A stretch of DNA of 64,000 nt, taken from NCBI GenBank assembly GCA_020027215.1, contig JAHRAO010000003.1, positions 10,718 to 74,717 of the forward strand. Direction: 5' to 3'. How positions within the stretch are numbered: position 1 is the first letter of the stretch; the number at the start of each line of letters is the position of its first letter. This DNA comes from Gammaproteobacteria bacterium (GTDB taxonomy: Bacteria > Pseudomonadota > Gammaproteobacteria > JABABF01 > JAHRAO01). This document shows, piece by piece, positions 1 through 64,000 of this stretch. The translations under genes were made by a program, and so were the position numbers. Under the pieces are notes generated by a model. That model did not search any database. It was given only the letters and a program-made list of their open reading frames with translations, and was not told the origin of the DNA.

Positions 1-1
1 A

Positions 2-178
2 GCACTGGGCATAGGCCGTGGGGGCTCGATCAGTGCACCCTACATTGGTGCGATTGGGCTGACAGCAGCCTGGGGTGCGCATGGCTTCTTTTTCATCGCT
101 GCTGTGGCACCGGTGGTTTGTTTTATTGGATTGCTTTTATTAATGCTCTTTCTAAAACAAAATGCAATAAGTCGTTAG
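2..178 (+). CDS. 3' fragment (C-terminal ~58 aa) of an MFS transporter, AAHS-like. The gene starts upstream of the window.
   Basis: Frame 2 reads ALGIGRGGSISAPYIGAIGL...FLKQNAISR* with no stop until 176-178. The GIGRGG(A/S)xxxP motif matches the last TM region of the PcaK-like transporter at 5487-6803 (VIGIGRGGAMLSPILAGYL). Confidence 0.45.
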   Translation, partial: ALGIGRGGSISAPYIGAIGLTAAWGAHGFFFIAAVAPVVCFIGLLLLMLFLKQNAISR

Positions 179-233
179 ATTGACAGACTGATGACCGCCA
201 TATTTGTGAACAGAAAGTGGAATCATTCATGCA

Positions 234-1031
234 ATGGGATTGTACGATTTAAGTAAAAAAACTATCGCCATCACCGGTGTTGCCTCGGGAATTGGCAGGG
301 AAATTGCCGCTCAACTAAAAGGGTATGGATGCCACACTATCGGTTTAGATATCAAAAAAACCGATGAATATGTTGATACATTTATTCCGCTGGATCTCAG
401 TAAACCGCAATCAATCATTGATGCTGCTGCGGCAATAACAGCACCATTAGATGGACTGTGTAATAATGCTGGCCTCCCACCTCGCCCTGGTTTAGAAACA
501 ACTATCTTGCAAGTGAATTATCTGGGGGCAAAACAATTTACAACTGCCCTATTACCCCAAATGCATGAAGGAGCATCTATAGTGAATATGGCTTCTCGCG
601 CAGGACAAGGATGGCGTAATGCGATCGCACAGATTAAGGCCTTGTCCCTCGTTGACCATCATAACGCGCTCAAAACTCTCATTGACCAAGAAAAGATTGA
701 TGCAACGCGTGCCTATAATTTATCTAAAGAAGCCATCATTGTTTGGACGATGGTGGAAACCGAAGCATTACTCAAAAGCAATATTCGGATAAATTCAGTA
801 AGCCCTAGTGCCGTAGCAACGGGTATTTTGGATGATTTTGCCCAGGCTTTTGGCGATAAAATGGCTTCCAATGTCAAGCGGTCAGGACGCCCTGCCCAAC
901 CGCAAGAAATAGCTCGCGTTGTATGTTTTCTCTTATCCAATCAAAGTGCATGGATTAAAGGCACCGACATCCAGGTGGACGGTGGAATGGGCGCTTTTGC
1001 CTTTGTAGACCAAGTGTGGATGGCTTCCTAG
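234..1031 (+). CDS. short-chain dehydrogenase/reductase (SDR) family oxidoreductase
   Basis: N-terminal Rossmann motif TGVASGIGREIA, catalytic YNLSKEA (YxxxK), and a size typical of the family (265 aa). Confidence 0.8.
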   Translation: MGLYDLSKKTIAITGVASGIGREIAAQLKGYGCHTIGLDIKKTDEYVDTFIPLDLSKPQSIIDAAAAITAPLDGLCNNAGLPPRPGLETTILQVNYLGAKQFTTALLPQMHEGASIVNMASRAGQGWRNAIAQIKALSLVDHHNALKTLIDQEKIDATRAYNLSKEAIIVWTMVETEALLKSNIRINSVSPSAVATGILDDFAQAFGDKMASNVKRSGRPAQPQEIARVVCFLLSNQSAWIKGTDIQVDGGMGAFAFVDQVWMAS

Positions 1032-1034
1032 CGG

Positions 1035-1660
1035 GCTGTTTTAGCGCTCAATACGTCCCTGTTTTAGCGCTCAATACGTCCCTGTATTTCGCTTGTACAT
1101 TGGGTAAAAAACTTCGCAAGACAAGTAATGCTCGTTTTTTACCCAATGGGGCGGTGTTCCCTGCACCGCTTTCTTTGCGGGCGGTGCTTTCTTACCGCTC
1201 CCGGCGGTGCATCCTACGCCGCTTTCTTTACGCTCGGTGCGTTGCTGTATTAGCGCTCAATACGTCCCTGTATTTCGCTTGGTACATTGCCGAAAAATTA
1301 TCGCAAGACAAGTAATCCTCCATTTTTCGGCAATGAGCGGTGCATCCTGCACCGCTGTCTCTACGCTCAATACGTTGCTTTTTTTGCGCTCAATACGTTG
1401 CTGTATTAGCGCTCAATACGTCCCTGTATTTCGCTTGTACATTGGGTAAAAAACTTCGCAAGACAAGTAATGCTCGTTTTTTACCCAATGGGCGCTGTTC
1501 CCCACAGCGCTGTTTTAGCGCTCAATACGTCCCTGTATTTCGCTTGATGCATTGGCAAAAAAGTGTCGCAAGACAAGTAATGCTCGTTTTTTACCCAATG
1601 GGCGCTGTTCCCCACAGCGTTGTCTTAGCCCTCAATACTTCCCTGTATAATGAGTGACTA
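1035..1660. repeat. Tandem array of about 4.5 copies of a ~110-150 bp structured repeat. Each unit has a 35-nt direct-repeat motif GTTTTAGCGCTCAATACGTCCCTGTATTTCGCTTG, hairpin A (12-13 bp stem, conserved loop TCGCAAGACAAGTAAT(G/C)CTC) and hairpin B (GC stem with a TTCCC loop).
   Basis: Hairpin A copies lie at 1098-1149, 1287-1335, 1441-1490 and 1547-1600, with hairpin B about 1 nt downstream of each. The stems differ between copies but stay complementary (TTGGGTAAAAAAC/GTTTTTTACCCAA versus TTGCCGAAAAAT/ATTTTTCGGCAA), while the loop is identical. The ORF-track ORFs at 1016-1657 are translations of the repeats. Confidence 0.8.
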
Positions 1661-1690
1661 TTCGCCACTACGGTACCTAAGGGACGGCGT

Positions 1691-2884
1691 TTATTTATCA
1701 TTGGATGATAAAAAGTCATAATAGGTTGAGTGGGGATGAAAGCTCGCCCATGCCCGAATAAATTGTTGATAGATTTGCACGCCACGCAATTGAGTGCCTT
1801 GTAGTTGTCCCTCTATACAATAGCCAAAAATATTCCACGTAGAACGCGTATTAGTGTCGGTCAGTTGATCGCCATTAATTTCAAATTGTAATATGGCGGC
1901 GTCTATAGCCCTGTCATAGGCAAATGGAGATGAGCCATCTTCTGAACTGATTAAAAGCAGGTGATTATCGCCCACAGCGTCCATAACCATTCTCCTTTTT
2001 TTGAGCGCATCCCAATCATAAGCTTTGCTATGGCCGTTGATCTCTAACCCAATAACTAATGGCGGTGTTTTCTGTCGGTGCCATCTGGGCAGACTGGCTT
2101 GATAATTCATTAAACTGGTTAGAAAATCATACTTTTTTTGATATTGCGGATGATATTGTAGAATTTCGGAATCGGGGTACTGCGCTAACCAGTGCGCCAA
2201 TGTCATTTGTTCCATCGGTATATCTTTTAACTCGATTCCACTGAATGGCCCATTGACCGCCTCACCGGTTTCCTGTCGCCACCACGAACCAGACTGATGA
2301 TCTTGGAATATCGCATTGTAAGTAATAGCGCCTACTAAGGTAAATTCCAATGCTTGCCCATCAATGCATCGATCGTAAACGCGCCCACTGCGACATAAAC
2401 CACAATAGGTCACCCAAATCGGTTGACTGCCAATGGTGTCAGAAAGTTGATGATGATAAAACAGCATGCTGACTGGATAAGATTTCTGTACGCCATCACG
2501 ATTTAGCCCGATGACTTGCACAGATTGCGGGATTTCATTTTGTGCAGCCCTTGCAAAAGTCGGGTTGTTTAATGGAGCGAATTTGTATTTACCGATCCAA
2601 AAAAGATTAAACAACCAGTAGATCGATGCCCAGATCGTTGTAAAAATGACACTATCAATGATTATAGAAGATTGCGCCGGTAAAGACATTTGCCAGACGA
2701 GTAACAGTAAAACTGCCAGCAAAATAATTCGGATATACAAAATATTTTTCCACATAAACCAGGCAAGATTTAATTGCCAAGGATACTTTTGTAATACGGG
2801 AGGGGTGCCATTAGTGCTCAAACCTTTGATGATCTCAGCAAAAATCAAGGCAATAAATACAATATAAAAGTAGATCATAGTCAA
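1691..2884 (-). CDS. membrane protein with two tandem DUF3179-like domains (N-terminal TM helices)
   Basis: The motifs VTYCGLCRSG, WWRQETGEAVNGPFSG and WLAQYPDSEI match the TYCPLCGS / WSQ..GEA..GP / W...YPD signatures of DUF3179. A second, degenerate copy lies in the C-terminal half. Confidence 0.5.
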   Translation of the reverse strand: MTMIYFYIVFIALIFAEIIKGLSTNGTPPVLQKYPWQLNLAWFMWKNILYIRIILLAVLLLLVWQMSLPAQSSIIIDSVIFTTIWASIYWLFNLFWIGKYKFAPLNNPTFARAAQNEIPQSVQVIGLNRDGVQKSYPVSMLFYHHQLSDTIGSQPIWVTYCGLCRSGRVYDRCIDGQALEFTLVGAITYNAIFQDHQSGSWWRQETGEAVNGPFSGIELKDIPMEQMTLAHWLAQYPDSEILQYHPQYQKKYDFLTSLMNYQASLPRWHRQKTPPLVIGLEINGHSKAYDWDALKKRRMVMDAVGDNHLLLISSEDGSSPFAYDRAIDAAILQFEINGDQLTDTNTRSTWNIFGYCIEGQLQGTQLRGVQIYQQFIRAWASFHPHSTYYDFLSSNDK

Positions 2885-3342
2885 AAAATAATAATAGGGG
2901 CTACTACCCTATATTACTGCTACTGGATATCTTAATAGCATACCGCAGACAGCGGAACAGATCATCGGCAATATAAACCGCATTATCAAAAATGCCCGCG
3001 ATACATGCGCGCCCAACAACTGTATTCCACACCATTTACGCCCATACCATAACAGCATCCTTTAATGCAGTCGGCATAGCCTTGTGTACCTAATTTAGCG
3101 CTGACCACCGCCTTGCTTCAAAGGCGCAAACTTCTTGATCTACAAGGTGACTCCATGATAGATTATCTGAGTGGCCACGCCTCAAGCGTGCACAAATGAT
3201 CAATTTTGGGCAAGATTATCGGCAAAGTAACAATCGCAGTGTTTCCAAAGTACCGCACTGGCGTCTATGCTTGTCAAATTGTGGGTGCGCGTGTGATATT
3301 ATACGCATAAGTTTTACTTGTTCTGCATTGGAAGTGAATACA

Positions 3343-4518
3343 TTGAAAACCCAAATCGGCATCATTGGTGGTGGCCCTTCAGGGTTGTTATTATCACAGT
3401 TATTACAGATGAGTGGTATTGAGACCGTCGTTTTAGAGCGATGCTCCAAGGCGCATGTCCTTGCCCGGATTCGGGCAGGCGTGCTGGAGTGCGGAACGGT
3501 CAATTTACTGGAGAAAGCAGGGGCGAGTGCAAATCTTAAGCAGTACAGTGATACTCATTCCAGCGTAGATATCGTTTTTCAAGGTGAAACCTGCAAAGTC
3601 AATTTTAGCGAACTACTAAACGGGGCTAAGGTCACCGTATACGGTCAAACTGAACTGACCAAAGACCTCTATCAGGTGAGAAATAAAGCAGGAGGGGTAA
3701 TTGTGCATCATGCGGATGAAGTGGCCGTACACGCTGTCGATTCGGATACCCCATTTATCACCTATACCCTCAATAACACGCCCTGTCGTTTAGATTGCGA
3801 GTTTATAGTCGGCTGCGATGGTTTTCATGGTCCCAGCCGTCAGGCAATACCCGACAGTATTAAAACCGAATACGAGCGTAGCTACCCTTTTGGATGGTTG
3901 GGCGTATTATCCGATACACCGCCCGTATCTCCCCATTGCGTCATCTACACTTACCATCAACGTGGATTTGCTTTGTGCTCAATGCGTTCTGCCACGCGCA
4001 GTCGCTACTATATTCAGGTGCCGATCAATGCCGATTTGAACACATGGTCGGATGATCGGTTCTGGCAGGAATTAAAGCGGCGTTTGCCAAAAGATGTATC
4101 TGAACATTTAATAACGGGCCCTTCCATTGAGAAATCTATTACGCCATTGCGCAGTTTTATATGTGAGCCAATGCAGTGGAACAAGTTGTTTTTAGCGGGA
4201 GACGCCGCACATATAGTGCCGCCTACGGGTGCTAAAGGATTAAATCTAGCGGCATCCGATGTTTATTACCTACACCATGCATTTATAAAGTACTATGCAG
4301 ATGGCGATGATTTTGGTTTGATGCATTATTCAGACCAAGCACTCAAACGGGTGTGGAAATCCAGTCGGTTTTCATGGAGTCTCACCCGCCTATTACATGA
4401 TTTTTACGAGGACGATGCATTTATCAATAAGATGAGACTTGCCGAGTTTAATTACTTAAAATCATCGCCCATTGCACAAACTTCATTTGCTGAAAACTAT
4501 GTTGGATTACCTTACTAA
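3343..4518 (+). CDS. pobA: 4-hydroxybenzoate 3-monooxygenase (PobA)
   Basis: Near-colinear identity to PobA as recalled from memory: KTQIGIIGGGPSGLLLSQLL, RIRAGVLE, VYGQTE(L)T(K)DL, DGFHG.SRQ.IP, YPFGWLG.L.DTPPVS, RSATRSRYY.QVP, GPS.EKSI.PLRSF..EPMQ, FLAGDAAHIVPPTGAKGLNLAASDV, NYVGLPY. The start is probably TTG 3343 or GTG 3334, both in frame. The track ORF from 3196 is over-extended. Confidence 0.85.
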   Translation: MKTQIGIIGGGPSGLLLSQLLQMSGIETVVLERCSKAHVLARIRAGVLECGTVNLLEKAGASANLKQYSDTHSSVDIVFQGETCKVNFSELLNGAKVTVYGQTELTKDLYQVRNKAGGVIVHHADEVAVHAVDSDTPFITYTLNNTPCRLDCEFIVGCDGFHGPSRQAIPDSIKTEYERSYPFGWLGVLSDTPPVSPHCVIYTYHQRGFALCSMRSATRSRYYIQVPINADLNTWSDDRFWQELKRRLPKDVSEHLITGPSIEKSITPLRSFICEPMQWNKLFLAGDAAHIVPPTGAKGLNLAASDVYYLHHAFIKYYADGDDFGLMHYSDQALKRVWKSSRFSWSLTRLLHDFYEDDAFINKMRLAEFNYLKSSPIAQTSFAENYVGLPY

Positions 4519-5441
4519 TGAAAATATTACATATTGTGGATAAAAAAATTGTGTTACCCGCATTAATCTTATTGCTCTGGATGAGTTTTACAGGCGCACA
4601 GGCAGAAACCAAACTGATTATGTTGGGCACCGGCACACCTGTTCCTAATGCCGAGCGCGCTGGCCAAGGGATTGCCATCATTTATAACGGCAAAGCCTAT
4701 CTGTTTGATGTCGGCGGTGGTGTCGTCAAACGGTGTATACAGGCATGGAAACAAATGGGCTTTAAGTCTCTCAACCCTACAAAAATATCACATTTATTTA
4801 TCACACACTTACATAGCGATCATGTATTGGATTACCCAGAATTCGCTAATACTTACTGGTGGCGCCGCACCTCGCAAATCAATGTGTATGGTCCGGTGGG
4901 CATTGAAAAAATGGCCTGGGGGTATTACCAGATGATCCGATTCAGTATTCGCCACAGAATAGAAGGCAAGCAACCAGTCAAGAATCCAACTTTTTATCAA
5001 ACTATCCAGCACGAATATAAAAAAGGCGGGTGGACTTTTAATAAGAATGGAATCAAGATTGAAGCCTTTGAAGTGGCGCATGGCGATCTGCACCCCGCTT
5101 TTGGATATAAAATACAAACCCCAGATAAAACCATCGTCATTTCAGGCGATACGATGAAAAGTGAAAAAGTCATAGAAATGGCCACCGGTGCCGATATCTT
5201 AGTACATGAAGTGATCAGCGAAGATGGGATATCACGCATATCCCCTTTTTGGCAAAAATATCATTCCAGCTATCATACCCGTACTCCCGAGCTCGCGGAG
5301 ATCGCCAACAAGGCAAAACCGAAGCTCCTGATATTAACCCATGTCTTGCATTACACAGCCCCCGTTGAATCAGCGTTGCACGAAATTAAAAAACTGTACA
5401 AGGGCAAAGTGGTTCTGGCCAATGACTTAGATGTATTTTAA
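4518..5441 (+). CDS. secreted MBL-fold metallo-hydrolase
   Basis: Signal peptide (LPALILLLWMSFTGAQA) followed by the ITHLHSDHV HxHxDH metal-binding motif. Confidence 0.65.
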   Translation: MKILHIVDKKIVLPALILLLWMSFTGAQAETKLIMLGTGTPVPNAERAGQGIAIIYNGKAYLFDVGGGVVKRCIQAWKQMGFKSLNPTKISHLFITHLHSDHVLDYPEFANTYWWRRTSQINVYGPVGIEKMAWGYYQMIRFSIRHRIEGKQPVKNPTFYQTIQHEYKKGGWTFNKNGIKIEAFEVAHGDLHPAFGYKIQTPDKTIVISGDTMKSEKVIEMATGADILVHEVISEDGISRISPFWQKYHSSYHTRTPELAEIANKAKPKLLILTHVLHYTAPVESALHEIKKLYKGKVVLANDLDVF

Positions 5442-5486
5442 GCCAGCGAGCATGGATAGTTAAATTATCGCCACAAGAGCACAACA

Positions 5487-6780
5487 ATGAATGATCCATG
5501 GAAAATAATTGACACTACACCGATGAGTGTAGTGCAGATATTCGCAGTCAGTATGTGTATCGCACTATTAGCATTAGACGGGTTTGATGTATTATCTATC
5601 GCTTTTGCCGCACCCGGCATCACCGCAGAATGGGGTATTAATCGCGCTGAACTCGGGATTGTGTTATCCATGGAGTTAATCGGTATGGCGGTAGGTGCTA
5701 TGATATTAGGTTATGTCGCCGACCAAATTGGGCGCCGACCAACCATTATGGCGTGCCTCGTTGTAGTCGCTACCGGTATGTTTTTTGCCGCCGGCACTAG
5801 TGGTATGATAGAGTTATCTATTCATCGTTTTTATACTGGGCTGGGCATTGGTGGAATCTTAGCGACCACTAATGCGATGACCGCGGAATTTTCTAATCGG
5901 CGTAATCGCGACATGTGCGTTATTCTGATGGCAGCCGGCTATCCTGTTGGCGTGATAATCGGCGGATCGATCGCTTCGTATTTATTGATTGACTATAGCT
6001 GGCGCGCCATTTTTTATTTTGGCGCAGCGGTCACCACTGCTGCCTTGCCATTAACATGGATTGCCCTCCCCGAATCAATCGCATTTCTCAATAATAAGCG
6101 TCGCCCTGATGCCTTGCAACAAATTAACGCCACCCTAAGCCGTATGGGGAAACAAACCATAGAAGCCCTCCCAGAAATTACGGCAAAAGTCCAGACCAGC
6201 GTAGCAGAATTATTCCGTCCACAATTGCTCACCACTACAGTGGTACTGACTACAGCTTACTTTATGCACTTTATGACTCTTTATTTTCTGTTCAAATGGA
6301 CGCCAAAGATTGTCGTAGATATGGGTTTTGCCCCTTCCTTAGCGGGCACTGTCTTGGTATGGGTGAATATCGGAGGCCTAATGGGTAGTGTATTGCTTAG
6401 CCTGCTGTCGCGTTATTACCCTGTAAGAACCATGCTACTAGGTGTTATGGCGGTATCTTTCGTGATGGTGGTCATTTTCGGTATGGGGTATGACAACTTA
6501 CACCAGCTATCATTGGTCGCCGCCGCCACCGGTTTTTTTGTCAATGCGGGGGTGGTCGGCCTTTATGCCTTATTGGCAAAATCTTTTCCTGCTAATGTCC
6601 GTGCCGGTGGCTCTGGTTTTGTCATCGGCATCGGTCGTGGAGGCGCCATGTTGAGCCCCATTTTAGCCGGCTATCTATTTTATAGTGGCTATAGTTTGCA
6701 AACTGTCGCGTTTTTGATGGGGATGGGTTCCCTATTAGCAGGAATCGCACTTATTTTTCTTCGCAATAAAAAAGAGCTGT

Positions 6781-6803
<23 letters not shown>
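5487..6803 (+). CDS. pcaK: MFS transporter of the aromatic acid:H+ symporter family, a PcaK-like 4-hydroxybenzoate/protocatechuate transporter
   Basis: Twelve-TM MFS architecture with a GRRP loop motif, positioned between pobA and ligAB. Confidence 0.65.
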
Positions 6804-8986
<2,183 letters not shown>

Positions 8987-8989
8987 AGC

Positions 8990-9376
8990 ATGCCGCATCC
9001 TCCGATGATTGCACGTAGTATTGACGGTCATCAGGTCTCGGCGATTGGTCTCGGATGTATGGGATTCAGTCACGCTTACGGTCATCCGCCGCACGAAACA
9101 GAGGCTATTAGGGTGATTCACGCTGCGATTGATCAGGGGGTCACTCCCAGTCAACTGGCCTTAGCCTGGCTCCTCCATCAGGGTGAGCATATATTACCGA
9201 TACCCGGTACCACTAACGCTCACCATTTAGCGGAAAATATTGCCGCCGCACCGCTATCACTATCTGATGAACAGATTCAGCGTATAAATGCCTGCATTAA
9301 TCAGCACACAGTGAGTGGCATGCGCTATACACCCTCTGTTCAAGCCGATATAGACACAGAGGAATTTGTTCCATGA
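8990..9376 (+). pseudogene. aldo/keto reductase remnant carrying the N- and C-terminal motifs but missing about 200 central residues
   Basis: The N-terminus GLGCMGFSHAYG...EAIRVIHAAIDQG (AKR beta1/alpha1) is fused directly to a C-terminal-type segment, LALAWLL....ILPIPGTTNAHHLAENI. The catalytic core is absent. Confidence 0.5.
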
Positions 9377-9474
9377 GCCACCGTTCTATAATGCCAAATC
9401 GGCACATTAAAAAATGAGGTGGTCAGTATGTTAATTAATGAATCAAATGCTATTCAGCGAATGGGTACGGCGCC

Positions 9475-10377
9475 ATGAGCCAATTTATTAAAGATGTAGA
9501 TTGGTTAGATTGGCATCCCAATCCAGTCAAGCCTGATTTTCTAGTGCCTGAAGGGGCGGTGGATGCCCATTGCCATATTTTTGGTCCTGGCGATCAATTT
9601 CCCTTTGCGCCCCAACGCAAATACACGCCCTGTGATGCGAGTGCGGCGCAATTGTGGGCACTGCGCGATTATTTGGGATTTTCGCGCAGTGTAATTGTAC
9701 AGGCAACCTGCCATGGCACAGACAACAGTGCGATGGTGCATGCCTTACAACATTTAGGCAATACGGCGCGCGGCGTGGCCACAGTAAAAACCAATGTGAG
9801 CAACCAAGAATTAGAAGCACTACACGCTGCGGGCGTACGTGGGGTCCGCTTTAATTTTGTTAAGCGATTAGTTAATGTGCTCCCTTTTGATGATTTAATG
9901 TCCATTGTAGAAAAGATCCACAAATACAACTGGCATACCGTCATTTACTTTGAAGCACAGGACCTAACCGCTTACCGCGATTTTTTTACCGCATTGCCCA
10001 CCATTGTAGTGGTCGATCATATGGGCAGGCCTGATGTAACACAGGATGCGAGAGGTAAAGCTTTTGAGCCCTTTATCCAACTATTAGAAGAAAACAGTAA
10101 TTTCTGGTGTAAAGTGAGTGGTGCCGAACGCTTATCGGTCATTGGACCTCCTATATATGATGACTTTGTGCCCTTTGCCCGTAAAGTCGTTAAAAGATTC
10201 CCCGACCGCGTGCTATGGGGTACGGACTGGCCACATCCCAATATGAAATCCCATATGCCCGATGACGGCGAATTGGTCAATTTGATCCCGCGCATTGCGC
10301 CAACCCCATCACTACAACACCAGTTATTGGTTGATAATCCAAGTCGTCTGTACTGGGACGAGTCACCCTCACACTAA
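9475..10377 (+). CDS. ligI: 2-pyrone-4,6-dicarboxylate lactonase (LigI), amidohydrolase-2 family
   Basis: AVDAHCHIFGP near the N-terminus, WGTDWPHP near the C-terminus, a size of about 300 aa, and a position in the lig cluster. Confidence 0.75.
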   Translation: MSQFIKDVDWLDWHPNPVKPDFLVPEGAVDAHCHIFGPGDQFPFAPQRKYTPCDASAAQLWALRDYLGFSRSVIVQATCHGTDNSAMVHALQHLGNTARGVATVKTNVSNQELEALHAAGVRGVRFNFVKRLVNVLPFDDLMSIVEKIHKYNWHTVIYFEAQDLTAYRDFFTALPTIVVVDHMGRPDVTQDARGKAFEPFIQLLEENSNFWCKVSGAERLSVIGPPIYDDFVPFARKVVKRFPDRVLWGTDWPHPNMKSHMPDDGELVNLIPRIAPTPSLQHQLLVDNPSRLYWDESPSH

Positions 10378-10412
10378 CCGCAATCTATAATTCACTATAA
10401 TAAAAATGCACC

Positions 10413-11429
10413 ATGATTATTGACTGTCACGGACACTTTACCACCACACCGCCCGGAGTCGGTGAATGGCGCAACATACAGAAAAAAGCTGTCGCAGCTG
10501 ATCCAGATTTTGTCGGTGAGAAAGGCGTGATGCAAGTCAGCGACGACGAGTTGAGAGAAAGTATAGAAACTAATCAATTAAAGTTACAACGCGAGCGAGG
10601 CACTGATTTGACTATCTTTTCCCCACGAGCAAGCTGGATGGCCCATCATATTGGCAATGAACATACCAGCCGTTTCTGGAGCGAACATCAAAACGAATTA
10701 ATACGGCGCGTGTGTGATTTGTTCCCCCAAAACTTTGCGCCGGTGGCACAGTTACCGCAATCGCCTGGCGTAGATCCTTGTAAAAGTATTCCTGAAATGG
10801 TGCGTTGCGTAGAAGAAATGGGTTTTATCGGCGTCAACTTAAATCCAGACCCCTCTGGTGGTTTTTGGACGGCCCCACGTCTTGACGATAAATCCTGGTA
10901 TCCCTTCTACGAAAAAATGCAGGATCTCTCCATACCCGCGATGATTCATGTCAGTGCCGCTTGCAATGACTGTTTTCATACCACCGGTTCGCATTATCTC
11001 GGGGCAGATACCACTGCCTTTGACCAATTGATGTATTCTAATTTATTTGACTCTTTTCCCGAACTTAAACTGATCATTCCGCATGGCGGCGGTGCGGTTC
11101 CCTATCATTGGGGGCGGTTTAGAGGAATCGCTCAGGATAAAGGTTTAGGCGATATCAATGAAGTGATGCTAAAAAATGTTTTTTTTGATACTTGTGTCTA
11201 TCATCAACGGGGGATGGATCTCCTTTTGGATATTATTCCGGTAGATAATATTTTATTCGCATCGGAAATGATCGGGGCGGTGCGGGGAATAGACCCAGAA
11301 TCGGGGCATTATTTTGATGATACCAAACGCTATATTGACGCCAATCCCTGTCTAGCCACCGAAGATCGCTATAAGATTTTTGAAGGGAATGCGCGGAAAG
11401 TTTATAGCCGTCTCAAAATAGATTGGTGA
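10413..11429 (+). CDS. ligJ: 4-oxalomesaconate hydratase (LigJ)
   Basis: MIIDCHGH.TT.P, NHGTD....SPR, GF.G..LNPDP, WYP.YEK..DL..PA.IH, V.HGGGA.PY..GRF and FE.NARKV follow LigJ closely. Confidence 0.85.
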   Translation: MIIDCHGHFTTTPPGVGEWRNIQKKAVAADPDFVGEKGVMQVSDDELRESIETNQLKLQRERGTDLTIFSPRASWMAHHIGNEHTSRFWSEHQNELIRRVCDLFPQNFAPVAQLPQSPGVDPCKSIPEMVRCVEEMGFIGVNLNPDPSGGFWTAPRLDDKSWYPFYEKMQDLSIPAMIHVSAACNDCFHTTGSHYLGADTTAFDQLMYSNLFDSFPELKLIIPHGGGAVPYHWGRFRGIAQDKGLGDINEVMLKNVFFDTCVYHQRGMDLLLDIIPVDNILFASEMIGAVRGIDPESGHYFDDTKRYIDANPCLATEDRYKIFEGNARKVYSRLKIDW

Positions 11430-11439
11430 CGTTACGCCT

Positions 11440-12540
11440 ATGAGCCAGCACGCAGTGAGTTATATGCAGATACGCGGCGGCAGTTCCAAGGGGCTGTACT
11501 TCAATGCCAACGATATCCCCTCTGTACCAATTGAGCGAGATGCTTTTTTAGTCGCGGCAATGGGTAAAGGCAGCAGTCAGATAGATGGCCTTGGCGGCGG
11601 TCATCCATTGACCAGTAAGGCCGCCATAGTTTCACCTTCCACTCGCCATGATGCCGATATTGATTATCTATTTTGTCAGGTGGTCGTCGCTGAAGACCGA
11701 GTAGATACCAAACCTAATTGCGGAAATATACTTGCCGGCACAGGCGTATTTGCACTTGAATCGGGGATGATAAAAGCACAAGACAGTGAAACGCGTTTGA
11801 CCGTGCATATGGTCAACAGTAGCAAACTCTGTGAATTGGTCATCCCAACCCCCAACGGTAAAATAAATTATGCGGGCGATGCAAAAATTGCGGGCGTGCC
11901 GGGGAGTGCGGCACCCATCATCTGTAACTACAAAGATATAGCAGGGTCAGCCTGTGGTGCATTACTGCCGACTGGCCGTCCGCTCGATATTGTCGACGGC
12001 ATTGAAGTTACATGTATTGATAATGGTATGCCTGTGGTGGTGATGCGTGCTGCAGATATGGGCATTACCGGTTATGAAAATCCAGCAGACCTCAATGATA
12101 ACGAGGCACTAAAAGAGCGGTTACAGGCGATGCGCTTGCAATTGGGGCCCTTGATGCATTTAGGTGATGTTGACGGCGCCGCCGTGCCCAAAATGTGTAT
12201 GATATCGCCACCACAGCATGGAGGCTTGGTCAATACGCGCACTTTCATCCCCTATAAATGCCATGAATCAATCGGCGTATTGGGTGCCGTATCGGTCGCG
12301 ACTGCCTGTTTGCTCCCTAGGGGTGTTGCCAATACAGTCACACCATTTTCTGCTGGCTCGCAGCGCACACAAGCGATCACTGTGTCTATTGAACATCCCA
12401 GCGGCGAATTTTCTTGTGTATTAGATCTGTTTATAGAGCAGAACCACATTAAAATCAACAGTGCGGGATTGATGCGTACCGCGCGTTTATTAAGCCGCGG
12501 ACAATTATATATTCCCGATGAAATGATAACAAGTAGGTGA
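11440..12540 (+). CDS. PrpF-family isomerase, a 4-oxalomesaconate tautomerase (GalD/LigU-like)
   Basis: About 360 aa with a PrpF/AcnD-accessory-like diaminopimelate-epimerase fold signature (MRGGSSKG..., two CxN-type half sites). It sits between ligJ and ligK. Confidence 0.65.
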   Translation: MSQHAVSYMQIRGGSSKGLYFNANDIPSVPIERDAFLVAAMGKGSSQIDGLGGGHPLTSKAAIVSPSTRHDADIDYLFCQVVVAEDRVDTKPNCGNILAGTGVFALESGMIKAQDSETRLTVHMVNSSKLCELVIPTPNGKINYAGDAKIAGVPGSAAPIICNYKDIAGSACGALLPTGRPLDIVDGIEVTCIDNGMPVVVMRAADMGITGYENPADLNDNEALKERLQAMRLQLGPLMHLGDVDGAAVPKMCMISPPQHGGLVNTRTFIPYKCHESIGVLGAVSVATACLLPRGVANTVTPFSAGSQRTQAITVSIEHPSGEFSCVLDLFIEQNHIKINSAGLMRTARLLSRGQLYIPDEMITSR

Positions 12541-12543
12541 AAA

Positions 12544-13257
12544 ATGAAGACAGTGGCCATAAAGAATATTGCACGTGTTAACGTCACAGTAGCAGAAGCA
12601 CTCGGTGCACTGGGCGTGGCGACCGTACACGAGGCGGCGGGAAGAGTAGGCTACCTTAAACCCTATATGCGCCCTATATACCCACATGCCCGAATCGGCG
12701 GTAGTGCAATCACCGTATTGGCACAACCGGGAGACAATTGGATGATTCATGTGGCGATTGAATTATGTCACCCTGGCGACATTTTAGTGGTGGCCTGTAC
12801 CAGCGACAGTACTGACGGGTTTTTTGGCGATCTTCTAGCCACTTCGGCAAAAGCGCGAGGCGTCAAGGGGTTGGTGATTGACGCCGGCGTGCGCGATATC
12901 AGAGATTTGCAGAAGATGGATTTTCCTGTTTGGTCAAAGGCGGTGTCCGCCAAAGGGACGGTCAAAAACACATTGGGTGCAGTCAATGTCCCTGTGGTCT
13001 GTGCGGGGCAGCTCGTCAATCCAGGTGACGCTATTATTGCCGACGATGACGGAGTGGTGGCGATTGAACGCCACCGGGCAAAGCAGGTTTTGAGTGCGGG
13101 ACAAGCGAGAGCCACCCAAGAAGCACAAAAACGCGCACAATTACAATCGGGAATATCGGGGATAGATTTATACAATATGCGCCCGCGACTTGAGGAGAGC
13201 GGTTTCAAATATTTAGATTCGCTGGCAGATTTAGACGACCGCACAGACGACACCTAA
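12544..13257 (+). CDS. ligK: 4-carboxy-4-hydroxy-2-oxoadipate aldolase/oxaloacetate decarboxylase (LigK), RraA-like family
   Basis: RraA/MenG-like fold (GD.LV....S...[20 protein letters not shown]), a size of about 230 aa, and its position as the terminal gene of the lig operon. Confidence 0.75.
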
Positions 13258-13424
13258 GCTAGGATAAAGGGTATGCACAACTGTGCGAATGGTCATTAAA
13301 ACCATACGGCAACAAAAACATCATCTACCTAAAAATGATGGTATAGTATTGTGAGCCTTATCCAAACTTAGGCTTTTTAGTAATGTATGTGCCATTGTTT
13401 TTAGTATGAGGGAAGATTTACAAA

Positions 13425-15851
13425 ATGAATACCATATTTAACTCTGCTGCATTAGCCATCATTAGTGCCTCACTGCTATTGCCTGCAGTGAGTTTCGCCG
13501 AATTAGAGGAAATCATCGTCACCGCACAAAAACGACAGGAATCTCTGCAAGATGTGCCCATTGCGGTCACCGCCTTTACCGCAGATACACTGAATGCGTT
13601 AGGAGTCAATGATGTCACCGATGTGGTTAAATTCACCCCGGGACTAACCCTGAGCCAGCAAAATGGATCCAACAGAAATTACTTTCTGCGCGGTGTCGGC
13701 ACCTTTGATTTTCACCTCACCGCTGCATCAGCTGTAGGGCAGTATTTCGATGGTATCACTTTAACCAGCGGTTTTCACGCCCGGTCGGCGCTTTTTGACA
13801 TGGAGCGGGTGGAAGTATTAAAAGGACCACAAAATACGCTTTTTGGCCTGAATACGACTGGCGGCGCCGTAAATTATATCTCCAGAAAGCCAGAGATCGG
13901 TGACGGCTTAAACGGAGCGGTCAGCGGCAAGCTCGGCAATGATAGTCATTTGGGCATTGATGTCGCGATCGGATTTGACAATGGCAAAAATCTCGCCGGT
14001 CGCATCGCAGTCCATACCAATAGACATGATGGACCCTATGAAGCCATTTCAGATGGGCAAAAATTTGGTGCAGATAATTTAGTGGCCTATCGCGCAACAT
14101 TGTTGTGGCAACCTACCGATGCCACCAAAATCACTTTCAATATGCACGGATCATCCAACGACAATGATGGCGCTGCCGTGCGCGCAGTGGGCACACGGAC
14201 GATCGATAACAATGCTATAACAGCAACCAATACTTATGGCTTGGTACTCTGTTCGGCACTGCAAAACACCCCCATTGATTATGGCCAAATGACTAATTGC
14301 GTCAGCCGCGGCAACCGTCTAAATGGCCAGGCGCCAGTGAATCCCTCCACTAATGATTGGAAGCGCGTGACACAAGATTTAGGTTTTGAAGATCTATATA
14401 CTTTAGGGTATTACCTAAAGGTAGATCATGCATTTGATTTTGCCACTCTCAACTTGAGTCTCGCCATGGATAATCTTGAAGTGCAAACAGCACTGGATGG
14501 AGACGGGGGGCCGACAGCCTTACTTAACCTTCAACAAGAAGATGATCGCGATACGCAGCAATACGAAATCCGCTTGATCTCGCTCGATGATGCAGCATTT
14601 CGTTGGATTGCAGGAATCTATTATTTAGATGATACGTCCGATTCATATACGGGGGTCAATTCACCCGGATTTCCTGGACCGCCCGTATCACGCGGCATCA
14701 GAGTGGCGAATATACAGCTGGATACTGTAAAAACCAATTTAGGGGTATACGCCCAGGGTGAGGTTGATTTTAGTGATGCGCTGACCCTGACAGTGGGGTT
14801 GCGCTCGTCTGATGAAGAAATTATTGGCGATTACCTGCCGTCTGCTCCTGTTGCGACGAGCACACAGCTCGCTGCGCCTATATTTTCCGATACTATTGCG
14901 ACATTGGTGCGCCAACAATTCGCGGGGCAAACAGGATTTGACGCAAATGGCTATGAAATTGCACGCAAAGTGCGGCGAGTGCTCGACAACAATGATATCG
15001 GCTATACCATCAAGCTTGATTATAAAATGTCTGAAGACTCTTTGCTCTATTTTAGCGTATCCAAAGGATTTAAGGGCGGGGCTATAGACACCCGCGCCGC
15101 CTATGCATTAGTACCCGTGGCCAATGTCCAAACCAGTTTGGACGCAGCACAAATAGATCCCGAATCGCTTGACGCCTATGAAATTGGTTACAAAAGCGCG
15201 TTTGGCGAGAATATAAATCTGGATGTCGCAGTATTTCAGTATACCTATCAAAATCTACAACAATTTATTACACCTGGGGGCATTCCATCGCTGGATAATG
15301 CACCTGAATCTGAAATCACGGGATTAGATGGCAATTTGAGATACGCCACTGACCGTGGATTCTACCTTGATTTGGGATGGTCTTTCCTCAATTCAGAAGT
15401 GACCGATGGCGGAAATAGTCCTAATTTCTTTGCGGGGGCAGAGTTATCCAATGCACCGGATATGAGTTTATCTTTATTAGCCTCGCAGGAGATTTCATTG
15501 AGCGGCAATTTGCTGACTTTAACCGGCGGTATCAGCCATACGGGCGATCAGCTCCGCCGGACATTAGTTAACGGCAGTAATCAAATAGGCAATCTCCTCA
15601 CCGAACCTGCACATACTATAGTAAATACCAATGTGGCCTATCGTTTTGGGGAAGATCAAAAATATAACCTCGCATTTTTTATTGATAATGTACTGGATGA
15701 AAATTTTTGTGGGGGTCGGGTCGTAAACGACTCAAATGGCGTCCTCGCCAGTAATTTTAATCATCGGGCTTTAAGCTATAATGCGGTATGCCGTACATCC
15801 CGCGCCGCAACACGAACTTTAGGCGTATCTTTTAATTTAGCGCTGTTTTAG
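13425..15851 (+). CDS. TonB-dependent outer-membrane receptor
   Basis: Signal peptide, plug-domain TonB box region EEIIVTAQKRQESLQDVPIAVTAF, a size of about 800 aa, and a C-terminal ...FNLALF with terminal Phe. Confidence 0.85.
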   Translation: MNTIFNSAALAIISASLLLPAVSFAELEEIIVTAQKRQESLQDVPIAVTAFTADTLNALGVNDVTDVVKFTPGLTLSQQNGSNRNYFLRGVGTFDFHLTAASAVGQYFDGITLTSGFHARSALFDMERVEVLKGPQNTLFGLNTTGGAVNYISRKPEIGDGLNGAVSGKLGNDSHLGIDVAIGFDNGKNLAGRIAVHTNRHDGPYEAISDGQKFGADNLVAYRATLLWQPTDATKITFNMHGSSNDNDGAAVRAVGTRTIDNNAITATNTYGLVLCSALQNTPIDYGQMTNCVSRGNRLNGQAPVNPSTNDWKRVTQDLGFEDLYTLGYYLKVDHAFDFATLNLSLAMDNLEVQTALDGDGGPTALLNLQQEDDRDTQQYEIRLISLDDAAFRWIAGIYYLDDTSDSYTGVNSPGFPGPPVSRGIRVANIQLDTVKTNLGVYAQGEVDFSDALTLTVGLRSSDEEIIGDYLPSAPVATSTQLAAPIFSDTIATLVRQQFAGQTGFDANGYEIARKVRRVLDNNDIGYTIKLDYKMSEDSLLYFSVSKGFKGGAIDTRAAYALVPVANVQTSLDAAQIDPESLDAYEIGYKSAFGENINLDVAVFQYTYQNLQQFITPGGIPSLDNAPESEITGLDGNLRYATDRGFYLDLGWSFLNSEVTDGGNSPNFFAGAELSNAPDMSLSLLASQEISLSGNLLTLTGGISHTGDQLRRTLVNGSNQIGNLLTEPAHTIVNTNVAYRFGEDQKYNLAFFIDNVLDENFCGGRVVNDSNGVLASNFNHRALSYNAVCRTSRAATRTLGVSFNLALF

Positions 15852-16060
15852 CTGGGGGCTGTTTTGCGCTCGGGGCGTCCGTGCACCTCGCTTATTACGC
15901 CAGCCCAAAATTATCGCAAGACAAGTAATGCTCCATCTTGGGCTGGCGGGCGCTGTTCCCGACAGCGCTGACTGACTTTGCGTTCGGTATGTCTGTATAC
16001 CGAGATTGATGCATGGTCAACGCACCCAGCGTTGCTGTTTTAGCGCCCAAAAACATTTAT
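15852..16060. repeat. solo copy of the same structured repeat family (hairpin A at 15901-15953, hairpin B at 15949-15971, a third hairpin at 15986-16006, and terminal GCTGTTTTAGCGCC)
   Basis: The loop TATCGCAAGACAAGTAATGCTCCA is conserved and flanked by a new complementary stem, GCCAGCCCAAAAT/ATCTTGGGCTGGC. The element begins inside the TonB receptor stop codon (gcgctgttttag). Confidence 0.7.
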
Positions 16061-16115
16061 AATAAGCAAATGTGCCTGAGTATAGCAATTTATCCTTTTT
16101 TGATATGGCTGCTGC

Positions 16116-16586
16116 ATGGCGATTTGTAGTGCGGATGAGCTGCGCCAATTTATTTGCTGGGCGGCAGAACGCCGCCACAAAGTGGTGATGACCAATGGCT
16201 GCTTTGATATATTGCACCCCGGGCATATCGCTTACTTGACCGCAGCAAAAGCGTTAGGCAACTACTTAGCGGTGGCGATCAATGATGATCATTCGGTATG
16301 CCGTCTCAAAGGATCGTCACGTCCGATCAATCCATTAGCCGATCGTATGGCAATGCTCGATGCACTGCGCAGCGTAGACTGGGTGCTCTCTTTCCCCCAA
16401 GATACCCCTCAAGAGCTTTATCAGCACTTGCGACCCCATGTATTAGTCAAAGGGGGAGATTATCGTATTGCCGATATTCCCGGTGCACAAGATGTGCAGG
16501 CACATGGCGGAGCAGTGGAAGTGCTCCCCTATGTCGCCGGCTATTCTACCTCACAATTTTTGCAACGGGTACAAGGATTAGTATGA
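16116..16586 (+). CDS. hldE: D-glycero-beta-D-manno-heptose 1-phosphate adenylyltransferase (stand-alone HldE domain II / RfaE2)
   Basis: Cytidylyltransferase-like motif TNGCFDILHPGHIAYL, ...LKG..RPIN, and a size of 156 aa. Confidence 0.7.
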   Translation: MAICSADELRQFICWAAERRHKVVMTNGCFDILHPGHIAYLTAAKALGNYLAVAINDDHSVCRLKGSSRPINPLADRMAMLDALRSVDWVLSFPQDTPQELYQHLRPHVLVKGGDYRIADIPGAQDVQAHGGAVEVLPYVAGYSTSQFLQRVQGLV

Positions 16587-17506
16587 TCGCAATCACAGGT
16601 GGCGCTGGATTTATCGGCAGCCATATCGCCCGCAAATTCAACGAAATACACAGCGAAGAGGATCTCTTACTCGTTGACGATTTAACCGCTGGACAGCAAA
16701 AACTACGCAATATCGCCGATCTCAAGATTGCCGATTACTTAGATAAGGAACAATTTCGCACCCGTGTTGAAAAAGAAGATAAAAATTTGAAGTTAAAAGC
16801 GGTATTTCACTACGGCGCTTGCACCGATCGTAGCGAAGGGGATGGTCGCTATGTGATGGATAACAATTATCATTATTCCAAAACCCTCTTACACTACTGC
16901 TTGAATAAAAAGATTCCATTTATTTATGCCATCAGTACACAAGCAGAAAAAAAGACGAACATGGTTGATTATAGCCAATGGTTATTTGATCAGTATGTGC
17001 GAAACCGGCGTGAACCCAACAGCCGAATAAAAAGCCTACGGCTGTCCAATGTCTACGGTCCTTACGAACAACATAAGGGTCCTCAAGCGAGTTGTATTTT
17101 TCACCTTTGTCGCCAGGCGCTTCATCAACAGCGTATTCATCTACACGGATCGGCGGAAGCGGAACACAATAAAAAAAAATACCAGTTTCTCTGGGTTAAA
17201 GATATTGCCGTTACCAATGTTCATTTATACACTGAACTATCAGAAAAGAATATGGATTATCACGAAACAAGTCGTTATATCGTCAATGCCGACACAATAT
17301 CACTGTATGAATTAGCAGTGATCATAGCGCAGAAAGCCGGAATCAGCACTGATATGCAATATCTGAATACAAAGAGCGGCAACTATACTCCTGTACACAG
17401 CATCATACCCACTGATTCGAGTCCGTTCACTTGCGAAACATCCGTCTTTAATGGCATTGCCATGTATATACGCTGGCTTAATGATAATGCCGAAAGCATA
17501 GAGTGA
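16583..17506 (+). CDS. hldD: ADP-L-glycero-D-manno-heptose 6-epimerase (HldD/RfaD)
   Basis: MIAITGGAGFIGSHI NAD-binding N-terminus. The start is ATG 16583, in frame within track ORF 16298-17506, with an ATGA overlap onto the previous gene. About 307 aa. Confidence 0.7.
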   Translation: MIAITGGAGFIGSHIARKFNEIHSEEDLLLVDDLTAGQQKLRNIADLKIADYLDKEQFRTRVEKEDKNLKLKAVFHYGACTDRSEGDGRYVMDNNYHYSKTLLHYCLNKKIPFIYAISTQAEKKTNMVDYSQWLFDQYVRNRREPNSRIKSLRLSNVYGPYEQHKGPQASCIFHLCRQALHQQRIHLHGSAEAEHNKKKYQFLWVKDIAVTNVHLYTELSEKNMDYHETSRYIVNADTISLYELAVIIAQKAGISTDMQYLNTKSGNYTPVHSIIPTDSSPFTCETSVFNGIAMYIRWLNDNAESIE

Positions 17507-18570
17507 ATTTCCCAAAAAATCACCGCTACTTAGCGGCGTTAGCGCAGGAACCCGTTGATCGCGTTCCCGTGTGGCTCATGCGCCAAGCGGGGCGATACTT
17601 GCCCGAATACCAGAAACTGCGCCAGCACGCTGGGGGTATTATGCCCCTTTTCCGCACTCCTGAATTAGCATGCACTGCCACATTACAGCCTTTACAACGC
17701 TACCCCTTAGATGCCGCTATACTCTTCTCCGATATTTTGACTATCCCCGATGCCATGGGGTTAGGTCTTTACTTTTCAGAAGGAGAAGGTCCACGCTTTC
17801 GCCACCCCATAAGAGAATTGCGCCAGATTAATGATTTACCTCTCATTGCGCCGGAGAAAGAATTGCGCTACGTGATGGATGCGGTAGCACTGATCTGCCG
17901 TGAATTAGCAGGGCGTACCCCGCTTATCGGATTTTGTGGATCGCCATGGACAATGGCATGTTATATGGTAGAAGGCGGGAATTTAGGTAATTTCCGCTAC
18001 ATTAAAACCTTATTGGGCGATTCGCCGGCGGCTGTGCATACTCTATTAGATAAATTAGCCCGTGTGGCCGCTGATTACCTCCAACAACAGGTCGTTGCCG
18101 GTGCACACGCCATACAAATTTTTGATAGTTGGGGAGGGGTTTTACACAAATCAGCCTATTGTGAGTTTTCACTGCGCTATACCAAACAAATTATTGACCG
18201 CCTCCGTTCATCTTCCATCACGCAAAACATTCCGGTCACTTTATTCACCCGCAATGGTTTTGCGTGGCTCAATGAAATGGCGCAGTGCGGATGCGATGCA
18301 CTCAGTTTAGATTGGCAAGTTGATATAGCGGCAGTGCGCACGCAATTAGATCGGCAAGTGGCCTTACAGGGCAATTTTGATCCTGCTCTCCTCTACACGT
18401 CGGTAGAGTATATCCGTCAACGCGCCGCACAAATATTGGATGGACATGATGGTATCGGGTATATTTTTAATCTCGGACATGGGGTGCCGCCCGATGTCCA
18501 CCCAGAAAAAGTTGGGGCATTGATCACTGCAATACAGGAGTTATCGGCGCAGCAGCCATCATCAAGATAA
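17503..18570 (+). CDS. hemE: uroporphyrinogen decarboxylase
   Basis: RVPVWLMRQAGRYLPEY, the canonical HemE N-terminal motif. 355 aa. Confidence 0.9.
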   Translation: MNFPKNHRYLAALAQEPVDRVPVWLMRQAGRYLPEYQKLRQHAGGIMPLFRTPELACTATLQPLQRYPLDAAILFSDILTIPDAMGLGLYFSEGEGPRFRHPIRELRQINDLPLIAPEKELRYVMDAVALICRELAGRTPLIGFCGSPWTMACYMVEGGNLGNFRYIKTLLGDSPAAVHTLLDKLARVAADYLQQQVVAGAHAIQIFDSWGGVLHKSAYCEFSLRYTKQIIDRLRSSSITQNIPVTLFTRNGFAWLNEMAQCGCDALSLDWQVDIAAVRTQLDRQVALQGNFDPALLYTSVEYIRQRAAQILDGHDGIGYIFNLGHGVPPDVHPEKVGALITAIQELSAQQPSSR

Positions 18571-18576
18571 TAAAAA

Positions 18577-19008
18577 TCACTCTTGTGCAGGCGGAATGCG
18601 GGTGGTCAGCACGCGAGCGACACGGCTCTGGGTATCAAAATATATTTTCAATACAAGTTCGGGCTGTTGATACTGTGTCTGACGCACAGTATCAGGCACA
18701 AATGAGATCACTGTGCTCTGCGCTGTGCTGTGTTCGGTGAGTACCTGTCCATAACGCCGATACATCCACACCACTGTGCGGTCAATTTCTTTTATTGTAT
18801 CGGGCACTCCGATACGATAAAGGATTTCTTGCTGAGTTGTCTCACCGATATGCAGGTGAGTCACAATACGCTGCTCCGCCAATAGCAATGACTGCTCCTG
18901 ATCGTTATGAATCAGGGGCGCAGGACGATAACATTGACCGAGCACCGCAACCATTACCACAATAATCGCCGTATAAGGTAAGAACCAACAATTCACATAT
19001 GACTTCAA
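18577..19008 (-). CDS. hypothetical membrane-anchored protein, translationally coupled to the sugar transferase
   Basis: N-terminal TM segment. The start overlaps the stop of the wbaP-like gene (ATGA). No recognisable family. Confidence 0.3.
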   Translation of the reverse strand: MKSYVNCWFLPYTAIIVVMVAVLGQCYRPAPLIHNDQEQSLLLAEQRIVTHLHIGETTQQEILYRIGVPDTIKEIDRTVVWMYRRYGQVLTEHSTAQSTVISFVPDTVRQTQYQQPELVLKIYFDTQSRVARVLTTRIPPAQE

Positions 19009-20225
19009 TTGGCTTTATACCGTAAAAGAATAGTACCGATAGTTCTCAGGGCGATATTAATATCTAACCAATAAGAACAGTACTTTATGTAATACAAGTC
19101 GTATTCTAATTTCACCCGAATGGCATCAATGTCCACCGCATGGGTGTGTCCATGCATCACTTGCGCCCAACCGGTAATGCCCGGTTTAATCATATATTTA
19201 TACCTATAGTAAGGAATCTGTTTTTTGTAGGTGTCGTGGAGTGATTGATCTTCAGGGCGGGGACCGATTAAGCTCATATCTCCTTTAAGAACATTCCATA
19301 ATTGTGGGAGTTCGTCCAAACGAAAAGCACGGATAAAACGCCCGACAAAAGTCACTTGCTTCGTTGGTGTCGCCGACATGCTACGGAATTTGACCATCTT
19401 AAACGGTTTTTCTCGCTGTCCAACGCGCAGACCAATATACAACACCGGTCCCTTGGAGGTTAACTTCACGGCAATGGCAATCATGATGGATACAGGTATC
19501 GTGATGATAAGCAATGCCAATGCGGCAACAATATCGAGCAAACGCTTAGTCCATAATCGGAGGGGGTGGATAAATAATTTATCTAAGTGATCGGCACGCG
19601 CATCTTGCAACGCAATTTGCCCAGTCAATCCTTCTCGTAAGTGAGTTGCATCGTATACAGTCCGATTATTCATCACACAATTGGCGATAAAGTCAGCCCA
19701 CTCGTTAGGCAAATTAGCATATGTATCTACAACTATTGCTTCTTGGGTAGCAATAGGTTCCTCGGGAGGGCGGCTCAACACTCGCCAATGTCCTGGGAAT
19801 TGTAAAAGAGTTTGTGATGTCCCATAAGGAACAACCAAAAATTGTTCTACGCGGGTTTTGGGCTTACGCAACGAATAACGTATCGCATACCATAATAAAG
19901 TAATAATAAAACTTGCCACCAACAATACGCGCGAATACTCTAGTCGGGATAATATCAAACCCAATATGAGCAACCCAAAAACCGAGGCGGTCACAGGGAT
20001 CACATGCGATAAGACTAACTTTCCGGGTAGTTTTTTCATTTGCTGTAAAAACACCGCGATAATAAACACCGCACAGTTCGCCCCGACAAGAGTATTGACC
20101 TCGCTATCGGCGAGCGGTACATTCATTCCAAGCCACCTCACAAGTGCTAATAGGCAGAGGATCAGCACAATGGCGAGAAAATCACTCCACAATAATAATT
20201 GGCTCAACGGGTTGCGAGTAAACAT
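19005..20225 (-). CDS. undecaprenyl-phosphate sugar phosphotransferase (WbaP/bacterial sugar transferase family)
   Basis: Four or five N-terminal TM segments and the C-terminal catalytic motifs KFRSM, DELPQLWNVLKGDMSLIGPRPE. Confidence 0.8.
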   Translation of the reverse strand: MFTRNPLSQLLLWSDFLAIVLILCLLALVRWLGMNVPLADSEVNTLVGANCAVFIIAVFLQQMKKLPGKLVLSHVIPVTASVFGLLILGLILSRLEYSRVLLVASFIITLLWYAIRYSLRKPKTRVEQFLVVPYGTSQTLLQFPGHWRVLSRPPEEPIATQEAIVVDTYANLPNEWADFIANCVMNNRTVYDATHLREGLTGQIALQDARADHLDKLFIHPLRLWTKRLLDIVAALALLIITIPVSIMIAIAVKLTSKGPVLYIGLRVGQREKPFKMVKFRSMSATPTKQVTFVGRFIRAFRLDELPQLWNVLKGDMSLIGPRPEDQSLHDTYKKQIPYYRYKYMIKPGITGWAQVMHGHTHAVDIDAIRVKLEYDLYYIKYCSYWLDINIALRTIGTILLRYKAN

Positions 20226-20307
20226 TTTTCAATTATAATAATCATCATATTTTAATTCCTACCAGTACCTATTATGAAATATTACCGGTTATAGAATAAG
20301 CGCAACC

Positions 20308-22437
20308 ATGTCTAAAAAAAAGAAAAAAGGACAGCGGGATAAATGGATACCACCTGTTCCAGTAACCAAAACCGCCGATAAGACAAGCCCGTCTGCCGCT
20401 CCCGCGAATACGGCGCCTAAGACGCTAGGGCGGACCATGCATCTTAGCATGGTGGGCAACACTCTACCCGATTGGTACATTATTCTCTTAGCATTGTTTG
20501 TCGCACTACCAGCAATTGTTGCCCCGTATGGACATAAATACGGATATTCTCCCGATTTACATATGTCGGCATATTTACAGGTCGGTGTGCCGGCGATGCT
20601 GGCAGTGCTCTTCGTCCTACAATCGTGGGGCAAAGGTATCGTTATCCCTAAGGATCGCTATTTATTTCTTTTGGCCTCGCTCATTGTATGGTCGGCAATT
20701 TCTATAAGTTGGGCGCACAATTTATACGAAGCCGTGGTCAAATTTTTAGACTGGGCAGCGGCGGTCGGCGGGTTTTTGTTGATTATGCTTGCCGTCAACA
20801 AACGCCATCACTTAAACTGGGTAGTAGAATTTATATTTTGGAGTGGGGTGGTATTAGGATCGCTCGGCATTGCACAATGGTTATTTAATGTCAACTGGGT
20901 GGATCAATACGCCGCCCCATCGGCAACTTTCAACAATAAAAATATGGCCGCCCAATACGGGCTTTTGACTTGGCCTTTGGGAGTTGCGCTTTTTTTACGT
21001 GCGCGCACGCCGATACAAGAATGGGTATACGGTTTGACCTCGGGAGCGATCCTGCTATTTATTATCTATACACGCACCCGGGCGGCGTGGCTATCCATTG
21101 CCTTAGAATTTACTTTATTACTCGCCTTCCTCATTTACAGTGCGCTGGTGCTCAAACGCAATTTCTTACGCGAAGGAATAAAGTTACCTATAGTGATTGT
21201 AGTATCTATATTGGTTCTCTTCTTTGCCCATTTAACTTCCGATGGTTTTCATTGGTTTTTTCTTCAGGTCGGTGAAATTGCCCAAACCACTGCTGGTCAA
21301 GTCAAATTTGACGGCACAGGCATCCACCGCATCTCAATATGGGCAAATACCTTAGCCATGATTTGGGAACACCCTTTTGGTGTCGGTGTCGGTAATTGGG
21401 TTGTCGAATACCCCCTCTATCATACCAAAGTATTGATAGACCATGAAATGAGCGAAGCGGTACAACATATTAATACGCATAATGATTATTTAGAAATTGG
21501 CGCCGAATTAGGTTGGATTGGTATAGTGATATTAATCGGTTTGGCGATTAGTCTTGGCAACAATACCTTGCGTTTAATCAAAAATGTGGATACCAGTAAC
21601 CGAGAAATTCTATTAGGGGTATCATTAGCAATAGTGGGCATATCATTTGATGCTATTTTTAGCTTTCCTTTCCAGCAACCCGTCCCCATTTTCTTACTCT
21701 GCGTCTATATCGGGATCATTGCGGTATTCAATGCGCGTGAACGCGATACTGCGATACTATCTTCTGTGTCGGCAGAGACATTTCGGCGGCTATTCAAATT
21801 GCCCCCTAAATCAGCAGAAGGAATGAAGCGGGCGATACTATTAACCGGCAGCGCAATATGTGCCGTTTTATCTATATGGGCGTTAACTGTACATATCCGG
21901 TGGTTTGATTCGGAAGTAGAATTTCGTAAAGCCACCATCAATTCACAAAAAAATGCGGCTTATGAAATGCTCCTCGCTGGGAAACGCTCCCACGAGCTAT
22001 CCCCGATGCGCGATCGCATGCTCAATTTTGTCGCTATGGGGCATATGCGGCGCGACGAATTGCCCGAAGCGGTGGAAGCATTTGAAGGCGTACTTAACAG
22101 CTACCCCCACCTCATCCATACCCTCAATAACACTGCTTTAGCGTATAGTTATGCCAAGCAGTATAGAAAAGCGGAGAAATTGTTGCGGAAATTAGTCAAA
22201 ATGCGCCCGCATTCGGCAAAAACAAAAGTCAATTTAGGGATTCTCCTTTATCAAGAATTACAGCAACCAGCCGAAGGGGTTGCCCTGTTCAAAGATGCAC
22301 TCGAAATGGAGCCCGGTTTACCGCAGCGCGAACAACTCGTCCTAGCCATTGAAACATACGAAAAATCCATGGAGACTGGGGTAAACCCCGCATCTGACAC
22401 GCCCACTGCAACGAGCACGCCCACTTCTCCAAATTAA
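20308..22437 (+). CDS. Wzy_C (O-antigen ligase/polymerase-like) polytopic membrane protein with a C-terminal TPR domain and a Lys-rich N-terminus
   Basis: MSKKKKKGQRDK N-terminus, more than 10 TM segments, the Wzy_C signature HNDYLEIGAELGWIGIV, and C-terminal TPR-like helices. Confidence 0.6.
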   Translation: MSKKKKKGQRDKWIPPVPVTKTADKTSPSAAPANTAPKTLGRTMHLSMVGNTLPDWYIILLALFVALPAIVAPYGHKYGYSPDLHMSAYLQVGVPAMLAVLFVLQSWGKGIVIPKDRYLFLLASLIVWSAISISWAHNLYEAVVKFLDWAAAVGGFLLIMLAVNKRHHLNWVVEFIFWSGVVLGSLGIAQWLFNVNWVDQYAAPSATFNNKNMAAQYGLLTWPLGVALFLRARTPIQEWVYGLTSGAILLFIIYTRTRAAWLSIALEFTLLLAFLIYSALVLKRNFLREGIKLPIVIVVSILVLFFAHLTSDGFHWFFLQVGEIAQTTAGQVKFDGTGIHRISIWANTLAMIWEHPFGVGVGNWVVEYPLYHTKVLIDHEMSEAVQHINTHNDYLEIGAELGWIGIVILIGLAISLGNNTLRLIKNVDTSNREILLGVSLAIVGISFDAIFSFPFQQPVPIFLLCVYIGIIAVFNARERDTAILSSVSAETFRRLFKLPPKSAEGMKRAILLTGSAICAVLSIWALTVHIRWFDSEVEFRKATINSQKNAAYEMLLAGKRSHELSPMRDRMLNFVAMGHMRRDELPEAVEAFEGVLNSYPHLIHTLNNTALAYSYAKQYRKAEKLLRKLVKMRPHSAKTKVNLGILLYQELQQPAEGVALFKDALEMEPGLPQREQLVLAIETYEKSMETGVNPASDTPTATSTPTSPN

Positions 22438-23216
22438 ACCTCATTATTTGCACTATTGTGCACAGTACATTTATGTCCGGTACAGTGGCGGCTATCAGCA
22501 CTCATTAAGTAAAGATACGCATTCACCACTCTAGCGGGTGGCGGAGTTTGATCGGGCGCTTCGCCCGGGTAAGCTTTGCGGCGCATATCGGTCTGCACCG
22601 CACCCGGATCAATACTATTGACCCGAATACTCATGCACTCCAATTCATCAGCTAACACCGCCATGAGCCCTTCAAGGGCACATTTTGAAACAGCATAACC
22701 GCCCCAATACGCCTGTGGATGTCGCCCAACACAATCCGCAGACAATATCATGGACCCGTATTCCGCCGCTTGCATAAGGGGTAATAGCGATCGAGTGAGC
22801 AAAAAGACTGCACTGACATTCACTTGTAATGCGGTACGCCAATCGCTTAATGTTACATCGGCAATTGGAGATAAATCGCCCAAAAAAGCAGCATTATGTA
22901 ATACACCGTTTAATTGAGGGTAGTGCTCAGATAGAAGTTGAGCAAAACGAGCGTAATCGTTTTCATTTTCACTCTGCAGATCAAAAGGGGCAATCATAGG
23001 GGTGGGGCCACCAGCGGCGACAATGGTATCATACGTTTTCTCTAACTCCGATACATCGCGCCCGCTAATGATCGTGTGGGCACCATATTCGGCAAAGTGA
23101 ATTGCTACAGCGCGCCCAATACCGCGACTCGCCCACGTAATTAAAATATTGTGTGCGGCAAGGAGTTTAGGGTGAGGAATGTAATGGTCAGGTGGGATTT
23201 TCAATGCCGAGATCAA
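22434..23216 (-). CDS. yciK: YciK-like SDR oxidoreductase
   Basis: LITWASRGIGRAVA Rossmann motif. Sits in the conserved neighbourhood next to a HAD phosphatase. Confidence 0.65.
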   Translation of the reverse strand: MISALKIPPDHYIPHPKLLAAHNILITWASRGIGRAVAIHFAEYGAHTIISGRDVSELEKTYDTIVAAGGPTPMIAPFDLQSENENDYARFAQLLSEHYPQLNGVLHNAAFLGDLSPIADVTLSDWRTALQVNVSAVFLLTRSLLPLMQAAEYGSMILSADCVGRHPQAYWGGYAVSKCALEGLMAVLADELECMSIRVNSIDPGAVQTDMRRKAYPGEAPDQTPPPARVVNAYLYLMSADSRHCTGHKCTVHNSANNEV

Positions 23217-23886
23217 TATCTAAACAAGTTTCCCATATTTCATCCACCTGATGGATGATACGGTCAGCAGACCAATGCTGTGGAGCACTATCGTCACCAT
23301 ATCCGTAAGTAACAGCAACCGTATGACTTCCCGCACTGTTGCCCGCCGAGATATCTCGCGAATGATCACCGATAACAATGGCTTCGGTAGGCGTGCACCC
23401 TATTTTCTCACATGCCCAATAAACACCTTCGGGGTGGGGTTTAGTGTGCTGCACATGTTCAGGGCAAACGAGAATGTCCGGCGACCACGATAAAGCATTG
23501 AGGAGGGGGTCGGCATAAATCAATGGTTTATTCGTAATAATTCCCCAATGCAATGCGTGTCCATCCAAGTTTTGTAATAATTGAGTGATACCATTAAACG
23601 GACGGCTATTGATATAGTGCTGGTTATAGCACGCAAGTAATTGTTGGCGTTTACGCTCTAACTCTGCTAAAGGGATAAAATCTCCACAGATCATTTTAAC
23701 TAATGCGCGCGCACCTTGGGATACATTTTTACGAATGATCGTAGCATCGGGGATGGTATACCCATTTGCCGTACAAAAGTCACGCACTGCGCTCTGAAAT
23801 TCTGGTGCAGTATCCACTAAAGTACCGTCTAAATCAAATAAGAGTGCGCGGATGATTTTCATATGACCGCAATGACACCTATTCAA
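23188..23886 (-). CDS. HAD-superfamily phosphatase (phosphoglycolate phosphatase / MupP-like)
   Basis: LLFDLDGTLVDT motif I and a later GD.SRDI motif. About 230 aa. Confidence 0.7.
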   Translation of the reverse strand: MNRCHCGHMKIIRALLFDLDGTLVDTAPEFQSAVRDFCTANGYTIPDATIIRKNVSQGARALVKMICGDFIPLAELERKRQQLLACYNQHYINSRPFNGITQLLQNLDGHALHWGIITNKPLIYADPLLNALSWSPDILVCPEHVQHTKPHPEGVYWACEKIGCTPTEAIVIGDHSRDISAGNSAGSHTVAVTYGYGDDSAPQHWSADRIIHQVDEIWETCLDIDLGIENPT

Positions 23887-23929
23887 TGGGTGTCCGCCAT
23901 TGTTATCGTGGATGGGCTAAAGACAAAAT

Positions 23930-24535
23930 CTAATTGGGTGGCACTTGTTTATCTACTTGCTCCTGCAATTCTTCAAATGCTTTATCCCCGCGAAAGCGTT
24001 GCCATAACGCACGCTCATTGTCGTAGCTGCTTTTCACTGAATTTTGTAACGCCTGTTTCCTCGCCTCAGGGTTCATACCGATTAATACATATATTCTCCC
24101 ATGTGGACCAACAAGGCTTTTGATAATGTGCGAACCGATCAGGTTTTCCTTCGCAATAGTGCGCGTGATCGATTCCGATAAACGATCAACTGTTTCTGTA
24201 TTGCCCACACCAGTGGTGCCGACATAATTTTTGATCATTTGCTCGACTTCTGTTTTCAAGCGCGTGGCTAACTTACCGCGTGCATCGGCGGCAGCAATGT
24301 CTTTCATAAAACTTAAACCTGCGGCAGATTTCTCAGCAACTCCTACCGCAGAAATTCCCACTCCAGAGATTTTTTCATCACAAATCCATGCGGGGGCGGG
24401 AGTGTTGGTGCCCGGAAAAGCACAATCTATTGGGGCAACGGATGGGGATGGGGATGGCGGAGATGCACAGTTTGCTAATATCATTGCGCCTACACTCAAA
24501 AAAAAGCCACTCAATGGACGATTATTCATACTCAT
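23930..24535 (-). CDS. LPP20-like lipoprotein
   Basis: Signal peptide plus ...ILANC lipobox-like, a Pro/Ser linker, and a GISAVGVAEKS...ARGKLA LPP20-type domain. The start was chosen at the internal Met MSMNN. Confidence 0.4.
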   Translation of the reverse strand: MSMNNRPLSGFFLSVGAMILANCASPPSPSPSVAPIDCAFPGTNTPAPAWICDEKISGVGISAVGVAEKSAAGLSFMKDIAAADARGKLATRLKTEVEQMIKNYVGTTGVGNTETVDRLSESITRTIAKENLIGSHIIKSLVGPHGRIYVLIGMNPEARKQALQNSVKSSYDNERALWQRFRGDKAFEELQEQVDKQVPPN

Positions 24536-24624
24536 TGTATTCTCCTCGGTTGCCAATTATGCAATGGTTATATTATACTATCTCGTATTGCGTAAAAGTA
24601 TAATTGCTATAGCAATACCCACCT

Positions 24625-25266
24625 ATGAATGAACGATCGCTTTCGACATTAGACCGTGTGCTCATGCATGCGGGGCGTATGTTAAATACTTTAGCACATG
24701 GAGCACAAGCCGAACGTCCATCACCTGCTGAAAATGCTCCAGCTGATGATTTACTGCCGCATGAAAAACGCCACGCGGGTGCTTTGATGCGCATCAATCA
24801 TGCGGGCGAAATATGTGCACAAGCCCTCTACGAAGGGCAAGCCCTTGCGGCAAAAGATCCCGCTATTCGGCGGTTTATGGTATGCGCCGCACGGGAAGAA
24901 AACGATCACCTCGCGTGGTGTGAGCAACGGATCACTCAGCTCGGCACGACATCTAGCCTGCTCAACCCGCTATGGTATTCACTATCATTTGGCATCGGGT
25001 GGGGAATGGGACGTGCCGGCGATAAAATTAATCTCGGCTTCCTCGCCGCAACTGAAGAAAATGTATGCACGCATTTGCAAAAACACGACGCACTGCTTCC
25101 CGCCAATGACCAAAAAAGCCGTGCCATTGTGCAGCAAATGATTGAGGATGAACGCGCACATGGAACGGAAGCGTTGAACATTGGCGGAATGCCATTCCCC
25201 GCCCCTGTCAAACATGCGATGATGGTTTCTTCCCGAGTCATGACCGGGTTGAGTTATTACATCTAA
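24625..25266 (+). CDS. coq7: demethoxyubiquinone hydroxylase Coq7 (di-iron carboxylate)
   Basis: INHAGEICAQALYEGQ, EE..HL.W, and IEDE..H di-iron motifs. About 210 aa. Confidence 0.85.
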   Translation: MNERSLSTLDRVLMHAGRMLNTLAHGAQAERPSPAENAPADDLLPHEKRHAGALMRINHAGEICAQALYEGQALAAKDPAIRRFMVCAAREENDHLAWCEQRITQLGTTSSLLNPLWYSLSFGIGWGMGRAGDKINLGFLAATEENVCTHLQKHDALLPANDQKSRAIVQQMIEDERAHGTEALNIGGMPFPAPVKHAMMVSSRVMTGLSYYI

Positions 25267-25667
25267 TTCGGTTGTGTTGGCGCTGACGGAAGGCACATAA
25301 ACTGCACTAAAATTGCTGCTGGATCGCGGCAATAGAAACTGCGGGAGCGATCGCGGTGGGTGCATGGCGGATGGACAATAGGCACTCCTTGAGCAGACAA
25401 AAAATCATGCCAGCGATCAACGGCGTGCATGCTGTCAAGGATAAAGCCAATATGATCTAAACGAGCATTAGATTCTTGACCCATCATATGACGATGTAAA
25501 GCTAAGTTATCCGTTCCGTTGGTCAAATAAACATTATCTTCATCGGGAGACCAATCCACAGTCATACCCACTAAATGGGTATAAAATTCTACAGTTTGAG
25601 AAAAGCAATGGTCGGGAATACGCAATGCGACGTGTGCTAAGCCAATCAAATGCGCTGGTCGTGTCAT
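25263..25667 (-). CDS. VOC (glyoxalase/bleomycin-resistance) family protein
   Basis: VOC-like beta-alpha-beta(3) sequence pattern. The start was placed at the internal Met (ATGA overlap with the osmC stop) rather than the over-extended track ORF. Confidence 0.5.
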   Translation of the reverse strand: MTRPAHLIGLAHVALRIPDHCFSQTVEFYTHLVGMTVDWSPDEDNVYLTNGTDNLALHRHMMGQESNARLDHIGFILDSMHAVDRWHDFLSAQGVPIVHPPCTHRDRSRSFYCRDPAAILVQFMCLPSAPTQPN

Positions 25668-26110
25668 TCTGCGACCATTTCGTATGAATGTGCAATTTGA
25701 ACACCCCCACGGCGCAACATCGCCGCTGCCGAACAATATTTTTCTGCCGATAGGCGAACTGCTCGGGCGACGTGGGTTTCAGATAAGTCATCTCCCCGCA
25801 CTTGAAAATGCAAATGAATATTTTCAAATACTGACGGAACAGTATCAGTGCGTGTCGCTTTAATCTGCATCCGGCAGAGAACCATTTTTTGCCGTGCCTT
25901 GCTCAAGATAGTCACCACATCATACGCCGCACATCCGCCCATGCCCATTAAAAGCACCTCCATCGGGCGCGCACCGCGATCGCGCCCGCCATGATCTATT
26001 GGACCATCCATCCGTACGCTATGGCCCTTGTCGGTTTCTCCACAAAAAGTGACTTCTTGCTCCCAATTAATATTCACCTGCATTGTCTCACCCATACTCT
26101 CCTCCTTCAC
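25664..26110 (-). CDS. osmC: OsmC/Ohr family peroxiredoxin
   Basis: GGCAAYDV....L two-Cys OsmC signature. About 140 aa. Confidence 0.75.
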   Translation of the reverse strand: MKEESMGETMQVNINWEQEVTFCGETDKGHSVRMDGPIDHGGRDRGARPMEVLLMGMGGCAAYDVVTILSKARQKMVLCRMQIKATRTDTVPSVFENIHLHFQVRGDDLSETHVARAVRLSAEKYCSAAAMLRRGGVQIAHSYEMVAE

Positions 26111-26900
26111 TATGATTAGATTGTGTAAAAAACAATTCTTGTAATCGTTTGTCGGGGCGTTCGGTGCGCATTAATGCTTCCCCAACTAGAAATGCGCGCA
26201 CATTATGGGCATACATTTGTTGCACAATCTGCGCACTATTCACTCCACTTTCACAGATAGCAACCCTATCGGCAGGAATGCTTTTAGATAAGGACAGCGT
26301 AGTCGCAATATCGGTCTTAAAAGTATGCAAATTGCGATTATTGATGCCGATTAAGAGTGTTTCGGTTTCCAATGCCGCCGCTAACTCATCTGCACAATGC
26401 ACTTCAATGATAATATCCAAATCAATTTCACGCGCTATCGCCACCATAGCCGGCAATAAATCTCCCGGTAATATCGCCGCAATTAACAGAGCACAATCGG
26501 CACCCATTGCACGCGTTTCATATAGCTGATAAGGGTCAATGATAAAATCTTTGCGCAAAATTGGTAAATGACAGGTTGAATGCACTTCCCGCAGGTGTGC
26601 TTCATCGCCGTAAAAAAATTGTTTATCGGTGAGCACCGACAAACAAGTCGCACCGCCTTGCGCATAATAAGAGGCAATAGCCTGCGGATGATAATCGGCG
26701 CATATGATGCCGCAGCTCGGAGAACCTTTTTTCAGCTCAGCAATGACCGCCACATTTTGTTTGCTCTCCCGACAAACGGCAGCAACAAAACCGCGACATG
26801 GCGGTAAATCTATGCATTGCGCTTTGAGGGTGAGGAGGGGCTTTTGATTTTTAAGCTGTTCTATTTCACTCCGCTTATGGGCAATGATCTGTTCAAGCAT
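26088..26900 (-). CDS. trpC: indole-3-glycerol phosphate synthase
   Basis: MLEQIIAHKRSEI N-terminus, IAE.K..SPS.G, and a TIM-barrel TrpC pattern. The track ORF is extended at its 5' end. Confidence 0.85.
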   Translation of the reverse strand: MLEQIIAHKRSEIEQLKNQKPLLTLKAQCIDLPPCRGFVAAVCRESKQNVAVIAELKKGSPSCGIICADYHPQAIASYYAQGGATCLSVLTDKQFFYGDEAHLREVHSTCHLPILRKDFIIDPYQLYETRAMGADCALLIAAILPGDLLPAMVAIAREIDLDIIIEVHCADELAAALETETLLIGINNRNLHTFKTDIATTLSLSKSIPADRVAICESGVNSAQIVQQMYAHNVRAFLVGEALMRTERPDKRLQELFFTQSNHSEGGEYG

Positions 26901-27924
26901 CTGCGGACAATAAGGCACTAAAATTAATCCATTCTTTGAGTTTTTCCCGCGCTTGGCCTGAAGCAATGAGGTCATGGCTCATCGCCACACCCTGTTGTAG
27001 AGTGTTGGTGATACCACTTACATATAAAACTGCTCCAGCATTGAGTGATACCATGCGCCCAGGGGCAGAATCTTCTTCGCGTAAAGCGCGGTGGAACATT
27101 GCCACACTCTCATCAAGATTGTGCACTGTTAATTCATCTCTATCGTGAGTACTCAATGCAAAATCATTCGGGTGAATGACATATTCTGTAATAACGCCAT
27201 CCTTTAATTCCACCACAAATGTCTGTGCACTCAGGCTAATTTCATCCAATCCATCGGCAGAATGGACGACCATTACTTTTTTGCTCTGCACGCGCTGCAA
27301 AATTTCAGCTAACGGGCGACACCACCGGCGATCATAGACGCCTAACAATTGACATGGCACTGCTGCCGGATTGAGTAAAGGGCCGAGAAGGTTAAATAGA
27401 GTACGCACTCCGATTTCGCGGCGCACAGGAGCAACGTGTTTCATAGCTGGGTGGTAAATTGGCGCAAACATAAAACCTATACCAATCTCTTGCACCGAGC
27501 GCACCACCACATCGGGATGACAATCAATGGCAATTTTGAGTGCCCTCAGCACATCAGCACTGCCGGTCACGCTGCTCACCGCACGGTTGCCGTGTTTGGC
27601 GACATGCGCTCCACCTGCGGCGGAGACTATTGCCGCCGCAGTGGACACATTGAAAAGACCGCCATCATCGCCCCCAGTCCCACAATTATCGACTAAATGC
27701 GGCACATTAAGAGGTACCGATCGAGCGAGACTCCGTAATACCTGCACCGCACTCACCAATTCATCCACTGTTTCCCCTTTCATACGCCATGCAATCAGTA
27801 GAGCCGCTAACTGACTCGGCATAATCTGCCCTTCTTCCATAACTTGATGAAAAACAGTCGCAACTTCTTCCGCTGTTAAATCATGTCCAGTAACAAAATG
27901 CTGAATAGACTGTTGTATATTCAT
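26893..27924 (-). CDS. trpD: anthranilate phosphoribosyltransferase
   Basis: CGTGGDD, FNVSTAAAIV, and HGNRAVSS motifs. Confidence 0.9.
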   Translation of the reverse strand: MNIQQSIQHFVTGHDLTAEEVATVFHQVMEEGQIMPSQLAALLIAWRMKGETVDELVSAVQVLRSLARSVPLNVPHLVDNCGTGGDDGGLFNVSTAAAIVSAAGGAHVAKHGNRAVSSVTGSADVLRALKIAIDCHPDVVVRSVQEIGIGFMFAPIYHPAMKHVAPVRREIGVRTLFNLLGPLLNPAAVPCQLLGVYDRRWCRPLAEILQRVQSKKVMVVHSADGLDEISLSAQTFVVELKDGVITEYVIHPNDFALSTHDRDELTVHNLDESVAMFHRALREEDSAPGRMVSLNAGAVLYVSGITNTLQQGVAMSHDLIASGQAREKLKEWINFSALLSADA

Positions 27925-28520
27925 TGAATTGATAAGCGATCTGGGGCAATAAAATTCTGCAACAAAGCATGCCCGTGTTCGCTCATGACCGCTTCAGGAT
28001 GAAATTGCATTCCTTCCACATTGTATTGATTGTGACGAATGCCCATAATCTCATCCCGTTCTCCCTGTTCGTTTAAGCTCCATGCCGTCGTTTGTAAACA
28101 ATCTGGCAATGTTTCCTTTTGAACAATGAGGGAATGGTAGCGGGTAGCTGTAAAAGGGCACGCAATATTGCGATAGATTTTTTTTCCATCATGCGTGATG
28201 CGAGAAACTTTACCATGCATAATTCGGCGGGCGCGCACAACTTCACCACCAAAAACGCGAGCAATACATTGATGCCCCAAACATACCCCTAATATCGGTA
28301 TGGTGGGAGCAAAATGGCGCACCAAGTCCATTGCGATTCCTGAATTTTCTGGGATACCTGGACCGGGGGAGATGACAATGCGTTCCGGGTTGAGTGTGAC
28401 AATTTGCTCAATACTGATTTCGTCATTGCGATGCACTTCTACTTGCGCATTTAATTGCTGTAAATAATGCACCAAATTATAGGTAAAAGAATCGTAATTG
28501 TCTAGCATAAATACTTTCAT
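27921..28520 (-). CDS. trpG: anthranilate synthase component II / glutamine amidotransferase (TrpG/PabA)
   Basis: Class-I GATase with GVCLGHQ and the catalytic H..E. ATGA overlap with trpD. Confidence 0.85.
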   Translation of the reverse strand: MKVFMLDNYDSFTYNLVHYLQQLNAQVEVHRNDEISIEQIVTLNPERIVISPGPGIPENSGIAMDLVRHFAPTIPILGVCLGHQCIARVFGGEVVRARRIMHGKVSRITHDGKKIYRNIACPFTATRYHSLIVQKETLPDCLQTTAWSLNEQGERDEIMGIRHNQYNVEGMQFHPEAVMSEHGHALLQNFIAPDRLSIQ

Positions 28521-28663
28521 TGCCCAAATCCCATGTGTGTGCCTTATTGTAATCCATTCATACGAGAGTAAATTATCTGTCGTGTATTTTCCTCCTAGAA
28601 TGTTTGTAACTGATGGTCGGCAATGTATACATCATCATGACTCCCTTAAGGTAAAATACCACT

Positions 28664-30598
28664 ATGGCAACACTCCGCAACGCACGAGGCACATATTTGA
28701 TTGACCGCAAACAATATGCCGATCTCTATCACCAATCCATTACGCACAATGAAGAATTTTGGGCACAACAAGGACGCCGCATTGATTGGATAAAACCTTA
28801 CACAGCAGAGCAGGTTAAACGAGTCAGTTACGCACGCGATGATTTGCATATTCGCTGGTATGCAGATGGCACACTCAATGTCTGCGCAAATTGCATTGAC
28901 CGTCATTTAGCGACGAAAAGCGAACACACCGCTATCATCTGGGAGGGCGATGAACCCGGTCAACACATACATATTTCTTACCGCCAGCTTCATCGTGAAG
29001 TGTGCCAATTTGCCAATGCCCTGCAATCACTCGGCGTACAAAAAGGCGATTGTGTCACCATCTATATGCCTATGATTCCCGAGGCTGCTTACGCTATGCT
29101 CGCTTGTGCGCGTATCGGTGCGATCCATTCAGTCGTATTTGGTGGATTCTCACCCACCGCATTATCCGAGCGCATTAGTGACTGTCAATCACGCTGGCTG
29201 GTCACCGCCGATGAAGGCGTGCGCGGCGGCAAAACTATTCCCCTCAAAGAGAATGTAGACCATGCACTCTCTTCGTTACCTCTTGTGGAAAAAGTATTGG
29301 TTGTCCCCCATAACGATGCACAGATCAATTGGGTAGAGGGAAGGGATATCAACTATAGCACATTAAAACCCTCTTTGGCGACCGATTGCCCTGCAGTAGA
29401 GATGAACGCCGAAGATCCGCTCTTTATTCTCTACACTTCTGGCTCGACAGGCAAACCGAAAGGTGTTTTACATACCTGTGGTGGCTATTTAGTTTACGCC
29501 GCACTCACCCACCAATACGTATTTGATTATCAAGAAGGCGACATTTATTGGTGCACAGCAGATGTCGGCTGGATTACTGGACATAGTTACCTTATTTATG
29601 GTCCCTTAGCCAATGGGGCGACCACGCTTATGTTTGCTAGTGTGCCCACTTATCCCGATGCACGCCGTATATGGCAAGTATGCGATACACATCAAGTCAC
29701 CATATGCTATACCGCCCCTACTCTTATTCGCACTTTGATGCGCGAAGGCGACGCCCCCGTGCAAGCGACTTCAAGGAGCAGTTTGCGTTTGTTAGGAACG
29801 GTGGGAGAACCCATTAATCCACAAGCGTGGGAATGGTATTATCAAGTGGTCGGCAATGCGACATGTCCAATCGTGGATACATGGTGGCAAACTGAAACCG
29901 GCGGTATTTTAATCACGCCTTTGCCCGGGGCAACCGATCTGAAACCGGGATCAGCCACTCGTCCATTTTTTGGCATCCAGCCAGCCATTGTTAATGATCG
30001 CGGTGCCGTTTTAAGCGGCACCGCAAGTGGCAATTTAGTCATCACCGATAGTTGGCCCGGTCAAATGCGCACTATCTACGGTAATCACCAGCGTTTTATT
30101 GACACTTATTTTTCTACTTTTGACGGAATGTACTTTACCGGTGATGGAGCGCGTCGAGATGAAGATGGTTACTATTGGCTCACTGGACGTATAGACGATG
30201 TGATCAATGTGGCGGGACATCGTATCGGCACTGCAGAAATTGAGAGCGCACTCGTCGCCCACCCATCGGTTGCTGAATCTGCGGTAGTCGGTTATCCACA
30301 CCATACTAAAGGTGAAGGAATTTACTGTTACGTCACACCCGTTATTGATGTCATTCCCGATGATGATTTGCGCAGTGCATTGATTCAGCAAGTGAGAGAT
30401 ACTATTGGCGCTTTTGCGACCCCTGATTACATTCAGTGGGCGACGTCATTGCCCAAAACACGGTCGGGAAAAATTATGCGCCGCATTTTACGGCACATTG
30501 CCAGCAACAACTATACCGATTTAGGCGACACCTCTACATTAGCGAATAAAGAAAGTATAGATACCCTCATTGCCGAGCGCCTGAATAGTCATCTATAG
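28664..30598 (+). CDS. acs: acetyl-CoA synthetase
   Basis: [15 protein letters not shown]-binding motif, WWQTETGG, and a size of 644 aa. Confidence 0.9.
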
Positions 30599-30629
30599 AA
30601 GACAGTATAACCATAACACTATAGGACCA

Positions 30630-31349
30630 ATGACGCACTCTACCTTTGCCGCTGCCGCTCTTCAATTTAACCGTTCGCTCATCGGTATTGAGCAAAAGTT
30701 AGATTTACAATTACCGCCACAGTATCGCTTAATGAACCCATTTGCCACCGGTAAAGCACTTGATCTCAGTGCTGTGTTTTACCGTCAGTTTTACTCCGAT
30801 AATAAGAAACGCCATTTAATTTTAGGCATCAATCCCGGACGTCACGGCGCGGGGGTGACGGGTATTCCTTTTACCGACACGAAAAGAATGCGCGAAATCG
30901 GTATTGATCCACAAGATATTCGCACCTATGAAGTCTCCGCAGAGTTTATGAGTCAGTTAATGCATCAATACGGTGGAACAGAAAAATTTTATGCCGATTT
31001 TTACATTAATTCGCCTTCTCCTCTCGGATTATTACAGCAGAATAGTAAGGGCAATTGGATCAATGCAAATTACTACGACCACCGGACTTTGAGCGATGCT
31101 TTGTCGCCGCTCATCGCTTATGCAATTGATTACTATTGTCAAATGCCGATACACTGTTCAACCGTCTATGTATTGGGACAGGGGCAAAACTACAAATTCC
31201 TCACCCGCTGGAATACCCAGCATCCAACTTTTGATCGGGTGATCCCTCTCCCGCACCCGCGTTACGTTATGCAATATCAACATAAAAACATTGCGACTAT
31301 TACTCGCGAGTATTTAATGCAGTTACAGCGCAACAAAACCGGCGCCTAA
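30630..31349 (+). CDS. uracil-DNA glycosylase superfamily-like protein (putative)
   Basis: LGINPGRHGAGVTGIPFTD resembles the UDG family 4/5 GxxPG...G.PF motif. The call is weak. Confidence 0.3.
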   Translation: MTHSTFAAAALQFNRSLIGIEQKLDLQLPPQYRLMNPFATGKALDLSAVFYRQFYSDNKKRHLILGINPGRHGAGVTGIPFTDTKRMREIGIDPQDIRTYEVSAEFMSQLMHQYGGTEKFYADFYINSPSPLGLLQQNSKGNWINANYYDHRTLSDALSPLIAYAIDYYCQMPIHCSTVYVLGQGQNYKFLTRWNTQHPTFDRVIPLPHPRYVMQYQHKNIATITREYLMQLQRNKTGA

Positions 31350-31373
31350 TCGTTTATAATACTCTGTGCTCCT

Positions 31374-32768
31374 ATGCCTAAGGTCTACATTCACACACAT
31401 GGTTGTCAGATGAACGATTACGATTCAACGCGTATGCGTGACTTACTGGCACAAAGTCACCATTGTATGGACGAGACCTATGACCCATACCAAGCAGACT
31501 TGCTTCTACTCAATACCTGCTCCATCCGTGAAAAAGCGCAAGAAAAAGTATTTGATCAACTCGGTCGGTGGCGTGTACTCAAAAAACAAAAGCCTTCAAT
31601 GATGATCGGTGTCGGTGGTTGTGTAGCGAGCCAAGAAGGGGAGGCAATTTATCAGCGCGCCAATTTTGTGGATATCATTTTCGGTCCGCAAACTCTCCAC
31701 CGCCTACCGCAGATGATTGATCGCGTTTACCACAATAGGCAAAAGCTGTCTTTTTCACCAGTAATCGATACTAGCTTTAATGAATTAGAAAAGTTTGATC
31801 TGCTACCTCCATCACAAGAAGATGGACCCAATGCACAAATATCCATTATGGAGGGGTGTAGTCAATACTGTTCATTTTGTATTGTTCCCTACACGCGCGG
31901 TGAAGAATTGAGTCGTCCACCCGAGAAAATTGTAGAAGAAGTTGAGCAATTATGTCAGCGTGGCGTGCGGGAAATTACCCTGCTCGGGCAAAATGTCAAC
32001 GCCTATATGGCAACCGATCGCCACAAGCACACGATTGATTTTGCCGATCTTTTATATATCCTCTGTGAAGTGAATGGTATACAACGCATTCGTTATACCA
32101 CCTCACACCCTGCACAATTTTCATCTGCACTGATTGATGCACACCGTGAATTACCCAAATTGGCCGAACACATTCACTTGCCGGTGCAAAGTGGATCGGA
32201 CGCTATTTTGACGCGCATGAAACGGGGTTATTGTGTGCAAGATTATAAAAATATTGTGCAACAACTTTATTCGGCACTACCGAATATCAGTTTATCATCC
32301 GATTTTATTATCGGCTTTCCCGGCGAAACCGAGCAGGACTTTGCCCAAACGATGGATCTGGTCAAAGAAATAAAGTTTGATTTTTCATTTAGTTTTCTTT
32401 ATAGTCCACGGCCCGGAACTCCGGCAGCAGAAATGTCAGATGAGACCCCGCACAAAATTAAAAAAGAACGCCTACAACTACTACAAAACACCTTACAAGA
32501 ACAAGCGCAGAATATTAGTCGGCGGATGGTTGGCAGCATTCAATCGGTTTTAGTGACTGGGCGATCAGCACGCAATGCACAACAATGGACCGGGCGGACA
32601 TCTAATAATCGGGTCGTCCATTTTGCCTCTTCCCGTAATTGCCGCGGGCGGTTTGCGAGTATACGTATTACCCAGTCAATGCCCCACTCTTTGCGCGGTG
32701 AATGCATTGCGATGGACATTCCCCCACCGACTCATCATCGCCAACAGGTTATTTGTGCAAGCTCTTAA
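31374..32768 (+). CDS. miaB: tRNA-i6A37 methylthiotransferase MiaB
   Basis: N-terminal Cys triad (HTHGCQMN...C), radical-SAM CSQYCSFCIVP, and a TRAM domain. Confidence 0.9.
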   Translation: MPKVYIHTHGCQMNDYDSTRMRDLLAQSHHCMDETYDPYQADLLLLNTCSIREKAQEKVFDQLGRWRVLKKQKPSMMIGVGGCVASQEGEAIYQRANFVDIIFGPQTLHRLPQMIDRVYHNRQKLSFSPVIDTSFNELEKFDLLPPSQEDGPNAQISIMEGCSQYCSFCIVPYTRGEELSRPPEKIVEEVEQLCQRGVREITLLGQNVNAYMATDRHKHTIDFADLLYILCEVNGIQRIRYTTSHPAQFSSALIDAHRELPKLAEHIHLPVQSGSDAILTRMKRGYCVQDYKNIVQQLYSALPNISLSSDFIIGFPGETEQDFAQTMDLVKEIKFDFSFSFLYSPRPGTPAAEMSDETPHKIKKERLQLLQNTLQEQAQNISRRMVGSIQSVLVTGRSARNAQQWTGRTSNNRVVHFASSRNCRGRFASIRITQSMPHSLRGECIAMDIPPPTHHRQQVICASS

Positions 32769-33022
32769 ACAGCGTGCTTTTTAGATAAAGCATGCATCTT
32801 GAGCAATAGTTCGGCGGGCGTCTCATGGTATTGTGGATCTTGAGGAATACAATCCACTGGGCACAGCATACGGCATTGCGGTTCGTCAAAATGCCCGACA
32901 CACTCCGTACATAAATTGGGATCAATGCGATAGTGCGTTTCACCCATATCAATGGCATGATTAGGACAAACCGGCTGGCAGACATCACAGTTGATACATT
33001 GATCGGTGATTTTCAGCGCCAT
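32765..33022 (-). CDS. yfhL: YfhL-like 4Fe-4S dicluster ferredoxin
   Basis: CINCDVCQPVCP and CTECVGH..EPQC..LCPV motifs. 85 aa. Confidence 0.75.
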   Translation of the reverse strand: MALKITDQCINCDVCQPVCPNHAIDMGETHYRIDPNLCTECVGHFDEPQCRMLCPVDCIPQDPQYHETPAELLLKMHALSKKHAV

Positions 33023-33028
33023 CGCGAT

Positions 33029-33508
33029 CTATGCGGGGTATTTTGCGCGCAATGCGCGGCTGACCGCTGGCGGCACAAAAGTGTGAGTATCGCCCTGTAA
33101 AGAAGCAATTTCTTTTACTAACGATGAAGAGATATAGCCATGTTTTTCATCGGTGGGGAGAAAAATAGTTTCCATTTTGGGTTCAATTGCCTTATTCATA
33201 TTGGATAATTGAAATTCGTATTCAAAATCCGACACCACTCTCAAACCACGGAGCACGGTATAGATCCCATTCTCACGCATAAAATGGGTGAGGAGCATTT
33301 GCAAGCCGACCACTTTAATATGTGTTAAATGACGCAACGATTGCTCAAGCAAGGCGATCCGCTCATCCAAATTGAACAAGGGCATTTTTTTTTCGTTGCG
33401 CGCGACCGCAATCACCACTTGATCAAATAAAGCAGCTGCGCGCTCTACAATATTGACATGTCCATTAGTAACCGGATCAAATGTTCCAGGATATATCACT
33501 TGTACCAT
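33029..33508 (-). CDS. coaD: phosphopantetheine adenylyltransferase
   Basis: YPGTFDPVTNGH nucleotidyltransferase motif. 159 aa. Confidence 0.9.
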   Translation of the reverse strand: MVQVIYPGTFDPVTNGHVNIVERAAALFDQVVIAVARNEKKMPLFNLDERIALLEQSLRHLTHIKVVGLQMLLTHFMRENGIYTVLRGLRVVSDFEYEFQLSNMNKAIEPKMETIFLPTDEKHGYISSSLVKEIASLQGDTHTFVPPAVSRALRAKYPA

Positions 33509-34089
33509 CAGCTAAACCCTATCATCATTATACCCGGCAAACTACTCGCCATTGCTAAATGATTCAAAATGATACGCAAGATGTAGATGCAAACAAACCC
33601 CAATATAGGGGAAAAATCTAAAGCGCCAAAGGAAGGGATGAGTCGACGGCATTGATTGAATATGGGTGCGGTCAATTGCGCAACTAAAAGTAATGCGGGG
33701 TGTCGATGTCCCGGTAATAGCCAACTACTCACAATGACAATCAACATGGCAAAAAAGTAAATTTCTAATATCACCGAAGCGACCCCTAAACAGGACCAAA
33801 TAAAAATAGTGCCAAGTGGTGCGGTCATATTAAATACAGGAGCAATGAGCATAGCCACTAGTCCTTCAACAAGGATTGCCGCCAGCAAAGCACTCAAATT
33901 AATATTAAAAAGATCGGGTAAAATGACCTGCAAAGGACGCAGAATAGGATGGGTGAAGCGCAGAATAGATTGGGCAATGGGATTTGTACTATCCGCACCC
34001 GCCAGTTGCAACAGAAAGTGCATCAAGAGAGCCAGTAGGAGCACTCCTCCCACAACCTCAATTAACACTAAAAAAATATCAGTTGCCAT
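33508..34089 (-). CDS. yggT: YggT-family integral membrane protein
   Basis: Four TM segments, about 190 aa, immediately downstream of proC as in the conserved yggS-proC-yggT neighbourhood. Confidence 0.5.
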   Translation of the reverse strand: MATDIFLVLIEVVGGVLLLALLMHFLLQLAGADSTNPIAQSILRFTHPILRPLQVILPDLFNINLSALLAAILVEGLVAMLIAPVFNMTAPLGTIFIWSCLGVASVILEIYFFAMLIVIVSSWLLPGHRHPALLLVAQLTAPIFNQCRRLIPSFGALDFSPILGFVCIYILRIILNHLAMASSLPGIMMIGFS

Positions 34090-34931
34090 TATGATGTAGA
34101 GAATTGGCGGGCGCGACGGTAAGCGCGGGTCAATGCCTCGGCAAATAGATTGCGCCCATTGCCTTCCTCTAAATACTGTATTGCGTGCTCGGTCGTTCCA
34201 CGCACAGAAGTGACGTTACGGCGTAAAGTGCCGAGATCCATCTCGCTATTGCGCGCCAATGTAGCGGCGCCAAAAACGGTTTGCACAATCAACTGTTCCG
34301 CTAACGAATGGGGTAACCCATTGGCGACAGCAGCGTCACGTAAAACTTCTGCTAACCAAAAAAAATATGCTGGGCCGCTACCCGATAAAGCAGTCGCTAA
34401 ATCAACCTGCATTTCATCGGATACCCAATACGACCGACCAATCGCACTCAATAGTGTTTCTAGGTGCTGTTTTTTCCGTTCATCTAACACATTATTCGCC
34501 ATCACCACAGAGGTCGATTGGCATATTTGTGCCGCAATATTCGGCATCACGCGCACCAACGCAGTGGGTAGAGGCAACCATTCTTGCAATTGACTTAAAG
34601 TGATCCCTGCGATGAATGAAATGACTACTGGAGGAGTGTTGTGTGTCGATGATAATACAGACGCAACACGAGAGGCTACTGTATGGGCGAGCGCTGGCTT
34701 GACTGCCAAAACGATATAGTGTGCATCTGTGACCGCCGAAACATAGTCGGTCGTCACCGGCAACTGAGTCATAGCACAGGGTAGCATACGCTGGCGCGTA
34801 GCGACTATACGAAAATAGTGCTCATCTATTCCTGCACGCAATAACCCGCCGAGAACGGCCTGCGCTATATTTCCCGCACCAATAAAAGTGATAGGGGCAT
34901 TCCAATTGGTCACATTTATTTCCGCCATCAA
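34089..34931 (-). CDS. proC: pyrroline-5-carboxylate reductase
   Basis: FIGAGNIAQA NADP-binding motif and a P5CR C-terminal dimerisation signature. Confidence 0.85.
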   Translation of the reverse strand: MMAEINVTNWNAPITFIGAGNIAQAVLGGLLRAGIDEHYFRIVATRQRMLPCAMTQLPVTTDYVSAVTDAHYIVLAVKPALAHTVASRVASVLSSTHNTPPVVISFIAGITLSQLQEWLPLPTALVRVMPNIAAQICQSTSVVMANNVLDERKKQHLETLLSAIGRSYWVSDEMQVDLATALSGSGPAYFFWLAEVLRDAAVANGLPHSLAEQLIVQTVFGAATLARNSEMDLGTLRRNVTSVRGTTEHAIQYLEEGNGRNLFAEALTRAYRRARQFSTS

Positions 34932-35016
34932 CTTACTCGGTTCAACATATCATTTTTTATTGAGTTTCCATCCGCCTCATATTGCTCTAATGTCGCACTC
35001 TTTTTAAGCGGTGCCA

Positions 35017-35928
35017 TTAAGAAAATACTCGCCGGGGGGTTAATTTATTGCCTTCCAGCACTTCACCGACTCCGATAAAACGATCATTTGGCGTGAAGAC
35101 GGTCACCCAACGCCAAGGACAATATGGGTATTGTATCGCTTGCCCGCGGCAAAAATAATAGCTATTTGTATTCTCTAAAGTAATGCGCGGTAAATGAGAT
35201 ACCGCACTACTCATCGGTAGAAGTAATTTATCTAATAAAGACAGCGCATTATTAGCGCTTAAGTCGGTCAATTGTTGCATTGTAATGCTCTGCTCATCGC
35301 TATAATTACCAGCCATAGTCCGATGAAGGCGTAAAACACAGCCGCCGCAAGATAATGTCGTGCCAATGTCTTCAGCAAGGGTGCGAATATAGGTCCCCTT
35401 ACTGCATTTGATATCCACGGTAATCTGCCCAGATGCGGGCACAGCAAAATCAACCAACGCGATATCGTAGATGGTGACGGTGCGCATCGGGCGCTCAACG
35501 GTAATACCTTGTCGTGCTAATTTATATAAAGGTTGTCCGCGATACTTGATTGCTGAATACATGGGGGGGATCTGCCGAATGTCGCCAATAAAATTGCGCA
35601 ATACCTTGCGTAATTGTGGCAAGGTGACTTGTGAATAGTCGCGTTGCTCAACAATGGTGCCATCAATATCTCCTGTAGTCGTTGTGGTCCCCAGTTGAAA
35701 GACACAGCGATATTGCTTATCAGCATTGAGCACATATTGCACCAATTTAGTCGCTTTGCCAAAACACAAGGGCAACACTCCAGTCGCTAAGGGGTCTAAA
35801 TTTCCTGTATGCCCCGCTTTAGTTGCAGAGAATATTTTTTTAACCCTTTGTAATGCTTGATTGGACCCCATCCCTTGCGGTTTATTCAACACTAAAATTC
35901 CATCCACGGTACGGCGATTCATAGGCAC
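35017..35928 (-). CDS. truB: tRNA pseudouridine(55) synthase
   Basis: GILVLNKP.G..S, the KAGHTGTLDP catalytic Asp motif, and a PUA domain. Sits after rbfA. Confidence 0.9.
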   Translation of the reverse strand: MPMNRRTVDGILVLNKPQGMGSNQALQRVKKIFSATKAGHTGNLDPLATGVLPLCFGKATKLVQYVLNADKQYRCVFQLGTTTTTGDIDGTIVEQRDYSQVTLPQLRKVLRNFIGDIRQIPPMYSAIKYRGQPLYKLARQGITVERPMRTVTIYDIALVDFAVPASGQITVDIKCSKGTYIRTLAEDIGTTLSCGGCVLRLHRTMAGNYSDEQSITMQQLTDLSANNALSLLDKLLLPMSSAVSHLPRITLENTNSYYFCRGQAIQYPYCPWRWVTVFTPNDRFIGVGEVLEGNKLTPRRVFS

Positions 35929-35981
35929 TATGCGTTGAGAAATACGGAATCGGAGAGAATATCAATCAACTGGCAGTTTAT

Positions 35982-36335
35982 TCATGAATTAAATAAACGA
36001 TACCGATTTATTGCGTGCGGATCGTAAATAAAACGCAATTTTGGGGTGACGCGCATATTCAAGTTATGTGCCAAGCATTTACGCAAGAACCCGCCCGCTC
36101 GTTGTATACAGCGAATAATCTGTGCGGGTTCGTCCGCCGATGGGTGCGCATCTAAATGCTGCGGTGTAAAATAATTAACATAAACTGTGGCAGTCGCACA
36201 ATCACGGCTCAAGCGTACGCCGACAACACTGACTCCAGTTAATTTTGGATTGCGCAATTTATGACACAATAAAATATTGAGTTCACGAACCAAGCGATCC
36301 GCTAAACGTGTCACGCGATCGTATTCTGCAGGCAT
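35982..36335 (-). CDS. rbfA: ribosome-binding factor A
   Basis: MPAEYDRVTRLADRLVRELNILL...RDCATATVYVNY matches RbfA. The start was placed at the internal Met so that it follows the infB stop. Confidence 0.85.
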   Translation of the reverse strand: MPAEYDRVTRLADRLVRELNILLCHKLRNPKLTGVSVVGVRLSRDCATATVYVNYFTPQHLDAHPSADEPAQIIRCIQRAGGFLRKCLAHNLNMRVTPKLRFIYDPHAINRYRLFNS

Positions 36336-36343
36336 AGAAAAAA

Positions 36344-38908
36344 TTAGCGAATTTTTTGTTCCACCATTTCGTAAATTTCTATATGATCTCCTACCATTAT
36401 ATCCGTATATTTTTTCATCCCAATGCCACATTCCTTACCACTGCTCACATTATTGACATCCGCCTTAAATTGACGCAATGATTCCAACTCACCATCGAAA
36501 ACAATTTTGTCGTCGCGACGCACGCGTGCCAATTTATTTTTCAGAATACTTCCTTCACGGACAAAGCAACCGGCAATAGCGCCAAACGAAGATGAACGAA
36601 ATACCTCACGCACTTCGGCAATTCCTAATAACAGTTCTTTCTTTTTGACGGGGGTTATCCCGATTAGTTTTTCTTGCACACTCTCTAATAATTCATAAAT
36701 TAAATTGTAGTGCGCAACTTCTACTTTATGCTTTATCGCTAATTTATTCGCCGCAGTATCCGGTTGCACATTAAATCCGATGACCAGGGCATTCATTGTT
36801 GTCGCTAGTTGAATGTCCGATTCAGTGATGGCGCCTACGCCGGACAACACTATATCTACGGCGGCTTCTTCGGTATTCATTTGGGTCAAAGATTGTTGGA
36901 TCGCTTCCACAGATCCGCGATTGTCTGTGCGCAAAAGTATATTCATCTTGCGTTTTTTGTCGGCAGCCTCACTATGAAATATATCATCCACTGACAACTG
37001 CGCTGTGCTACGCCCTGCTTGTATTGCTGCGTCTTTGCGACTTTGTGCTATTCTACGCACTTGTTGCTCGTCATTCAACACGACAAATTGATCACCTGCC
37101 ACTGGGGGATTATTCAATCCTAATATCTCAACAGGTATTGACAAACCAGCACGATCTATTGTTGTGCCTACATCGTTGCGTAACGCACGGACTTTTCCAT
37201 ATTCCTGCCCGACTAAAATCATATCACCTTTTTTCAAGCATCCTTGTTGAACCAATGCGCTGACAATAGGCCCCCTATGCGTATCCAACCCAGATTCAAT
37301 GATGACACCTTGTGCACTGACATCTTGGTACCCCTTTAATTCTAATAATTCGGCTTGCAGCAAGATGGCATCCAATAAAGCGTCTACGCCATCGCCTGTT
37401 TTAGCGGACAAGTTGACAAATAACACATCGCCGCCCCATTCTTCACACACAATATTTTTTGCGGACATTTGCTTACGAATATTTTCTGGATCAGCGTCTG
37501 GTTTGTCTATTTTATTCACCGCCACAATCATCGGAACTTGCGCCGCTTGAATATGTTGTATGGCTTCTTCGGTTTGCGGCATCACCCCATCGTCAGCGGC
37601 AACAACTAACACCACAATATCGGTGACCTGTGCGCCACGTGCGCGCATTGCAGTAAATGAGTGATGTCCTGGGGTATCTAAAAATGTAATCTGTCCTTTA
37701 TCCGTGTGAATAAAATATGCACCAATACTTTGGGTGATGCCACCTGCTTCTTGCTCAGTCAAATTTTGGTGACAAATACTATCTAAAAGTGATGTTTTTC
37801 CGTGATCCACATGCCCCATAATAGCAACCACCGGTGGACGCGGCACGGCAACTTTTCCCGCCATGTTTTTTTCCAATGCTGCTTCTATATCCTCTCCCGG
37901 TGTGGGAACTGGGCGCAATTTAGCTTTGTGACCAAATTCCTCTACAATGACCGCAGCAATTTTTGCCTCAATGCTTTGATGAACGTCTACTGTTTCTCCT
38001 AAATTGGTGAGCAATGTAACAATTTTCTTGGTTTTCACCGACAAGAGTTGTGCTAAATCGGAAACCATAATAGTAGGCGGCAAGATAATTTCGTTACTCA
38101 CTTTCCCCGTGGGGCGCACAAAAGCATGGCGTGCAAATTTGGATGGCACTTCTATGGGGTTTTGTTTAGTTTTTGATGCCGCCGTCACTGGTTGGACGAC
38201 ATTATTATTTCCATGCGCATACATACTCCACGAGGTGCGATGCGATGAGTCACCTGCCCCATAGTCATCGGTGCTCCGATAAGTGGAGCGCTTGCCCGTT
38301 TTGGGTTTTGGTTTTTTATCGCTGGGAACGGGTGGCGGCGGTCGTTTTAGTTTTTTGTCTCCCTCTTTTTTTGTACTTGTTGTTATTTCGGCCGCTGTCG
38401 GTTTAGGCGGTGCATCGGTATCCTTTTTGACCGGAGGTTGGGCTGTTCTTTTTGTTATCGGTTTCTTTTCGGCAGGCGGAGCAGTCGGTTCAGTTGCGGC
38501 CTGCTTTTTAGGTTGGTCGGTTGGTTTGACGCGTTTAGATTTCTGCGTACTGGCTTTTGATTTTTCATGTGCAGCCACATTCTCTGGTGGTGGTGTAATA
38601 TCAGGTGGCGAAGTTGTCGATGGCGGTAAAGAGGAGTAGGTATGACGTTTGCGAGTTTCCACCTGGATAGATTTGTGCGTGCCAGCGGCTTTAAGTTTGC
38701 TGGTAGTCGTCCGATTTAATACAACTTGCTCGGTAGATTTATTTTCGCTCCGCTGCCTGCGCATAGCGAGCAAAAGTTTCTTTTTATCTTTTTCAGTGAC
38801 TTCGTCGTCGATGCCTTTATGAGGGAAATCATGTTTGCGCATGGTATCCAGTAAATCATCTGGATTAATACCAATCGTCTTGGCGAGTTTTGCTATGGTG
38901 GTATTCAT
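36344..38908 (-). CDS. infB: translation initiation factor IF-2
   Basis: Lys/Pro-rich N-terminal region and a G-domain ([21 protein letters not shown]). Confidence 0.95.
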
Positions 38909-38935
38909 GCTCTTTTCTACTTTAACGCATATACG

Positions 38936-40453
38936 CTATGCAGGCTGCTCTTCATTCCATATTTTGCGGGCAGTCATAATCAGCTGTCCCAATTGGGCTT
39001 CATCTAAATCCAACTGAGTCAGATCCATATCTCCAATAGCCTGATCAGCCAGATCTGCACGCGTGACTACTCCTTGCGCCGCTAATTTATGTGCAACATC
39101 CATACTCATCCCTTCCATAGTCAACAAATCATCTGCTGGTTGCTCTTCGCCAGAAAATTCCAAACGCAACAAAGCATCTTCTGCTTTACTGCGTAACTCC
39201 TCTGCCAATTGCCGATCAATGCCCTCAATGGCGGTAATATCATCTAATGGAATATAAAGCATTTCTTCTATGGAACGAATGTCATTATTCACTAATAATT
39301 GTGCGATGGGTTGTTCAATCTGTAAATATTCCACTAATTTATCGCGCGCAACATTAAGTGCCACATCTTTCTTTTCCTGTGCTTCATCTTTACCCATCAA
39401 GCGAATCGTCCATCCGGTTAAATCAATCGCCAACTTCACATTCTGTCCGTTACGACCAATTGCGGTGGGTAAATTATCTTCGGCAATAATCACATCCATA
39501 GAATGTGTTTCTTCGTTGAGGACAATAGAATCCACTTCAGCAGGGGTGAGCGCATTGATGACAAATTGCACGGGGTTTTCATCCCACAATATAATGTCAA
39601 TGCGTTCACTCGCCAATTCATTTGAAATAGCTTGCACGCGCGAACCACGCATACCGATGCACGCACCGACTGGATCTAATCGCCCATCATTTGTTTTCAC
39701 TGCAATTTTAGTGCGATATCCCGGATCGCGCGCCACACCGCGAATTTGAATAGTCTGTTCAGCAATTTCTGGCACCTCAATTGTAAACATTTCACTCACC
39801 ATTTCATTACAGATGCGACTCAATAATAACTGCGGGTGTCTATCTTCTTGTTCACTCATTTGCAATACAGCGCGAATACGATTACCCACACGAAATATTT
39901 CATTGCCAATGAGTTCACTGCGCGGCAAAAAAGCTTCGGTATCTCCCAGGTCCACTATCAAATGATTGCGTGTGACCCGTTGCACAATCCCGCTTAACAA
40001 TTTACCTTGACGCTGTGCGTATTCCGCTATAATTTTTGCTTGTTCGGCTTCGTTGATTTTTTGCACTAACACCTGACGGGCAAGTTGTGTTTCGGTGCGC
40101 CCAAACGGTATATTGTCTACTTTTTCGCGATACACATCACCGACACACAAACCGGCATCTTTTTCATGGGCTTCGGCTGTCGTCAGGTGTATACCCTCTT
40201 CTATTTCGTCATCATCAGCAACGACCAACCAACGGCGAAAAGTTTCATAAGTGCCCGTAGTGCGATCAATTGCAATATCTATGTCTACGGGGGTAGATGT
40301 TGCCTTGGATACCTGCCGGTCTGTGTATTGATATTTATAGTAGTATCGCTGTGTTGCCAATGCTAAAGCATCTTCAACTGCTTGATAAATTACCTCTAAT
40401 GGCACATTTTTTTCATTAGACAATGTCGTTGCAATTTGTAATATCTCTTTCAT
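38936..40453 (-). CDS. nusA: transcription termination/antitermination factor NusA
   Basis: S1 domain, two KH domains and C-terminal acidic repeats, sitting in the rimP-nusA-infB context. Confidence 0.95.
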   Translation of the reverse strand: MKEILQIATTLSNEKNVPLEVIYQAVEDALALATQRYYYKYQYTDRQVSKATSTPVDIDIAIDRTTGTYETFRRWLVVADDDEIEEGIHLTTAEAHEKDAGLCVGDVYREKVDNIPFGRTETQLARQVLVQKINEAEQAKIIAEYAQRQGKLLSGIVQRVTRNHLIVDLGDTEAFLPRSELIGNEIFRVGNRIRAVLQMSEQEDRHPQLLLSRICNEMVSEMFTIEVPEIAEQTIQIRGVARDPGYRTKIAVKTNDGRLDPVGACIGMRGSRVQAISNELASERIDIILWDENPVQFVINALTPAEVDSIVLNEETHSMDVIIAEDNLPTAIGRNGQNVKLAIDLTGWTIRLMGKDEAQEKKDVALNVARDKLVEYLQIEQPIAQLLVNNDIRSIEEMLYIPLDDITAIEGIDRQLAEELRSKAEDALLRLEFSGEEQPADDLLTMEGMSMDVAHKLAAQGVVTRADLADQAIGDMDLTQLDLDEAQLGQLIMTARKIWNEEQPA

Positions 40454-40463
40454 AATTGATCAC

Positions 40464-40943
40464 TTACTTATTTTTTACATTACCACAAAGATGTATGCGT
40501 TTAATTGCTGTAAATGGCACACGATATATTTCACCTTTCATATCCAATCCAATCCCATCTGTAGTCTTTTCCGCTAACCTTCCGGTAAAATTATGCTGTC
40601 CATTTAGTGCAGTGTTTGAATACAATTTAACCTTCTCTCCTAAATAATCATTCAGCTGCTCTGGGGAGAATAAACGTCTATTCACACCAGGCGAAGAAAC
40701 CTCCAACAGGCGATAATCACCCAACACATCCGTGCGCATATTCAGCATTGCCGTCATTTGGCGATTGACTCGCATACAATCTTCTATGCTGACTCCTTCC
40801 TGTTTATCAATATAAATGCGCAATATTTGCTGAGCCCCTCGCCCTGTGCATTCTATGCCCCACAGACGATAACCGAGTCCAGCGACGACACTGTCAATTA
40901 AACGCTCTGAATCTGCGCTCATATTGTGGTGCGTCCACATCAT
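40464..40943 (-). CDS. rimP: ribosome maturation factor RimP
   Basis: L...V..LGY.LWGIE and LEVSSPG motifs. 159 aa. Confidence 0.85.
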   Translation of the reverse strand: MMWTHHNMSADSERLIDSVVAGLGYRLWGIECTGRGAQQILRIYIDKQEGVSIEDCMRVNRQMTAMLNMRTDVLGDYRLLEVSSPGVNRRLFSPEQLNDYLGEKVKLYSNTALNGQHNFTGRLAEKTTDGIGLDMKGEIYRVPFTAIKRIHLCGNVKNK

Positions 40944-41042
40944 TCCTCACTCTTTTTCATCAGACAACAAAATAGCCGTGGGCACCTATCGCCTAGTTTT
41001 TACTACATTACTATTAAAAATAGCCCGATAATCCGTCGCCAG

Positions 41043-41119
<77 letters not shown>

Positions 41120-41216
41120 TCATTCTTGCCAAGGTGTCTATTATACACCACAATTGAATACCATTGAGCCCGTATCCATTACCGATAAATGTAATATACA
41201 TGCCCAACACAATGAG

Positions 41217-42224
41217 TTAGCCATCCAAAGCACCAATTGCGAGAGCGGTATCAATCATGCGATGAGAAAAACCCCATTCATTATCGTACCATGCCAATAC
41301 TTTCACTTGATTGTCAATCACTGCCGTCTGCGTTTCATCAAAGATGCTTGACGCACTACAATGATTAAAATCACACGACACTAATGGTTCGCTATTTATT
41401 TGAAGTATGCCGGAAAGGTCACCTTGCGCCGCCACCCGCGCCACCTCGTTGATTTCTGTCACCGATGTTTCTCGTTTCGCTTGAAAAGTGAAATCTAATA
41501 ATGAAGTATTCGCGAGGGGTACGCGCACCGCCAAACCATCCAATTTACCTTTGAGATCGGGAATCACTTCACCAATAGCCCGCGCAGCTCCCGTGCTTGT
41601 CGGGATCATAGACAACAGTGCCGACCGTCCGCGACGGAGATCTTTATGATGTACGTCCACAACAGATTGATCATTCGTTGCCGCATGAATGGTCGTCATC
41701 AACCCATTTTGTATGCCCACTGTTTTATGAAAAATAAAAACGAGCGGGGCGAGACAATTAGTCGTACAGGATGCATTAGATATAATACGATGTTCGGGGC
41801 GTAGCTGATCATCATTGACTCCATAAACAACCATAATATCTGAGTTTTTGCTGGGGGCAGAGAGCAGGACGCGTTGTGCTCCCGCCTCTATATGTTTTGT
41901 CGCCCCTTCACGAGAAAGAAATACGCCAGTGCACTCTAATACCAAATCAACCGCTAAATCTCCCCACGGCAGTTTTGTTGGGTCTTTTTCACAGAATAAT
42001 GCAATCGAATCGCCGTCTACGCTGAGCGTATTATCGCTGACGGCGACCGGTAAAGGAAGCCGCCCATGAATGGAGTCATATTGCAACAAGTAGCCAGTAT
42101 GTTGCAGAACACCCTTATCATTAACTGCAACAATTTTAATCTGATCACGCAGCGAGCTTTCATATAAAGAGCGTAAAATATTGCGTCCAATACGCCCAAA
42201 GCCATTAATTGCAATCGTTATCAT
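41217..42224 (-). CDS. epd: erythrose-4-phosphate dehydrogenase / GAPDH-family (Epd-like)
   Basis: INGFGRIGRN, ASCTTNC, WYDNEWGF..RM.DT.LA. Several Epd-type residues are present (LRSLYES, HRIISNASCTTNCL), and pdxJ lies nearby. Confidence 0.7.
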   Translation of the reverse strand: MITIAINGFGRIGRNILRSLYESSLRDQIKIVAVNDKGVLQHTGYLLQYDSIHGRLPLPVAVSDNTLSVDGDSIALFCEKDPTKLPWGDLAVDLVLECTGVFLSREGATKHIEAGAQRVLLSAPSKNSDIMVVYGVNDDQLRPEHRIISNASCTTNCLAPLVFIFHKTVGIQNGLMTTIHAATNDQSVVDVHHKDLRRGRSALLSMIPTSTGAARAIGEVIPDLKGKLDGLAVRVPLANTSLLDFTFQAKRETSVTEINEVARVAAQGDLSGILQINSEPLVSCDFNHCSASSIFDETQTAVIDNQVKVLAWYDNEWGFSHRMIDTALAIGALDG

Positions 42225-42333
42225 ATGCTATCCCCATAATTTAAGTGTACTAGTGATAATTTAAGAGCATATTATAATCAATACACAAACAAACTAGCAT
42301 ATTGAAGGAGAGAAGTCCTGTATAATTGGACAC

Positions 42334-43029
42334 ATGGACGATGACAAAAAATCATCACCGCTACAGACATTGTTTGATATTGCATTTAATATCGCAATAC
42401 CGATCATTATTTTATTTCAATTGAGTGGCGAAGATTATTTAGGCCCCTTGTATGGGCTCCTCGTTGCATTGGCGTTTCCAGTCGGATATAGCGTGTGGGA
42501 ATTCTTGCGCCACCACAAACTCCATCCGCTCGCCCTAGTGGGTACGGTGAGCGTACTCTTAACGGGTGGAATTAGTTTATTGGCGCTAGACCCCCAATAT
42601 TTAGCGATCAAAGAGGCTGCCATTCCTGGTGTTCTCGGCATTGCGACCTTAATTTCTATTAAAACGCGTTATCCGCTCATCCGTTTAGTGGTTTACAATG
42701 AGCGAATAATGTGTGTCAATAAAGTAGAACCGGCCTTAAAAATGAATGGGACTGCCGATCAGTTTGCTGGGTGCCTCAAAAGCGCCACGCTGATGATCGC
42801 CTTGTCATTTCTTTTATCTTCCGTGCTCAACTATATATTAACCCGTTGGATAGTCACCAGTACCCCAGGCAGTGAAACATACAACATTGAGTTAGGAAAA
42901 ATGATGGCACTGAGTTTCCCCGTCATTGCCCTTCCATGCACCATTATCGTCATCGCCTCTCTATTCTATATCGTGCGCACTATTCGTAAATTGACCGCTT
43001 TAGAATATAATGAAATCTTCAGAATTTAA
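42334..43029 (+). CDS. hypothetical polytopic inner-membrane protein
   Basis: Five or six predicted TM helices. No family recognised by eye. Confidence 0.3.
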   Translation: MDDDKKSSPLQTLFDIAFNIAIPIIILFQLSGEDYLGPLYGLLVALAFPVGYSVWEFLRHHKLHPLALVGTVSVLLTGGISLLALDPQYLAIKEAAIPGVLGIATLISIKTRYPLIRLVVYNERIMCVNKVEPALKMNGTADQFAGCLKSATLMIALSFLLSSVLNYILTRWIVTSTPGSETYNIELGKMMALSFPVIALPCTIIVIASLFYIVRTIRKLTALEYNEIFRI

Positions 43030-43049
43030 CTGCAATATGGAGTACACTT

Positions 43050-43610
43050 ATGCCCAAATATAATTTTTTGTGCGGGCTCGTTGCCTGCGTCTTATCATTG
43101 ACCACAAGCTGCAGCGACAATACAACTATGACTACGACTATTCAAACATCTATGGGGACAATAGAAGTTGAATTATTTACAGAACAAGCCCCTATTACTG
43201 TAAAAAATTTTCAGCGCTATATCGATGAACAATTTTTTGATGGCACGACCTTCCATCGCGTCATCCCGGGTTTTGTCATTCAAGGCGGGGGGTTGCTTCC
43301 CAACATGCAACAAAAACAAATTCCTTTCCCTTCTATCAAAAATGAATCTTACAATGGACTGAAAAACACCGCCGGCACTCTATCTATGGCACGCACACCC
43401 GCACCAGATAGTGCAACATCTCAATTCTTCATTAACTTAAAAGAGAATTCATTTTTAGATAAAACCCCAACTAATCCCGGATATGCTGTATTTGGTAAGG
43501 TAATCGCAGGAATGGATGTGGTCCATGAAATTGCTAAAGTGGAAACCACTAACGTCGGTGGTCACCAAAATGTGCCACGAGAGCCCATACTTATTGAATC
43601 GATCCGGTAA
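43050..43610 (+). CDS. ppiA: periplasmic peptidyl-prolyl cis-trans isomerase (cyclophilin type)
   Basis: Signal peptide/lipobox-like N-terminus, FHRVIPGF.IQGGG, and the cyclophilin signature SMAR...DSATSQFFIN. Confidence 0.85.
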   Translation: MPKYNFLCGLVACVLSLTTSCSDNTTMTTTIQTSMGTIEVELFTEQAPITVKNFQRYIDEQFFDGTTFHRVIPGFVIQGGGLLPNMQQKQIPFPSIKNESYNGLKNTAGTLSMARTPAPDSATSQFFINLKENSFLDKTPTNPGYAVFGKVIAGMDVVHEIAKVETTNVGGHQNVPREPILIESIR

Positions 43611-43621
43611 CGTAGCGCATT

Positions 43622-44416
43622 ATGACGCAATTGAGCGTCAATATTAATAAAATTGCTTTATTGCGCAATGCGCGCGGTGGATCAGTGCCCAACCCCGTAC
43701 ACTATGTTGATATCATCGCACGCGCAGGGGGGCATGGGGTCACCATTCACCCGCGCTCGGATCAGCGACATATTCACGCAGATGACGTGCATCTCCTTCA
43801 CCAACATATCACCACACATAACCGACAACATCCTTTATTGGAACTCAATATTGAAGGTAATCCTTTTGCTCAATCGTGTGCCAGTACAAAAAACGGAGTC
43901 AGTGATTATCCAGGATTCTTGTCTTTAATTCGCGCTGCTCCACCACACCAATGCACATTAGTACCCGATACACCTCACCAATTAACTTCCGATCACGGTT
44001 TTGATCTCACCCAAGATTGCGCAGCACTCGTGGAGGTTATTGCCGAAATACACCGCATAGGTTCGCGCGTCAGTTTATTTTTAGACGCCGACATCAAACA
44101 AGTGGAGCGGGCGGCGGAAATAGGTGCCGAGCGCATTGAACTGTATACCGGCCCCTACGCGACAATTGCAGCGCACAATCAACCGGTCGATGCTATGCTC
44201 CAGCACTACCAGCACATTGCTCGCCGAGCACAAGAGTGCAATTTAGGGCTCAATGCGGGACACGATTTGAACTGCAGCAATCTTTCACCCATTATACAAT
44301 TACCCGGATTATTAGAAGTATCTATCGGACAAGCATTGATCACCGATGCTTTGGAATACGGACTATTTGAAGCAATAAAAAAATATTTAGCCATTATAGA
44401 AAACGCACCCCGATGA
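43622..44416 (+). CDS. pdxJ: pyridoxine 5'-phosphate synthase
   Basis: L.VNI.KIALLRNARG, HPRSDQRHI, and E...E.YTG motifs. Confidence 0.9.
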   Translation: MTQLSVNINKIALLRNARGGSVPNPVHYVDIIARAGGHGVTIHPRSDQRHIHADDVHLLHQHITTHNRQHPLLELNIEGNPFAQSCASTKNGVSDYPGFLSLIRAAPPHQCTLVPDTPHQLTSDHGFDLTQDCAALVEVIAEIHRIGSRVSLFLDADIKQVERAAEIGAERIELYTGPYATIAAHNQPVDAMLQHYQHIARRAQECNLGLNAGHDLNCSNLSPIIQLPGLLEVSIGQALITDALEYGLFEAIKKYLAIIENAPR

Positions 44417-44901
44417 GTCATGATGAAATAAAACCTTATCAATTGCCAGAAGATACGGCGGCGGATTTACATCTTGCCATAGTCTGTACACGCTGGCACG
44501 ACGATATTATCCAGCACATGCGTGATGCGTGCATCTCGCACTTACTCCACAACGGTATAAAAAGCGATCATATTATGGAATCGACCGTTCCAGGAGCATT
44601 TGAATTACCATTAGCCGTGCAAACCATTGCACAAAGTGGCAATTATCACGCCGTGATCGCTTTTGCCGCGATCATAAAAGGCGAAACTGCGCATTATAAC
44701 TATATCGCTCAGGCCTGCCACTGGGGGCTCACCCAGGCCACACTCAACACCAAGTGCCCTATCCTTTCCGGCATACTCGTCACCAACAATTTAGCACAAG
44801 CACGAGAGCGTGCCGATGTCAATCGACTGAATAAAGGTGCTCAAGTTGCAAATAGTGCGTTAGAAATGATAAATTTCATATGCCAGCATCACACAGATTA
44901 A
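44413..44901 (+). CDS. ribH: 6,7-dimethyl-8-ribityllumazine synthase
   Basis: VPGAFELPLA, AVIA...IKGET.HY.YIA, and ILT core motifs. Confidence 0.8.
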   Translation: MSHDEIKPYQLPEDTAADLHLAIVCTRWHDDIIQHMRDACISHLLHNGIKSDHIMESTVPGAFELPLAVQTIAQSGNYHAVIAFAAIIKGETAHYNYIAQACHWGLTQATLNTKCPILSGILVTNNLAQARERADVNRLNKGAQVANSALEMINFICQHHTD

Positions 44902-44971
44902 CACCCCGTTTTCCTCTGTCGCCACGTGCACTGAAGTTCTCGAGCGTCAAGATCTGTATATACTAAAAGAC

Positions 44972-45457
44972 ATGTCTCACCACGCATCCATTTTATTTGT
45001 TTGTTTGGGGAATATTTGTCGTTCACCGATCGCACAAGGCATCTGTGAAGCAGAACTCCGCAAGCGACAACTCATCCATCGTATGCAGGTCGATTCGTGT
45101 GGCACTTCACATTATCACATCGGTCACGCTCCCGATCCACGAGCGATTCAGGCAATGAAAGCACACGGATACGATATTTCCCCACAACGTGCGCGACAGT
45201 TACAATTATCCGACTACGCTCAATACACATATATTGTGGCGATGGATCGTACTCATTTGCACACAATTGAGCAGCACAAACCAGTGCATTTTAAGGGCCA
45301 CATTCACCTCTTGCGCAATTTTGATCCCAGCGATAATGGACTTGATGTGCCTGATCCTTACTACAATAATAATTTTGAGCACGTGTTTGCCATTATTGAA
45401 CGCGGTGTCCATGGGCTTTTAGCGCATATGTGCAGTCATCTGTCCGGCAATGGATAA
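44972..45457 (+). CDS. low-molecular-weight protein-tyrosine phosphatase
   Basis: [10 protein letters not shown]-loop (CX5R) and a C-terminal DPYY motif. Confidence 0.85.
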
Positions 45458-48032
45458 TTCCAATACGCATACTCCCATGATCCGCCAATATTTGGCGATA
45501 AAAAAAGAGTATCCCGATACCCTATTATTTTACCGTATGGGCGATTTTTATGAAATGTTTTTTGACGATGCACAAAAGGCTGCACCACTTTTAGACATTA
45601 CCTTAACCCAACGCGGACAATCGGGAGGACAACCCATTCCGATGGCCGGAGTTCCCTACCACGCGGCGGAACGTTATCTTGCCAAATTAGTCAAATTAGG
45701 TTTATCGGTCGCAATATGCGAACAAGTTAATGATGACACCACACAAAAAGGACCGATGAAACGCGAAATTGTGCGCATTATCACTCCCGGCACAATCAGC
45801 GATGAAAATTTATTAGATGAACGGCAGGATAATCTCATCGCGGCGATCACCTACACTGACCAACGATACGGCATTGCTGTGTTAGATATCACTAGCGGAC
45901 GATTTGAAATTGACGAAATGAATGAGAGAACAATGGCGATCTCTCGTTTACAACAGATCAACCCCGCTGAAGTGTTGATCCATCACGATCTTTCTTTACC
46001 CGAAGTTAACCATCATCCAGGGTTGCGCCGCCTCTCGGCATTCGAATTTGATCTCAAGCAAGCGCAGCAAGTGCTCAATGACCAATTTTCCGACAGCAGG
46101 GTTTTAAGAGAGCATGATTATCCTGCTGCGATCTGTGCGGCAGGATGCTTATTACGCTATGCCCGCGAAATGCAACGCTCGCCTCTCATACATGTTCACC
46201 GCATACAACTGATGCAACTGTGCAAAGAAATGATCATTGATGAAAACACTTATCGCAGCATGGAAATTATCGCCAATACAAACGGCACGACTCAATATAG
46301 CTTACTCAATATCATTGATCGGTGTGCAACCGGCATGGCATCTCGATTATTACGCCGTTGGTTGCGTTATCCATCATGCGACCGCACTGTAATCAGCAAT
46401 CGTCATCAAGCCATTGATACACTACAAGCGGCAGGATGTGTGAATGCGTTACGACAAATACTGCAAAAAGTAAGTGACTTGCAACGTATTTTGGCACGGA
46501 TCGGCCTACAATCTGCCACACCGCGAGATCTCGCACACTTAGGCACTTCCTTGACAATCATTCCAGAGATTCATCATACTTTACCACCCGATAAACAAGA
46601 TTATTTATCCCAGATCCACAAGCGTATTGTGGCTTTTCCAGAAATTGCCGAGTTATTGGCACGCGCTATCGTCCCTAATCCCCCAGTGCATATCCGAGAC
46701 GGCGGCGTCATTCAAAATGGGTACGATAAAACTTTAGATCAACTGCGTTGTGCGAGAGAGGGCATGGCACAACGCATCTTAGAAATAGAAGCCATGGAGC
46801 GAGAACGCACATCTAACGCCAAACTCAAAGTCAATTACAACCGAGTGCATGGATATTATATTGAAGTGAGTCGGCATCAAGGCGGCGACATCCCCGCACA
46901 CTACATCCGCAAGCAAACTCTCAAAAACACCGAACGCTATACGACTGACGAACTCAAAGTGTGTGAAGAAAATGCCTTGAGCAATAAAAGCCGTGCGCTC
47001 ACTTTAGAAAAGCAGATCTACCATCAATTAATACAGCATATTGGCGAATCTTTGATTCCATTATTAGATACGGCAGCGGCAATTGCCGAATTAGATGTAC
47101 TGAACAACCTTGCCGAGCGCGCCACCACTTTACGTTTAACGCAACCATTCTTTCACGATAAATCCGAAATGCACATTGAAGGCGGTCGGCATTTGAGCGT
47201 TGAGCATTCTATGGATACGCCTTTTATTACCAATGATCTGTATCTCCATCCCGAGCAAAAGATGCTCATTATTACTGGACCCAATATGGGAGGTAAATCC
47301 ACCTATATGCGACAAACCGCACTCATCTCATTACTCGCACAAACCGGTTGCTATGTTCCAGCACAGCGGGCACTCCTCCCGATTATCGATCATTTATTCA
47401 CGCGCATTGGGTCTACCGATAATTTAGCAGGTGGTCAATCCACTTTTATGGTAGAGATGAATGAAGTCGCTCATATTCTCCATAATGCCACGCCCCACAG
47501 TTTGATATTGATTGACGAAGTCGGTCGGGGAACAAGCACTTTTGATGGTCTCGCTTTAGCCTGGGCATGCGTGCATTATTTATCAGAAAAAATCAATGCG
47601 TTTACTTTATTTGCAACCCATTACTTTGAATTGACATCCCTCTCTCACCATTTACCCAATATCGCCAATGTGCATTTAGCCGTTACCGAACAAAAAGATG
47701 AAATCATATTTATGTATGCCGTGCAATCAGGTCCAGCAACGCGCAGTTACGGGATTCAAGTCGCAGGTTTAGCGGGTATGCCCCCAGAAATACTTGGACT
47801 TGCGCGGGATAAATTGACCGCTTTAGAAAATCAATCCATCGCGAATAGCGGCGACCAACAAATGGACATGTTTGTCTCTCCACCCATTGAAACCAATCAA
47901 CCGTGCCCAATGTGCGATGCTGTAGCGCAAATCCAACCAGACAGCCTTTCCCCCAAGGCAGCACATAATCTCTTGTATCAGTTAAAAGATATGGTGTCTG
48001 GCGATTTTGTTACAAAACACAATAAAAATTGA
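45450..48032 (+). CDS. mutS: DNA mismatch repair protein MutS
   Basis: TPMIRQYL..K...[17 protein letters not shown], Walker [10 protein letters not shown], and [11 protein letters not shown]. Confidence 0.95.
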
Positions 48033-48082
48033 AATTTTTATAGATTATAATTGCGGTATATAATCCGATGATCATCTAACTT

Positions 48083-48406
48083 ATGACTTTTGTAGTGACC
48101 GATAGCTGTATTCAGTGCAAACTCACCGACTGTGTTGAGGTGTGCCCTGTAGATTGCTTTTATGAAGGGCCCAATTTTCTGGTCATTCATCCCGACGAGT
48201 GTATTGATTGTGCGCTGTGCGAGCCAGAATGCCCCGTAGATGCCATTTATTCGGAAGACGATGTTCCCGCAGAGCAACAACAATTTATTGAGATCAATGC
48301 GACTCTTGCCGAGCAGTGGCCGAATATTACCGAAAAAAAAGATCCGCTCCCCGATTACAAAAAATGGGAAAAAGTGCAGAATAAACTTCAGTATTTAGAG
48401 AAGTGA
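48083..48406 (+). CDS. fdxA: 7Fe ferredoxin (FdxA-type, one 3Fe-4S cluster and one 4Fe-4S cluster)
   Basis: [50 protein letters not shown] is colinear with the FdxA family. Confidence 0.9.
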
Positions 48407-49479
48407 GGGCGCGTGTACAGGGCTGGACGTTGAGCAAGTAGTCCAAATATCCCTCCCGTCGATATAAAAATAATATCGCTACTTTCGGCAAAATATCCTT
48501 TTTTGATTTCGCACAACACGGCATCAAATGCCTTGCCGGTGTATACTGGGTCCAATACAATTCCTTCACTGCGCGCCACACGAATAATCGTATCCCATAC
48601 ATGCTCAGACGCTAGAGCATACCCTGCTCCTACATAACCATCCAATATTTCAATCGGCAGGTCGTTCACTTTTATATGTGCTTGATAATGCTGTTGCCAA
48701 GCGCAGAGATCTCCACGAATTTTCTGTTCAAACCACCGAGCATCATCGCACACATTCACCCCCAAGACACGGGCATTGATTCCGTAATACTGGCACCCTA
48801 AAATCAATCCTCCCTGCGTACCTCCAGAGCCGGTCGCACAAATGATATGGCTCGGGGCTATACCGGCAACGGCACAATCTTCTGCCAATTCGGCGCACGC
48901 AGCGATATAGCCCCATAATCCACAGCGGTCACTACCCCCTATAGGGATAACCCATGGATTATGTCCCAATTGGCGATAATATTCACGCTGTTCAGCCATT
49001 AAGTCGTGTAAACGGTCGTAGTCGGTATTTTCATCACAGAAAGTGACTTGTGCTCCGGCAAGATAGTCCAACAATAAATTACCTTCTGGACACTGCGTGG
49101 GTTTCCCACGTAGCAATAAATGGGCGTGCAAACCGCACTGCTTAGCAGCTAAAGCTGTTGCACGACAATGATTAGATTGAATGCCACCGCCAGTAATCAC
49201 GGTATCACATCCATTCGCCAAAGCCGCGGCGAGCAGAAACTCCAGTTTGCGCACTTTATTGCCGCTCAATGTGCTCCCACTGAGGTCATCGCGCTTCACC
49301 CAAATACGGGGGCCACCGATGGAACGGGATAAGCGGTCTAAAGAATGCAACGGGGTGGGAAGCTGAGCGAGCGTTACGCGCGGCGGAAGCGACGGGAAGA
49401 GGTTACTTTTATTGGCGATGGTTTTTTTTATCGGTCTGTCTTTATTTTTTTCAAACAATCCATTCAATGACACCTCCAT
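48388..49479 (-). CDS. PLP-dependent D-cysteine desulfhydrase / ACC deaminase family enzyme
   Basis: PTPL..L.RLS...G..I..KRDD.....GNK.RKLEFL.A.AL..G.DT.IT.G.IQSNH. and the C-terminal [10 protein letters not shown]. There is an N-terminal extension of about 30 aa. Confidence 0.7.
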
Positions 49480-49599
49480 ATTACCTTATGTTGAGAGTGC
49501 GTATACCGTCTTAAATCCGATAAAATTGAGCCACCACCGCTATTGTTCCACTCGCTACAATGGGGTCGCATAGCGTATCTCTTTCATCAGAGAATATAC

Positions 49600-50010
49600 T
49601 TAATTGCCGGTGGCCTTTGCGTTTGAAACACCGATTGATTTGAGCGTTCCTTTGGGAAGAATGGCATGCACCGCTGTTTTTTGCATTTTGAAGGTCGTAT
49701 TGGAAGCAACTTGTATATCAATATACCCTTCATCAATATCACTCACTTTACCGAGAATACCGCTCGCGGTGATAATTTCATCCCCTTGGGTGAGGGCATC
49801 AACCATTTGTTGATGCTCTTTTTGTCTTTTGCGTTGCGGGCGTATCAATAAAAAGTAAAACAAGGCAAAAATGCCAATAATAAAGACAAATTGATAAATG
49901 CCGCCAACCGAAGAAGTCGCCTGAGCATAAGCAGGTGCAGCACTCACCAGTGCCGCACAAATGGCGATGGACTTATAAATCCCAGCTACCCACTCTTTCT
50001 TCTTCATCAT
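49600..50010 (-). CDS. yajC: YajC-family preprotein translocase accessory subunit (orphan, not next to secDF)
   Basis: FALFYFLLIRPQRKRQKEHQQMVDALTQGDEIITASGILGKV...AILPKGTLK is colinear with E. coli YajC. The start is uncertain because the 5' end overlaps cydX in another frame. Confidence 0.6.
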   Translation of the reverse strand: MMKKKEWVAGIYKSIAICAALVSAAPAYAQATSSVGGIYQFVFIIGIFALFYFLLIRPQRKRQKEHQQMVDALTQGDEIITASGILGKVSDIDEGYIDIQVASNTTFKMQKTAVHAILPKGTLKSIGVSNAKATGN

Positions 50011-50092
50011 ATTTCAATTCCAACCATATCGCATTCAAAATAGACAAAGCGCAAATGAAGCCGACGCCTAATATCCACGCAAAATACCACAT
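49973..50092 (-). CDS. cydX: cytochrome bd oxidase small subunit CydX (39 aa). It is below the size threshold of the ORF track.
   Basis: The minus-strand ATG at 50092 follows the RBS AGAAGAGG and gives MWYFAWILGVGFICALSILNAIWLELKYDEEERVGSWDL. The N-terminus MWYFAWILG and the single TM helix match E. coli CydX. The gene lies 33 nt downstream of cydB. Confidence 0.7.
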   Translation of the reverse strand: MWYFAWILGVGFICALSILNAIWLELKYDEEERVGSWDL

Positions 50093-50125
50093 ATAGCAAA
50101 TACCTCTTCTTTAACAATTAAACAA

Positions 50126-51244
50126 TTAATACGAACTATCTTCAGCCATCACATACGCTGCATTGACTTTACCGCGCATCATACGAAACACCCAACTGAC
50201 ATAATAAATAATCAGTGGAATAAATATCATCGCAAATAAAAAACTAATGAATAAAGATATATGACTCGCCGAAGCATTCCACGCAGTCAGACTCGATTGC
50301 GGGTAACGATCGGAGGGGAGCAGAAAGGGGAACAAGGTGCAGCCATAGGTCACGATAATCCCGGTAGTGGCAACGGATCCAGCGAGAAAAGCATACCCTG
50401 GCCGTTTGTTATAGAAAACCAGCCCCACTGCGATGGCGATTGATAACAACGTTGTTAATGGCAACAACCATAAAGCGGGGTAAAGGTTATAGTTGTTCAA
50501 CCAGCCACTCATTTCATAGAGGACATGATTATCTGCGGTCAAAATAAAACCAGGCACCAATGATATCCATATACCGCCAATAATGAATAAAAGTGCTAAA
50601 GCGAGACTACTAAAAATAGTGACTGTCCGAATGCGCTCTTGCAACGTCCCTTCCGTTTTAATATTGAGGTATAGCCCTGCTTGCATCCAACACAAGGCTA
50701 ATGCCATAATGCCAACCAATAGGGGGAATGGGCGCAATAAACCAAAAAAACCCCCTTCATAAAATCCGCGCATGGTCTCATCGTAGTAAAACGGCACCCC
50801 TAATAATATATTGCCTAATGTCACTCCAAAGAGTATAGGCCCAGCGGTGCCACCGATATAGAGACAAGCATCCCATACATTGCGCCAGTATTTATTTTGT
50901 ACTTTTGAACGAAATTTGAACCCCACCGGGCGCAAAATCAATGTCACTAACACTAAAAACATTGCGATATAAAAGCCCGAAAACGCCATACCATAGACAC
51001 GTGGATATATGCCAAACGCTAAACCACCAAATACAACAAGCCATACTTGGTTACTTTCCCATACAGGACCCACTGTATTCAGCAAGATGCGCTTTTCAAC
51101 ATCGTTTTTCGGCACCCACGGGAGCATAGATGCCGTTCCTAAATCAAAACCATCCATCAAGGTAAAAGCAGCGAGCACTAAACCAAACACTAACCACCAA
51201 ACGATTTGTAAAGTGGAATAATCTAAAAACATGATCTTTTCCAT
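50126..51244 (-). CDS. cydB: cytochrome bd ubiquinol oxidase subunit II
   Basis: Eight- or nine-TM CydB pattern with the QVWWLVFG motif. Immediately downstream of cydA. Confidence 0.9.
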   Translation of the reverse strand: MEKIMFLDYSTLQIVWWLVFGLVLAAFTLMDGFDLGTASMLPWVPKNDVEKRILLNTVGPVWESNQVWLVVFGGLAFGIYPRVYGMAFSGFYIAMFLVLVTLILRPVGFKFRSKVQNKYWRNVWDACLYIGGTAGPILFGVTLGNILLGVPFYYDETMRGFYEGGFFGLLRPFPLLVGIMALALCWMQAGLYLNIKTEGTLQERIRTVTIFSSLALALLFIIGGIWISLVPGFILTADNHVLYEMSGWLNNYNLYPALWLLPLTTLLSIAIAVGLVFYNKRPGYAFLAGSVATTGIIVTYGCTLFPFLLPSDRYPQSSLTAWNASASHISLFISFLFAMIFIPLIIYYVSWVFRMMRGKVNAAYVMAEDSSY

Positions 51245-51247
51245 GCG

Positions 51248-52768
51248 CTAATCTCCCAATGGGCCTCGTTTGATGTACTTACACAATAAATAGACGTCGA
51301 CGATCGCCAACGCCGTATAGAAGATAATGAACCCCGATAAACTTGCCCACACTTGCCCCGCCGATACACTCGATACACCAGCCGCAGTGGGTAACAATCC
51401 TTCAATTGCCCACGGTTGTCTACCATACTCAGCAACAATCCATCCCAATTCAGCGGCAATCCACGGCAAGGGTAGAGAATAAAATGTCAAGCGCATAAAC
51501 CATGGATGTTTATCCAAAGTGCGCACCGCAGCGAAATAAAATGCAATAGCAAAAATCACCACCAAATAAAACCCAGTGAATACCATACCGCGAAATGACC
51601 AAAATAATACGGGGACATTGGGAATAGTGCTTGCCGCTGCGGCGTTAATTTCTTCATCGGTCGCATTGATCACATCGTCGGTAAATTGTTTTAATAGCAT
51701 CCCGTAACCTAAATAGGATTCGTTCTCCTTAAATTCAGCTAATGCTGCTAAATTAGTCTGATCCTTGCGATAGCGTTGTAAGGCATCATAGGTATGCATA
51801 CCAATACGGATACTATCGCGCGCTTTATGTTCTAAGTCAATCATGCCCGGGACTGGTGTGTCCAAAGAGCGCGTGGCAATCAAACCCAATGCCCATGGGA
51901 TATGGAGTCCATAGTGTGTTTTTCTCTCTTCCATATCTGGCCAGCCGATAACAGTAAAGCTCGACGGCGGGGGTTCTGTTTCCCATAACCCTTCCACTGC
52001 CGCTAACTTCATTTGTTGATGATCAGTGGTGGTGTAACCACTCTCGTCACCTAAGACCACTACACACAGTGCCGATGCCAAACCAAAGCTCGCCGCCACT
52101 GTCATTGAGCGCTTCGCAAAATCAACATGTTTGCGACGCATTAAATACCACGCACTAATGGAGAGCACAAACATTGCGCCAGTCGTATAGCTTGCGCTAA
52201 TAGTATGAACAAATTTCACCTGCGCCACTGGATTAAAAAATATATCGTATAACGACAGCATTTCCATGCGCATCGTTTCAGTATTAAAATGCGAGCCCAC
52301 TGGGTTTTGCATCCAAGCATTTGCCACCAAAATCCACAAAGCTGATCCACTCGTGCCAATCGCGACCATCCAAGTCGCCATTAAATGTTGTACACGGGAT
52401 AAACGATCCCAGCCAAAGAAAAACAAGCCGACAAAAGTCGCCTCCAAGAAAAATGCCATCATTCCCTCAATAGCGAGTAATGGACCAAATACATCCCCGA
52501 CATAGTGGGAATAGTACGCCCAGTTGGTGCCAAATTGGAATTCCATTGTGATTCCTGTCGCCACTCCCATAGCAAAGTTAATGCCGAAAAGTATTCCCCA
52601 AAATTTTGTGATTCGTTTCCATATGTCACGCCCGGTCATGACATAAATGCTTTCCATGATCGCAAGCAATAGCGCCATACCAATGGTGAGGGGGACAAAA
52701 AGAAAATGATATAAAGCCGTAATAGCAAACTGTAAGCGGGAAAGAATTATCGGATCATCCATCGTCAA
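51248..52768 (-). CDS. cydA: cytochrome bd ubiquinol oxidase subunit I
   Basis: [19 protein letters not shown], the Q-loop, and a GWPD..ER-like periplasmic region. 506 aa. Confidence 0.95.
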
Positions 52769-52908
52769 CTATAACCTTAAATAATAAATATATTGTTTCT
52801 ATCATAACACAAAGGGCCTTATGGATTCAATTTCCTCGGGCATTTTAAGACAATTTCCACAATGAAATCACGGGATTAAACGGATTTTCTGATTATTGTT
52901 GTGCCCTC

Positions 52909-52936
52909 TTGACAAATCATAATAAAGTATTATAAT
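52909..52936 (+). promoter_or_regulatory. near-consensus sigma70 promoter (TTGACA-16 nt-TATAAT) facing the outer-membrane-protein/T4SS genes and divergent from cydA
   Basis: TTGACA at 52909-52914, a 16-nt spacer, TATAAT at 52931-52936, and the first ORF start at 53079. Confidence 0.4.
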
Positions 52937-53078
52937 AATGGATTGGATTGTGCCATGCTCCTGCCCTCCATAGGGTGGCGCGAAACTGAAGGATGCATGC
53001 GGAACAATGGATGTGAAATGGATGTAAACAATGGACAACATAACGGATAATCGTAAAAGGAATAACAAAGGCAGGCGA

Positions 53079-53648
53079 ATGCTCTCCCACGCATTTTTAC
53101 CTGTCATCCTACACATACTCCCCGCGACTTTATACGCCAATTTCGAAATTGGATTAGGGGCTTATCGTGCGAGTAGTCTTGTGGGCTCTTCTGCTATTGT
53201 GTGGGCACCCGCACACTTATCGTATCACTGGCACCATCGGCGAGATGGACGACAACGGATTCATTGGGCTTTTATGCAGGCGCCGATCAGCGGACAAATA
53301 CAGCGGGCGCGATTGAAATATCAGTCCCTCAGTTGGCATTGGGAAAAAAAGTGGCGTCTCTCTTCACAGTTTAAGCCCTGGTGGTCATTGGGTATTGCCT
53401 ATGTGCGCGAATCACTGACCCATCGCTATGCAACAGACCGAGAAGGTTTCCTAGTCCAAGGATTGCCATCCATTCACCAGCAGGGTTTAGCGACCATTAC
53501 TGGCATCAATTTCGCATGGCACTACCGACAACAACATTTACTCTCTCTTGGAACACATTATTATTTCCCGCTTTACAAAGGGGCAGAAATTATAAGCATA
53601 CAGTTTATGTACGGTTACTTATGGGGACGACAAATACCGTCTGAATAA
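53079..53648 (+). CDS. small outer-membrane beta-barrel protein (putative, about 170 aa mature), the first gene of the T4SS-containing transcription unit
   Basis: Signal peptide MLSHAFLPVILHILPATLYA|NF, then about 8 amphipathic alternating stretches (FEIGLGAY, LKYQSLSWHWE, WSLGIAYVRE, ATITGINFAWHY, LSLGTHYYF, ISIQFMYGYLW). The track ORF from 53031 is over-extended. Confidence 0.35.
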   Translation: MLSHAFLPVILHILPATLYANFEIGLGAYRASSLVGSSAIVWAPAHLSYHWHHRRDGRQRIHWAFMQAPISGQIQRARLKYQSLSWHWEKKWRLSSQFKPWWSLGIAYVRESLTHRYATDREGFLVQGLPSIHQQGLATITGINFAWHYRQQHLLSLGTHYYFPLYKGAEIISIQFMYGYLWGRQIPSE

Positions 53649-53694
53649 CAACAAAATGTCTATTCGCAATGATGCGTCATAAAGGAGGATATCC

Positions 53695-54009
53695 ATGTCT
53701 ATAGTGCGTTTATTTGTGGTGAGTTTTTTACTCACCGTTCATTTGGCAGCATTCGCCAATAACTCTGCAGTGCAGCTCCCTTCATGGGGACAGCAAAGTG
53801 ACATTCAATCGACCTTATCCAGTAAAGGTGAGCAAATCGCCAATATTATCAGTTCAGTCGTCGCTATCTTATCCATATTAGGGATGTTAATCGGAGCGGC
53901 AATGTTTTCAGTCAGTCGCACCGATGATGGAAAAAAATGGATATTGGGGAGTGTATGCGGGTTGATTGTTGCGGGATCGGTCTACGGCATAGTGGGGCTC
54001 TTTATCTAA
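53695..54009 (+). CDS. virB2: T4SS pilin subunit VirB2/TrbC-like
   Basis: 104 aa, a long signal peptide (LLTVHLAAFA|NN), then two hydrophobic helices separated by a short loop (IISSVVAILSILGMLIGAAMF...WILGSVCGLIVAGSVYGIVGLFI). Strong RBS AAGGAGGA. It is the first gene of a B2-B3-B4 string. Confidence 0.5.
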   Translation: MSIVRLFVVSFLLTVHLAAFANNSAVQLPSWGQQSDIQSTLSSKGEQIANIISSVVAILSILGMLIGAAMFSVSRTDDGKKWILGSVCGLIVAGSVYGIVGLFI

Positions 54010-54287
54010 TGGCTGCCTTCAACGGACGATTTGTCATCAAGCGCTGGTTCGGTGTGCCGGCGCATGCCCTCGGGAGCGGGGTCATTGCTCTCCCTATCGC
54101 CATTATCGCCCTGCTCACCCAGATATGGTTATTGAAAGCATTTTGTATATTGATTGCGCTGATATGTATCGCCATCGGCATCGTCATTTTTATCATGGGT
54201 GCAGAGTGGCAATTTATTTCCATCATATTGGCATCTCGGCGAGAAAGAACCCAAATCACCGCGGATGGTATGGAGTGGGGATCATGA
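54009..54287 (+). CDS. virB3: T4SS VirB3/TrbD-like inner-membrane protein
   Basis: 92 aa with one or two TM helices. The start overlaps the virB2 stop (TAATG) and the stop overlaps the virB4 start (ATGA). Position is between the pilin and the VirB4 ATPase. Confidence 0.45.
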   Translation: MAAFNGRFVIKRWFGVPAHALGSGVIALPIAIIALLTQIWLLKAFCILIALICIAIGIVIFIMGAEWQFISIILASRRERTQITADGMEWGS

Positions 54288-56644
54288 GTCAACCAGCGCT
54301 TCGACACACTTACAGCACTTACTATACTTGGTCGCATCCGCTCAATGACCAAGTGATTGCCCATAAAGACGGTGCCGTATCATTGATGTGGTCATCGAAC
54401 GGGGTGGATAGCGAATTGATGAACGAGCGTGAGTGCCTGAATTGTTGGGAAGTGTACTATCGTTTACTCCATGCTATTCCATTGCATTACGCCTTAGAAA
54501 TCCATGCGTGGCGAGAAAGCGACGATCAATTGGCACAGAACTACTTAGCACAAAACAAACGTATTCAGCGTGCGCAGACATTAGCCACTATGGTGCGCCA
54601 CAAAATGGCGGCACATCTTTCGGAGTATGCCCGCACCAACCAAGTGATGTTTGTTTTAGTCAAATTGCCACCGCATAAGCATTTTTTTCGCCCTCAATCA
54701 CTGCTCGTTCAACAAAAAAAAACAGCCCACGAATTAGTCCAAACGGCGCAGCGGCTCATCCGTTTATTAGGGAATGGAAGCATTGTCTCCACTCAAATTT
54801 ACTGCCATAAAATTATTCAATCTTTTTCTCGCGCCCATTACCATCCCCATCAACAAATCAATATTCACCCCTATTTATTTTTAGATGAACAATTGATCAC
54901 TGACACACCCATCATAGAGCGCAATCAATTACGTTTAGGCAATCAGTACACCAAAGTCATGCTCTTGCATCTTTATCCCAACGCGACGCCAGGCTGGGCA
55001 AATTACCTGCTGACTCTTCCCGCCACTCTCCATATTACACAAATTATTCTACCCATCAACACCCAACTCCATATGCGGCAAACTGAACGCGAAGAGGACA
55101 TAGTGGTCGGCATGCGTTCGGGGCGGGATAGGGAATACAGTCAAAAAAATATTGGTGATTTAGCTGGTTTTCGCCATTTTGTCGTCGAAAATAACTTATC
55201 CATTTTTCGCAATTGTTTTATTGTCCATATTCACAGTGAAACAGAAGAACAACTACATAAAACAGTTGAACTCGTCCAAGATTGGGTGCAACGACAAGGC
55301 GGCGTATGGAAAACTGCCGAATATATGCAACTGCCTTTTTTTCGGCTTGCCCAACCCGGACAAGGTTATCGGAGTGGGATTTTTCGTCCAGATCACACAT
55401 GGCAAATCGGGGATATGATGCCATTACAGGTATACCAAACGGGGACTGACCGCCCCGAATCATTACGCCTCGGCACCGGATCACAGCTCGTTGGATTGTC
55501 CATCGGTGACGAAAGCATTGCCCACAGTTTCACCATCGCCATGACCGGTGCAGGCAAAGGTGTGGAAAAGGGAACCTGTATATTAGAAACCTATCCTTTG
55601 GGGATTGATTGGTATATTGCGGAGGTCGGTCAATCTTACCGCTGGATTGTAGAAGGGTGTGGAGGGTGTTACACCACCATAGATCCAGACAAAAATGTCG
55701 TCAATCCGTTACCGCCATATCAACTAGCCAATAGCGATCATACACTACCATTGGATGCCAAAATTGTGGGAGGGACGGTGCAAACACTCGGTTTTTTACT
55801 GACCGAAGGGGCAGTGACCCTCAACGCACATCAAAATGCCGCTGCGCAAGTCTGTTTGCAACAGTTATATATCCAGCCCACCGTGGATTCTATTGCCCCC
55901 ACCCTCGGTGATTATCAGCGTATTTTGAACACTGCCGACCATTTTGACAATCAATACCAACGCGATGCGGCGCGCACAATGGCGGCCAATTTAGAAAGTT
56001 TTTTATCCACAGCCGAAGGGCGTCTTTTTCATAGTCAAGAAAACTTTACTTTATCTGAAGGTATTGCGGGAGTCGATCTAAAAGATGTGATGCATGCTTC
56101 GCCGACCCTGTTGAAGTTTTATCTCGTTTTTCTTTCCGTGCGCATGGCGCAATTGGCATTTTATCGCGCCAACACGGCGCGCATTTTATTAGATGAAATG
56201 CATGTTTTTGCCAATAGTTTCCCCGAAGTGATCGGTCCTTTAATCAGCGGTATTGCACGCATGGGGCGCAAAAACGCCGGTTATATTGATCTGATTACGC
56301 AAGGAATTAAAGAAATAGATTGTTTAGAGCCAGAAATACTCAACTCTATGCCTTTGCGTACCCTTCTGTATCGCCCAGATGGGCATAACGAGATAGCCGA
56401 CCGCATCGCGATGCGTGACGGAGTTTTACAAAAATGGAAAGAGATGCCTTACCCAGAAAAACTCCCCTATCGCCCCGGTTTATGTTCGGTCGGTAATCAA
56501 TGGTTCAATTTACATTTAACTGTCCCCGTTGAAGTCATGGCGATGACCGATACCAGTCAACTAGCACGCAAAGAACGCATTGCTCGTATGACCAGCGATC
56601 CCATTGAACGGATACGATTATTTTATGCAGGAGAAGAAGAATGA
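54284..56644 (+). CDS. virB4: T4SS ATPase VirB4/TrbE-like (786 aa) with an atypical P-loop
   Basis: VirB4-like size. The C-terminal NTPase domain has P-loop-like AMTGAGKGVEKGT, Walker B ILLDEMHVF, and a downstream DLITQG (the conserved TQ of VirB4/TrbE). The start ATG at 54284 is in frame within track ORF 54125-56644. Confidence 0.6.
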   Translation: MSQPALRHTYSTYYTWSHPLNDQVIAHKDGAVSLMWSSNGVDSELMNERECLNCWEVYYRLLHAIPLHYALEIHAWRESDDQLAQNYLAQNKRIQRAQTLATMVRHKMAAHLSEYARTNQVMFVLVKLPPHKHFFRPQSLLVQQKKTAHELVQTAQRLIRLLGNGSIVSTQIYCHKIIQSFSRAHYHPHQQINIHPYLFLDEQLITDTPIIERNQLRLGNQYTKVMLLHLYPNATPGWANYLLTLPATLHITQIILPINTQLHMRQTEREEDIVVGMRSGRDREYSQKNIGDLAGFRHFVVENNLSIFRNCFIVHIHSETEEQLHKTVELVQDWVQRQGGVWKTAEYMQLPFFRLAQPGQGYRSGIFRPDHTWQIGDMMPLQVYQTGTDRPESLRLGTGSQLVGLSIGDESIAHSFTIAMTGAGKGVEKGTCILETYPLGIDWYIAEVGQSYRWIVEGCGGCYTTIDPDKNVVNPLPPYQLANSDHTLPLDAKIVGGTVQTLGFLLTEGAVTLNAHQNAAAQVCLQQLYIQPTVDSIAPTLGDYQRILNTADHFDNQYQRDAARTMAANLESFLSTAEGRLFHSQENFTLSEGIAGVDLKDVMHASPTLLKFYLVFLSVRMAQLAFYRANTARILLDEMHVFANSFPEVIGPLISGIARMGRKNAGYIDLITQGIKEIDCLEPEILNSMPLRTLLYRPDGHNEIADRIAMRDGVLQKWKEMPYPEKLPYRPGLCSVGNQWFNLHLTVPVEVMAMTDTSQLARKERIARMTSDPIERIRLFYAGEEE

Positions 56645-57288
56645 AATTACGACTCTATTTATTAATGCTGTGTTTAGCCCCCTCTCTAGCTTACAGCTAT
56701 GCAAGTGCACTCAATGATATCAAAATCATTGCTGAATTGCAGATGATTTACAAGCAAATTACCGAAACAATAGAACAAATACAGCAGCAAAAAGAAATTA
56801 TCCACCGGATGCAACAAACCATTGAAAGCGCTGAGCAAGATATGAATACCATTCGCAATACAAAATTGGAGGCATTGTTACACAATCCGGTGCGCAACAA
56901 ATATCGTTTGAACTCATTAGAACAAATAAGTAATTACCTCAATCAAGTCAAAGCACAAAGACAAAAATCTCCAGCGAATAGTAAAGAAAATGCTGTCTAT
57001 CAGCGTATAGAAGCACAACTCACCTCTCTGACTCAGCGCCATGAAATACTGAACTTATTAGATGAAAGCGTTGAAGATAACCTGCACACCGCAAACACAG
57101 ATGTATCTGAACGCCATAGTGCGCAAATTATGGCGCAATCGCTCAGTATAGTGGCGCAAATTGAAATTAAGCGAGAGAAAAGAGCGTTAGCACAAGAAAA
57201 AACTAACGCCGTCTCTGCCGAAATGGAATACAAAGTCGTAGAAATGCAGAGTGAGTTAGGTGAGTTAATTAAAAGGAGCGGTTGGTAG
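56641..57288 (+). CDS. VirB5/TrbJ-like secreted alpha-helical minor pilus/adhesin protein (putative)
   Basis: Signal peptide LYLLMLCLAPSLAYSYA, about 195 aa mature, and predicted all-helical/coiled coil. ATGA overlap with virB4. Position is between B4 and B6. Confidence 0.4.
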   Translation: MKLRLYLLMLCLAPSLAYSYASALNDIKIIAELQMIYKQITETIEQIQQQKEIIHRMQQTIESAEQDMNTIRNTKLEALLHNPVRNKYRLNSLEQISNYLNQVKAQRQKSPANSKENAVYQRIEAQLTSLTQRHEILNLLDESVEDNLHTANTDVSERHSAQIMAQSLSIVAQIEIKREKRALAQEKTNAVSAEMEYKVVEMQSELGELIKRSGW

Positions 57289-57289
57289 T

Positions 57290-58423
57290 ATGGAGTGGCA
57301 CAATTTAGGCACCTTATTAAATGCGCAATATATCTACGAAGGGGGAAAAAACCTCTCCTTTTTTATTGCGGGAACCATTACGCCCGTATTGTTAGTCATC
57401 AATTTATGGATACGTTTAGCGCGTCATCAAATGGACACTTTGACTGCCGGGCAAGGGAAATGGTCGGCATTGGCAAAAGATTTAGCGATTTGGTTGCCCA
57501 TTTTGGGGTTGTACTTTGCCCTTGCCCACCTGTTGAGTGGTGTATTACAACCTATCTATAACGCATTTAGTTCATTCGGCACTCTCGGACAAACTTTTGA
57601 TCTCTTTAAGAAGCTGCTTGAAGTTGAGAGCCCCGAAGCATCGGTGTTATCTTTTGTGAGCAATCTATCGCTCATTCTGCCCTGGATGCTCTATTATTTG
57701 TCCAGTTTAATTGCCAGCATCATCATCATTTTTATGAAAATGGCGCATGCGGTCGCCTATAGCATTGCGCTATGCTGGGGATTAATTGCCATTCCATTAT
57801 CTATTGGCGGTTTTAAGGTATTGCGCGGATGGGCTATTTTAGGGGGCACAGTTTTACTATGGCCGATTATGCACTACATGTGCTTTGCACTTTTTAATCC
57901 CGTTTTTAGCAAAATTATTACCTCTATTGACACCGGAACGCTAGGCGATACTTCGGTTAAATTGCAATTTTATTTGCTCCTCAATATTATCAATTTCATC
58001 ACTGCTGCTATTTCCATTAGTGCTCCTTTTATTGCATCGGCACTCATCAACAATAGCGGTGCCATAGGAAGCATCGTGACTCCTATGGCGACCGCCGCAT
58101 TAGCAACGGCAGCTATAGCCGCACAAACGACCAGCAAGCACATGCAACAAAACAGTAATAAAACAGATGGGGGATCTCATCGCAAACGGTACGGTACACA
58201 ACAAACACCGCAGCCCGATAAAACAAATCCGACGAGTAGAGGAAGCCATGGGTCGTTCTCGCCCACACAACAGCCACCCACACCGCATCATAGCCCGCGC
58301 AGCGATCGCCATTCTCCCTCCATAGCGGATACAAAAAATGAGGCGCACGACAAGCCCGCCGCACTTCCCGCACCGCCACCATCTAATCGTTTGTTACCCC
58401 CTCCTCCTCAATTGAAGAACTAA
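57290..58423 (+). CDS. virB6: VirB6/TrbL-like polytopic inner-membrane protein with a Pro/Ser/His-rich C-terminal tail
   Basis: At least 6 TM helices over residues 1-280, then about 95 aa of low-complexity tail (QTPQPDKTNPTSRGSHGSFSPTQQPPTPHHSPRSDRHSPS...PAPPPSNRLLPPPPQLKN). Confidence 0.5.
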   Translation: MEWHNLGTLLNAQYIYEGGKNLSFFIAGTITPVLLVINLWIRLARHQMDTLTAGQGKWSALAKDLAIWLPILGLYFALAHLLSGVLQPIYNAFSSFGTLGQTFDLFKKLLEVESPEASVLSFVSNLSLILPWMLYYLSSLIASIIIIFMKMAHAVAYSIALCWGLIAIPLSIGGFKVLRGWAILGGTVLLWPIMHYMCFALFNPVFSKIITSIDTGTLGDTSVKLQFYLLLNIINFITAAISISAPFIASALINNSGAIGSIVTPMATAALATAAIAAQTTSKHMQQNSNKTDGGSHRKRYGTQQTPQPDKTNPTSRGSHGSFSPTQQPPTPHHSPRSDRHSPSIADTKNEAHDKPAALPAPPPSNRLLPPPPQLKN

Positions 58424-58425
58424 TA

Positions 58426-59106
58426 ATGACTCCCGACCGCCCAGATACCTCATCAGATGTGCATACTGCACAATGGAATCCTTTAGCGCGTCGTTTTGCC
58501 CGCTCACCACAAATGATGGTTTTGCGTTTAGCGCGCTACGCATTGCTCGGTTGGGTACTCTTTTTTATTGTGCTCATTACTTTTGTGTTGCACGCCATGA
58601 TCGCCACACTACGCCCAGTCCCTGTTATTGCGGTGAATGAACGCGGCGAAGTTATCGGTGAATTTGAGTATCTCAACAATGCAATGCGCACCGATGAAGA
58701 GGTAATTGCCGCCTCTATGTATTTCGTAGAACGCTATTTATCTTTGAATAGTGCATCTATTTATGATGATTACGCCATAGCGCTGTCCATGATGTCACCC
58801 GCTATGCAAGAAAAAACGCTGGATGAAATTAAAGCCACCGGGTATCTCAAACGCATTGCCAACTCGGCAATACATAGCCATATTGAATATCATGCACCAC
58901 CGACACTCTTGCAACGTAAAGGTGCGGAAGTCATGGTGCATTTAATAGGAAACATGGTCGTCATCGGTACAACGCAGCAAGACGGCGAACAAACAAAAAA
59001 GGCTTTTGATATGACCCTACTAGCCGAAATGGTGCCACGCACCATTAGACAAACTCAAGGAATACACATATTAGACATCCGTCAAACTCAAGGGAACACG
59101 GAATGA
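58426..59106 (+). CDS. virB8: VirB8/TrbF-like bitopic protein
   Basis: 226 aa: a cytoplasmic N-terminus, a single TM (LLGWVLFFIVLITFVLHAMIA), and a periplasmic NTF2-like-sized domain. Starts 3 nt after the virB6 stop. Confidence 0.5.
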   Translation: MTPDRPDTSSDVHTAQWNPLARRFARSPQMMVLRLARYALLGWVLFFIVLITFVLHAMIATLRPVPVIAVNERGEVIGEFEYLNNAMRTDEEVIAASMYFVERYLSLNSASIYDDYAIALSMMSPAMQEKTLDEIKATGYLKRIANSAIHSHIEYHAPPTLLQRKGAEVMVHLIGNMVVIGTTQQDGEQTKKAFDMTLLAEMVPRTIRQTQGIHILDIRQTQGNTE

Positions 59107-60014
59107 ATTATAAAGGTATGTTGCGCGTGGGGGTCAGCATATTAGCGATCTGCGCACAGAGCAGTTGGAGTGATGTCATGCCTGTAGTGCGCACGGTCAC
59201 CTTACAACCGCACACTATTCTGCATGTCAAATTGGTCCCCGACTTAGGCTCACGCTTTATATTTCCTTTTATTTTAGATAAAGCGGGCGGAACAGTCCCT
59301 TTCACTTTGAATATGACTAATCCCGTCTTTGCACATCATCGGGCGGAAGGGCGCAATTTTTTTACAGTGGAAATTGATCCCCAAAATAACAACGAATCAT
59401 TTGATTTATATTTTGGCAATTTATTTGTGACCGTCGGCGACTATAACATTTCCATTTTATTATCGTCAACCAATAATTTACAAGAGCATATCAGCGATTA
59501 TATTTTTCGCTTAGACGATGAAAAAGCACATGAATTGATTGAGGAAAAAATTGCTCATCGCGTCGGTGCGCTCGTCAAACAATATAAAAGCAAAATGGCA
59601 CGTCTCGATCAGCAGGCACAACAGTTAGCTTTAGAAAAAATGGTGCATATCGTGCGGCACAAGCCACAAATCAAACGCGTGCGCGAAAATAATAGGGTAG
59701 AAACTGCCCAAGGCGATATCGTATTAGAATGGCATAGTATATCCAGTTACGGGAAGTTGTTACATATCATCCGCTACTCCATTAATAATAGCAGCACGAA
59801 AGACATTGACATTCATAGCGTTGCAATCACTGCCACAAAAAATGATGTGCCAGCACAATTAATCTCTGGAGTCAATCAAGGGCCGCAGTATCTACCCGCT
59901 GGCAAAAAAGTCGGTGCCGTTTTTGCGACCGATTCTTCTTTAGTTCGCGATTATCGCTATCAAATTTCCCTCACCCTCCAAACGAGTATGGGGCACTTAC
60001 AAGTAAAATGGTAA
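59103..60014 (+). CDS. virB9: VirB9/TrbG-like periplasmic/outer-membrane channel subunit (putative) with a central coiled-coil insertion
   Basis: Signal peptide (VSILAICAQSSWS), beta-rich N-terminal and C-terminal domains separated by a helical segment (DDEKAHELIEEKIAHRVGALVKQYKSKMARLDQQAQQLALEKM). ATGA overlap with virB8. Sits immediately before the B10-like gene. Confidence 0.4.
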   Translation: MNYKGMLRVGVSILAICAQSSWSDVMPVVRTVTLQPHTILHVKLVPDLGSRFIFPFILDKAGGTVPFTLNMTNPVFAHHRAEGRNFFTVEIDPQNNNESFDLYFGNLFVTVGDYNISILLSSTNNLQEHISDYIFRLDDEKAHELIEEKIAHRVGALVKQYKSKMARLDQQAQQLALEKMVHIVRHKPQIKRVRENNRVETAQGDIVLEWHSISSYGKLLHIIRYSINNSSTKDIDIHSVAITATKNDVPAQLISGVNQGPQYLPAGKKVGAVFATDSSLVRDYRYQISLTLQTSMGHLQVKW

Positions 60015-60925
60015 TGCGCCCGCTGTTACATAGCTCCCTTCTTATGGTGATCGGTATAGCGTGGCATCATGCGGTATACGCCCAAACGAATGAAAGGATT
60101 ATTACTGCCGATATGCTACGCCATCTCTCACACGAATCGTATCATCGGCACAAGCACAATCGTGCTCCAGTTTATCCGGGCAAGATTGCGGCATTTATGC
60201 ATGAAATGCTCCCCTCAGAAATCAGTGCCACTAATACAAAGAATTTGCCGCCACCGCCTTCATCCACCAAAATAACTTCTACAGAAGACGAAAAGCCACC
60301 TCAAATGATTGTCGTCACACCACTACCACCTCACCCTAGTTCCACACACATTTACTTCCCACCCCAACGGGTGGTGACAAAATCTCATAGCGACGACATT
60401 CACCAACCCAAGAAAAAATCATTTGGCATTGATATTGGAAAATGGATTAAAGGTAAAATTAAGCGGCAACTTACAAACGCCGACCCCGGACTCATTGAAA
60501 TCATCGTCACCGAAGCGGTCAAGGGTCGTGTACGCACTGTGCCAGCAGGAAGTATTCTGTTCGCACAAAAATATTACAATCAAGGGACTCTCAAGTTAGA
60601 TCTCATCGTGCAAAGAGGATTGTTACCCGATGGCGAAGAATTTCCCATAAAGGGGTTGATTTATAATACTCAGTTCCACGCCGGTTTAGTCGGGCAAGTG
60701 ATTAAAAATAAAGATTTTAATAAAAACAAATTGTCCAAAGCCCTTATACAGAGCGGTAAAAAAATATTACAGACCCACATCGGCACTCAATCCACCGCGC
60801 CTTTAGTGTCTGTTGCCGGCGATGCAGCCTTCTCACCGTTAGCACCAACGATGAACGCTAAACTACCCTACATTATTTCGGTTGCCCCACAGCAGGTCAA
60901 CATTCAAGTGCAAAAAAGCTTTTAG
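60008..60925 (+). CDS. virB10: VirB10/TrbI-like protein
   Basis: Short N-terminus plus a TM helix, a Pro-rich linker (LPPPPSSTKITSTEDEKPPQMIVVTPLPPHPSS), and a C-terminal domain with RVRTVPAGSILFAQ resembling the TrbI/VirB10 (R/T)hPAGThI motif. An alternative start is ATG 60014. Confidence 0.55.
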   Translation: MVMRPLLHSSLLMVIGIAWHHAVYAQTNERIITADMLRHLSHESYHRHKHNRAPVYPGKIAAFMHEMLPSEISATNTKNLPPPPSSTKITSTEDEKPPQMIVVTPLPPHPSSTHIYFPPQRVVTKSHSDDIHQPKKKSFGIDIGKWIKGKIKRQLTNADPGLIEIIVTEAVKGRVRTVPAGSILFAQKYYNQGTLKLDLIVQRGLLPDGEEFPIKGLIYNTQFHAGLVGQVIKNKDFNKNKLSKALIQSGKKILQTHIGTQSTAPLVSVAGDAAFSPLAPTMNAKLPYIISVAPQQVNIQVQKSF

Positions 60926-61000
60926 CGATACCCTATTCATTGCTTGAGAAAGCAAGGAGGCAGCGATACATGGTAGTGAAAACATTTATAATAATCATTA

Positions 61001-62251
61001 ATGAAAATTGTCATTATCGGCGGTGGCGTGGTGGGGGTCAGTAGTGCTTACGCCCTTGCGCGACGCGGACACGACATCACTTTATTAGAATCTTCATCGC
61101 GAGTCGGCGAACAAACCAGTTATGCCAATGGTGGGCAATTATCCTATACGCAAGTTGAACCGATTGCCAATGCCTATTTATGGAGGCAATTGCCACGCCT
61201 GTTGCTCGGGCGTGACCCAGCATTTCGCATCACGCATTTATTTGATAGTACATTGTTGCGCTGGGCAGTTCAATTTTTGCGCGCCTGCCATAGCCAGCAA
61301 GAGCGCACAACTATCGCCAATATGCTCCGCCTCGGTTTATATACACAAACCGTTACCGCACAATACATGGCCCAAACGGAGATCCAATTCCATCATAGAC
61401 ACAGTGGAAAGCTATGTATTTTTCAATGCCCAAAAGCATGGCAGGAATCCATAAAACGGAAAACAATTAAAAATCAAAACGGGGCATCCGTTCAGTCACT
61501 CAATGCCGAAGAATGTGTGGCGATAGAACCGCAATTAGCGCATAAGCAATCCCAGTTAGTGGGAGGTCTTTACGCCAAAATTGACGAATGCGGGGATAGC
61601 CATTTATTCTGCCAAGCACTGGCGCATTATTGCCAAAAAAAATATACGATGCAATTGATATATGATTGCCCCGTCACCGGCTGGCAATTACACAACAATC
61701 GCATCCAGGCAGTCACCAGTCACAGCGACCATTTTGCCGCCGATTATTTTATTTTATGTGCGGGAATTGACAGCGTTTCGCTCGCCAGATTGTTAGGGAT
61801 ACGCCTACCAATTTATCCATTGAAAGGCTACAGTATCACTTTACCTGCTCAATCGGGCGCACCGCAAACGAGCATCACCGATATGCAAGCCAAAGTCGTT
61901 TTCTCGCTTTTAGGGAATCATCTGCGCATTGCAGGGATTGCCGAACTGGCGGGCTACAATAAAATCATTGACAAGCACCGCGTCGAGCAATTACGCCAAG
62001 CGGGGGAAAAACTCTTTCCTCAAGCGGCAGATTACACTGCCGATCCCCATGGTTGGTGTGGATTGCGCCCCTACACTCCCGATAGTGCCCCCATTATTGG
62101 AGAAAGCCCATACACTAATTTGTTTTTCAACACAGGGCACGGTATGTTAGGATGGACACTCGCCTGTGGTTGTGCTGAAATTACTGCCGATCTCGTTGAG
62201 CACCGCACTCCCGCCATCGGCTTAGATGGACTCACTTTAGCGCGTTTTTAG
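61001..62251 (+). CDS. dadA: FAD-dependent D-amino acid dehydrogenase (DadA-like)
   Basis: MKIVIIGGGVVGVSSAYALARRGHDITLLE dinucleotide-binding N-terminus and a DAO-family length of 416 aa. Confidence 0.75.
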   Translation: MKIVIIGGGVVGVSSAYALARRGHDITLLESSSRVGEQTSYANGGQLSYTQVEPIANAYLWRQLPRLLLGRDPAFRITHLFDSTLLRWAVQFLRACHSQQERTTIANMLRLGLYTQTVTAQYMAQTEIQFHHRHSGKLCIFQCPKAWQESIKRKTIKNQNGASVQSLNAEECVAIEPQLAHKQSQLVGGLYAKIDECGDSHLFCQALAHYCQKKYTMQLIYDCPVTGWQLHNNRIQAVTSHSDHFAADYFILCAGIDSVSLARLLGIRLPIYPLKGYSITLPAQSGAPQTSITDMQAKVVFSLLGNHLRIAGIAELAGYNKIIDKHRVEQLRQAGEKLFPQAADYTADPHGWCGLRPYTPDSAPIIGESPYTNLFFNTGHGMLGWTLACGCAEITADLVEHRTPAIGLDGLTLARF

Positions 62252-64000
62252 CGTTGGGGGATACGCATCAAACCGATAGTGCCTGCGCCAGGGCGCCGAC
62301 TATCGGAAGTCCCAAAGAACAACCCATTACGCCACATGATGGCGTGCACGCTCCCCATCGGAAAGGTGTGTTCAACCTGATGCCCTTTCTGGCGCAATAG
62401 AGCAATCGTATCGGGGCTAAATCCCTCTTCTAATTGCAATTTATCCGGTAACCATTGATGATGGATGCGCGGTGAATGCACCGCTTGAGCGATATTCATA
62501 CCATGGTCAATCACATTGACCACCACTTGTAACACGGTGGTAATAATGCGACTGCCACCGGGACTGCCTAAAATAAGCCATGGTTTCTCATTTTTGAAAA
62601 TCATTGTCGGGGTCATGGAACTCAATGGACGTTTTTGCGGAGCTATAGCATTGGCATCCCCGCCTAACAAACCAAACGCATTAGGCACTCCCGGTTTAGC
62701 GGCAAAATCCGCCATTTCGTTGTTCAATAATATACCGGTGCCGGGAACAGTAATGCCCGAGCCAAAAGAAAAATTAAGCGTGTAGGTATTTGCAACCGCA
62801 TTGCCATCTTTATCCATCACCGAAAAATGAGTGGTCTCGCGGCTTTCAGTTGGGGGCAATAATTGCCCCGGTTTGATCTTATTAGCAGGAGTCGCTTTAG
62901 ATAAAGAAATTTCTTTCGCTAAATTCAGTGCGTATTTTCGTGCAGTTAACCGAGCAATGGGCACAGAGAAAAAATCTGGGTCACCGAGATATTCACTCCT
63001 ATCGGCGTAAGCACGTTTCATAACCTCACTGAGTAAATGAACCGTCTGCGCACTGCCATACCCCATTTCTTTCACCGGGAATTGAGTCAGGACATTCAAC
63101 ATCTGAGCAATATGCACGCCGCCAGAACTCGGCGGAGGCATAGATACGACACGATATCCACGATAATGTGTGCTAATCGCTGAACGTTCGCGCACGCGAT
63201 AATTTTTCAAATCGCGCATGCGAATTAATCCTCCATTCGCCTTCATATCGGCAACAATCATTTGGGCAATTGTGCCGCGATAAAAAGCTGCCGAGCCTTT
63301 TTTCGCCAAAAGCGCAAGAGTGCGCGCTAAATCTTTTTGTTTAATAATTTCTCCCGCACGATAAGGCACGCCATTCTTTTTGAAGTAAGTGTGCGCGGTC
63401 TCAGCATTAGCGGTCAACCGCTTGCGACGGCGCTCCAAATTACTCGCCATACTCCATGGAACAGCAAAACCATCTCGAGCTAATGCTATTGCCGGTTGTA
63501 ATATGGTGCGCCAATCCATAGTACCGTATCGTTTTAACGCGTACGCCATCCCCGCAACTGTCCCTGGGACTCCAGCGGATTGGTGACTGTATTTTTCTCG
63601 CTTGCCCTCTACATTCCCTGCTTGATCTAAAAACATTGTGCGGGTCGCAAGAGCAGGCGCCATTTCGCGATAATCAAGGGCAATGGTTTTATTTTTTTTC
63701 GCCAAATAAACTAGCATAAAGCCACCTCCCCCCAAATTGCCCGCGCGCGGTAATACCACCGCCAATGCCATTGCCGTCGCTACCGCAGCATCTACCGCAT
63801 TACCGCCTCGGCGCAAAATATCTGCTCCAACTTTAGTGGCTAATATTTGTTGACTCGCCACCATACCGAAACGACCGATCACCGGATTATGAATGCTATC
63901 GCTGCGGATAATAGCACTTTCATTTTGTGTCTGGGCATGGAGTGTAGCACCGTACCCACCTAAAAACATACACCACATCCATGCTATGACGATGCGCTCG
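62248..64000 (-). CDS. ggt: gamma-glutamyltranspeptidase. The 5' end may run past the window edge.
   Basis: The autoprocessing site and catalytic Thr context (...TTHFSVMDKDGNAV), and GGSRII. The reading frame stays open upstream of the Met at 63978 to the end of the window. Confidence 0.9.
   Translation of the reverse strand, partial: ERIVIAWMWCMFLGGYGATLHAQTQNESAIIRSDSIHNPVIGRFGMVASQQILATKVGADILRRGGNAVDAAVATAMALAVVLPRAGNLGGGGFMLVYLAKKNKTIALDYREMAPALATRTMFLDQAGNVEGKREKYSHQSAGVPGTVAGMAYALKRYGTMDWRTILQPAIALARDGFAVPWSMASNLERRRKRLTANAETAHTYFKKNGVPYRAGEIIKQKDLARTLALLAKKGSAAFYRGTIAQMIVADMKANGGLIRMRDLKNYRVRERSAISTHYRGYRVVSMPPPSSGGVHIAQMLNVLTQFPVKEMGYGSAQTVHLLSEVMKRAYADRSEYLGDPDFFSVPIARLTARKYALNLAKEISLSKATPANKIKPGQLLPPTESRETTHFSVMDKDGNAVANTYTLNFSFGSGITVPGTGILLNNEMADFAAKPGVPNAFGLLGGDANAIAPQKRPLSSMTPTMIFKNEKPWLILGSPGGSRIITTVLQVVVNVIDHGMNIAQAVHSPRIHHQWLPDKLQLEEGFSPDTIALLRQKGHQVEHTFPMGSVHAIMWRNGLFFGTSDSRRPGAGTIGLMRIPQR

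Follow-up and report, generated by a model that had tools for sequence, protein, structure and literature searches.

The region immediately downstream of a short-chain dehydrogenase gene in a Gammaproteobacteria bacterium contains a head-to-tail array of hairpin-forming repeats, and the question it raises is what kind of element this is and whether DNA or RNA is the molecule in which it acts. The window analysed here is a stretch of 64,000 nt (contig JAHRAO010000003.1, positions 10,718-74,717, forward strand). A preliminary description had recognised a tandem two-hairpin repeat and had named as candidates an sRNA family, a REP/PATE-like element handled by a Y1 HUH transposase, and a protein-binding regulatory module. 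REP, BOX and ERIC are examples of structured intergenic repeats, which occur commonly and whose selective value is mostly unclear. The signature of the present repeat is unusually clean, with three helices that carry matched changes, fixed loops, a position at stop codons and an RNA-like strand asymmetry. Most likely the repeat belongs to an undescribed, lineage-specific family, and not to a known one, and functions as an RNA structure.

Units of the array and of a distant locus

The array fills the gap between the short-chain dehydrogenase gene (234-1031, + strand) and a convergent DUF3179 gene (1691-2884, − strand). At 1035-1660 it is made up of four tandem units and a truncated tail, with a leading extra 23-mer before the first unit (u1). 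Tandem Repeats Finder (TRF) reported periods of 110 and 155 nt across 1221-1648 and a 23-nt sub-repeat at 1036-1085 and 1364-1430. The units are tandem, as originally described, and measure about 109-186 nt, a wider range than the ~110-150 bp first given. Read on the strand of the upstream gene, the module of ~108-110 nt consists of a U-rich start with a TAG, a small hairpin H0 (5+3 bp, loop GUCCCU), a hairpin A of 13-15 bp that closes on an A-run/U-run and presents an invariant 20-nt loop, UCGCAAGACAAGUAAU(G/C)CUC, and a GC-rich hairpin B of 7-9 bp with a C-rich loop, which adjoins the U-rich start of the next module. The units u1 and u3 are mosaics of each other and are 96% identical over 116 nt. 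The features of the array and of a second, distant locus are as follows.

1029..1031, + strand: TAG stop codon of the short-chain dehydrogenase gene 234-1031 (ORF list, Pfam adh_short), followed by CGG and then by the first repeat motif
1035..1057, + strand: leading extra copy of the 23-nt sub-repeat GCTGTTTTAGCGCTCAATACGTCC, with the U-rich start and the 5′ half of H0 (TRF period 23, motif search, covariance-model match 1035-1057)
1058..1243, + strand: unit u1, 186 nt; H0 1067-1092, hairpin A 1098-1148, loop motif 1114-1133
1151-1169, 1179-1200 and 1203-1223, + strand: three B-type hairpins of u1, with TTTCTT after each
1236-1251, + strand: H0-like GGTGC/GTATT at the end of u1
1244..1399, + strand: unit u2, 156 nt; H0 1253-1278, hairpin A 1285-1335 with the second stem variant
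1301-1320, + strand: loop of u2, with G->C at loop position 17
1336-1356, + strand: hairpin B of u2, AGCGGTGCA/TGCACCGCT, followed by two extra 23-nt sub-repeats at 1357-1399
1400..1508, + strand: unit u3, canonical, 109 nt; H0 1409-1434, hairpin A 1440-1490, loop 1456-1475
1492-1510, + strand: hairpin B of u3, GCGCTGT TCCCC ACAGCGC, then TGTTTTAG
1509..1618, + strand: unit u4; H0 1518-1543, hairpin A 1550-1600, loop 1566-1585, hairpin B 1602-1620
1619..1657, + strand: truncated terminal motif GTTGTCTTAGCCCTCAATACTTCCCTGTATAATGAGTGA; homology stops after CCCTGTAT; TATAAT hexamer at 1646-1651
15840..15852, + strand: partial motif GCGCTGTTTTAGC, encoding the last codons A-L-F and the TAG stop (15849-15851) of a TonB-dependent receptor gene
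15857..15974, + strand: distant unit 1; H0 15866-15891 (GGGGC/GCACC), hairpin A 15898-15948 with the third stem variant, loop 15914-15933, hairpin B 15950-15968
15975..16048, + strand: distant unit 2, without hairpin A; H0′ 15983-16004 (CGGTAT/ATACCG), B′ 16018-16034 (CAACGC ACCCA GCGTTG)
16034-16048, + strand: terminal partial motif GCTGTTTTAGCGCCC of distant unit 2

The distant locus (15840-16048) adjoins the 3′ end of the TonB-dependent receptor gene (13425-15851, + strand), and the final three residues of the receptor are encoded by the repeat motif itself. Distant unit 1 scored 124.6 bits with a covariance model. Distant unit 2 was found by the covariance model built from the units (match 15975-16041, E 1e-4) and contains a terminator-like site at 16018-16034. 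Direct repeats of GCTGTTTTAGCGC lie on both sides of this solo locus.

An invariant loop on covarying stems

The loop of hairpin A, TCGCAAGACAAGTAAT(G/C)CTC, is exact in all five intact copies. The 20-mer TCGCAAGACAAGTAATSCTC occurs exactly five times in the 64 kb, at 1114, 1301, 1456, 1566 and 15914, always on the + strand, and none of 100 shuffles gave a match. The stem below it is 13-15 bp long; its outer part is wholly different between variants, and the inner A-run/T-run is kept together with the loop. Three fully different, mutually complementary stems are present, namely CATTGGGTAAAAAAC / GTTTTTTACCCAATG in u1 and u3, CATTGCCGAAAAAT / ATTTTTCGGCAATG in u2 and CGCCAGCCCAAAAT / ATCTTGGGCTGGCG, with one A·C mismatch, in the distant copy. 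The left arm of u4, CATTGGCAAAAAAG, is a fourth variant combined with a right arm of the u3 type, giving an internal loop and two G·U pairs; judged by these arms, u4 is probably a recombinant within the identical loop.

Hairpin B covaries as well (GCGCTGT/ACAGCGC, GCGGTG(CA)/(TG)CACCGC and CAACGC/GCGTTG). The 35-nt direct-repeat motif of the preliminary description is present but is not a plain repeat, since it contains a third small covarying hairpin, H0 (AATAC-GTCCCT-GTATT, extended by GCG/CGC). The H0 stem reads GGGGC/GCACC in one distant unit and CGGTAT/ATACCG in the other, and at 1236-1251 it reads GGTGC/GTATT, with three G·U pairs. Across ten copies of H0, 90% of the cells are paired and four of five pairs have changed on both sides. 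In the five-copy alignment of A and B, standard pairs make up 95.5% of the pair cells, and both sides have changed in 11 of 22 pairs, the sample being five intact copies in two loci with three to four independent stem variants, all of them paralogues between which sequence may be exchanged. In 500 column shuffles none of these measures was ever reached, and slid registers were 37-49% paired. The three-hairpin fold is the minimum free energy structure of the units, with z = −5.6, −5.2 and −2.2 against shuffles (−5.6 for u3).

Comparison of u3 with the distant copy gave identical positions in 25 of 41 for the 5′ motif, 6 of 15 for the left arm of A, 20 of 21 for its loop, 5 of 15 for its right arm and 20 of 21 for B. 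Constraint falls on the loops and the helix geometry and not on the sequence of the stems. The tandem hairpins with their invariant loop, the compensatory changes in A and B and the A stems of u1/u3, u2 and the distant copy had all been described correctly, with the nuance that the left arm of u4 differs. The pair counts, the covariation of H0 and the segment identities likewise uphold the earlier view that structure and loop are constrained and that the repeat is not a MITE with terminal inverted repeats.

The covariation rests on paralogues because no relative was found in genome, metagenome, viral, plasmid or protein collections. Searches with the loop 20-mer in 185,579 species genomes, JGI metagenomes and IMG/VR gave 2, 3 and 0 matches, respectively, which is the number expected by chance, and none had a flanking hairpin. 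A blastn search of 1400-1650 against plasmids and phages returned nothing. The translated repeat (a 105-aa ORF covering the open + frames) matched none of 5.8 billion proteins, and its two matches among 1.84 billion representatives were both unrelated repetitive artefacts. An Rfam scan, which the preliminary description had proposed, matched no family at either locus; only a tRNA-Met passed the gathering threshold in the whole window, and E-value scans of both loci were at chance level. All window proteins checked were singletons, occurring only in one NCBI contig (76,556 bp) and in run SRR27685851, and the best non-self match of the host HemE was 58-60% identical. The host is an uncultured, deep-branching gammaproteobacterium without close relatives in the collections searched, and its lineage has no cultured or sequenced close relatives.

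Gene ends and the sense strand

A short-read contig of the same organism (L003, run SRR27685851), found by exact look-up of the dehydrogenase protein, overlaps window positions 1-1064 at 100% and runs 6.3 kb further to the left, and a profile search of this contig detected two decayed copies on its minus strand, at 3593-3515 and 2033-1926. The first follows an aldehyde dehydrogenase gene, the TAG stop of which lies within TCTTAGCGCTCAATAC; its 5′ motif is identical in 33 of 35 positions, and it has lost the right arm and B. The second, 23 nt past the TAA of a metallo-beta-lactamase/alkyl-sulfatase gene, has 14 of 19 loop positions identical and unpaired stems, and it has lost B. Loop identity and stem pairing are lost together in the decayed copies, as expected if the intact copies are maintained.

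Four loci are found in ~70 kb; each has the orientation of the gene upstream of it, and the distance from the stop codon of that gene to the start of the locus is 0-25 nt. The stop codon is TAG at three of the four, within or adjoining the TTAGCG of the repeat; TAG accounts for 11 of the 60 stops in the window (binomial p ~0.02 for three of four). All copies lie within ~22 kb, and profile and covariance-model searches detected none in the remaining 48 kb of the window. The preliminary description had regarded confinement of the copies to the array alone as speaking against its interpretation. That concern is not cleared, as the four loci are close together and no other genome with the element was found. 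The anchoring at stop codons, the co-orientation and the decayed copies had not been described before, nor had the U-rich tract and the G·U pattern set out below, which point to a sense-strand RNA.

The U-rich tract after hairpin B (UGUUUUAG, UUUCUUU) occurs only on the strand of the upstream gene. At the non-Watson-Crick helix positions of the sense strand there are 11 G·U and one A·C, although the G·U events are not all independent; on the opposite strand the same 11 positions would be C·A mismatches. Out of eight B hairpins, six are stabler on the sense strand, two are tied and none is less stable. Hairpin A is as stable or stabler on the antisense strand in four of four cases, and the mismatch in the distant A stem becomes a G·U when read on that strand. 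Hairpin B has 7-9 bp and −9 to −16 kcal/mol with a U tail after it; the U-tract is weak (4-5 U), and most B copies fail a simple terminator scan. A sigma-70-like promoter was not detected within 1035-1660, the sole match in 900-1800 being at 1695-1722, outside the array. The units are in fact packed too tightly for a promoter, as only ~15 nt lie between the B of one unit and the H0 of the next. The simplest reading is that selection acts on the sense RNA, which would arise by read-through from the upstream gene.

These observations bear on the view that the repeat is a functionless, locally amplified palindromic minisatellite, in which the stems are kept complementary by intrastrand template-switch (quasipalindrome) correction and the loop and B are kept identical by gene conversion between nearby copies. 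The confinement of all copies to ~22 kb, the lack of homologues in the collections searched, the mosaic relation of u1 and u3 and the recombinant-like loop of u4 would fit such an origin. Gene conversion must then, however, have homogenised exactly the 20-nt loop and B and yet left the arms 33-40% and the 5′ motif 61% identical, and one copy is 14 kb off. Helices maintained by G·U pairs (H0 at 1236-1251, B at 1179-1200 and 1203-1223) are not a product of DNA palindrome correction, and the anchoring at stop codons and the co-orientation are left unaccounted for. We consider this origin improbable.

A multicopy small regulatory or decoy RNA deserves more weight, although it too is unlikely. On this account a ~100-nt H0-A-B module would be released via an unrecognised promoter or by processing at the 3′ end of the mRNA and would act in trans, the loop of A and the C-rich loops of H0 and B pairing with target mRNAs or titrating an RNA-binding protein. 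In architecture the module is typical of an sRNA: it opens with a hairpin at the 5′ end, exposes a conserved sequence on the hairpin in the middle, and ends in a GC hairpin with a U tail. CsrB-type sponges, too, combine conserved loops with variable stems. GGA is found in none of the three loops, so the repeat is not a CsrA sponge of the CsrB/RsmZ type. In Listeria, the sRNAs LhrC1-5 carry UCCC motifs in loop A and in the terminator loop (PMC4132741). The likeness to these sRNAs comprises several near-identical units of ~100 nt in tandem multicopy, UCCC in hairpin loops including the terminator loop (here in the H0 loop, GUCCCU, and in the B loops, UUCCCC, UUCCCUG and UCCCG) and a loop sequence as the functional part. 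The LhrC copies are, however, free-standing genes, each with a LisR-dependent promoter, whereas the present units abut stop codons and each other, and the main conserved loop (UCGCAAGACAAGUAAUGCUC) is not CU-rich. The earlier sRNA proposal therefore holds for the terminator-like hairpin B with its U tail and for the loop-exposed, invariant 20-nt sequence, but a free-standing gene with its own promoter per copy is disfavoured by the lack of a sigma-70-like site in 1035-1660, by the spacing of B and H0, and by a first unit that begins on the stop codon of a gene. Also against it, the element has no Rfam family and no conservation beyond this organism, and an antisense match to the loop of at least 10 nt was not found in the 64-kb window, which held only 9-mers at chance level. 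With a guide/target relation in mind, the stem arms were searched elsewhere in the window and had no matches.

Known hairpin repeats and a proposed 3′-UTR cassette

REP/BIME elements of Enterobacteria and Pseudomonas resemble the present repeat as lineage-specific intergenic hairpin repeats, mostly at gene 3′ ends and often clustered, which are transcribed within the upstream mRNA and increase its stability or attenuate transcription. Translation termination is reportedly affected by REPs that lie no further than ~15 nt from a stop codon. A REP is, however, a GC-rich palindrome of 20-40 nt with a conserved stem, a 5′ GTAG and a small variable loop, and BIMEs and REPINs alternate in orientation, whereas the repeat here has variable stems, a fixed 20-mer loop, direct copies and no GTAG. 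An assignment to REP/BIME was rejected on the absence of GTAG from the unit consensus, on A stems that differ at 9-10 of 15 positions and on the 20-nt loop; an assignment to REP/BIME or REPIN was likewise rejected on the arrangement of the copies within each locus, all head-to-tail on one strand and never inverted. A transposase, RAYT, Rep or integrase gene, including a RAYT (Y1 HUH) gene flanked by repeats, was not found among the ~60 ORFs of the window or on L003 (~70 kb).

The pneumococcal BOX element (boxA-boxB(n)-boxC) is a modular intergenic repeat with a tandem-variable sub-module, stable predicted RNA folds and no encoded protein. It shares with the present repeat the build from sub-modules, the variable tandem copy number, the predicted RNA structure and the non-coding nature. 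The two have no sequence similarity, and BOX is neither anchored at stop codons nor known for an invariant loop with covarying stems.

Like the present repeat, PATEs derived from IS200/IS605 are non-coding, lack terminal inverted repeats and have a pair of unlike subterminal hairpins. Elements of this group differ from the present one by short hairpins with small loops and conserved stems, by insertion 3′ of a fixed tetra- or pentanucleotide and by a replication-linked strand bias. The left flanks here share only the T-rich/TAG start of the element itself, there is no TTAC-type flank, and no TnpA was found in the window; this identity was rejected. The proposal of a REP/PATE-like element handled by a Y1 HUH transposase found no agreement in any feature tested: GTAG and a 5′ guide tetranucleotide are absent, the copies are direct, the loop has 20 nt, and no Y1/RAYT ORF is present in ~70 kb. 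Integron attC sites such as the Vibrio VCRs are also species-specific repeats, of ~60-130 nt, at or overlapping the stop of a co-oriented gene, and they are recognised as a folded single strand, so that their stems covary. In attC the central part is variable, whereas here the loop is the conserved part, and up to 14 kb of a multi-gene stretch with both gene orientations separates the copies. An attC site was rejected because the bases of the hairpins (arms CATTG.../...CAATG and CGCCAG.../...CTGGCG) lack the R″ RYYYAAC / R′ GTTRRRY cores and the window lacks intI or a tyrosine recombinase.

More generally, the repeat might be a mobile or recombining element at the DNA level, with single-stranded hairpins recognised by structure and loop by an HUH-type enzyme or recombinase encoded elsewhere (REP/RAYT, IS200/IS605-derived PATE, rolling-circle Rep) and arrays formed by repeated insertion or rolling-circle read-through. 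Pairing in the stems is almost entirely Watson-Crick, and nothing but their structure is conserved; copies are found at at least four gene ends, decayed relics included, as with mobile repeats, and the solo locus has its flanking GCTGTTTTAGCGC direct repeats. Two short-read contigs of the same organism also have their limits at the repeat edges, one ending at 1064 and one starting at 16049. In-window k-mers do not account for these breaks, and other copies or insertion polymorphism may lie behind them; as a sign of multicopy status they carry little weight because the same assembly breaks in non-repeat, unique sequence too (contig L008). An element of this kind is rather doubtful in view of the ~70 kb devoid of a transposase, RAYT, Rep or integrase and the lack of GTAG, inverted REP pairs or terminal inverted repeats. 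Furthermore, all four loci follow the orientation of the upstream gene and are anchored at its stop codon, which replication-strand-biased HUH elements do not predict. With G·U outnumbering A·C by 11:1, the sense strand points to pairing in RNA and not in DNA.

Some minor candidates were rejected as well. A small ORF in the loop loses its ATG in u2. IHF, CsrA and Crc/Hfq A-rich sites do not fit their consensus by eye, and the resemblance to nut-like boxA/boxB, to an RCR origin or to a CRESS-type nonanucleotide is superficial. A ToxI-like type III antitoxin array would consist of 34-45-nt repeats upstream of a co-oriented toxN/abiQ-type gene, and the units here have 109-186 nt. The gene downstream is that of the convergent DUF3179 protein at the first locus and a cytidylyltransferase-like gene at the second.

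The explanation that we favour, tentatively, is a modular RNA cassette that mRNAs carry in their 3′ untranslated end; the repeat would then be neither an independent gene nor a classical transposon. Transcription as part of the mRNA, termination or stabilisation, a partner of the loop and the mode by which copies spread are the parts of this model that we infer. Hairpin B with its U-tract would terminate transcription, block 3′-to-5′ exonucleases, or both, and H0 and A would be structural and recognition hairpins. Hairpin A is predicted to show its loop to a putative partner that recognises the loop sequence, whether an RNA-binding protein or an RNA that base-pairs with it, and what becomes of the upstream message, or of a 3′ fragment processed from it, may be coupled to that partner. 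The protein-binding module of the preliminary description is compatible with such a cassette as an RNA, but not as a DNA operator. Unequal recombination, with the 23-nt sub-repeats and the identical loops as its sites, may expand and contract the arrays, and copies that lose their function would decay in stems and loop alike. Several points speak against the cassette. A purely stabilising or terminating role needs no invariant 20-nt loop, and palindrome correction at the DNA level could also keep stems perfectly Watson-Crick. In all four cases compared, the antisense strand gives hairpin A a fold at least as good as the sense strand does, and the intact A hairpins are only five, from two loci.

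A bolder version, which we regard as speculative and improbable, is that the 3′-end cassette propagates itself. It would install itself on, or replace, the last codons of genes and bring its own TAG stop, a terminator hairpin and an address hairpin, the invariant 20-nt loop of which would recruit a dedicated trans factor serving both spread and post-transcriptional control; such a unit would be a mobile 'stop-and-tag' module of mRNAs. Should the pattern described here hold genome-wide, the 3′-UTR cassette would offer a tractable case of how a bacterial 3′-UTR module is read and spreads to new gene ends; should it fail, the repeat would be a local, lineage-specific minisatellite of limited interest. 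A possible fifth copy, very degraded, follows the TAG of the ORF at 60008-60925, and it has an exact 16-mer in common with the right flank of the distant locus.

Repeat loci in and beside the catabolic neighbourhood

A cluster of the protocatechuate 4,5-cleavage type, followed by a TonB-dependent receptor gene, occupies window positions 3196-15851. Besides LigA and LigB, it contains an FAD monooxygenase, an MBL-fold hydrolase, an MFS transporter, a GFO/IDH/MocA dehydrogenase, two amidohydrolase_2 proteins, PrpF and an RraA-like aldolase. All the repeat loci found lay within or beside this catabolic neighbourhood, and none was found in the housekeeping part of the window (16-64 kb). Two decayed copies were located to the left of the window, both on the minus strand of L003, a short-read contig from run SRR27685851 which overlaps the left end of the window (coordinate 6309 of L003 corresponds to window position 1):

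L003:3515-3593, minus strand, decayed copy just past the stop codon of an aldehyde dehydrogenase gene (minus strand)
L003:1926-2033, minus strand, decayed copy just past the stop codon of a Lactamase_B/alkyl-sulfatase gene (minus strand)

The first retained 33 of the 35 nucleotides of the repeat's 5′ motif, within which the TAG of the aldehyde dehydrogenase gene falls. The second displayed broken stems and a diverged loop, with 14 of 19 positions kept.

Variation inside the array and an adjacent Rfam match

Hairpin A (window 1550-1600) of u4, the last full unit of the tandem array, combined a right arm of the u1/u3 type with a left arm, CATTGGCAAAAAAG, of a stem variant otherwise unseen. These mixed arms suggest that units recombined within the identical 20-nt loop, and that at least a fourth stem variant exists. 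The truncated motif that closes the array ends in CTGTATAATG where the internal units have CTGTATTTCG, and this replacement creates a perfect TATAAT hexamer at window positions 1646-1651. It points towards the convergent DUF3179 gene, which it faces from the 3′ side. The hexamer could drive an antisense transcript or could have arisen by chance. Immediately to the right of the array, on the strand antisense to the DUF3179 gene at its 3′ end, positions 1701-1759 (+) matched the archaeal C/D-box snoRNA sR30 in Rfam with 30.2 bits (E 2e-5), which is below the gathering threshold of 38 bits; as the host is a bacterium, this match is most likely due to chance.

Contig breaks at repeat edges and isolation of the organism

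Among the short-read contigs of the same organism, assembled at k=31, one stops at window position 1064 and one starts at 16049, both of which are edges of the repeat. Repeated k-mers inside the window do not account for the breaks at 1064/1065 and 16048/16049, which hint either that more copies exist elsewhere or that there is polymorphism in length or insertion. The same assembly also broke in unique sequence (contig L008), however, which weakens this argument. No close relatives of the source organism were found in the collections searched. HemE showed at most 60% identity to any other protein, and the window proteins checked were all singleton clusters, with no occurrence outside one NCBI contig of 76,556 bp and run SRR27685851.

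A divergent module and a possible fifth copy

Seven closely packed ORFs at window positions 53031-60925 (+), encoding 205, 839, 215, 377, 226, 303 and 305 aa, lack a Pfam match. The longest product, of 839 aa, is a distant ATPase of the VirB4/TraC type, with an NCBIfam score far below the cut-off (E 3e-16), and the 226-aa protein displayed a weak likeness to IcmL/DotI. The region seems to be a type-IV-secretion-like module, very divergent and set amid housekeeping genes. The TAG of ORF 60008-60925 is followed by GCTTTTAGCGATACCCTATTCATTGCTTGAG, which loosely resembles the 5′ motif of the repeat, and further downstream by a small hairpin and the exact 16-mer AAAACATTTATAATAA. This stretch (window 60917-60997), not scored as a repeat by the profile searches, could be a very degraded fifth copy; alternatively, it may represent a shared 3′ end or promoter-like box (TATAAT). 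The same 16-mer occurs at positions 16050-16065, immediately 3′ of the terminal motif of the distant repeat locus that follows the TonB-dependent receptor gene.

What the first reader, a model, noticed from the sequence alone, without database searches (positions are those of the whole stretch)
53079..60925. Orphan chromosomal VirB/Trb-like T4SS (B2-B3-B4-B5-B6-B8-B9-B10) with no VirB11, VirD4, relaxase or mobility genes
Eight genes are packed with 1-4 nt overlaps at almost every junction (TAATG or ATGA), so they are translationally coupled. Their order, sizes and topologies match a type IV secretion core. The order is: two-helix pilin (104 aa), small TM protein (92 aa), a 786-aa ATPase with Walker B and TQ motifs, a secreted helical protein, a polytopic membrane protein, a bitopic 226-aa protein, a periplasmic protein with a signal peptide, and a TM plus Pro-rich plus VPAGSIL protein.

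The block sits between cydABX and dadA/ggt. The window contains no VirB11 traffic ATPase, no VirD4 coupling protein, no VirB1 transglycosylase, no VirB7 lipoprotein ORF (virB6 and virB8 abut), no relaxase/oriT, no integrase and no flanking tRNA. A T4SS driven only by VirB4 is the hallmark of ComB-type DNA-uptake systems, known from Helicobacter and Campylobacter. It also recalls the split rvh systems of Rickettsiales. Neither arrangement is expected in a free-living-type gammaproteobacterial chromosome segment.

The cluster could be a DNA uptake or release machine, an adhesion/pilus system, or one half of a split T4SS whose ATPases are encoded elsewhere.
Basis: partly seen in the sequence, partly recalled or inferred. 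Interest (0 to 1): 0.85.

Follow-up and report, generated by a model that had tools for sequence, protein, structure and literature searches.

The report
Divergent chromosomal T4SS lacking coupling protein
This is an intact nine-gene type IV secretion (conjugation-type) machine from a very divergent lineage that standard annotation tools largely miss, sitting among housekeeping genes after losing the coupling and DNA-processing genes its plasmid relatives still carry, so it most likely now only builds a pilus or channel.

Summary
Nine co-directional, abutting or overlapping genes lie at 53079-60925, between cydBA and a dadA-like gene plus ggt.

It is a real T4SS, but not a VirB/Trb (MPF_T) one. 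Pfam recognises none of the window proteins. Evidence comes from sub-threshold VirB4/TraC hits, family-level hits (TrbC/VirB2, TrbI, VirB8), a confident VirB9-like AlphaFold model, a weak VirB6 fold match and VirB3-VirB4 fusions in relatives.

The VirB4 family is small and discrete, about 70 clusters among 1.84 billion proteins, nearly all from uncultured bacteria. Only 1 of 72,556 plasmids carries it, and MOB-suite does not list an MPF for that plasmid.

About 16 of the 57 relatives' loci examined are plasmid/ICE-like and add ParAB, Replic_Relax proteins, a DotL-like coupling protein and a large lipoprotein. None has VirB11. So missing VirB11 is ancestral, not a ComB hallmark.

The window belongs to a clade nested among those elements that lost the coupling module. 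Its composition matches the host, and relatives show purifying selection on the core genes.

Most likely it is an exapted, VirB4-only pilus/channel machine. Use in trans by separate coupling modules is a live rival.

The parts
52909..52936 (+). Candidate operon promoter: perfect sigma-70 consensus, TTGACA-16 nt-TATAAT
   Evidence: 12/12 match and the best site in the region. It lies about 140 nt upstream of the first gene. This is a consensus match only; function is not shown.
53079..53648 (+). g0: 189-aa outer-membrane beta-barrel protein with a signal peptide (alternative start at 53031). This is the ninth gene of the cluster.
   Evidence: It is conserved in 23 loci. Six of 22 family members hit Pfam OMP_b-brl (best 2.8e-7) and two hit the Autotransporter beta-domain. 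It lies downstream of B10 in plasmid-like relatives and upstream of B2 only in the window, L003 and L004.
53695..54009 (+). VirB2/TrbC-type pilin, 104 aa (signal peptide plus two TM helices)
   Evidence: The window protein hits T4SS_pilin only weakly (E=0.038). At family level, 17 of 26 members hit TrbC/VirB2 (best 4e-6) and 10 hit T4SS_pilin (best 1.5e-7).
54009..54287 (+). VirB3-like small membrane protein, 92 aa
   Evidence: No database hit. In relatives it is fused to the N-terminus of the VirB4 (P0033, P0046, P0048, P0049; B3 HMM E about 1e-25). Its best R388 partner in hhalign is TrwM/VirB3, though the match is not significant.
54284..56644 (+). VirB4/TraC-superfamily ATPase, 786 aa, with deviant Walker A (TGAGKG) and Walker B LLDEMH
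   Evidence: NCBIfam hits: TraC-F-type E=2.9e-16, VirB4_CagE 9.5e-14, CD1110 1.8e-9, Mbov_0397 7.6e-7. All are far below the curated cutoffs. There is no Pfam hit at E<=0.01; the only listed match is a weak P-loop_TraG hit (E=0.066, 12.3 bits against a cutoff of 25.8). A family profile finds no PDB VirB4 at E<=0.01. The nearest out-of-family proteins are TraC-F-like at 180-290 bits.
56641..57288 (+). VirB5-like secreted helical protein, 215 aa
   Evidence: No Pfam hit in 30 family members. hhalign of the family against R388 TrwJ/VirB5 gives probability 85% and E=6.7e-6 over 72 N-terminal columns. It evolves fast: dN/dS is about 1 between L003 and L004.
57290..58423 (+). VirB6-like polytopic membrane protein, 377 aa, with a Pro/Ser-rich tail
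   Evidence: No Pfam hit in 33 family members. The AF2 model is low-confidence (pLDDT 57.5). Even so, the top two of 350,542 PDB chains belong to the R388 TrwJ/TrwI (VirB5-VirB6) stalk entry: 7o3v_J, E=7.9e-3, TMt 0.54. The chains are about 260 residues long, so I take them to be TrwI/VirB6.
58426..59106 (+). VirB8/DotI-like bitopic protein, 226 aa
   Evidence: NCBIfam IcmL/DotI, E=6.3e-4 across 175 of 200 profile positions. Three of 30 family members hit Pfam VirB8 (best 1.1e-4). A profile search of PDB sequences finds nothing.
59103..60014 (+). VirB9/TraK/DotH-class outer-membrane core protein, 303 aa: two beta domains joined by a 47-residue helix
60014..60925 (+). VirB10/TrbI-like protein, 303 aa (305 from 60008): N-terminal hydrophobic segment, Pro-rich linker and a C-terminal domain with the VPAGSIL motif
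   Evidence: Orthologs carry Pfam TrbI PF03743. The family profile hits CagY at E=0.022. hhalign against TrwE/VirB10 gives E=1e-4 over 119 columns.

Best explanation
The cluster is a complete mating-pair-formation (T4SS) module of a very divergent, apparently undescribed T4SS lineage. It contains a pilin, VirB3-, VirB4-, VirB5-, VirB6-, VirB8-, VirB9- and VirB10-like proteins, and a dedicated outer-membrane beta-barrel protein.

The ancestors of this module were plasmid/ICE-borne conjugation systems. Those also encode ParAB, two Replic_Relax proteins, a DotL-like coupling protein (T4CP) and a roughly 1000-aa surface lipoprotein. None ever had a VirB11.

In the window's clade (the window plus two high-GC relatives), the coupling, DNA-processing and partition genes and the lipoprotein were lost. 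The barrel gene moved to the front of the operon, and the module became a resident chromosomal operon.

Inferred mechanism: the nine proteins still assemble an envelope-spanning complex, built from a B9/B10 (plus barrel) outer core, a B3/B4/B6/B8 inner-membrane complex and a B5/B6 stalk. The VirB4 ATPase extracts pilin from the inner membrane to build a pilus. With no coupling protein to recruit cytoplasmic substrates, the machine stays in its default pilus-producing mode. Its output would be a surface filament or channel used for contact or adhesion (Bartonella Trw-like), possibly also DNA capture, rather than autonomous conjugation.

Shown: gene content, homologies, evolutionary derivation, loss of the T4CP module, composition matched to the host, and purifying selection in relatives. 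Inferred: assembly, piliation and the biological role.
For: T4SS identity:
- VirB4/TraC hits.
- Family-level pilin, VirB8 and OMP hits.
- TrbI in orthologs.
- VirB9 fold.
- VirB6 as top fold hit.
- VirB5 and VirB10 by hhalign. In addition, the best R388 match of each of the eight families is its cognate.
- VirB3-VirB4 fusions.

A separate lineage:
- No significant Pfam hits on the window proteins.
- Only 1 of 72,556 plasmids carries this family. The next best match is F-type TraC at 24% identity, E=4e-4.
- MOB-suite types that plasmid as only 'mobilizable' and lists no MPF.
- In the search of 1.84 billion proteins, full-length scores run from 1219 down to 330 bits, then drop to 120 or less.

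Derivation from conjugative elements:
- Synteny maps.
- The T4CP profile matches IcmO/DotL at E=1.2e-11.
- Replic_Relax hits in 9 members.
- The window's VirB4 clusters with the T4CP-less L003/L004 group, inside T4CP-bearing elements (NJ tree, no bootstrap).
- Higher B2, B3, B6, B9 and g0 identities to L003/L004, and the shared upstream position of g0.

Resident and maintained:
- All nine ORFs are intact.
- GC, GC3 and codon usage match the rest of the window.
- Cluster GC tracks the host in each locus: 45%, 69% and 74%.
- dN/dS between the two T4CP-less relatives is 0.25-0.5 for B4, B8, B2, B6, B9 and B10.
- There is a consensus promoter.
- There is no room for gene remnants at the borders: 260 nt and 75 nt.

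Pilus default mode: VirD4 is needed only for substrate transfer, and deleting the T4CP from F and pKM101 causes hyperpiliation (PMC13463995 abstract). Known T4CP-less systems are Ptl, Brucella VirB, ComB and Bartonella Trw (PMC12857230 section 20).
Against: - No functional data exist for any member of this lineage.
- Only 64 kb of the genome was visible, so a T4CP, relaxase or effector genes may lie elsewhere.
- MPF-less Replic_Relax+T4CP modules exist in this family (L074, L104), so trans use is plausible.
- The sole ATPase has a non-canonical P-loop (GKG), and its activity is untested.
- The large lipoprotein conserved in most relatives is missing here.
- B5 shows dN/dS of about 1 and B3 about 0.7 in relatives. 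This could reflect relaxed constraint rather than diversifying selection.
- The B3, B5, B6 and B8 assignments rest on weak or indirect evidence.
- The window clade is supported by an NJ tree without bootstrap values. It is also supported by architecture and by some, not all, of the proteins.
Confidence: 0.5

Rival explanations
1. It is a trans-acting helper (split conjugation system). The operon is a working mating channel used by coupling-protein/relaxase modules encoded elsewhere in the genome or on co-resident mobilizable elements, so it still serves DNA transfer.
For: This family is modular. L074 and L104 carry Replic_Relax x2 + T4CP (+c12) with no MPF genes in at least 7.9 kb downstream. 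What follows instead is LPS glycosyltransferases, or SSB and a UvrD-type helicase. About half of the family's loci lack a T4CP within 10 kb. The Tenderia plasmid is typed as carrying a MOBP relaxase elsewhere on the replicon. All MPF components are intact.
Against: No T4CP, Replic_Relax or relaxase was found in 64 kb here, nor within 10 kb in L003 and L004. Where a downstream sequence could be assessed, 14 of 16 complete T4CP genes of this family (18 loci if two contig-edge fragments, L112 and L113, are counted) sit directly upstream of their own MPF. The chromosomal clusters are ameliorated and integrase-less, which is unlike helper elements.
Confidence: 0.2
2. It is a ComB-like DNA-uptake machine. 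A VirB4-powered (pseudo)pilus brings dsDNA into the periplasm and a ComEC-type channel completes the import.
For: It has the same minimal ATPase set as ComB: VirB4 only, with no VirD4 and no VirB11 (PMC12857230 section 20). It is chromosomal, MOB-less and maintained.
Against: Lack of VirB11 is ancestral to the whole lineage, including its conjugative members, so it does not point to ComB. ComB lacks VirB5 and this system keeps a B5-like gene. There is no sequence affinity to ComB proteins beyond the generic sub-threshold VirB4 models. No comEC or comH gene was seen next to any locus. Nothing is known about competence in these uncultured hosts.
Confidence: 0.12
3. It is a non-functional remnant of an integrated conjugative element that is slowly decaying.
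For: The coupling, DNA-processing, partition and lipoprotein genes found in relatives have been lost. B5 and B3 have high dN/dS in relatives. The VirB4 P-loop is deviant.
Against: All nine ORFs are intact and translationally coupled in three genomes that have diverged to 58% VirB4 identity and by 25-29 points of GC. Core genes have dN/dS of 0.25-0.5. The deviant P-loop is shared by the T4CP-bearing elements and shows a compensatory Walker A/Walker B swap, which implies a working site. There is a perfect consensus promoter. No pseudogene fragments remain at the borders.
Confidence: 0.07
4. It is a two-step exporter (Ptl/Brucella-like). Sec-exported periplasmic substrates are pushed across the outer membrane by the T4SS.
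For: T4CP-less systems such as Ptl work this way. L003 and L004 carry two large Sec/lipoprotein-signal TPR proteins directly downstream of B10, and similar proteins lie near L016, L018 and L050.
Against: No candidate substrate gene is linked in the window; the next genes are the dadA-like gene and ggt. The Ptl and Brucella systems as I know them (VirB/Ptl operons) include a VirB11 homolog, which this lineage lacks; this rests on background knowledge, not on a tool result. The TPR proteins are not conserved across the clade.
Confidence: 0.06

Closest known systems
Bartonella Trw T4SS (T4CP-less derivative of an R388-like conjugation system)
   Same: It is a chromosomal MPF module derived from a plasmid conjugation system, has lost its coupling protein, and is thought to have kept only the pilus-producing function (PMC12857230 section 20). 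The gene order B2-B3-B4-B5-B6-B8-B9-B10 is the same as in R388.
   Different: Trw keeps VirB11 and has amplified, variable pilin and VirB5 genes; its proteins are close to R388. Here there is no VirB11, the pilin and B5 genes are single-copy, and there is an extra OMP barrel gene. Similarity to R388 proteins is barely detectable. The host appears free-living rather than a pathogen.
Helicobacter pylori ComB DNA-uptake T4SS
   Same: VirB4 is the only ATPase. It has no VirD4, VirB11 or relaxase, and it is chromosomal.
   Different: ComB lacks VirB5 and has VirB7. In the present lineage the absence of VirB11 is ancestral and shared with conjugative relatives. No specific sequence relationship was detected, and a DNA-uptake role is untested.
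MPF_T conjugation systems (R388 Trw, Agrobacterium VirB, RP4 Trb)
   Same: Gene order and protein sizes match almost one for one. There is a VirB9 fold, a TrbI-type VirB10 and a TrbC/VirB2 pilin.
   Different: No VirB1, VirB7 or VirB11. The VirB4 scores 51 bits against a cutoff of 643 for VirB4_CagE. The family profile finds no PDB VirB4. The VirB9 has a 47-residue helical insert. The relatives' T4CP is most like DotL rather than TrwB.
F-type (MPF_F) systems, TraC ATPase
   Same: This is the best sequence match for the ATPase: TraC-F-type E=2.9e-16, and Piscirickettsia TraC at 24% identity. F-type systems also work without VirB11.
   Different: The score is 59 bits against a cutoff of 567. No gene in the cluster hits any F-specific family (TraU, TraW, TraF, TraH, TraN). 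The gene order is VirB-like.
Dot/Icm and IncI (type IVB) systems
   Same: The relatives' coupling protein is closest to IcmO/DotL (E=1.2e-11). The B8-like protein's best named hit is IcmL/DotI. A Dot/Icm chain taken to be DotH is among the B9 fold hits.
   Different: The system has 9 genes rather than about 25. It lacks DotB, and the similarities are weak.

Membership tests
Type IV secretion system (any class) | VirB4-family ATPase, the only ubiquitous T4SS protein | tested here: met
   Four independent VirB4-class NCBIfam models hit at E=7.6e-7 to 2.9e-16 over residues 268-730. The nearest out-of-family proteins are TraC-like at 180-290 bits. Caveats: all scores are far below curated cutoffs, and Walker A is deviant.
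Type IV secretion system (any class) | Outer-membrane core pair, VirB9-like plus VirB10-like | tested here: met
Type IV secretion system (any class) | VirB2/TrbC pilin | tested here: met
   Seventeen of 26 family members hit PF04956 (best 4e-6) and 10 hit PF18895. The window protein itself reaches only E=0.038.
Type IV secretion system (any class) | Inner-membrane components VirB3, VirB6 and VirB8 | tested here: inconclusive
   B3: fusion to B4 in relatives. B6: low-confidence model whose top two PDB hits belong to the R388 VirB5-VirB6 stalk entry. B8: DotI at E=6e-4, and 3 of 30 members hit Pfam VirB8. All of these point the right way and none is strong.
MPF_T (VirB/Trb) class | VirB4 reaching the curated VirB4_CagE or TrbE thresholds | tested here: not met
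   50.6 bits against a cutoff of 643.1; no TrbE model hit.
MPF_T (VirB/Trb) class | VirB11 traffic ATPase, with VirB7 lipoprotein and VirB1 transglycosylase usually present | tested here: not met
   None was found in the window or in any of the 57 relatives' loci examined. B6 and B8 are separated by 2 nt.
MPF_F class | TraC at equivalog score, plus F-specific TraU/W/F/H/N proteins | tested here: not met
   58.6 bits against a cutoff of 567. No F-specific family was hit by any cluster protein or family member.
Self-transmissible conjugative element (plasmid/ICE) | Relaxase plus T4CP plus MPF at one locus, with an integrase or replication/partition genes | tested here: not met
   The window has the MPF only. 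Plasmid-like relatives do have ParAB, Replic_Relax, a T4CP and an integrase.
ComB-type competence T4SS | Gene set B2-B4 and B6-B10, with no B5, B11 or D4 | tested here: not met
   B11 and D4 are absent, but a B5-like gene is present and B7 is absent.
ComB-type competence T4SS | Phylogenetic placement of VirB4 with ComB4, and ComEC/ComH partners in the genome | not tested
T4CP-less exapted T4SS (Trw, Ptl, Brucella and ComB as a functional group) | Complete MPF without a coupling protein, maintained in the chromosome | tested here: met
   Nine ORFs are intact and no T4CP is present in 64 kb. The same architecture is seen in L003 and L004. Core genes are under purifying selection and composition matches the host. 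Absence of a T4CP from the rest of the genome could not be tested.

The most novel reading that the evidence does not exclude
This is a chromosomal member of a previously unclassified T4SS (MPF) class. Its distinctive traits are a VirB4 with a non-canonical GKG P-loop, a dedicated outer-membrane barrel, a giant Ig-domain lipoprotein, a DotL-like coupling protein and Replic_Relax DNA-processing proteins. The class would have been domesticated repeatedly into coupling-protein-less machines in free-living bacteria: the window clade, a clade fixed between bioFHC and rpoH in Acidiferrobacter-like genomes, and a clade in roughly 2-Mb chromosomes. Those machines would serve a host function not yet described for T4SSs outside pathogens.
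Probability: 0.3. Interest if true: 0.8.

Novelty: new variant of a known kind. Interest (0 to 1): 0.6.

Why it matters
T4SS classification and plasmid-mobility prediction depend on profile libraries. This lineage slips through them. Pfam gives no significant hit on the window proteins, every NCBIfam hit is below cutoff, and MOB-suite lists no MPF for the only sequenced plasmid that carries it.

Conjugative potential in environmental Gammaproteobacteria, Nitrospirota, Gallionellaceae and Desulfobacteraceae is therefore under-counted.

The lineage also offers several natural experiments in which a conjugation machine lost its coupling protein and was kept by the chromosome. So far that situation has been studied only in pathogens (Trw, ComB, Ptl, Brucella).

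The invariant GKG P-loop, with a compensatory GKD/NE variant, gives a concrete test of how VirB4 ATPases bind Mg-ATP.

One cultured carrier, Ferrimonas kyonanensis DSM 18153, makes experiments possible.

Tried and rejected
- **Concatenated B9+B6 query** for the search for homologous proteins. The word filter returned only six B6 homologs, so one capped search was largely wasted.
B8, B5, B10 and g0 therefore could not be modelled.
- **Profile searches of PDB sequences** with the B9, B8 and B4 families found nothing useful.
- **hhalign against single R388 proteins** is insensitive. Only B5 and B10 gave usable scores, and the first attempt timed out.
- **The B6 AF2 model** is low-confidence (pLDDT 57.5), so its VirB6 match is only suggestive.
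The host taxon, and the 'gammaproteobacterial' label, remain unverified.
- **Literature searches** found no description of this lineage or of the Tenderia plasmid's transfer genes.
- **The large genes after B10 in L003/L004** are not the missing lipoprotein. They are TPR-repeat lipoproteins unrelated to c7.
- **'Recently acquired island'** was rejected: composition and codon usage match the host, and there are no att-like repeats, integrase or adjacent tRNA.
- **'Truncated by the window edge'** was rejected for the upstream side, where 53 kb of housekeeping genes are visible. Downstream only 3 kb is visible (the dadA-like gene and ggt).

Full report
**1. Observation**

The + strand from 53079 to 60925 carries nine tightly packed genes.

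| Gene | Coordinates | Length |
|---|---|---|
| g0 | 53079-53648 | 189 aa |
| B2 | 53695-54009 | 104 aa |
| B3 | 54009-54287 | 92 aa |
| B4 | 54284-56644 | 786 aa |
| B5 | 56641-57288 | 215 aa |
| B6 | 57290-58423 | 377 aa |
| B8 | 58426-59106 | 226 aa |
| B9 | 59103-60014 | 303 aa |
| B10 | 60014-60925 | 303 aa |

Junctions are 1-4 nt overlaps or 1-2 nt gaps.

The flanks are housekeeping genes. Upstream are pdxJ, a low-molecular-weight phosphatase, mutS, ferredoxin, a PLP enzyme, yajC and cydBA. Downstream are a DAO-family (dadA-like) gene and ggt.

A perfect sigma-70 consensus (TTGACA-16-TATAAT) lies at 52909-52936.

**2. Is it a T4SS?**

No window protein has a significant Pfam hit.

NCBIfam does place the 786-aa protein in the VirB4/TraC superfamily. 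The hits are TraC-F-type (2.9e-16), VirB4_CagE (9.5e-14), CD1110 (1.8e-9) and Mbov_0397 (7.6e-7). These score 27-59 bits against curated cutoffs of 325-643.

I therefore collected relatives and tested each family as a whole. There were 126 VirB4 homologs, 53 loci from species-representative genomes, further contigs and my own ORF clustering.

- **Pilin:** 17 of 26 members hit TrbC/VirB2 and 10 hit T4SS_pilin.
- **B10:** orthologs carry Pfam TrbI. The profile hits CagY (E=0.022) and TrwE (hhalign E=1e-4).
- **B8:** IcmL/DotI at E=6e-4, and 3 of 30 members hit Pfam VirB8.
- **B5:** hhalign to TrwJ/VirB5 gives 85% probability and E=7e-6, but over the N-terminal 72 columns only.
- **B6:** no Pfam hit in 33 members. 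The model is low-confidence (pLDDT 57.5). Even so, its two best matches among 350,542 PDB chains belong to the R388 VirB5-VirB6 stalk entry.
- **B3:** in several relatives it is fused to the N-terminus of B4 (E about 1e-25). I recall VirB3-VirB4 fusions from other T4SSs, but I did not check this here.
- **g0:** an outer-membrane beta-barrel; 6 of 22 members hit OMP_b-brl.

In the hhalign matrix, the best R388 partner of each of the eight families is its cognate. Gene order and sizes mirror R388 trwL-M-K-J-I-G-F-E.

I consider the T4SS call secure. I consider the B3, B5, B6 and B8 labels probable.

**3. How far is it from known systems?**

- Of 72,556 PLSDB plasmids, only the Ca. Tenderia electrophaga plasmid CP013100 carries this VirB4 (47% identity). 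The next best hit is Piscirickettsia F-type TraC at 24% identity, E=4e-4.
- All genes of that plasmid's cluster are annotated as hypothetical. MOB-suite types the plasmid 'mobilizable, MOBP' and lists no MPF.
- A family profile finds no VirB4 among PDB sequences at E<=0.01.
- Against 1.84 billion 50%-identity representatives, the profile finds 95 proteins at E<=1e-30. Full-length scores fall smoothly from 1219 to 330 bits, then jump to 120 or less.
- Ten proteins sampled just beyond the gap are themselves sub-threshold TraC-F-like (183-292 bits against a cutoff of 567).

The family is thus a small, discrete, peripheral branch of the VirB4/TraC superfamily. I found no paper describing it.

**4. 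Context in relatives**

*Type A loci.* This group has about 16 members from the genome scan, plus a JGI contig that holds the element 1.47 times (copies 35.1 kb apart), which indicates a circular element of about 35 kb. The order is: Replic_Relax-like, ParA, ParB, Replic_Relax/wHTH, a 535-aa TM+Walker-A protein, a 120-aa membrane protein, B2 to B10, a small protein, g0, a roughly 1000-aa lipoprotein with CarboxypepD_reg and Ig-like domains, and sometimes an integrase. The 535-aa family is a coupling protein. Its profile hits IcmO/DotL at E=1.2e-11, and Pfam TraG-D_C hits are weak. No locus has a VirB11.

*Type B loci.* About 16 Acidiferrobacter-like MAGs carry B2 to B10, g0 and a 500-aa lipoprotein at a fixed chromosomal site. 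The site lies between bioF-bioH-bioC and rpoH, next to MSH-pilus genes, with no coupling protein.

*Window type.* The window, L003 and L004 (a 3.0-Mb chromosome) have g0 moved upstream of B2 and no coupling protein. No c7-family lipoprotein was found in the window, and the large genes after B10 in L003/L004 are not c7.

In an NJ tree of 162 VirB4s (no bootstrap), the window groups with L003/P0002, P0003 and L004/P0005. That group is nested among type A elements. Higher B2, B3, B6, B9 and g0 identities agree with this. B4, B5, B8 and B10 are uninformative.

A more distant clade (27% identity) sits in 1.9-2.1-Mb complete chromosomes and also has no nearby Walker-A protein.

Conversely, a metagenome scan with the coupling-protein profile found 14 loci where the MPF follows directly. 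It also found two loci, L074 and L104, where Replic_Relax x2 + T4CP stand alone with at least 7.9 kb of unrelated DNA downstream. Two further contig-edge T4CP fragments (L112, L113) also lack the MPF. The modules therefore separate in both directions.

**5. State of the window's copy**

- **No coupling or mobility genes in 64 kb.** There are none of the family's T4CP, Replic_Relax, ParAB, c12, c27 or lipoprotein genes, and nothing resembling R388 TrwB, TrwC or TrwD. The large remaining ORFs are metabolic or envelope genes.
- **No tRNA at the borders.** The only tRNA is tRNA-Met, 12 kb away.
- **No att-like repeats**.
- **No room for gene remnants.** The intergenic borders are 260 and 75 nt.
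- **Composition matches the host.** GC3 is 0.443 against 0.437 +/- 0.032 for other genes, and RSCU correlations are in range for most genes.
- **The cluster tracks host GC in each relative:** 45%, 69% and 74%.
- **The core is under purifying selection in relatives.** Between the two T4CP-less relatives, NG86 dN/dS is 0.25 (B4, B8), 0.30 (B2), 0.38 (B6) and 0.45-0.53 (B10, B9, g0). It is 0.71 for B3 and 0.99 for B5. dS is probably underestimated at this GC.

Together these argue for a long-resident, selected operon rather than a fresh island or a decaying remnant.

**6. Mechanism**

This is inferred from established T4SS biology. The review PMC12857230 describes the R388 architecture: a VirB9/VirB10 outer core, a VirB3/VirB4/VirB8 inner-membrane complex and a VirB5/VirB6 stalk.

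It lists Ptl, Brucella VirB, ComB and Bartonella Trw as the known systems lacking VirD4. Trw is proposed to have kept only pilus production.

[quoted passage not shown] Deleting it from F or pKM101 gives hyperpiliation, and pilus production is the default mode.

A complete MPF with pilin and a B5-like tip but no coupling protein is therefore most simply a VirB4-driven pilus or channel machine. I put about 0.5 on this, covering identity plus a T4CP-independent surface-structure role. The identity part alone is about 0.9.

The main rival, at about 0.2, is use in trans by separately encoded T4CP/Replic_Relax modules, which demonstrably exist in this family. ComB-like DNA uptake gets about 0.12, decay about 0.07 and two-step export about 0.06. 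These cannot be excluded from 64 kb of sequence.

**7. An unexplained feature**

The only ATPase has A-[M/I/K]-T-G-x-G-K-G-V in place of GxxxxGK[S/T]. This holds in 142 of 162 family members.

A 12-member clade of T4CP-bearing elements has G-K-D together with Walker B N-E instead of D-E. This is an apparent compensatory swap of the acidic residue between the two motifs. It argues that the site is functional but unconventional.

**8. Verdict**

The T4SS call and the absence of VirB11, VirD4 and relaxase in the window hold. The 'VirB/Trb-like' label and the 'ComB hallmark' reasoning do not.

MOB-less T4SSs are reported as abundant, and further exaptations in free-living bacteria have been anticipated (PMC3548315). 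The orphan state alone is therefore only moderately surprising.

The interest lies in the lineage. It is a T4SS branch that current libraries largely miss, with its own accessory set and repeated coupling-protein loss. I class it as a new variant of a known kind, with interest 0.6.

Noticed in passing
window 52909-52936 (+): A perfect 12/12 sigma-70 consensus (TTGACA, 16-nt spacer, TATAAT) lies about 140 nt upstream of the first gene of the cluster. It is the best promoter-like site in the region.
   Followed up: partly
window 55544-55561 (B4 residues 421-426, TGAGKG); relatives L019, L021, L022, P0082-P0094: The VirB4 Walker A has Gly instead of Ser/Thr after the Lys in 142 of 162 family members. 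A 12-member clade has G-K-D together with Walker B N-E instead of D-E, an apparent compensatory swap. One sequence (P0075) has the canonical GKT.
   Followed up: partly
P0033, P0046, P0048, P0049 (884-885 aa); P0208-P0227 (890-924 aa): The VirB3-like protein is fused to the N-terminus of the VirB4 in several relatives (B3 HMM E about 1e-25, and 1e-5 to 1e-9 in the more distant group).
   Followed up: yes
L074:514-4088 and L104:5571-9572: These are stand-alone modules of two Replic_Relax proteins plus the DotL-like coupling protein (plus c12 in L104), with no MPF genes in at least 7.9 kb downstream. LPS glycosyltransferases, or SSB and a UvrD-type helicase, follow instead. They are candidate mobilizable elements that would need this MPF in trans.
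   Followed up: partly
L003:16983-22282; L004:16874-22110; also near the clusters in L016, L018 and L050: Two large TPR-repeat lipoproteins (754-776 and 696-710 aa) and a smaller TPR protein lie directly after the VirB10-like gene in the window's closest T4CP-less relatives. Similar TPR proteins occur near three other loci. They are absent from the window.
   Followed up: partly
L028-L037, L046, L053 and other type B loci: In about 16 Acidiferrobacter-like MAGs the cluster (with g0 and a 500-aa Ig-domain lipoprotein) occupies a fixed site. The site lies between bioF-bioH-bioC and rpoH, next to MSH-type pilus genes, and has no coupling protein. This looks like a second, independent chromosomal fixation.
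   Followed up: partly
L047 (NZ_AUDJ01000051.1, Ferrimonas kyonanensis DSM 18153): This is the one cultured isolate seen among the carriers of this T4SS family (VirB4 34% identical). The contig is only 5.9 kb, so the rest of the locus is not visible.
   Followed up: no
L060/L061 (JGI contig Ga0316204_10001908, 51.7 kb): The same type A element appears twice on one contig, with copies 35.1 kb apart. This is consistent with a circular element of about 35 kb assembled past its end. Its VirB4 is the closest type A relative of the window's (59% identity).
   Followed up: partly
window 59103-60014 (B9 residues 139-185): The VirB9-like model has a confident 47-residue helix between its two beta domains. 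I do not recall such a helix in the VirB9/TraK structures it matches, but I did not check this.
   Followed up: no
L054, L055 (OZ242303.1, OZ242292.1; complete chromosomes of 1.86 and 2.06 Mb): This is a distant clade (VirB4 27% identical) with two tandem pilin-like genes upstream and no Walker-A protein over 300 aa within 10 kb. Several VirB9 homologs (P0146, P0147, P0158, P0160, P0162) also sit on 1.8-2.4-Mb contigs.
   Followed up: no
L003 vs L004, B5 and B3 genes: dN/dS is about 1.0 for the VirB5-like gene and 0.7 for the VirB3-like gene, against 0.25-0.5 for the other components. This could be either diversifying selection on a surface tip protein or relaxed constraint.
   Followed up: no
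L058 (CP013100.1, Ca. Tenderia electrophaga plasmid): Every gene of the T4SS cluster on this complete plasmid is annotated 'hypothetical protein'. MOB-suite types the plasmid as mobilizable (MOBP) with no MPF listed, so existing tools under-call its conjugative potential.
   Followed up: yes
genomes JBNKKI01 (L006, L007), VBWC01 (L024, L045), JAJDBW01 (L020, L027): Three MAGs each carry two copies of the type A element on different contigs.
   Followed up: no
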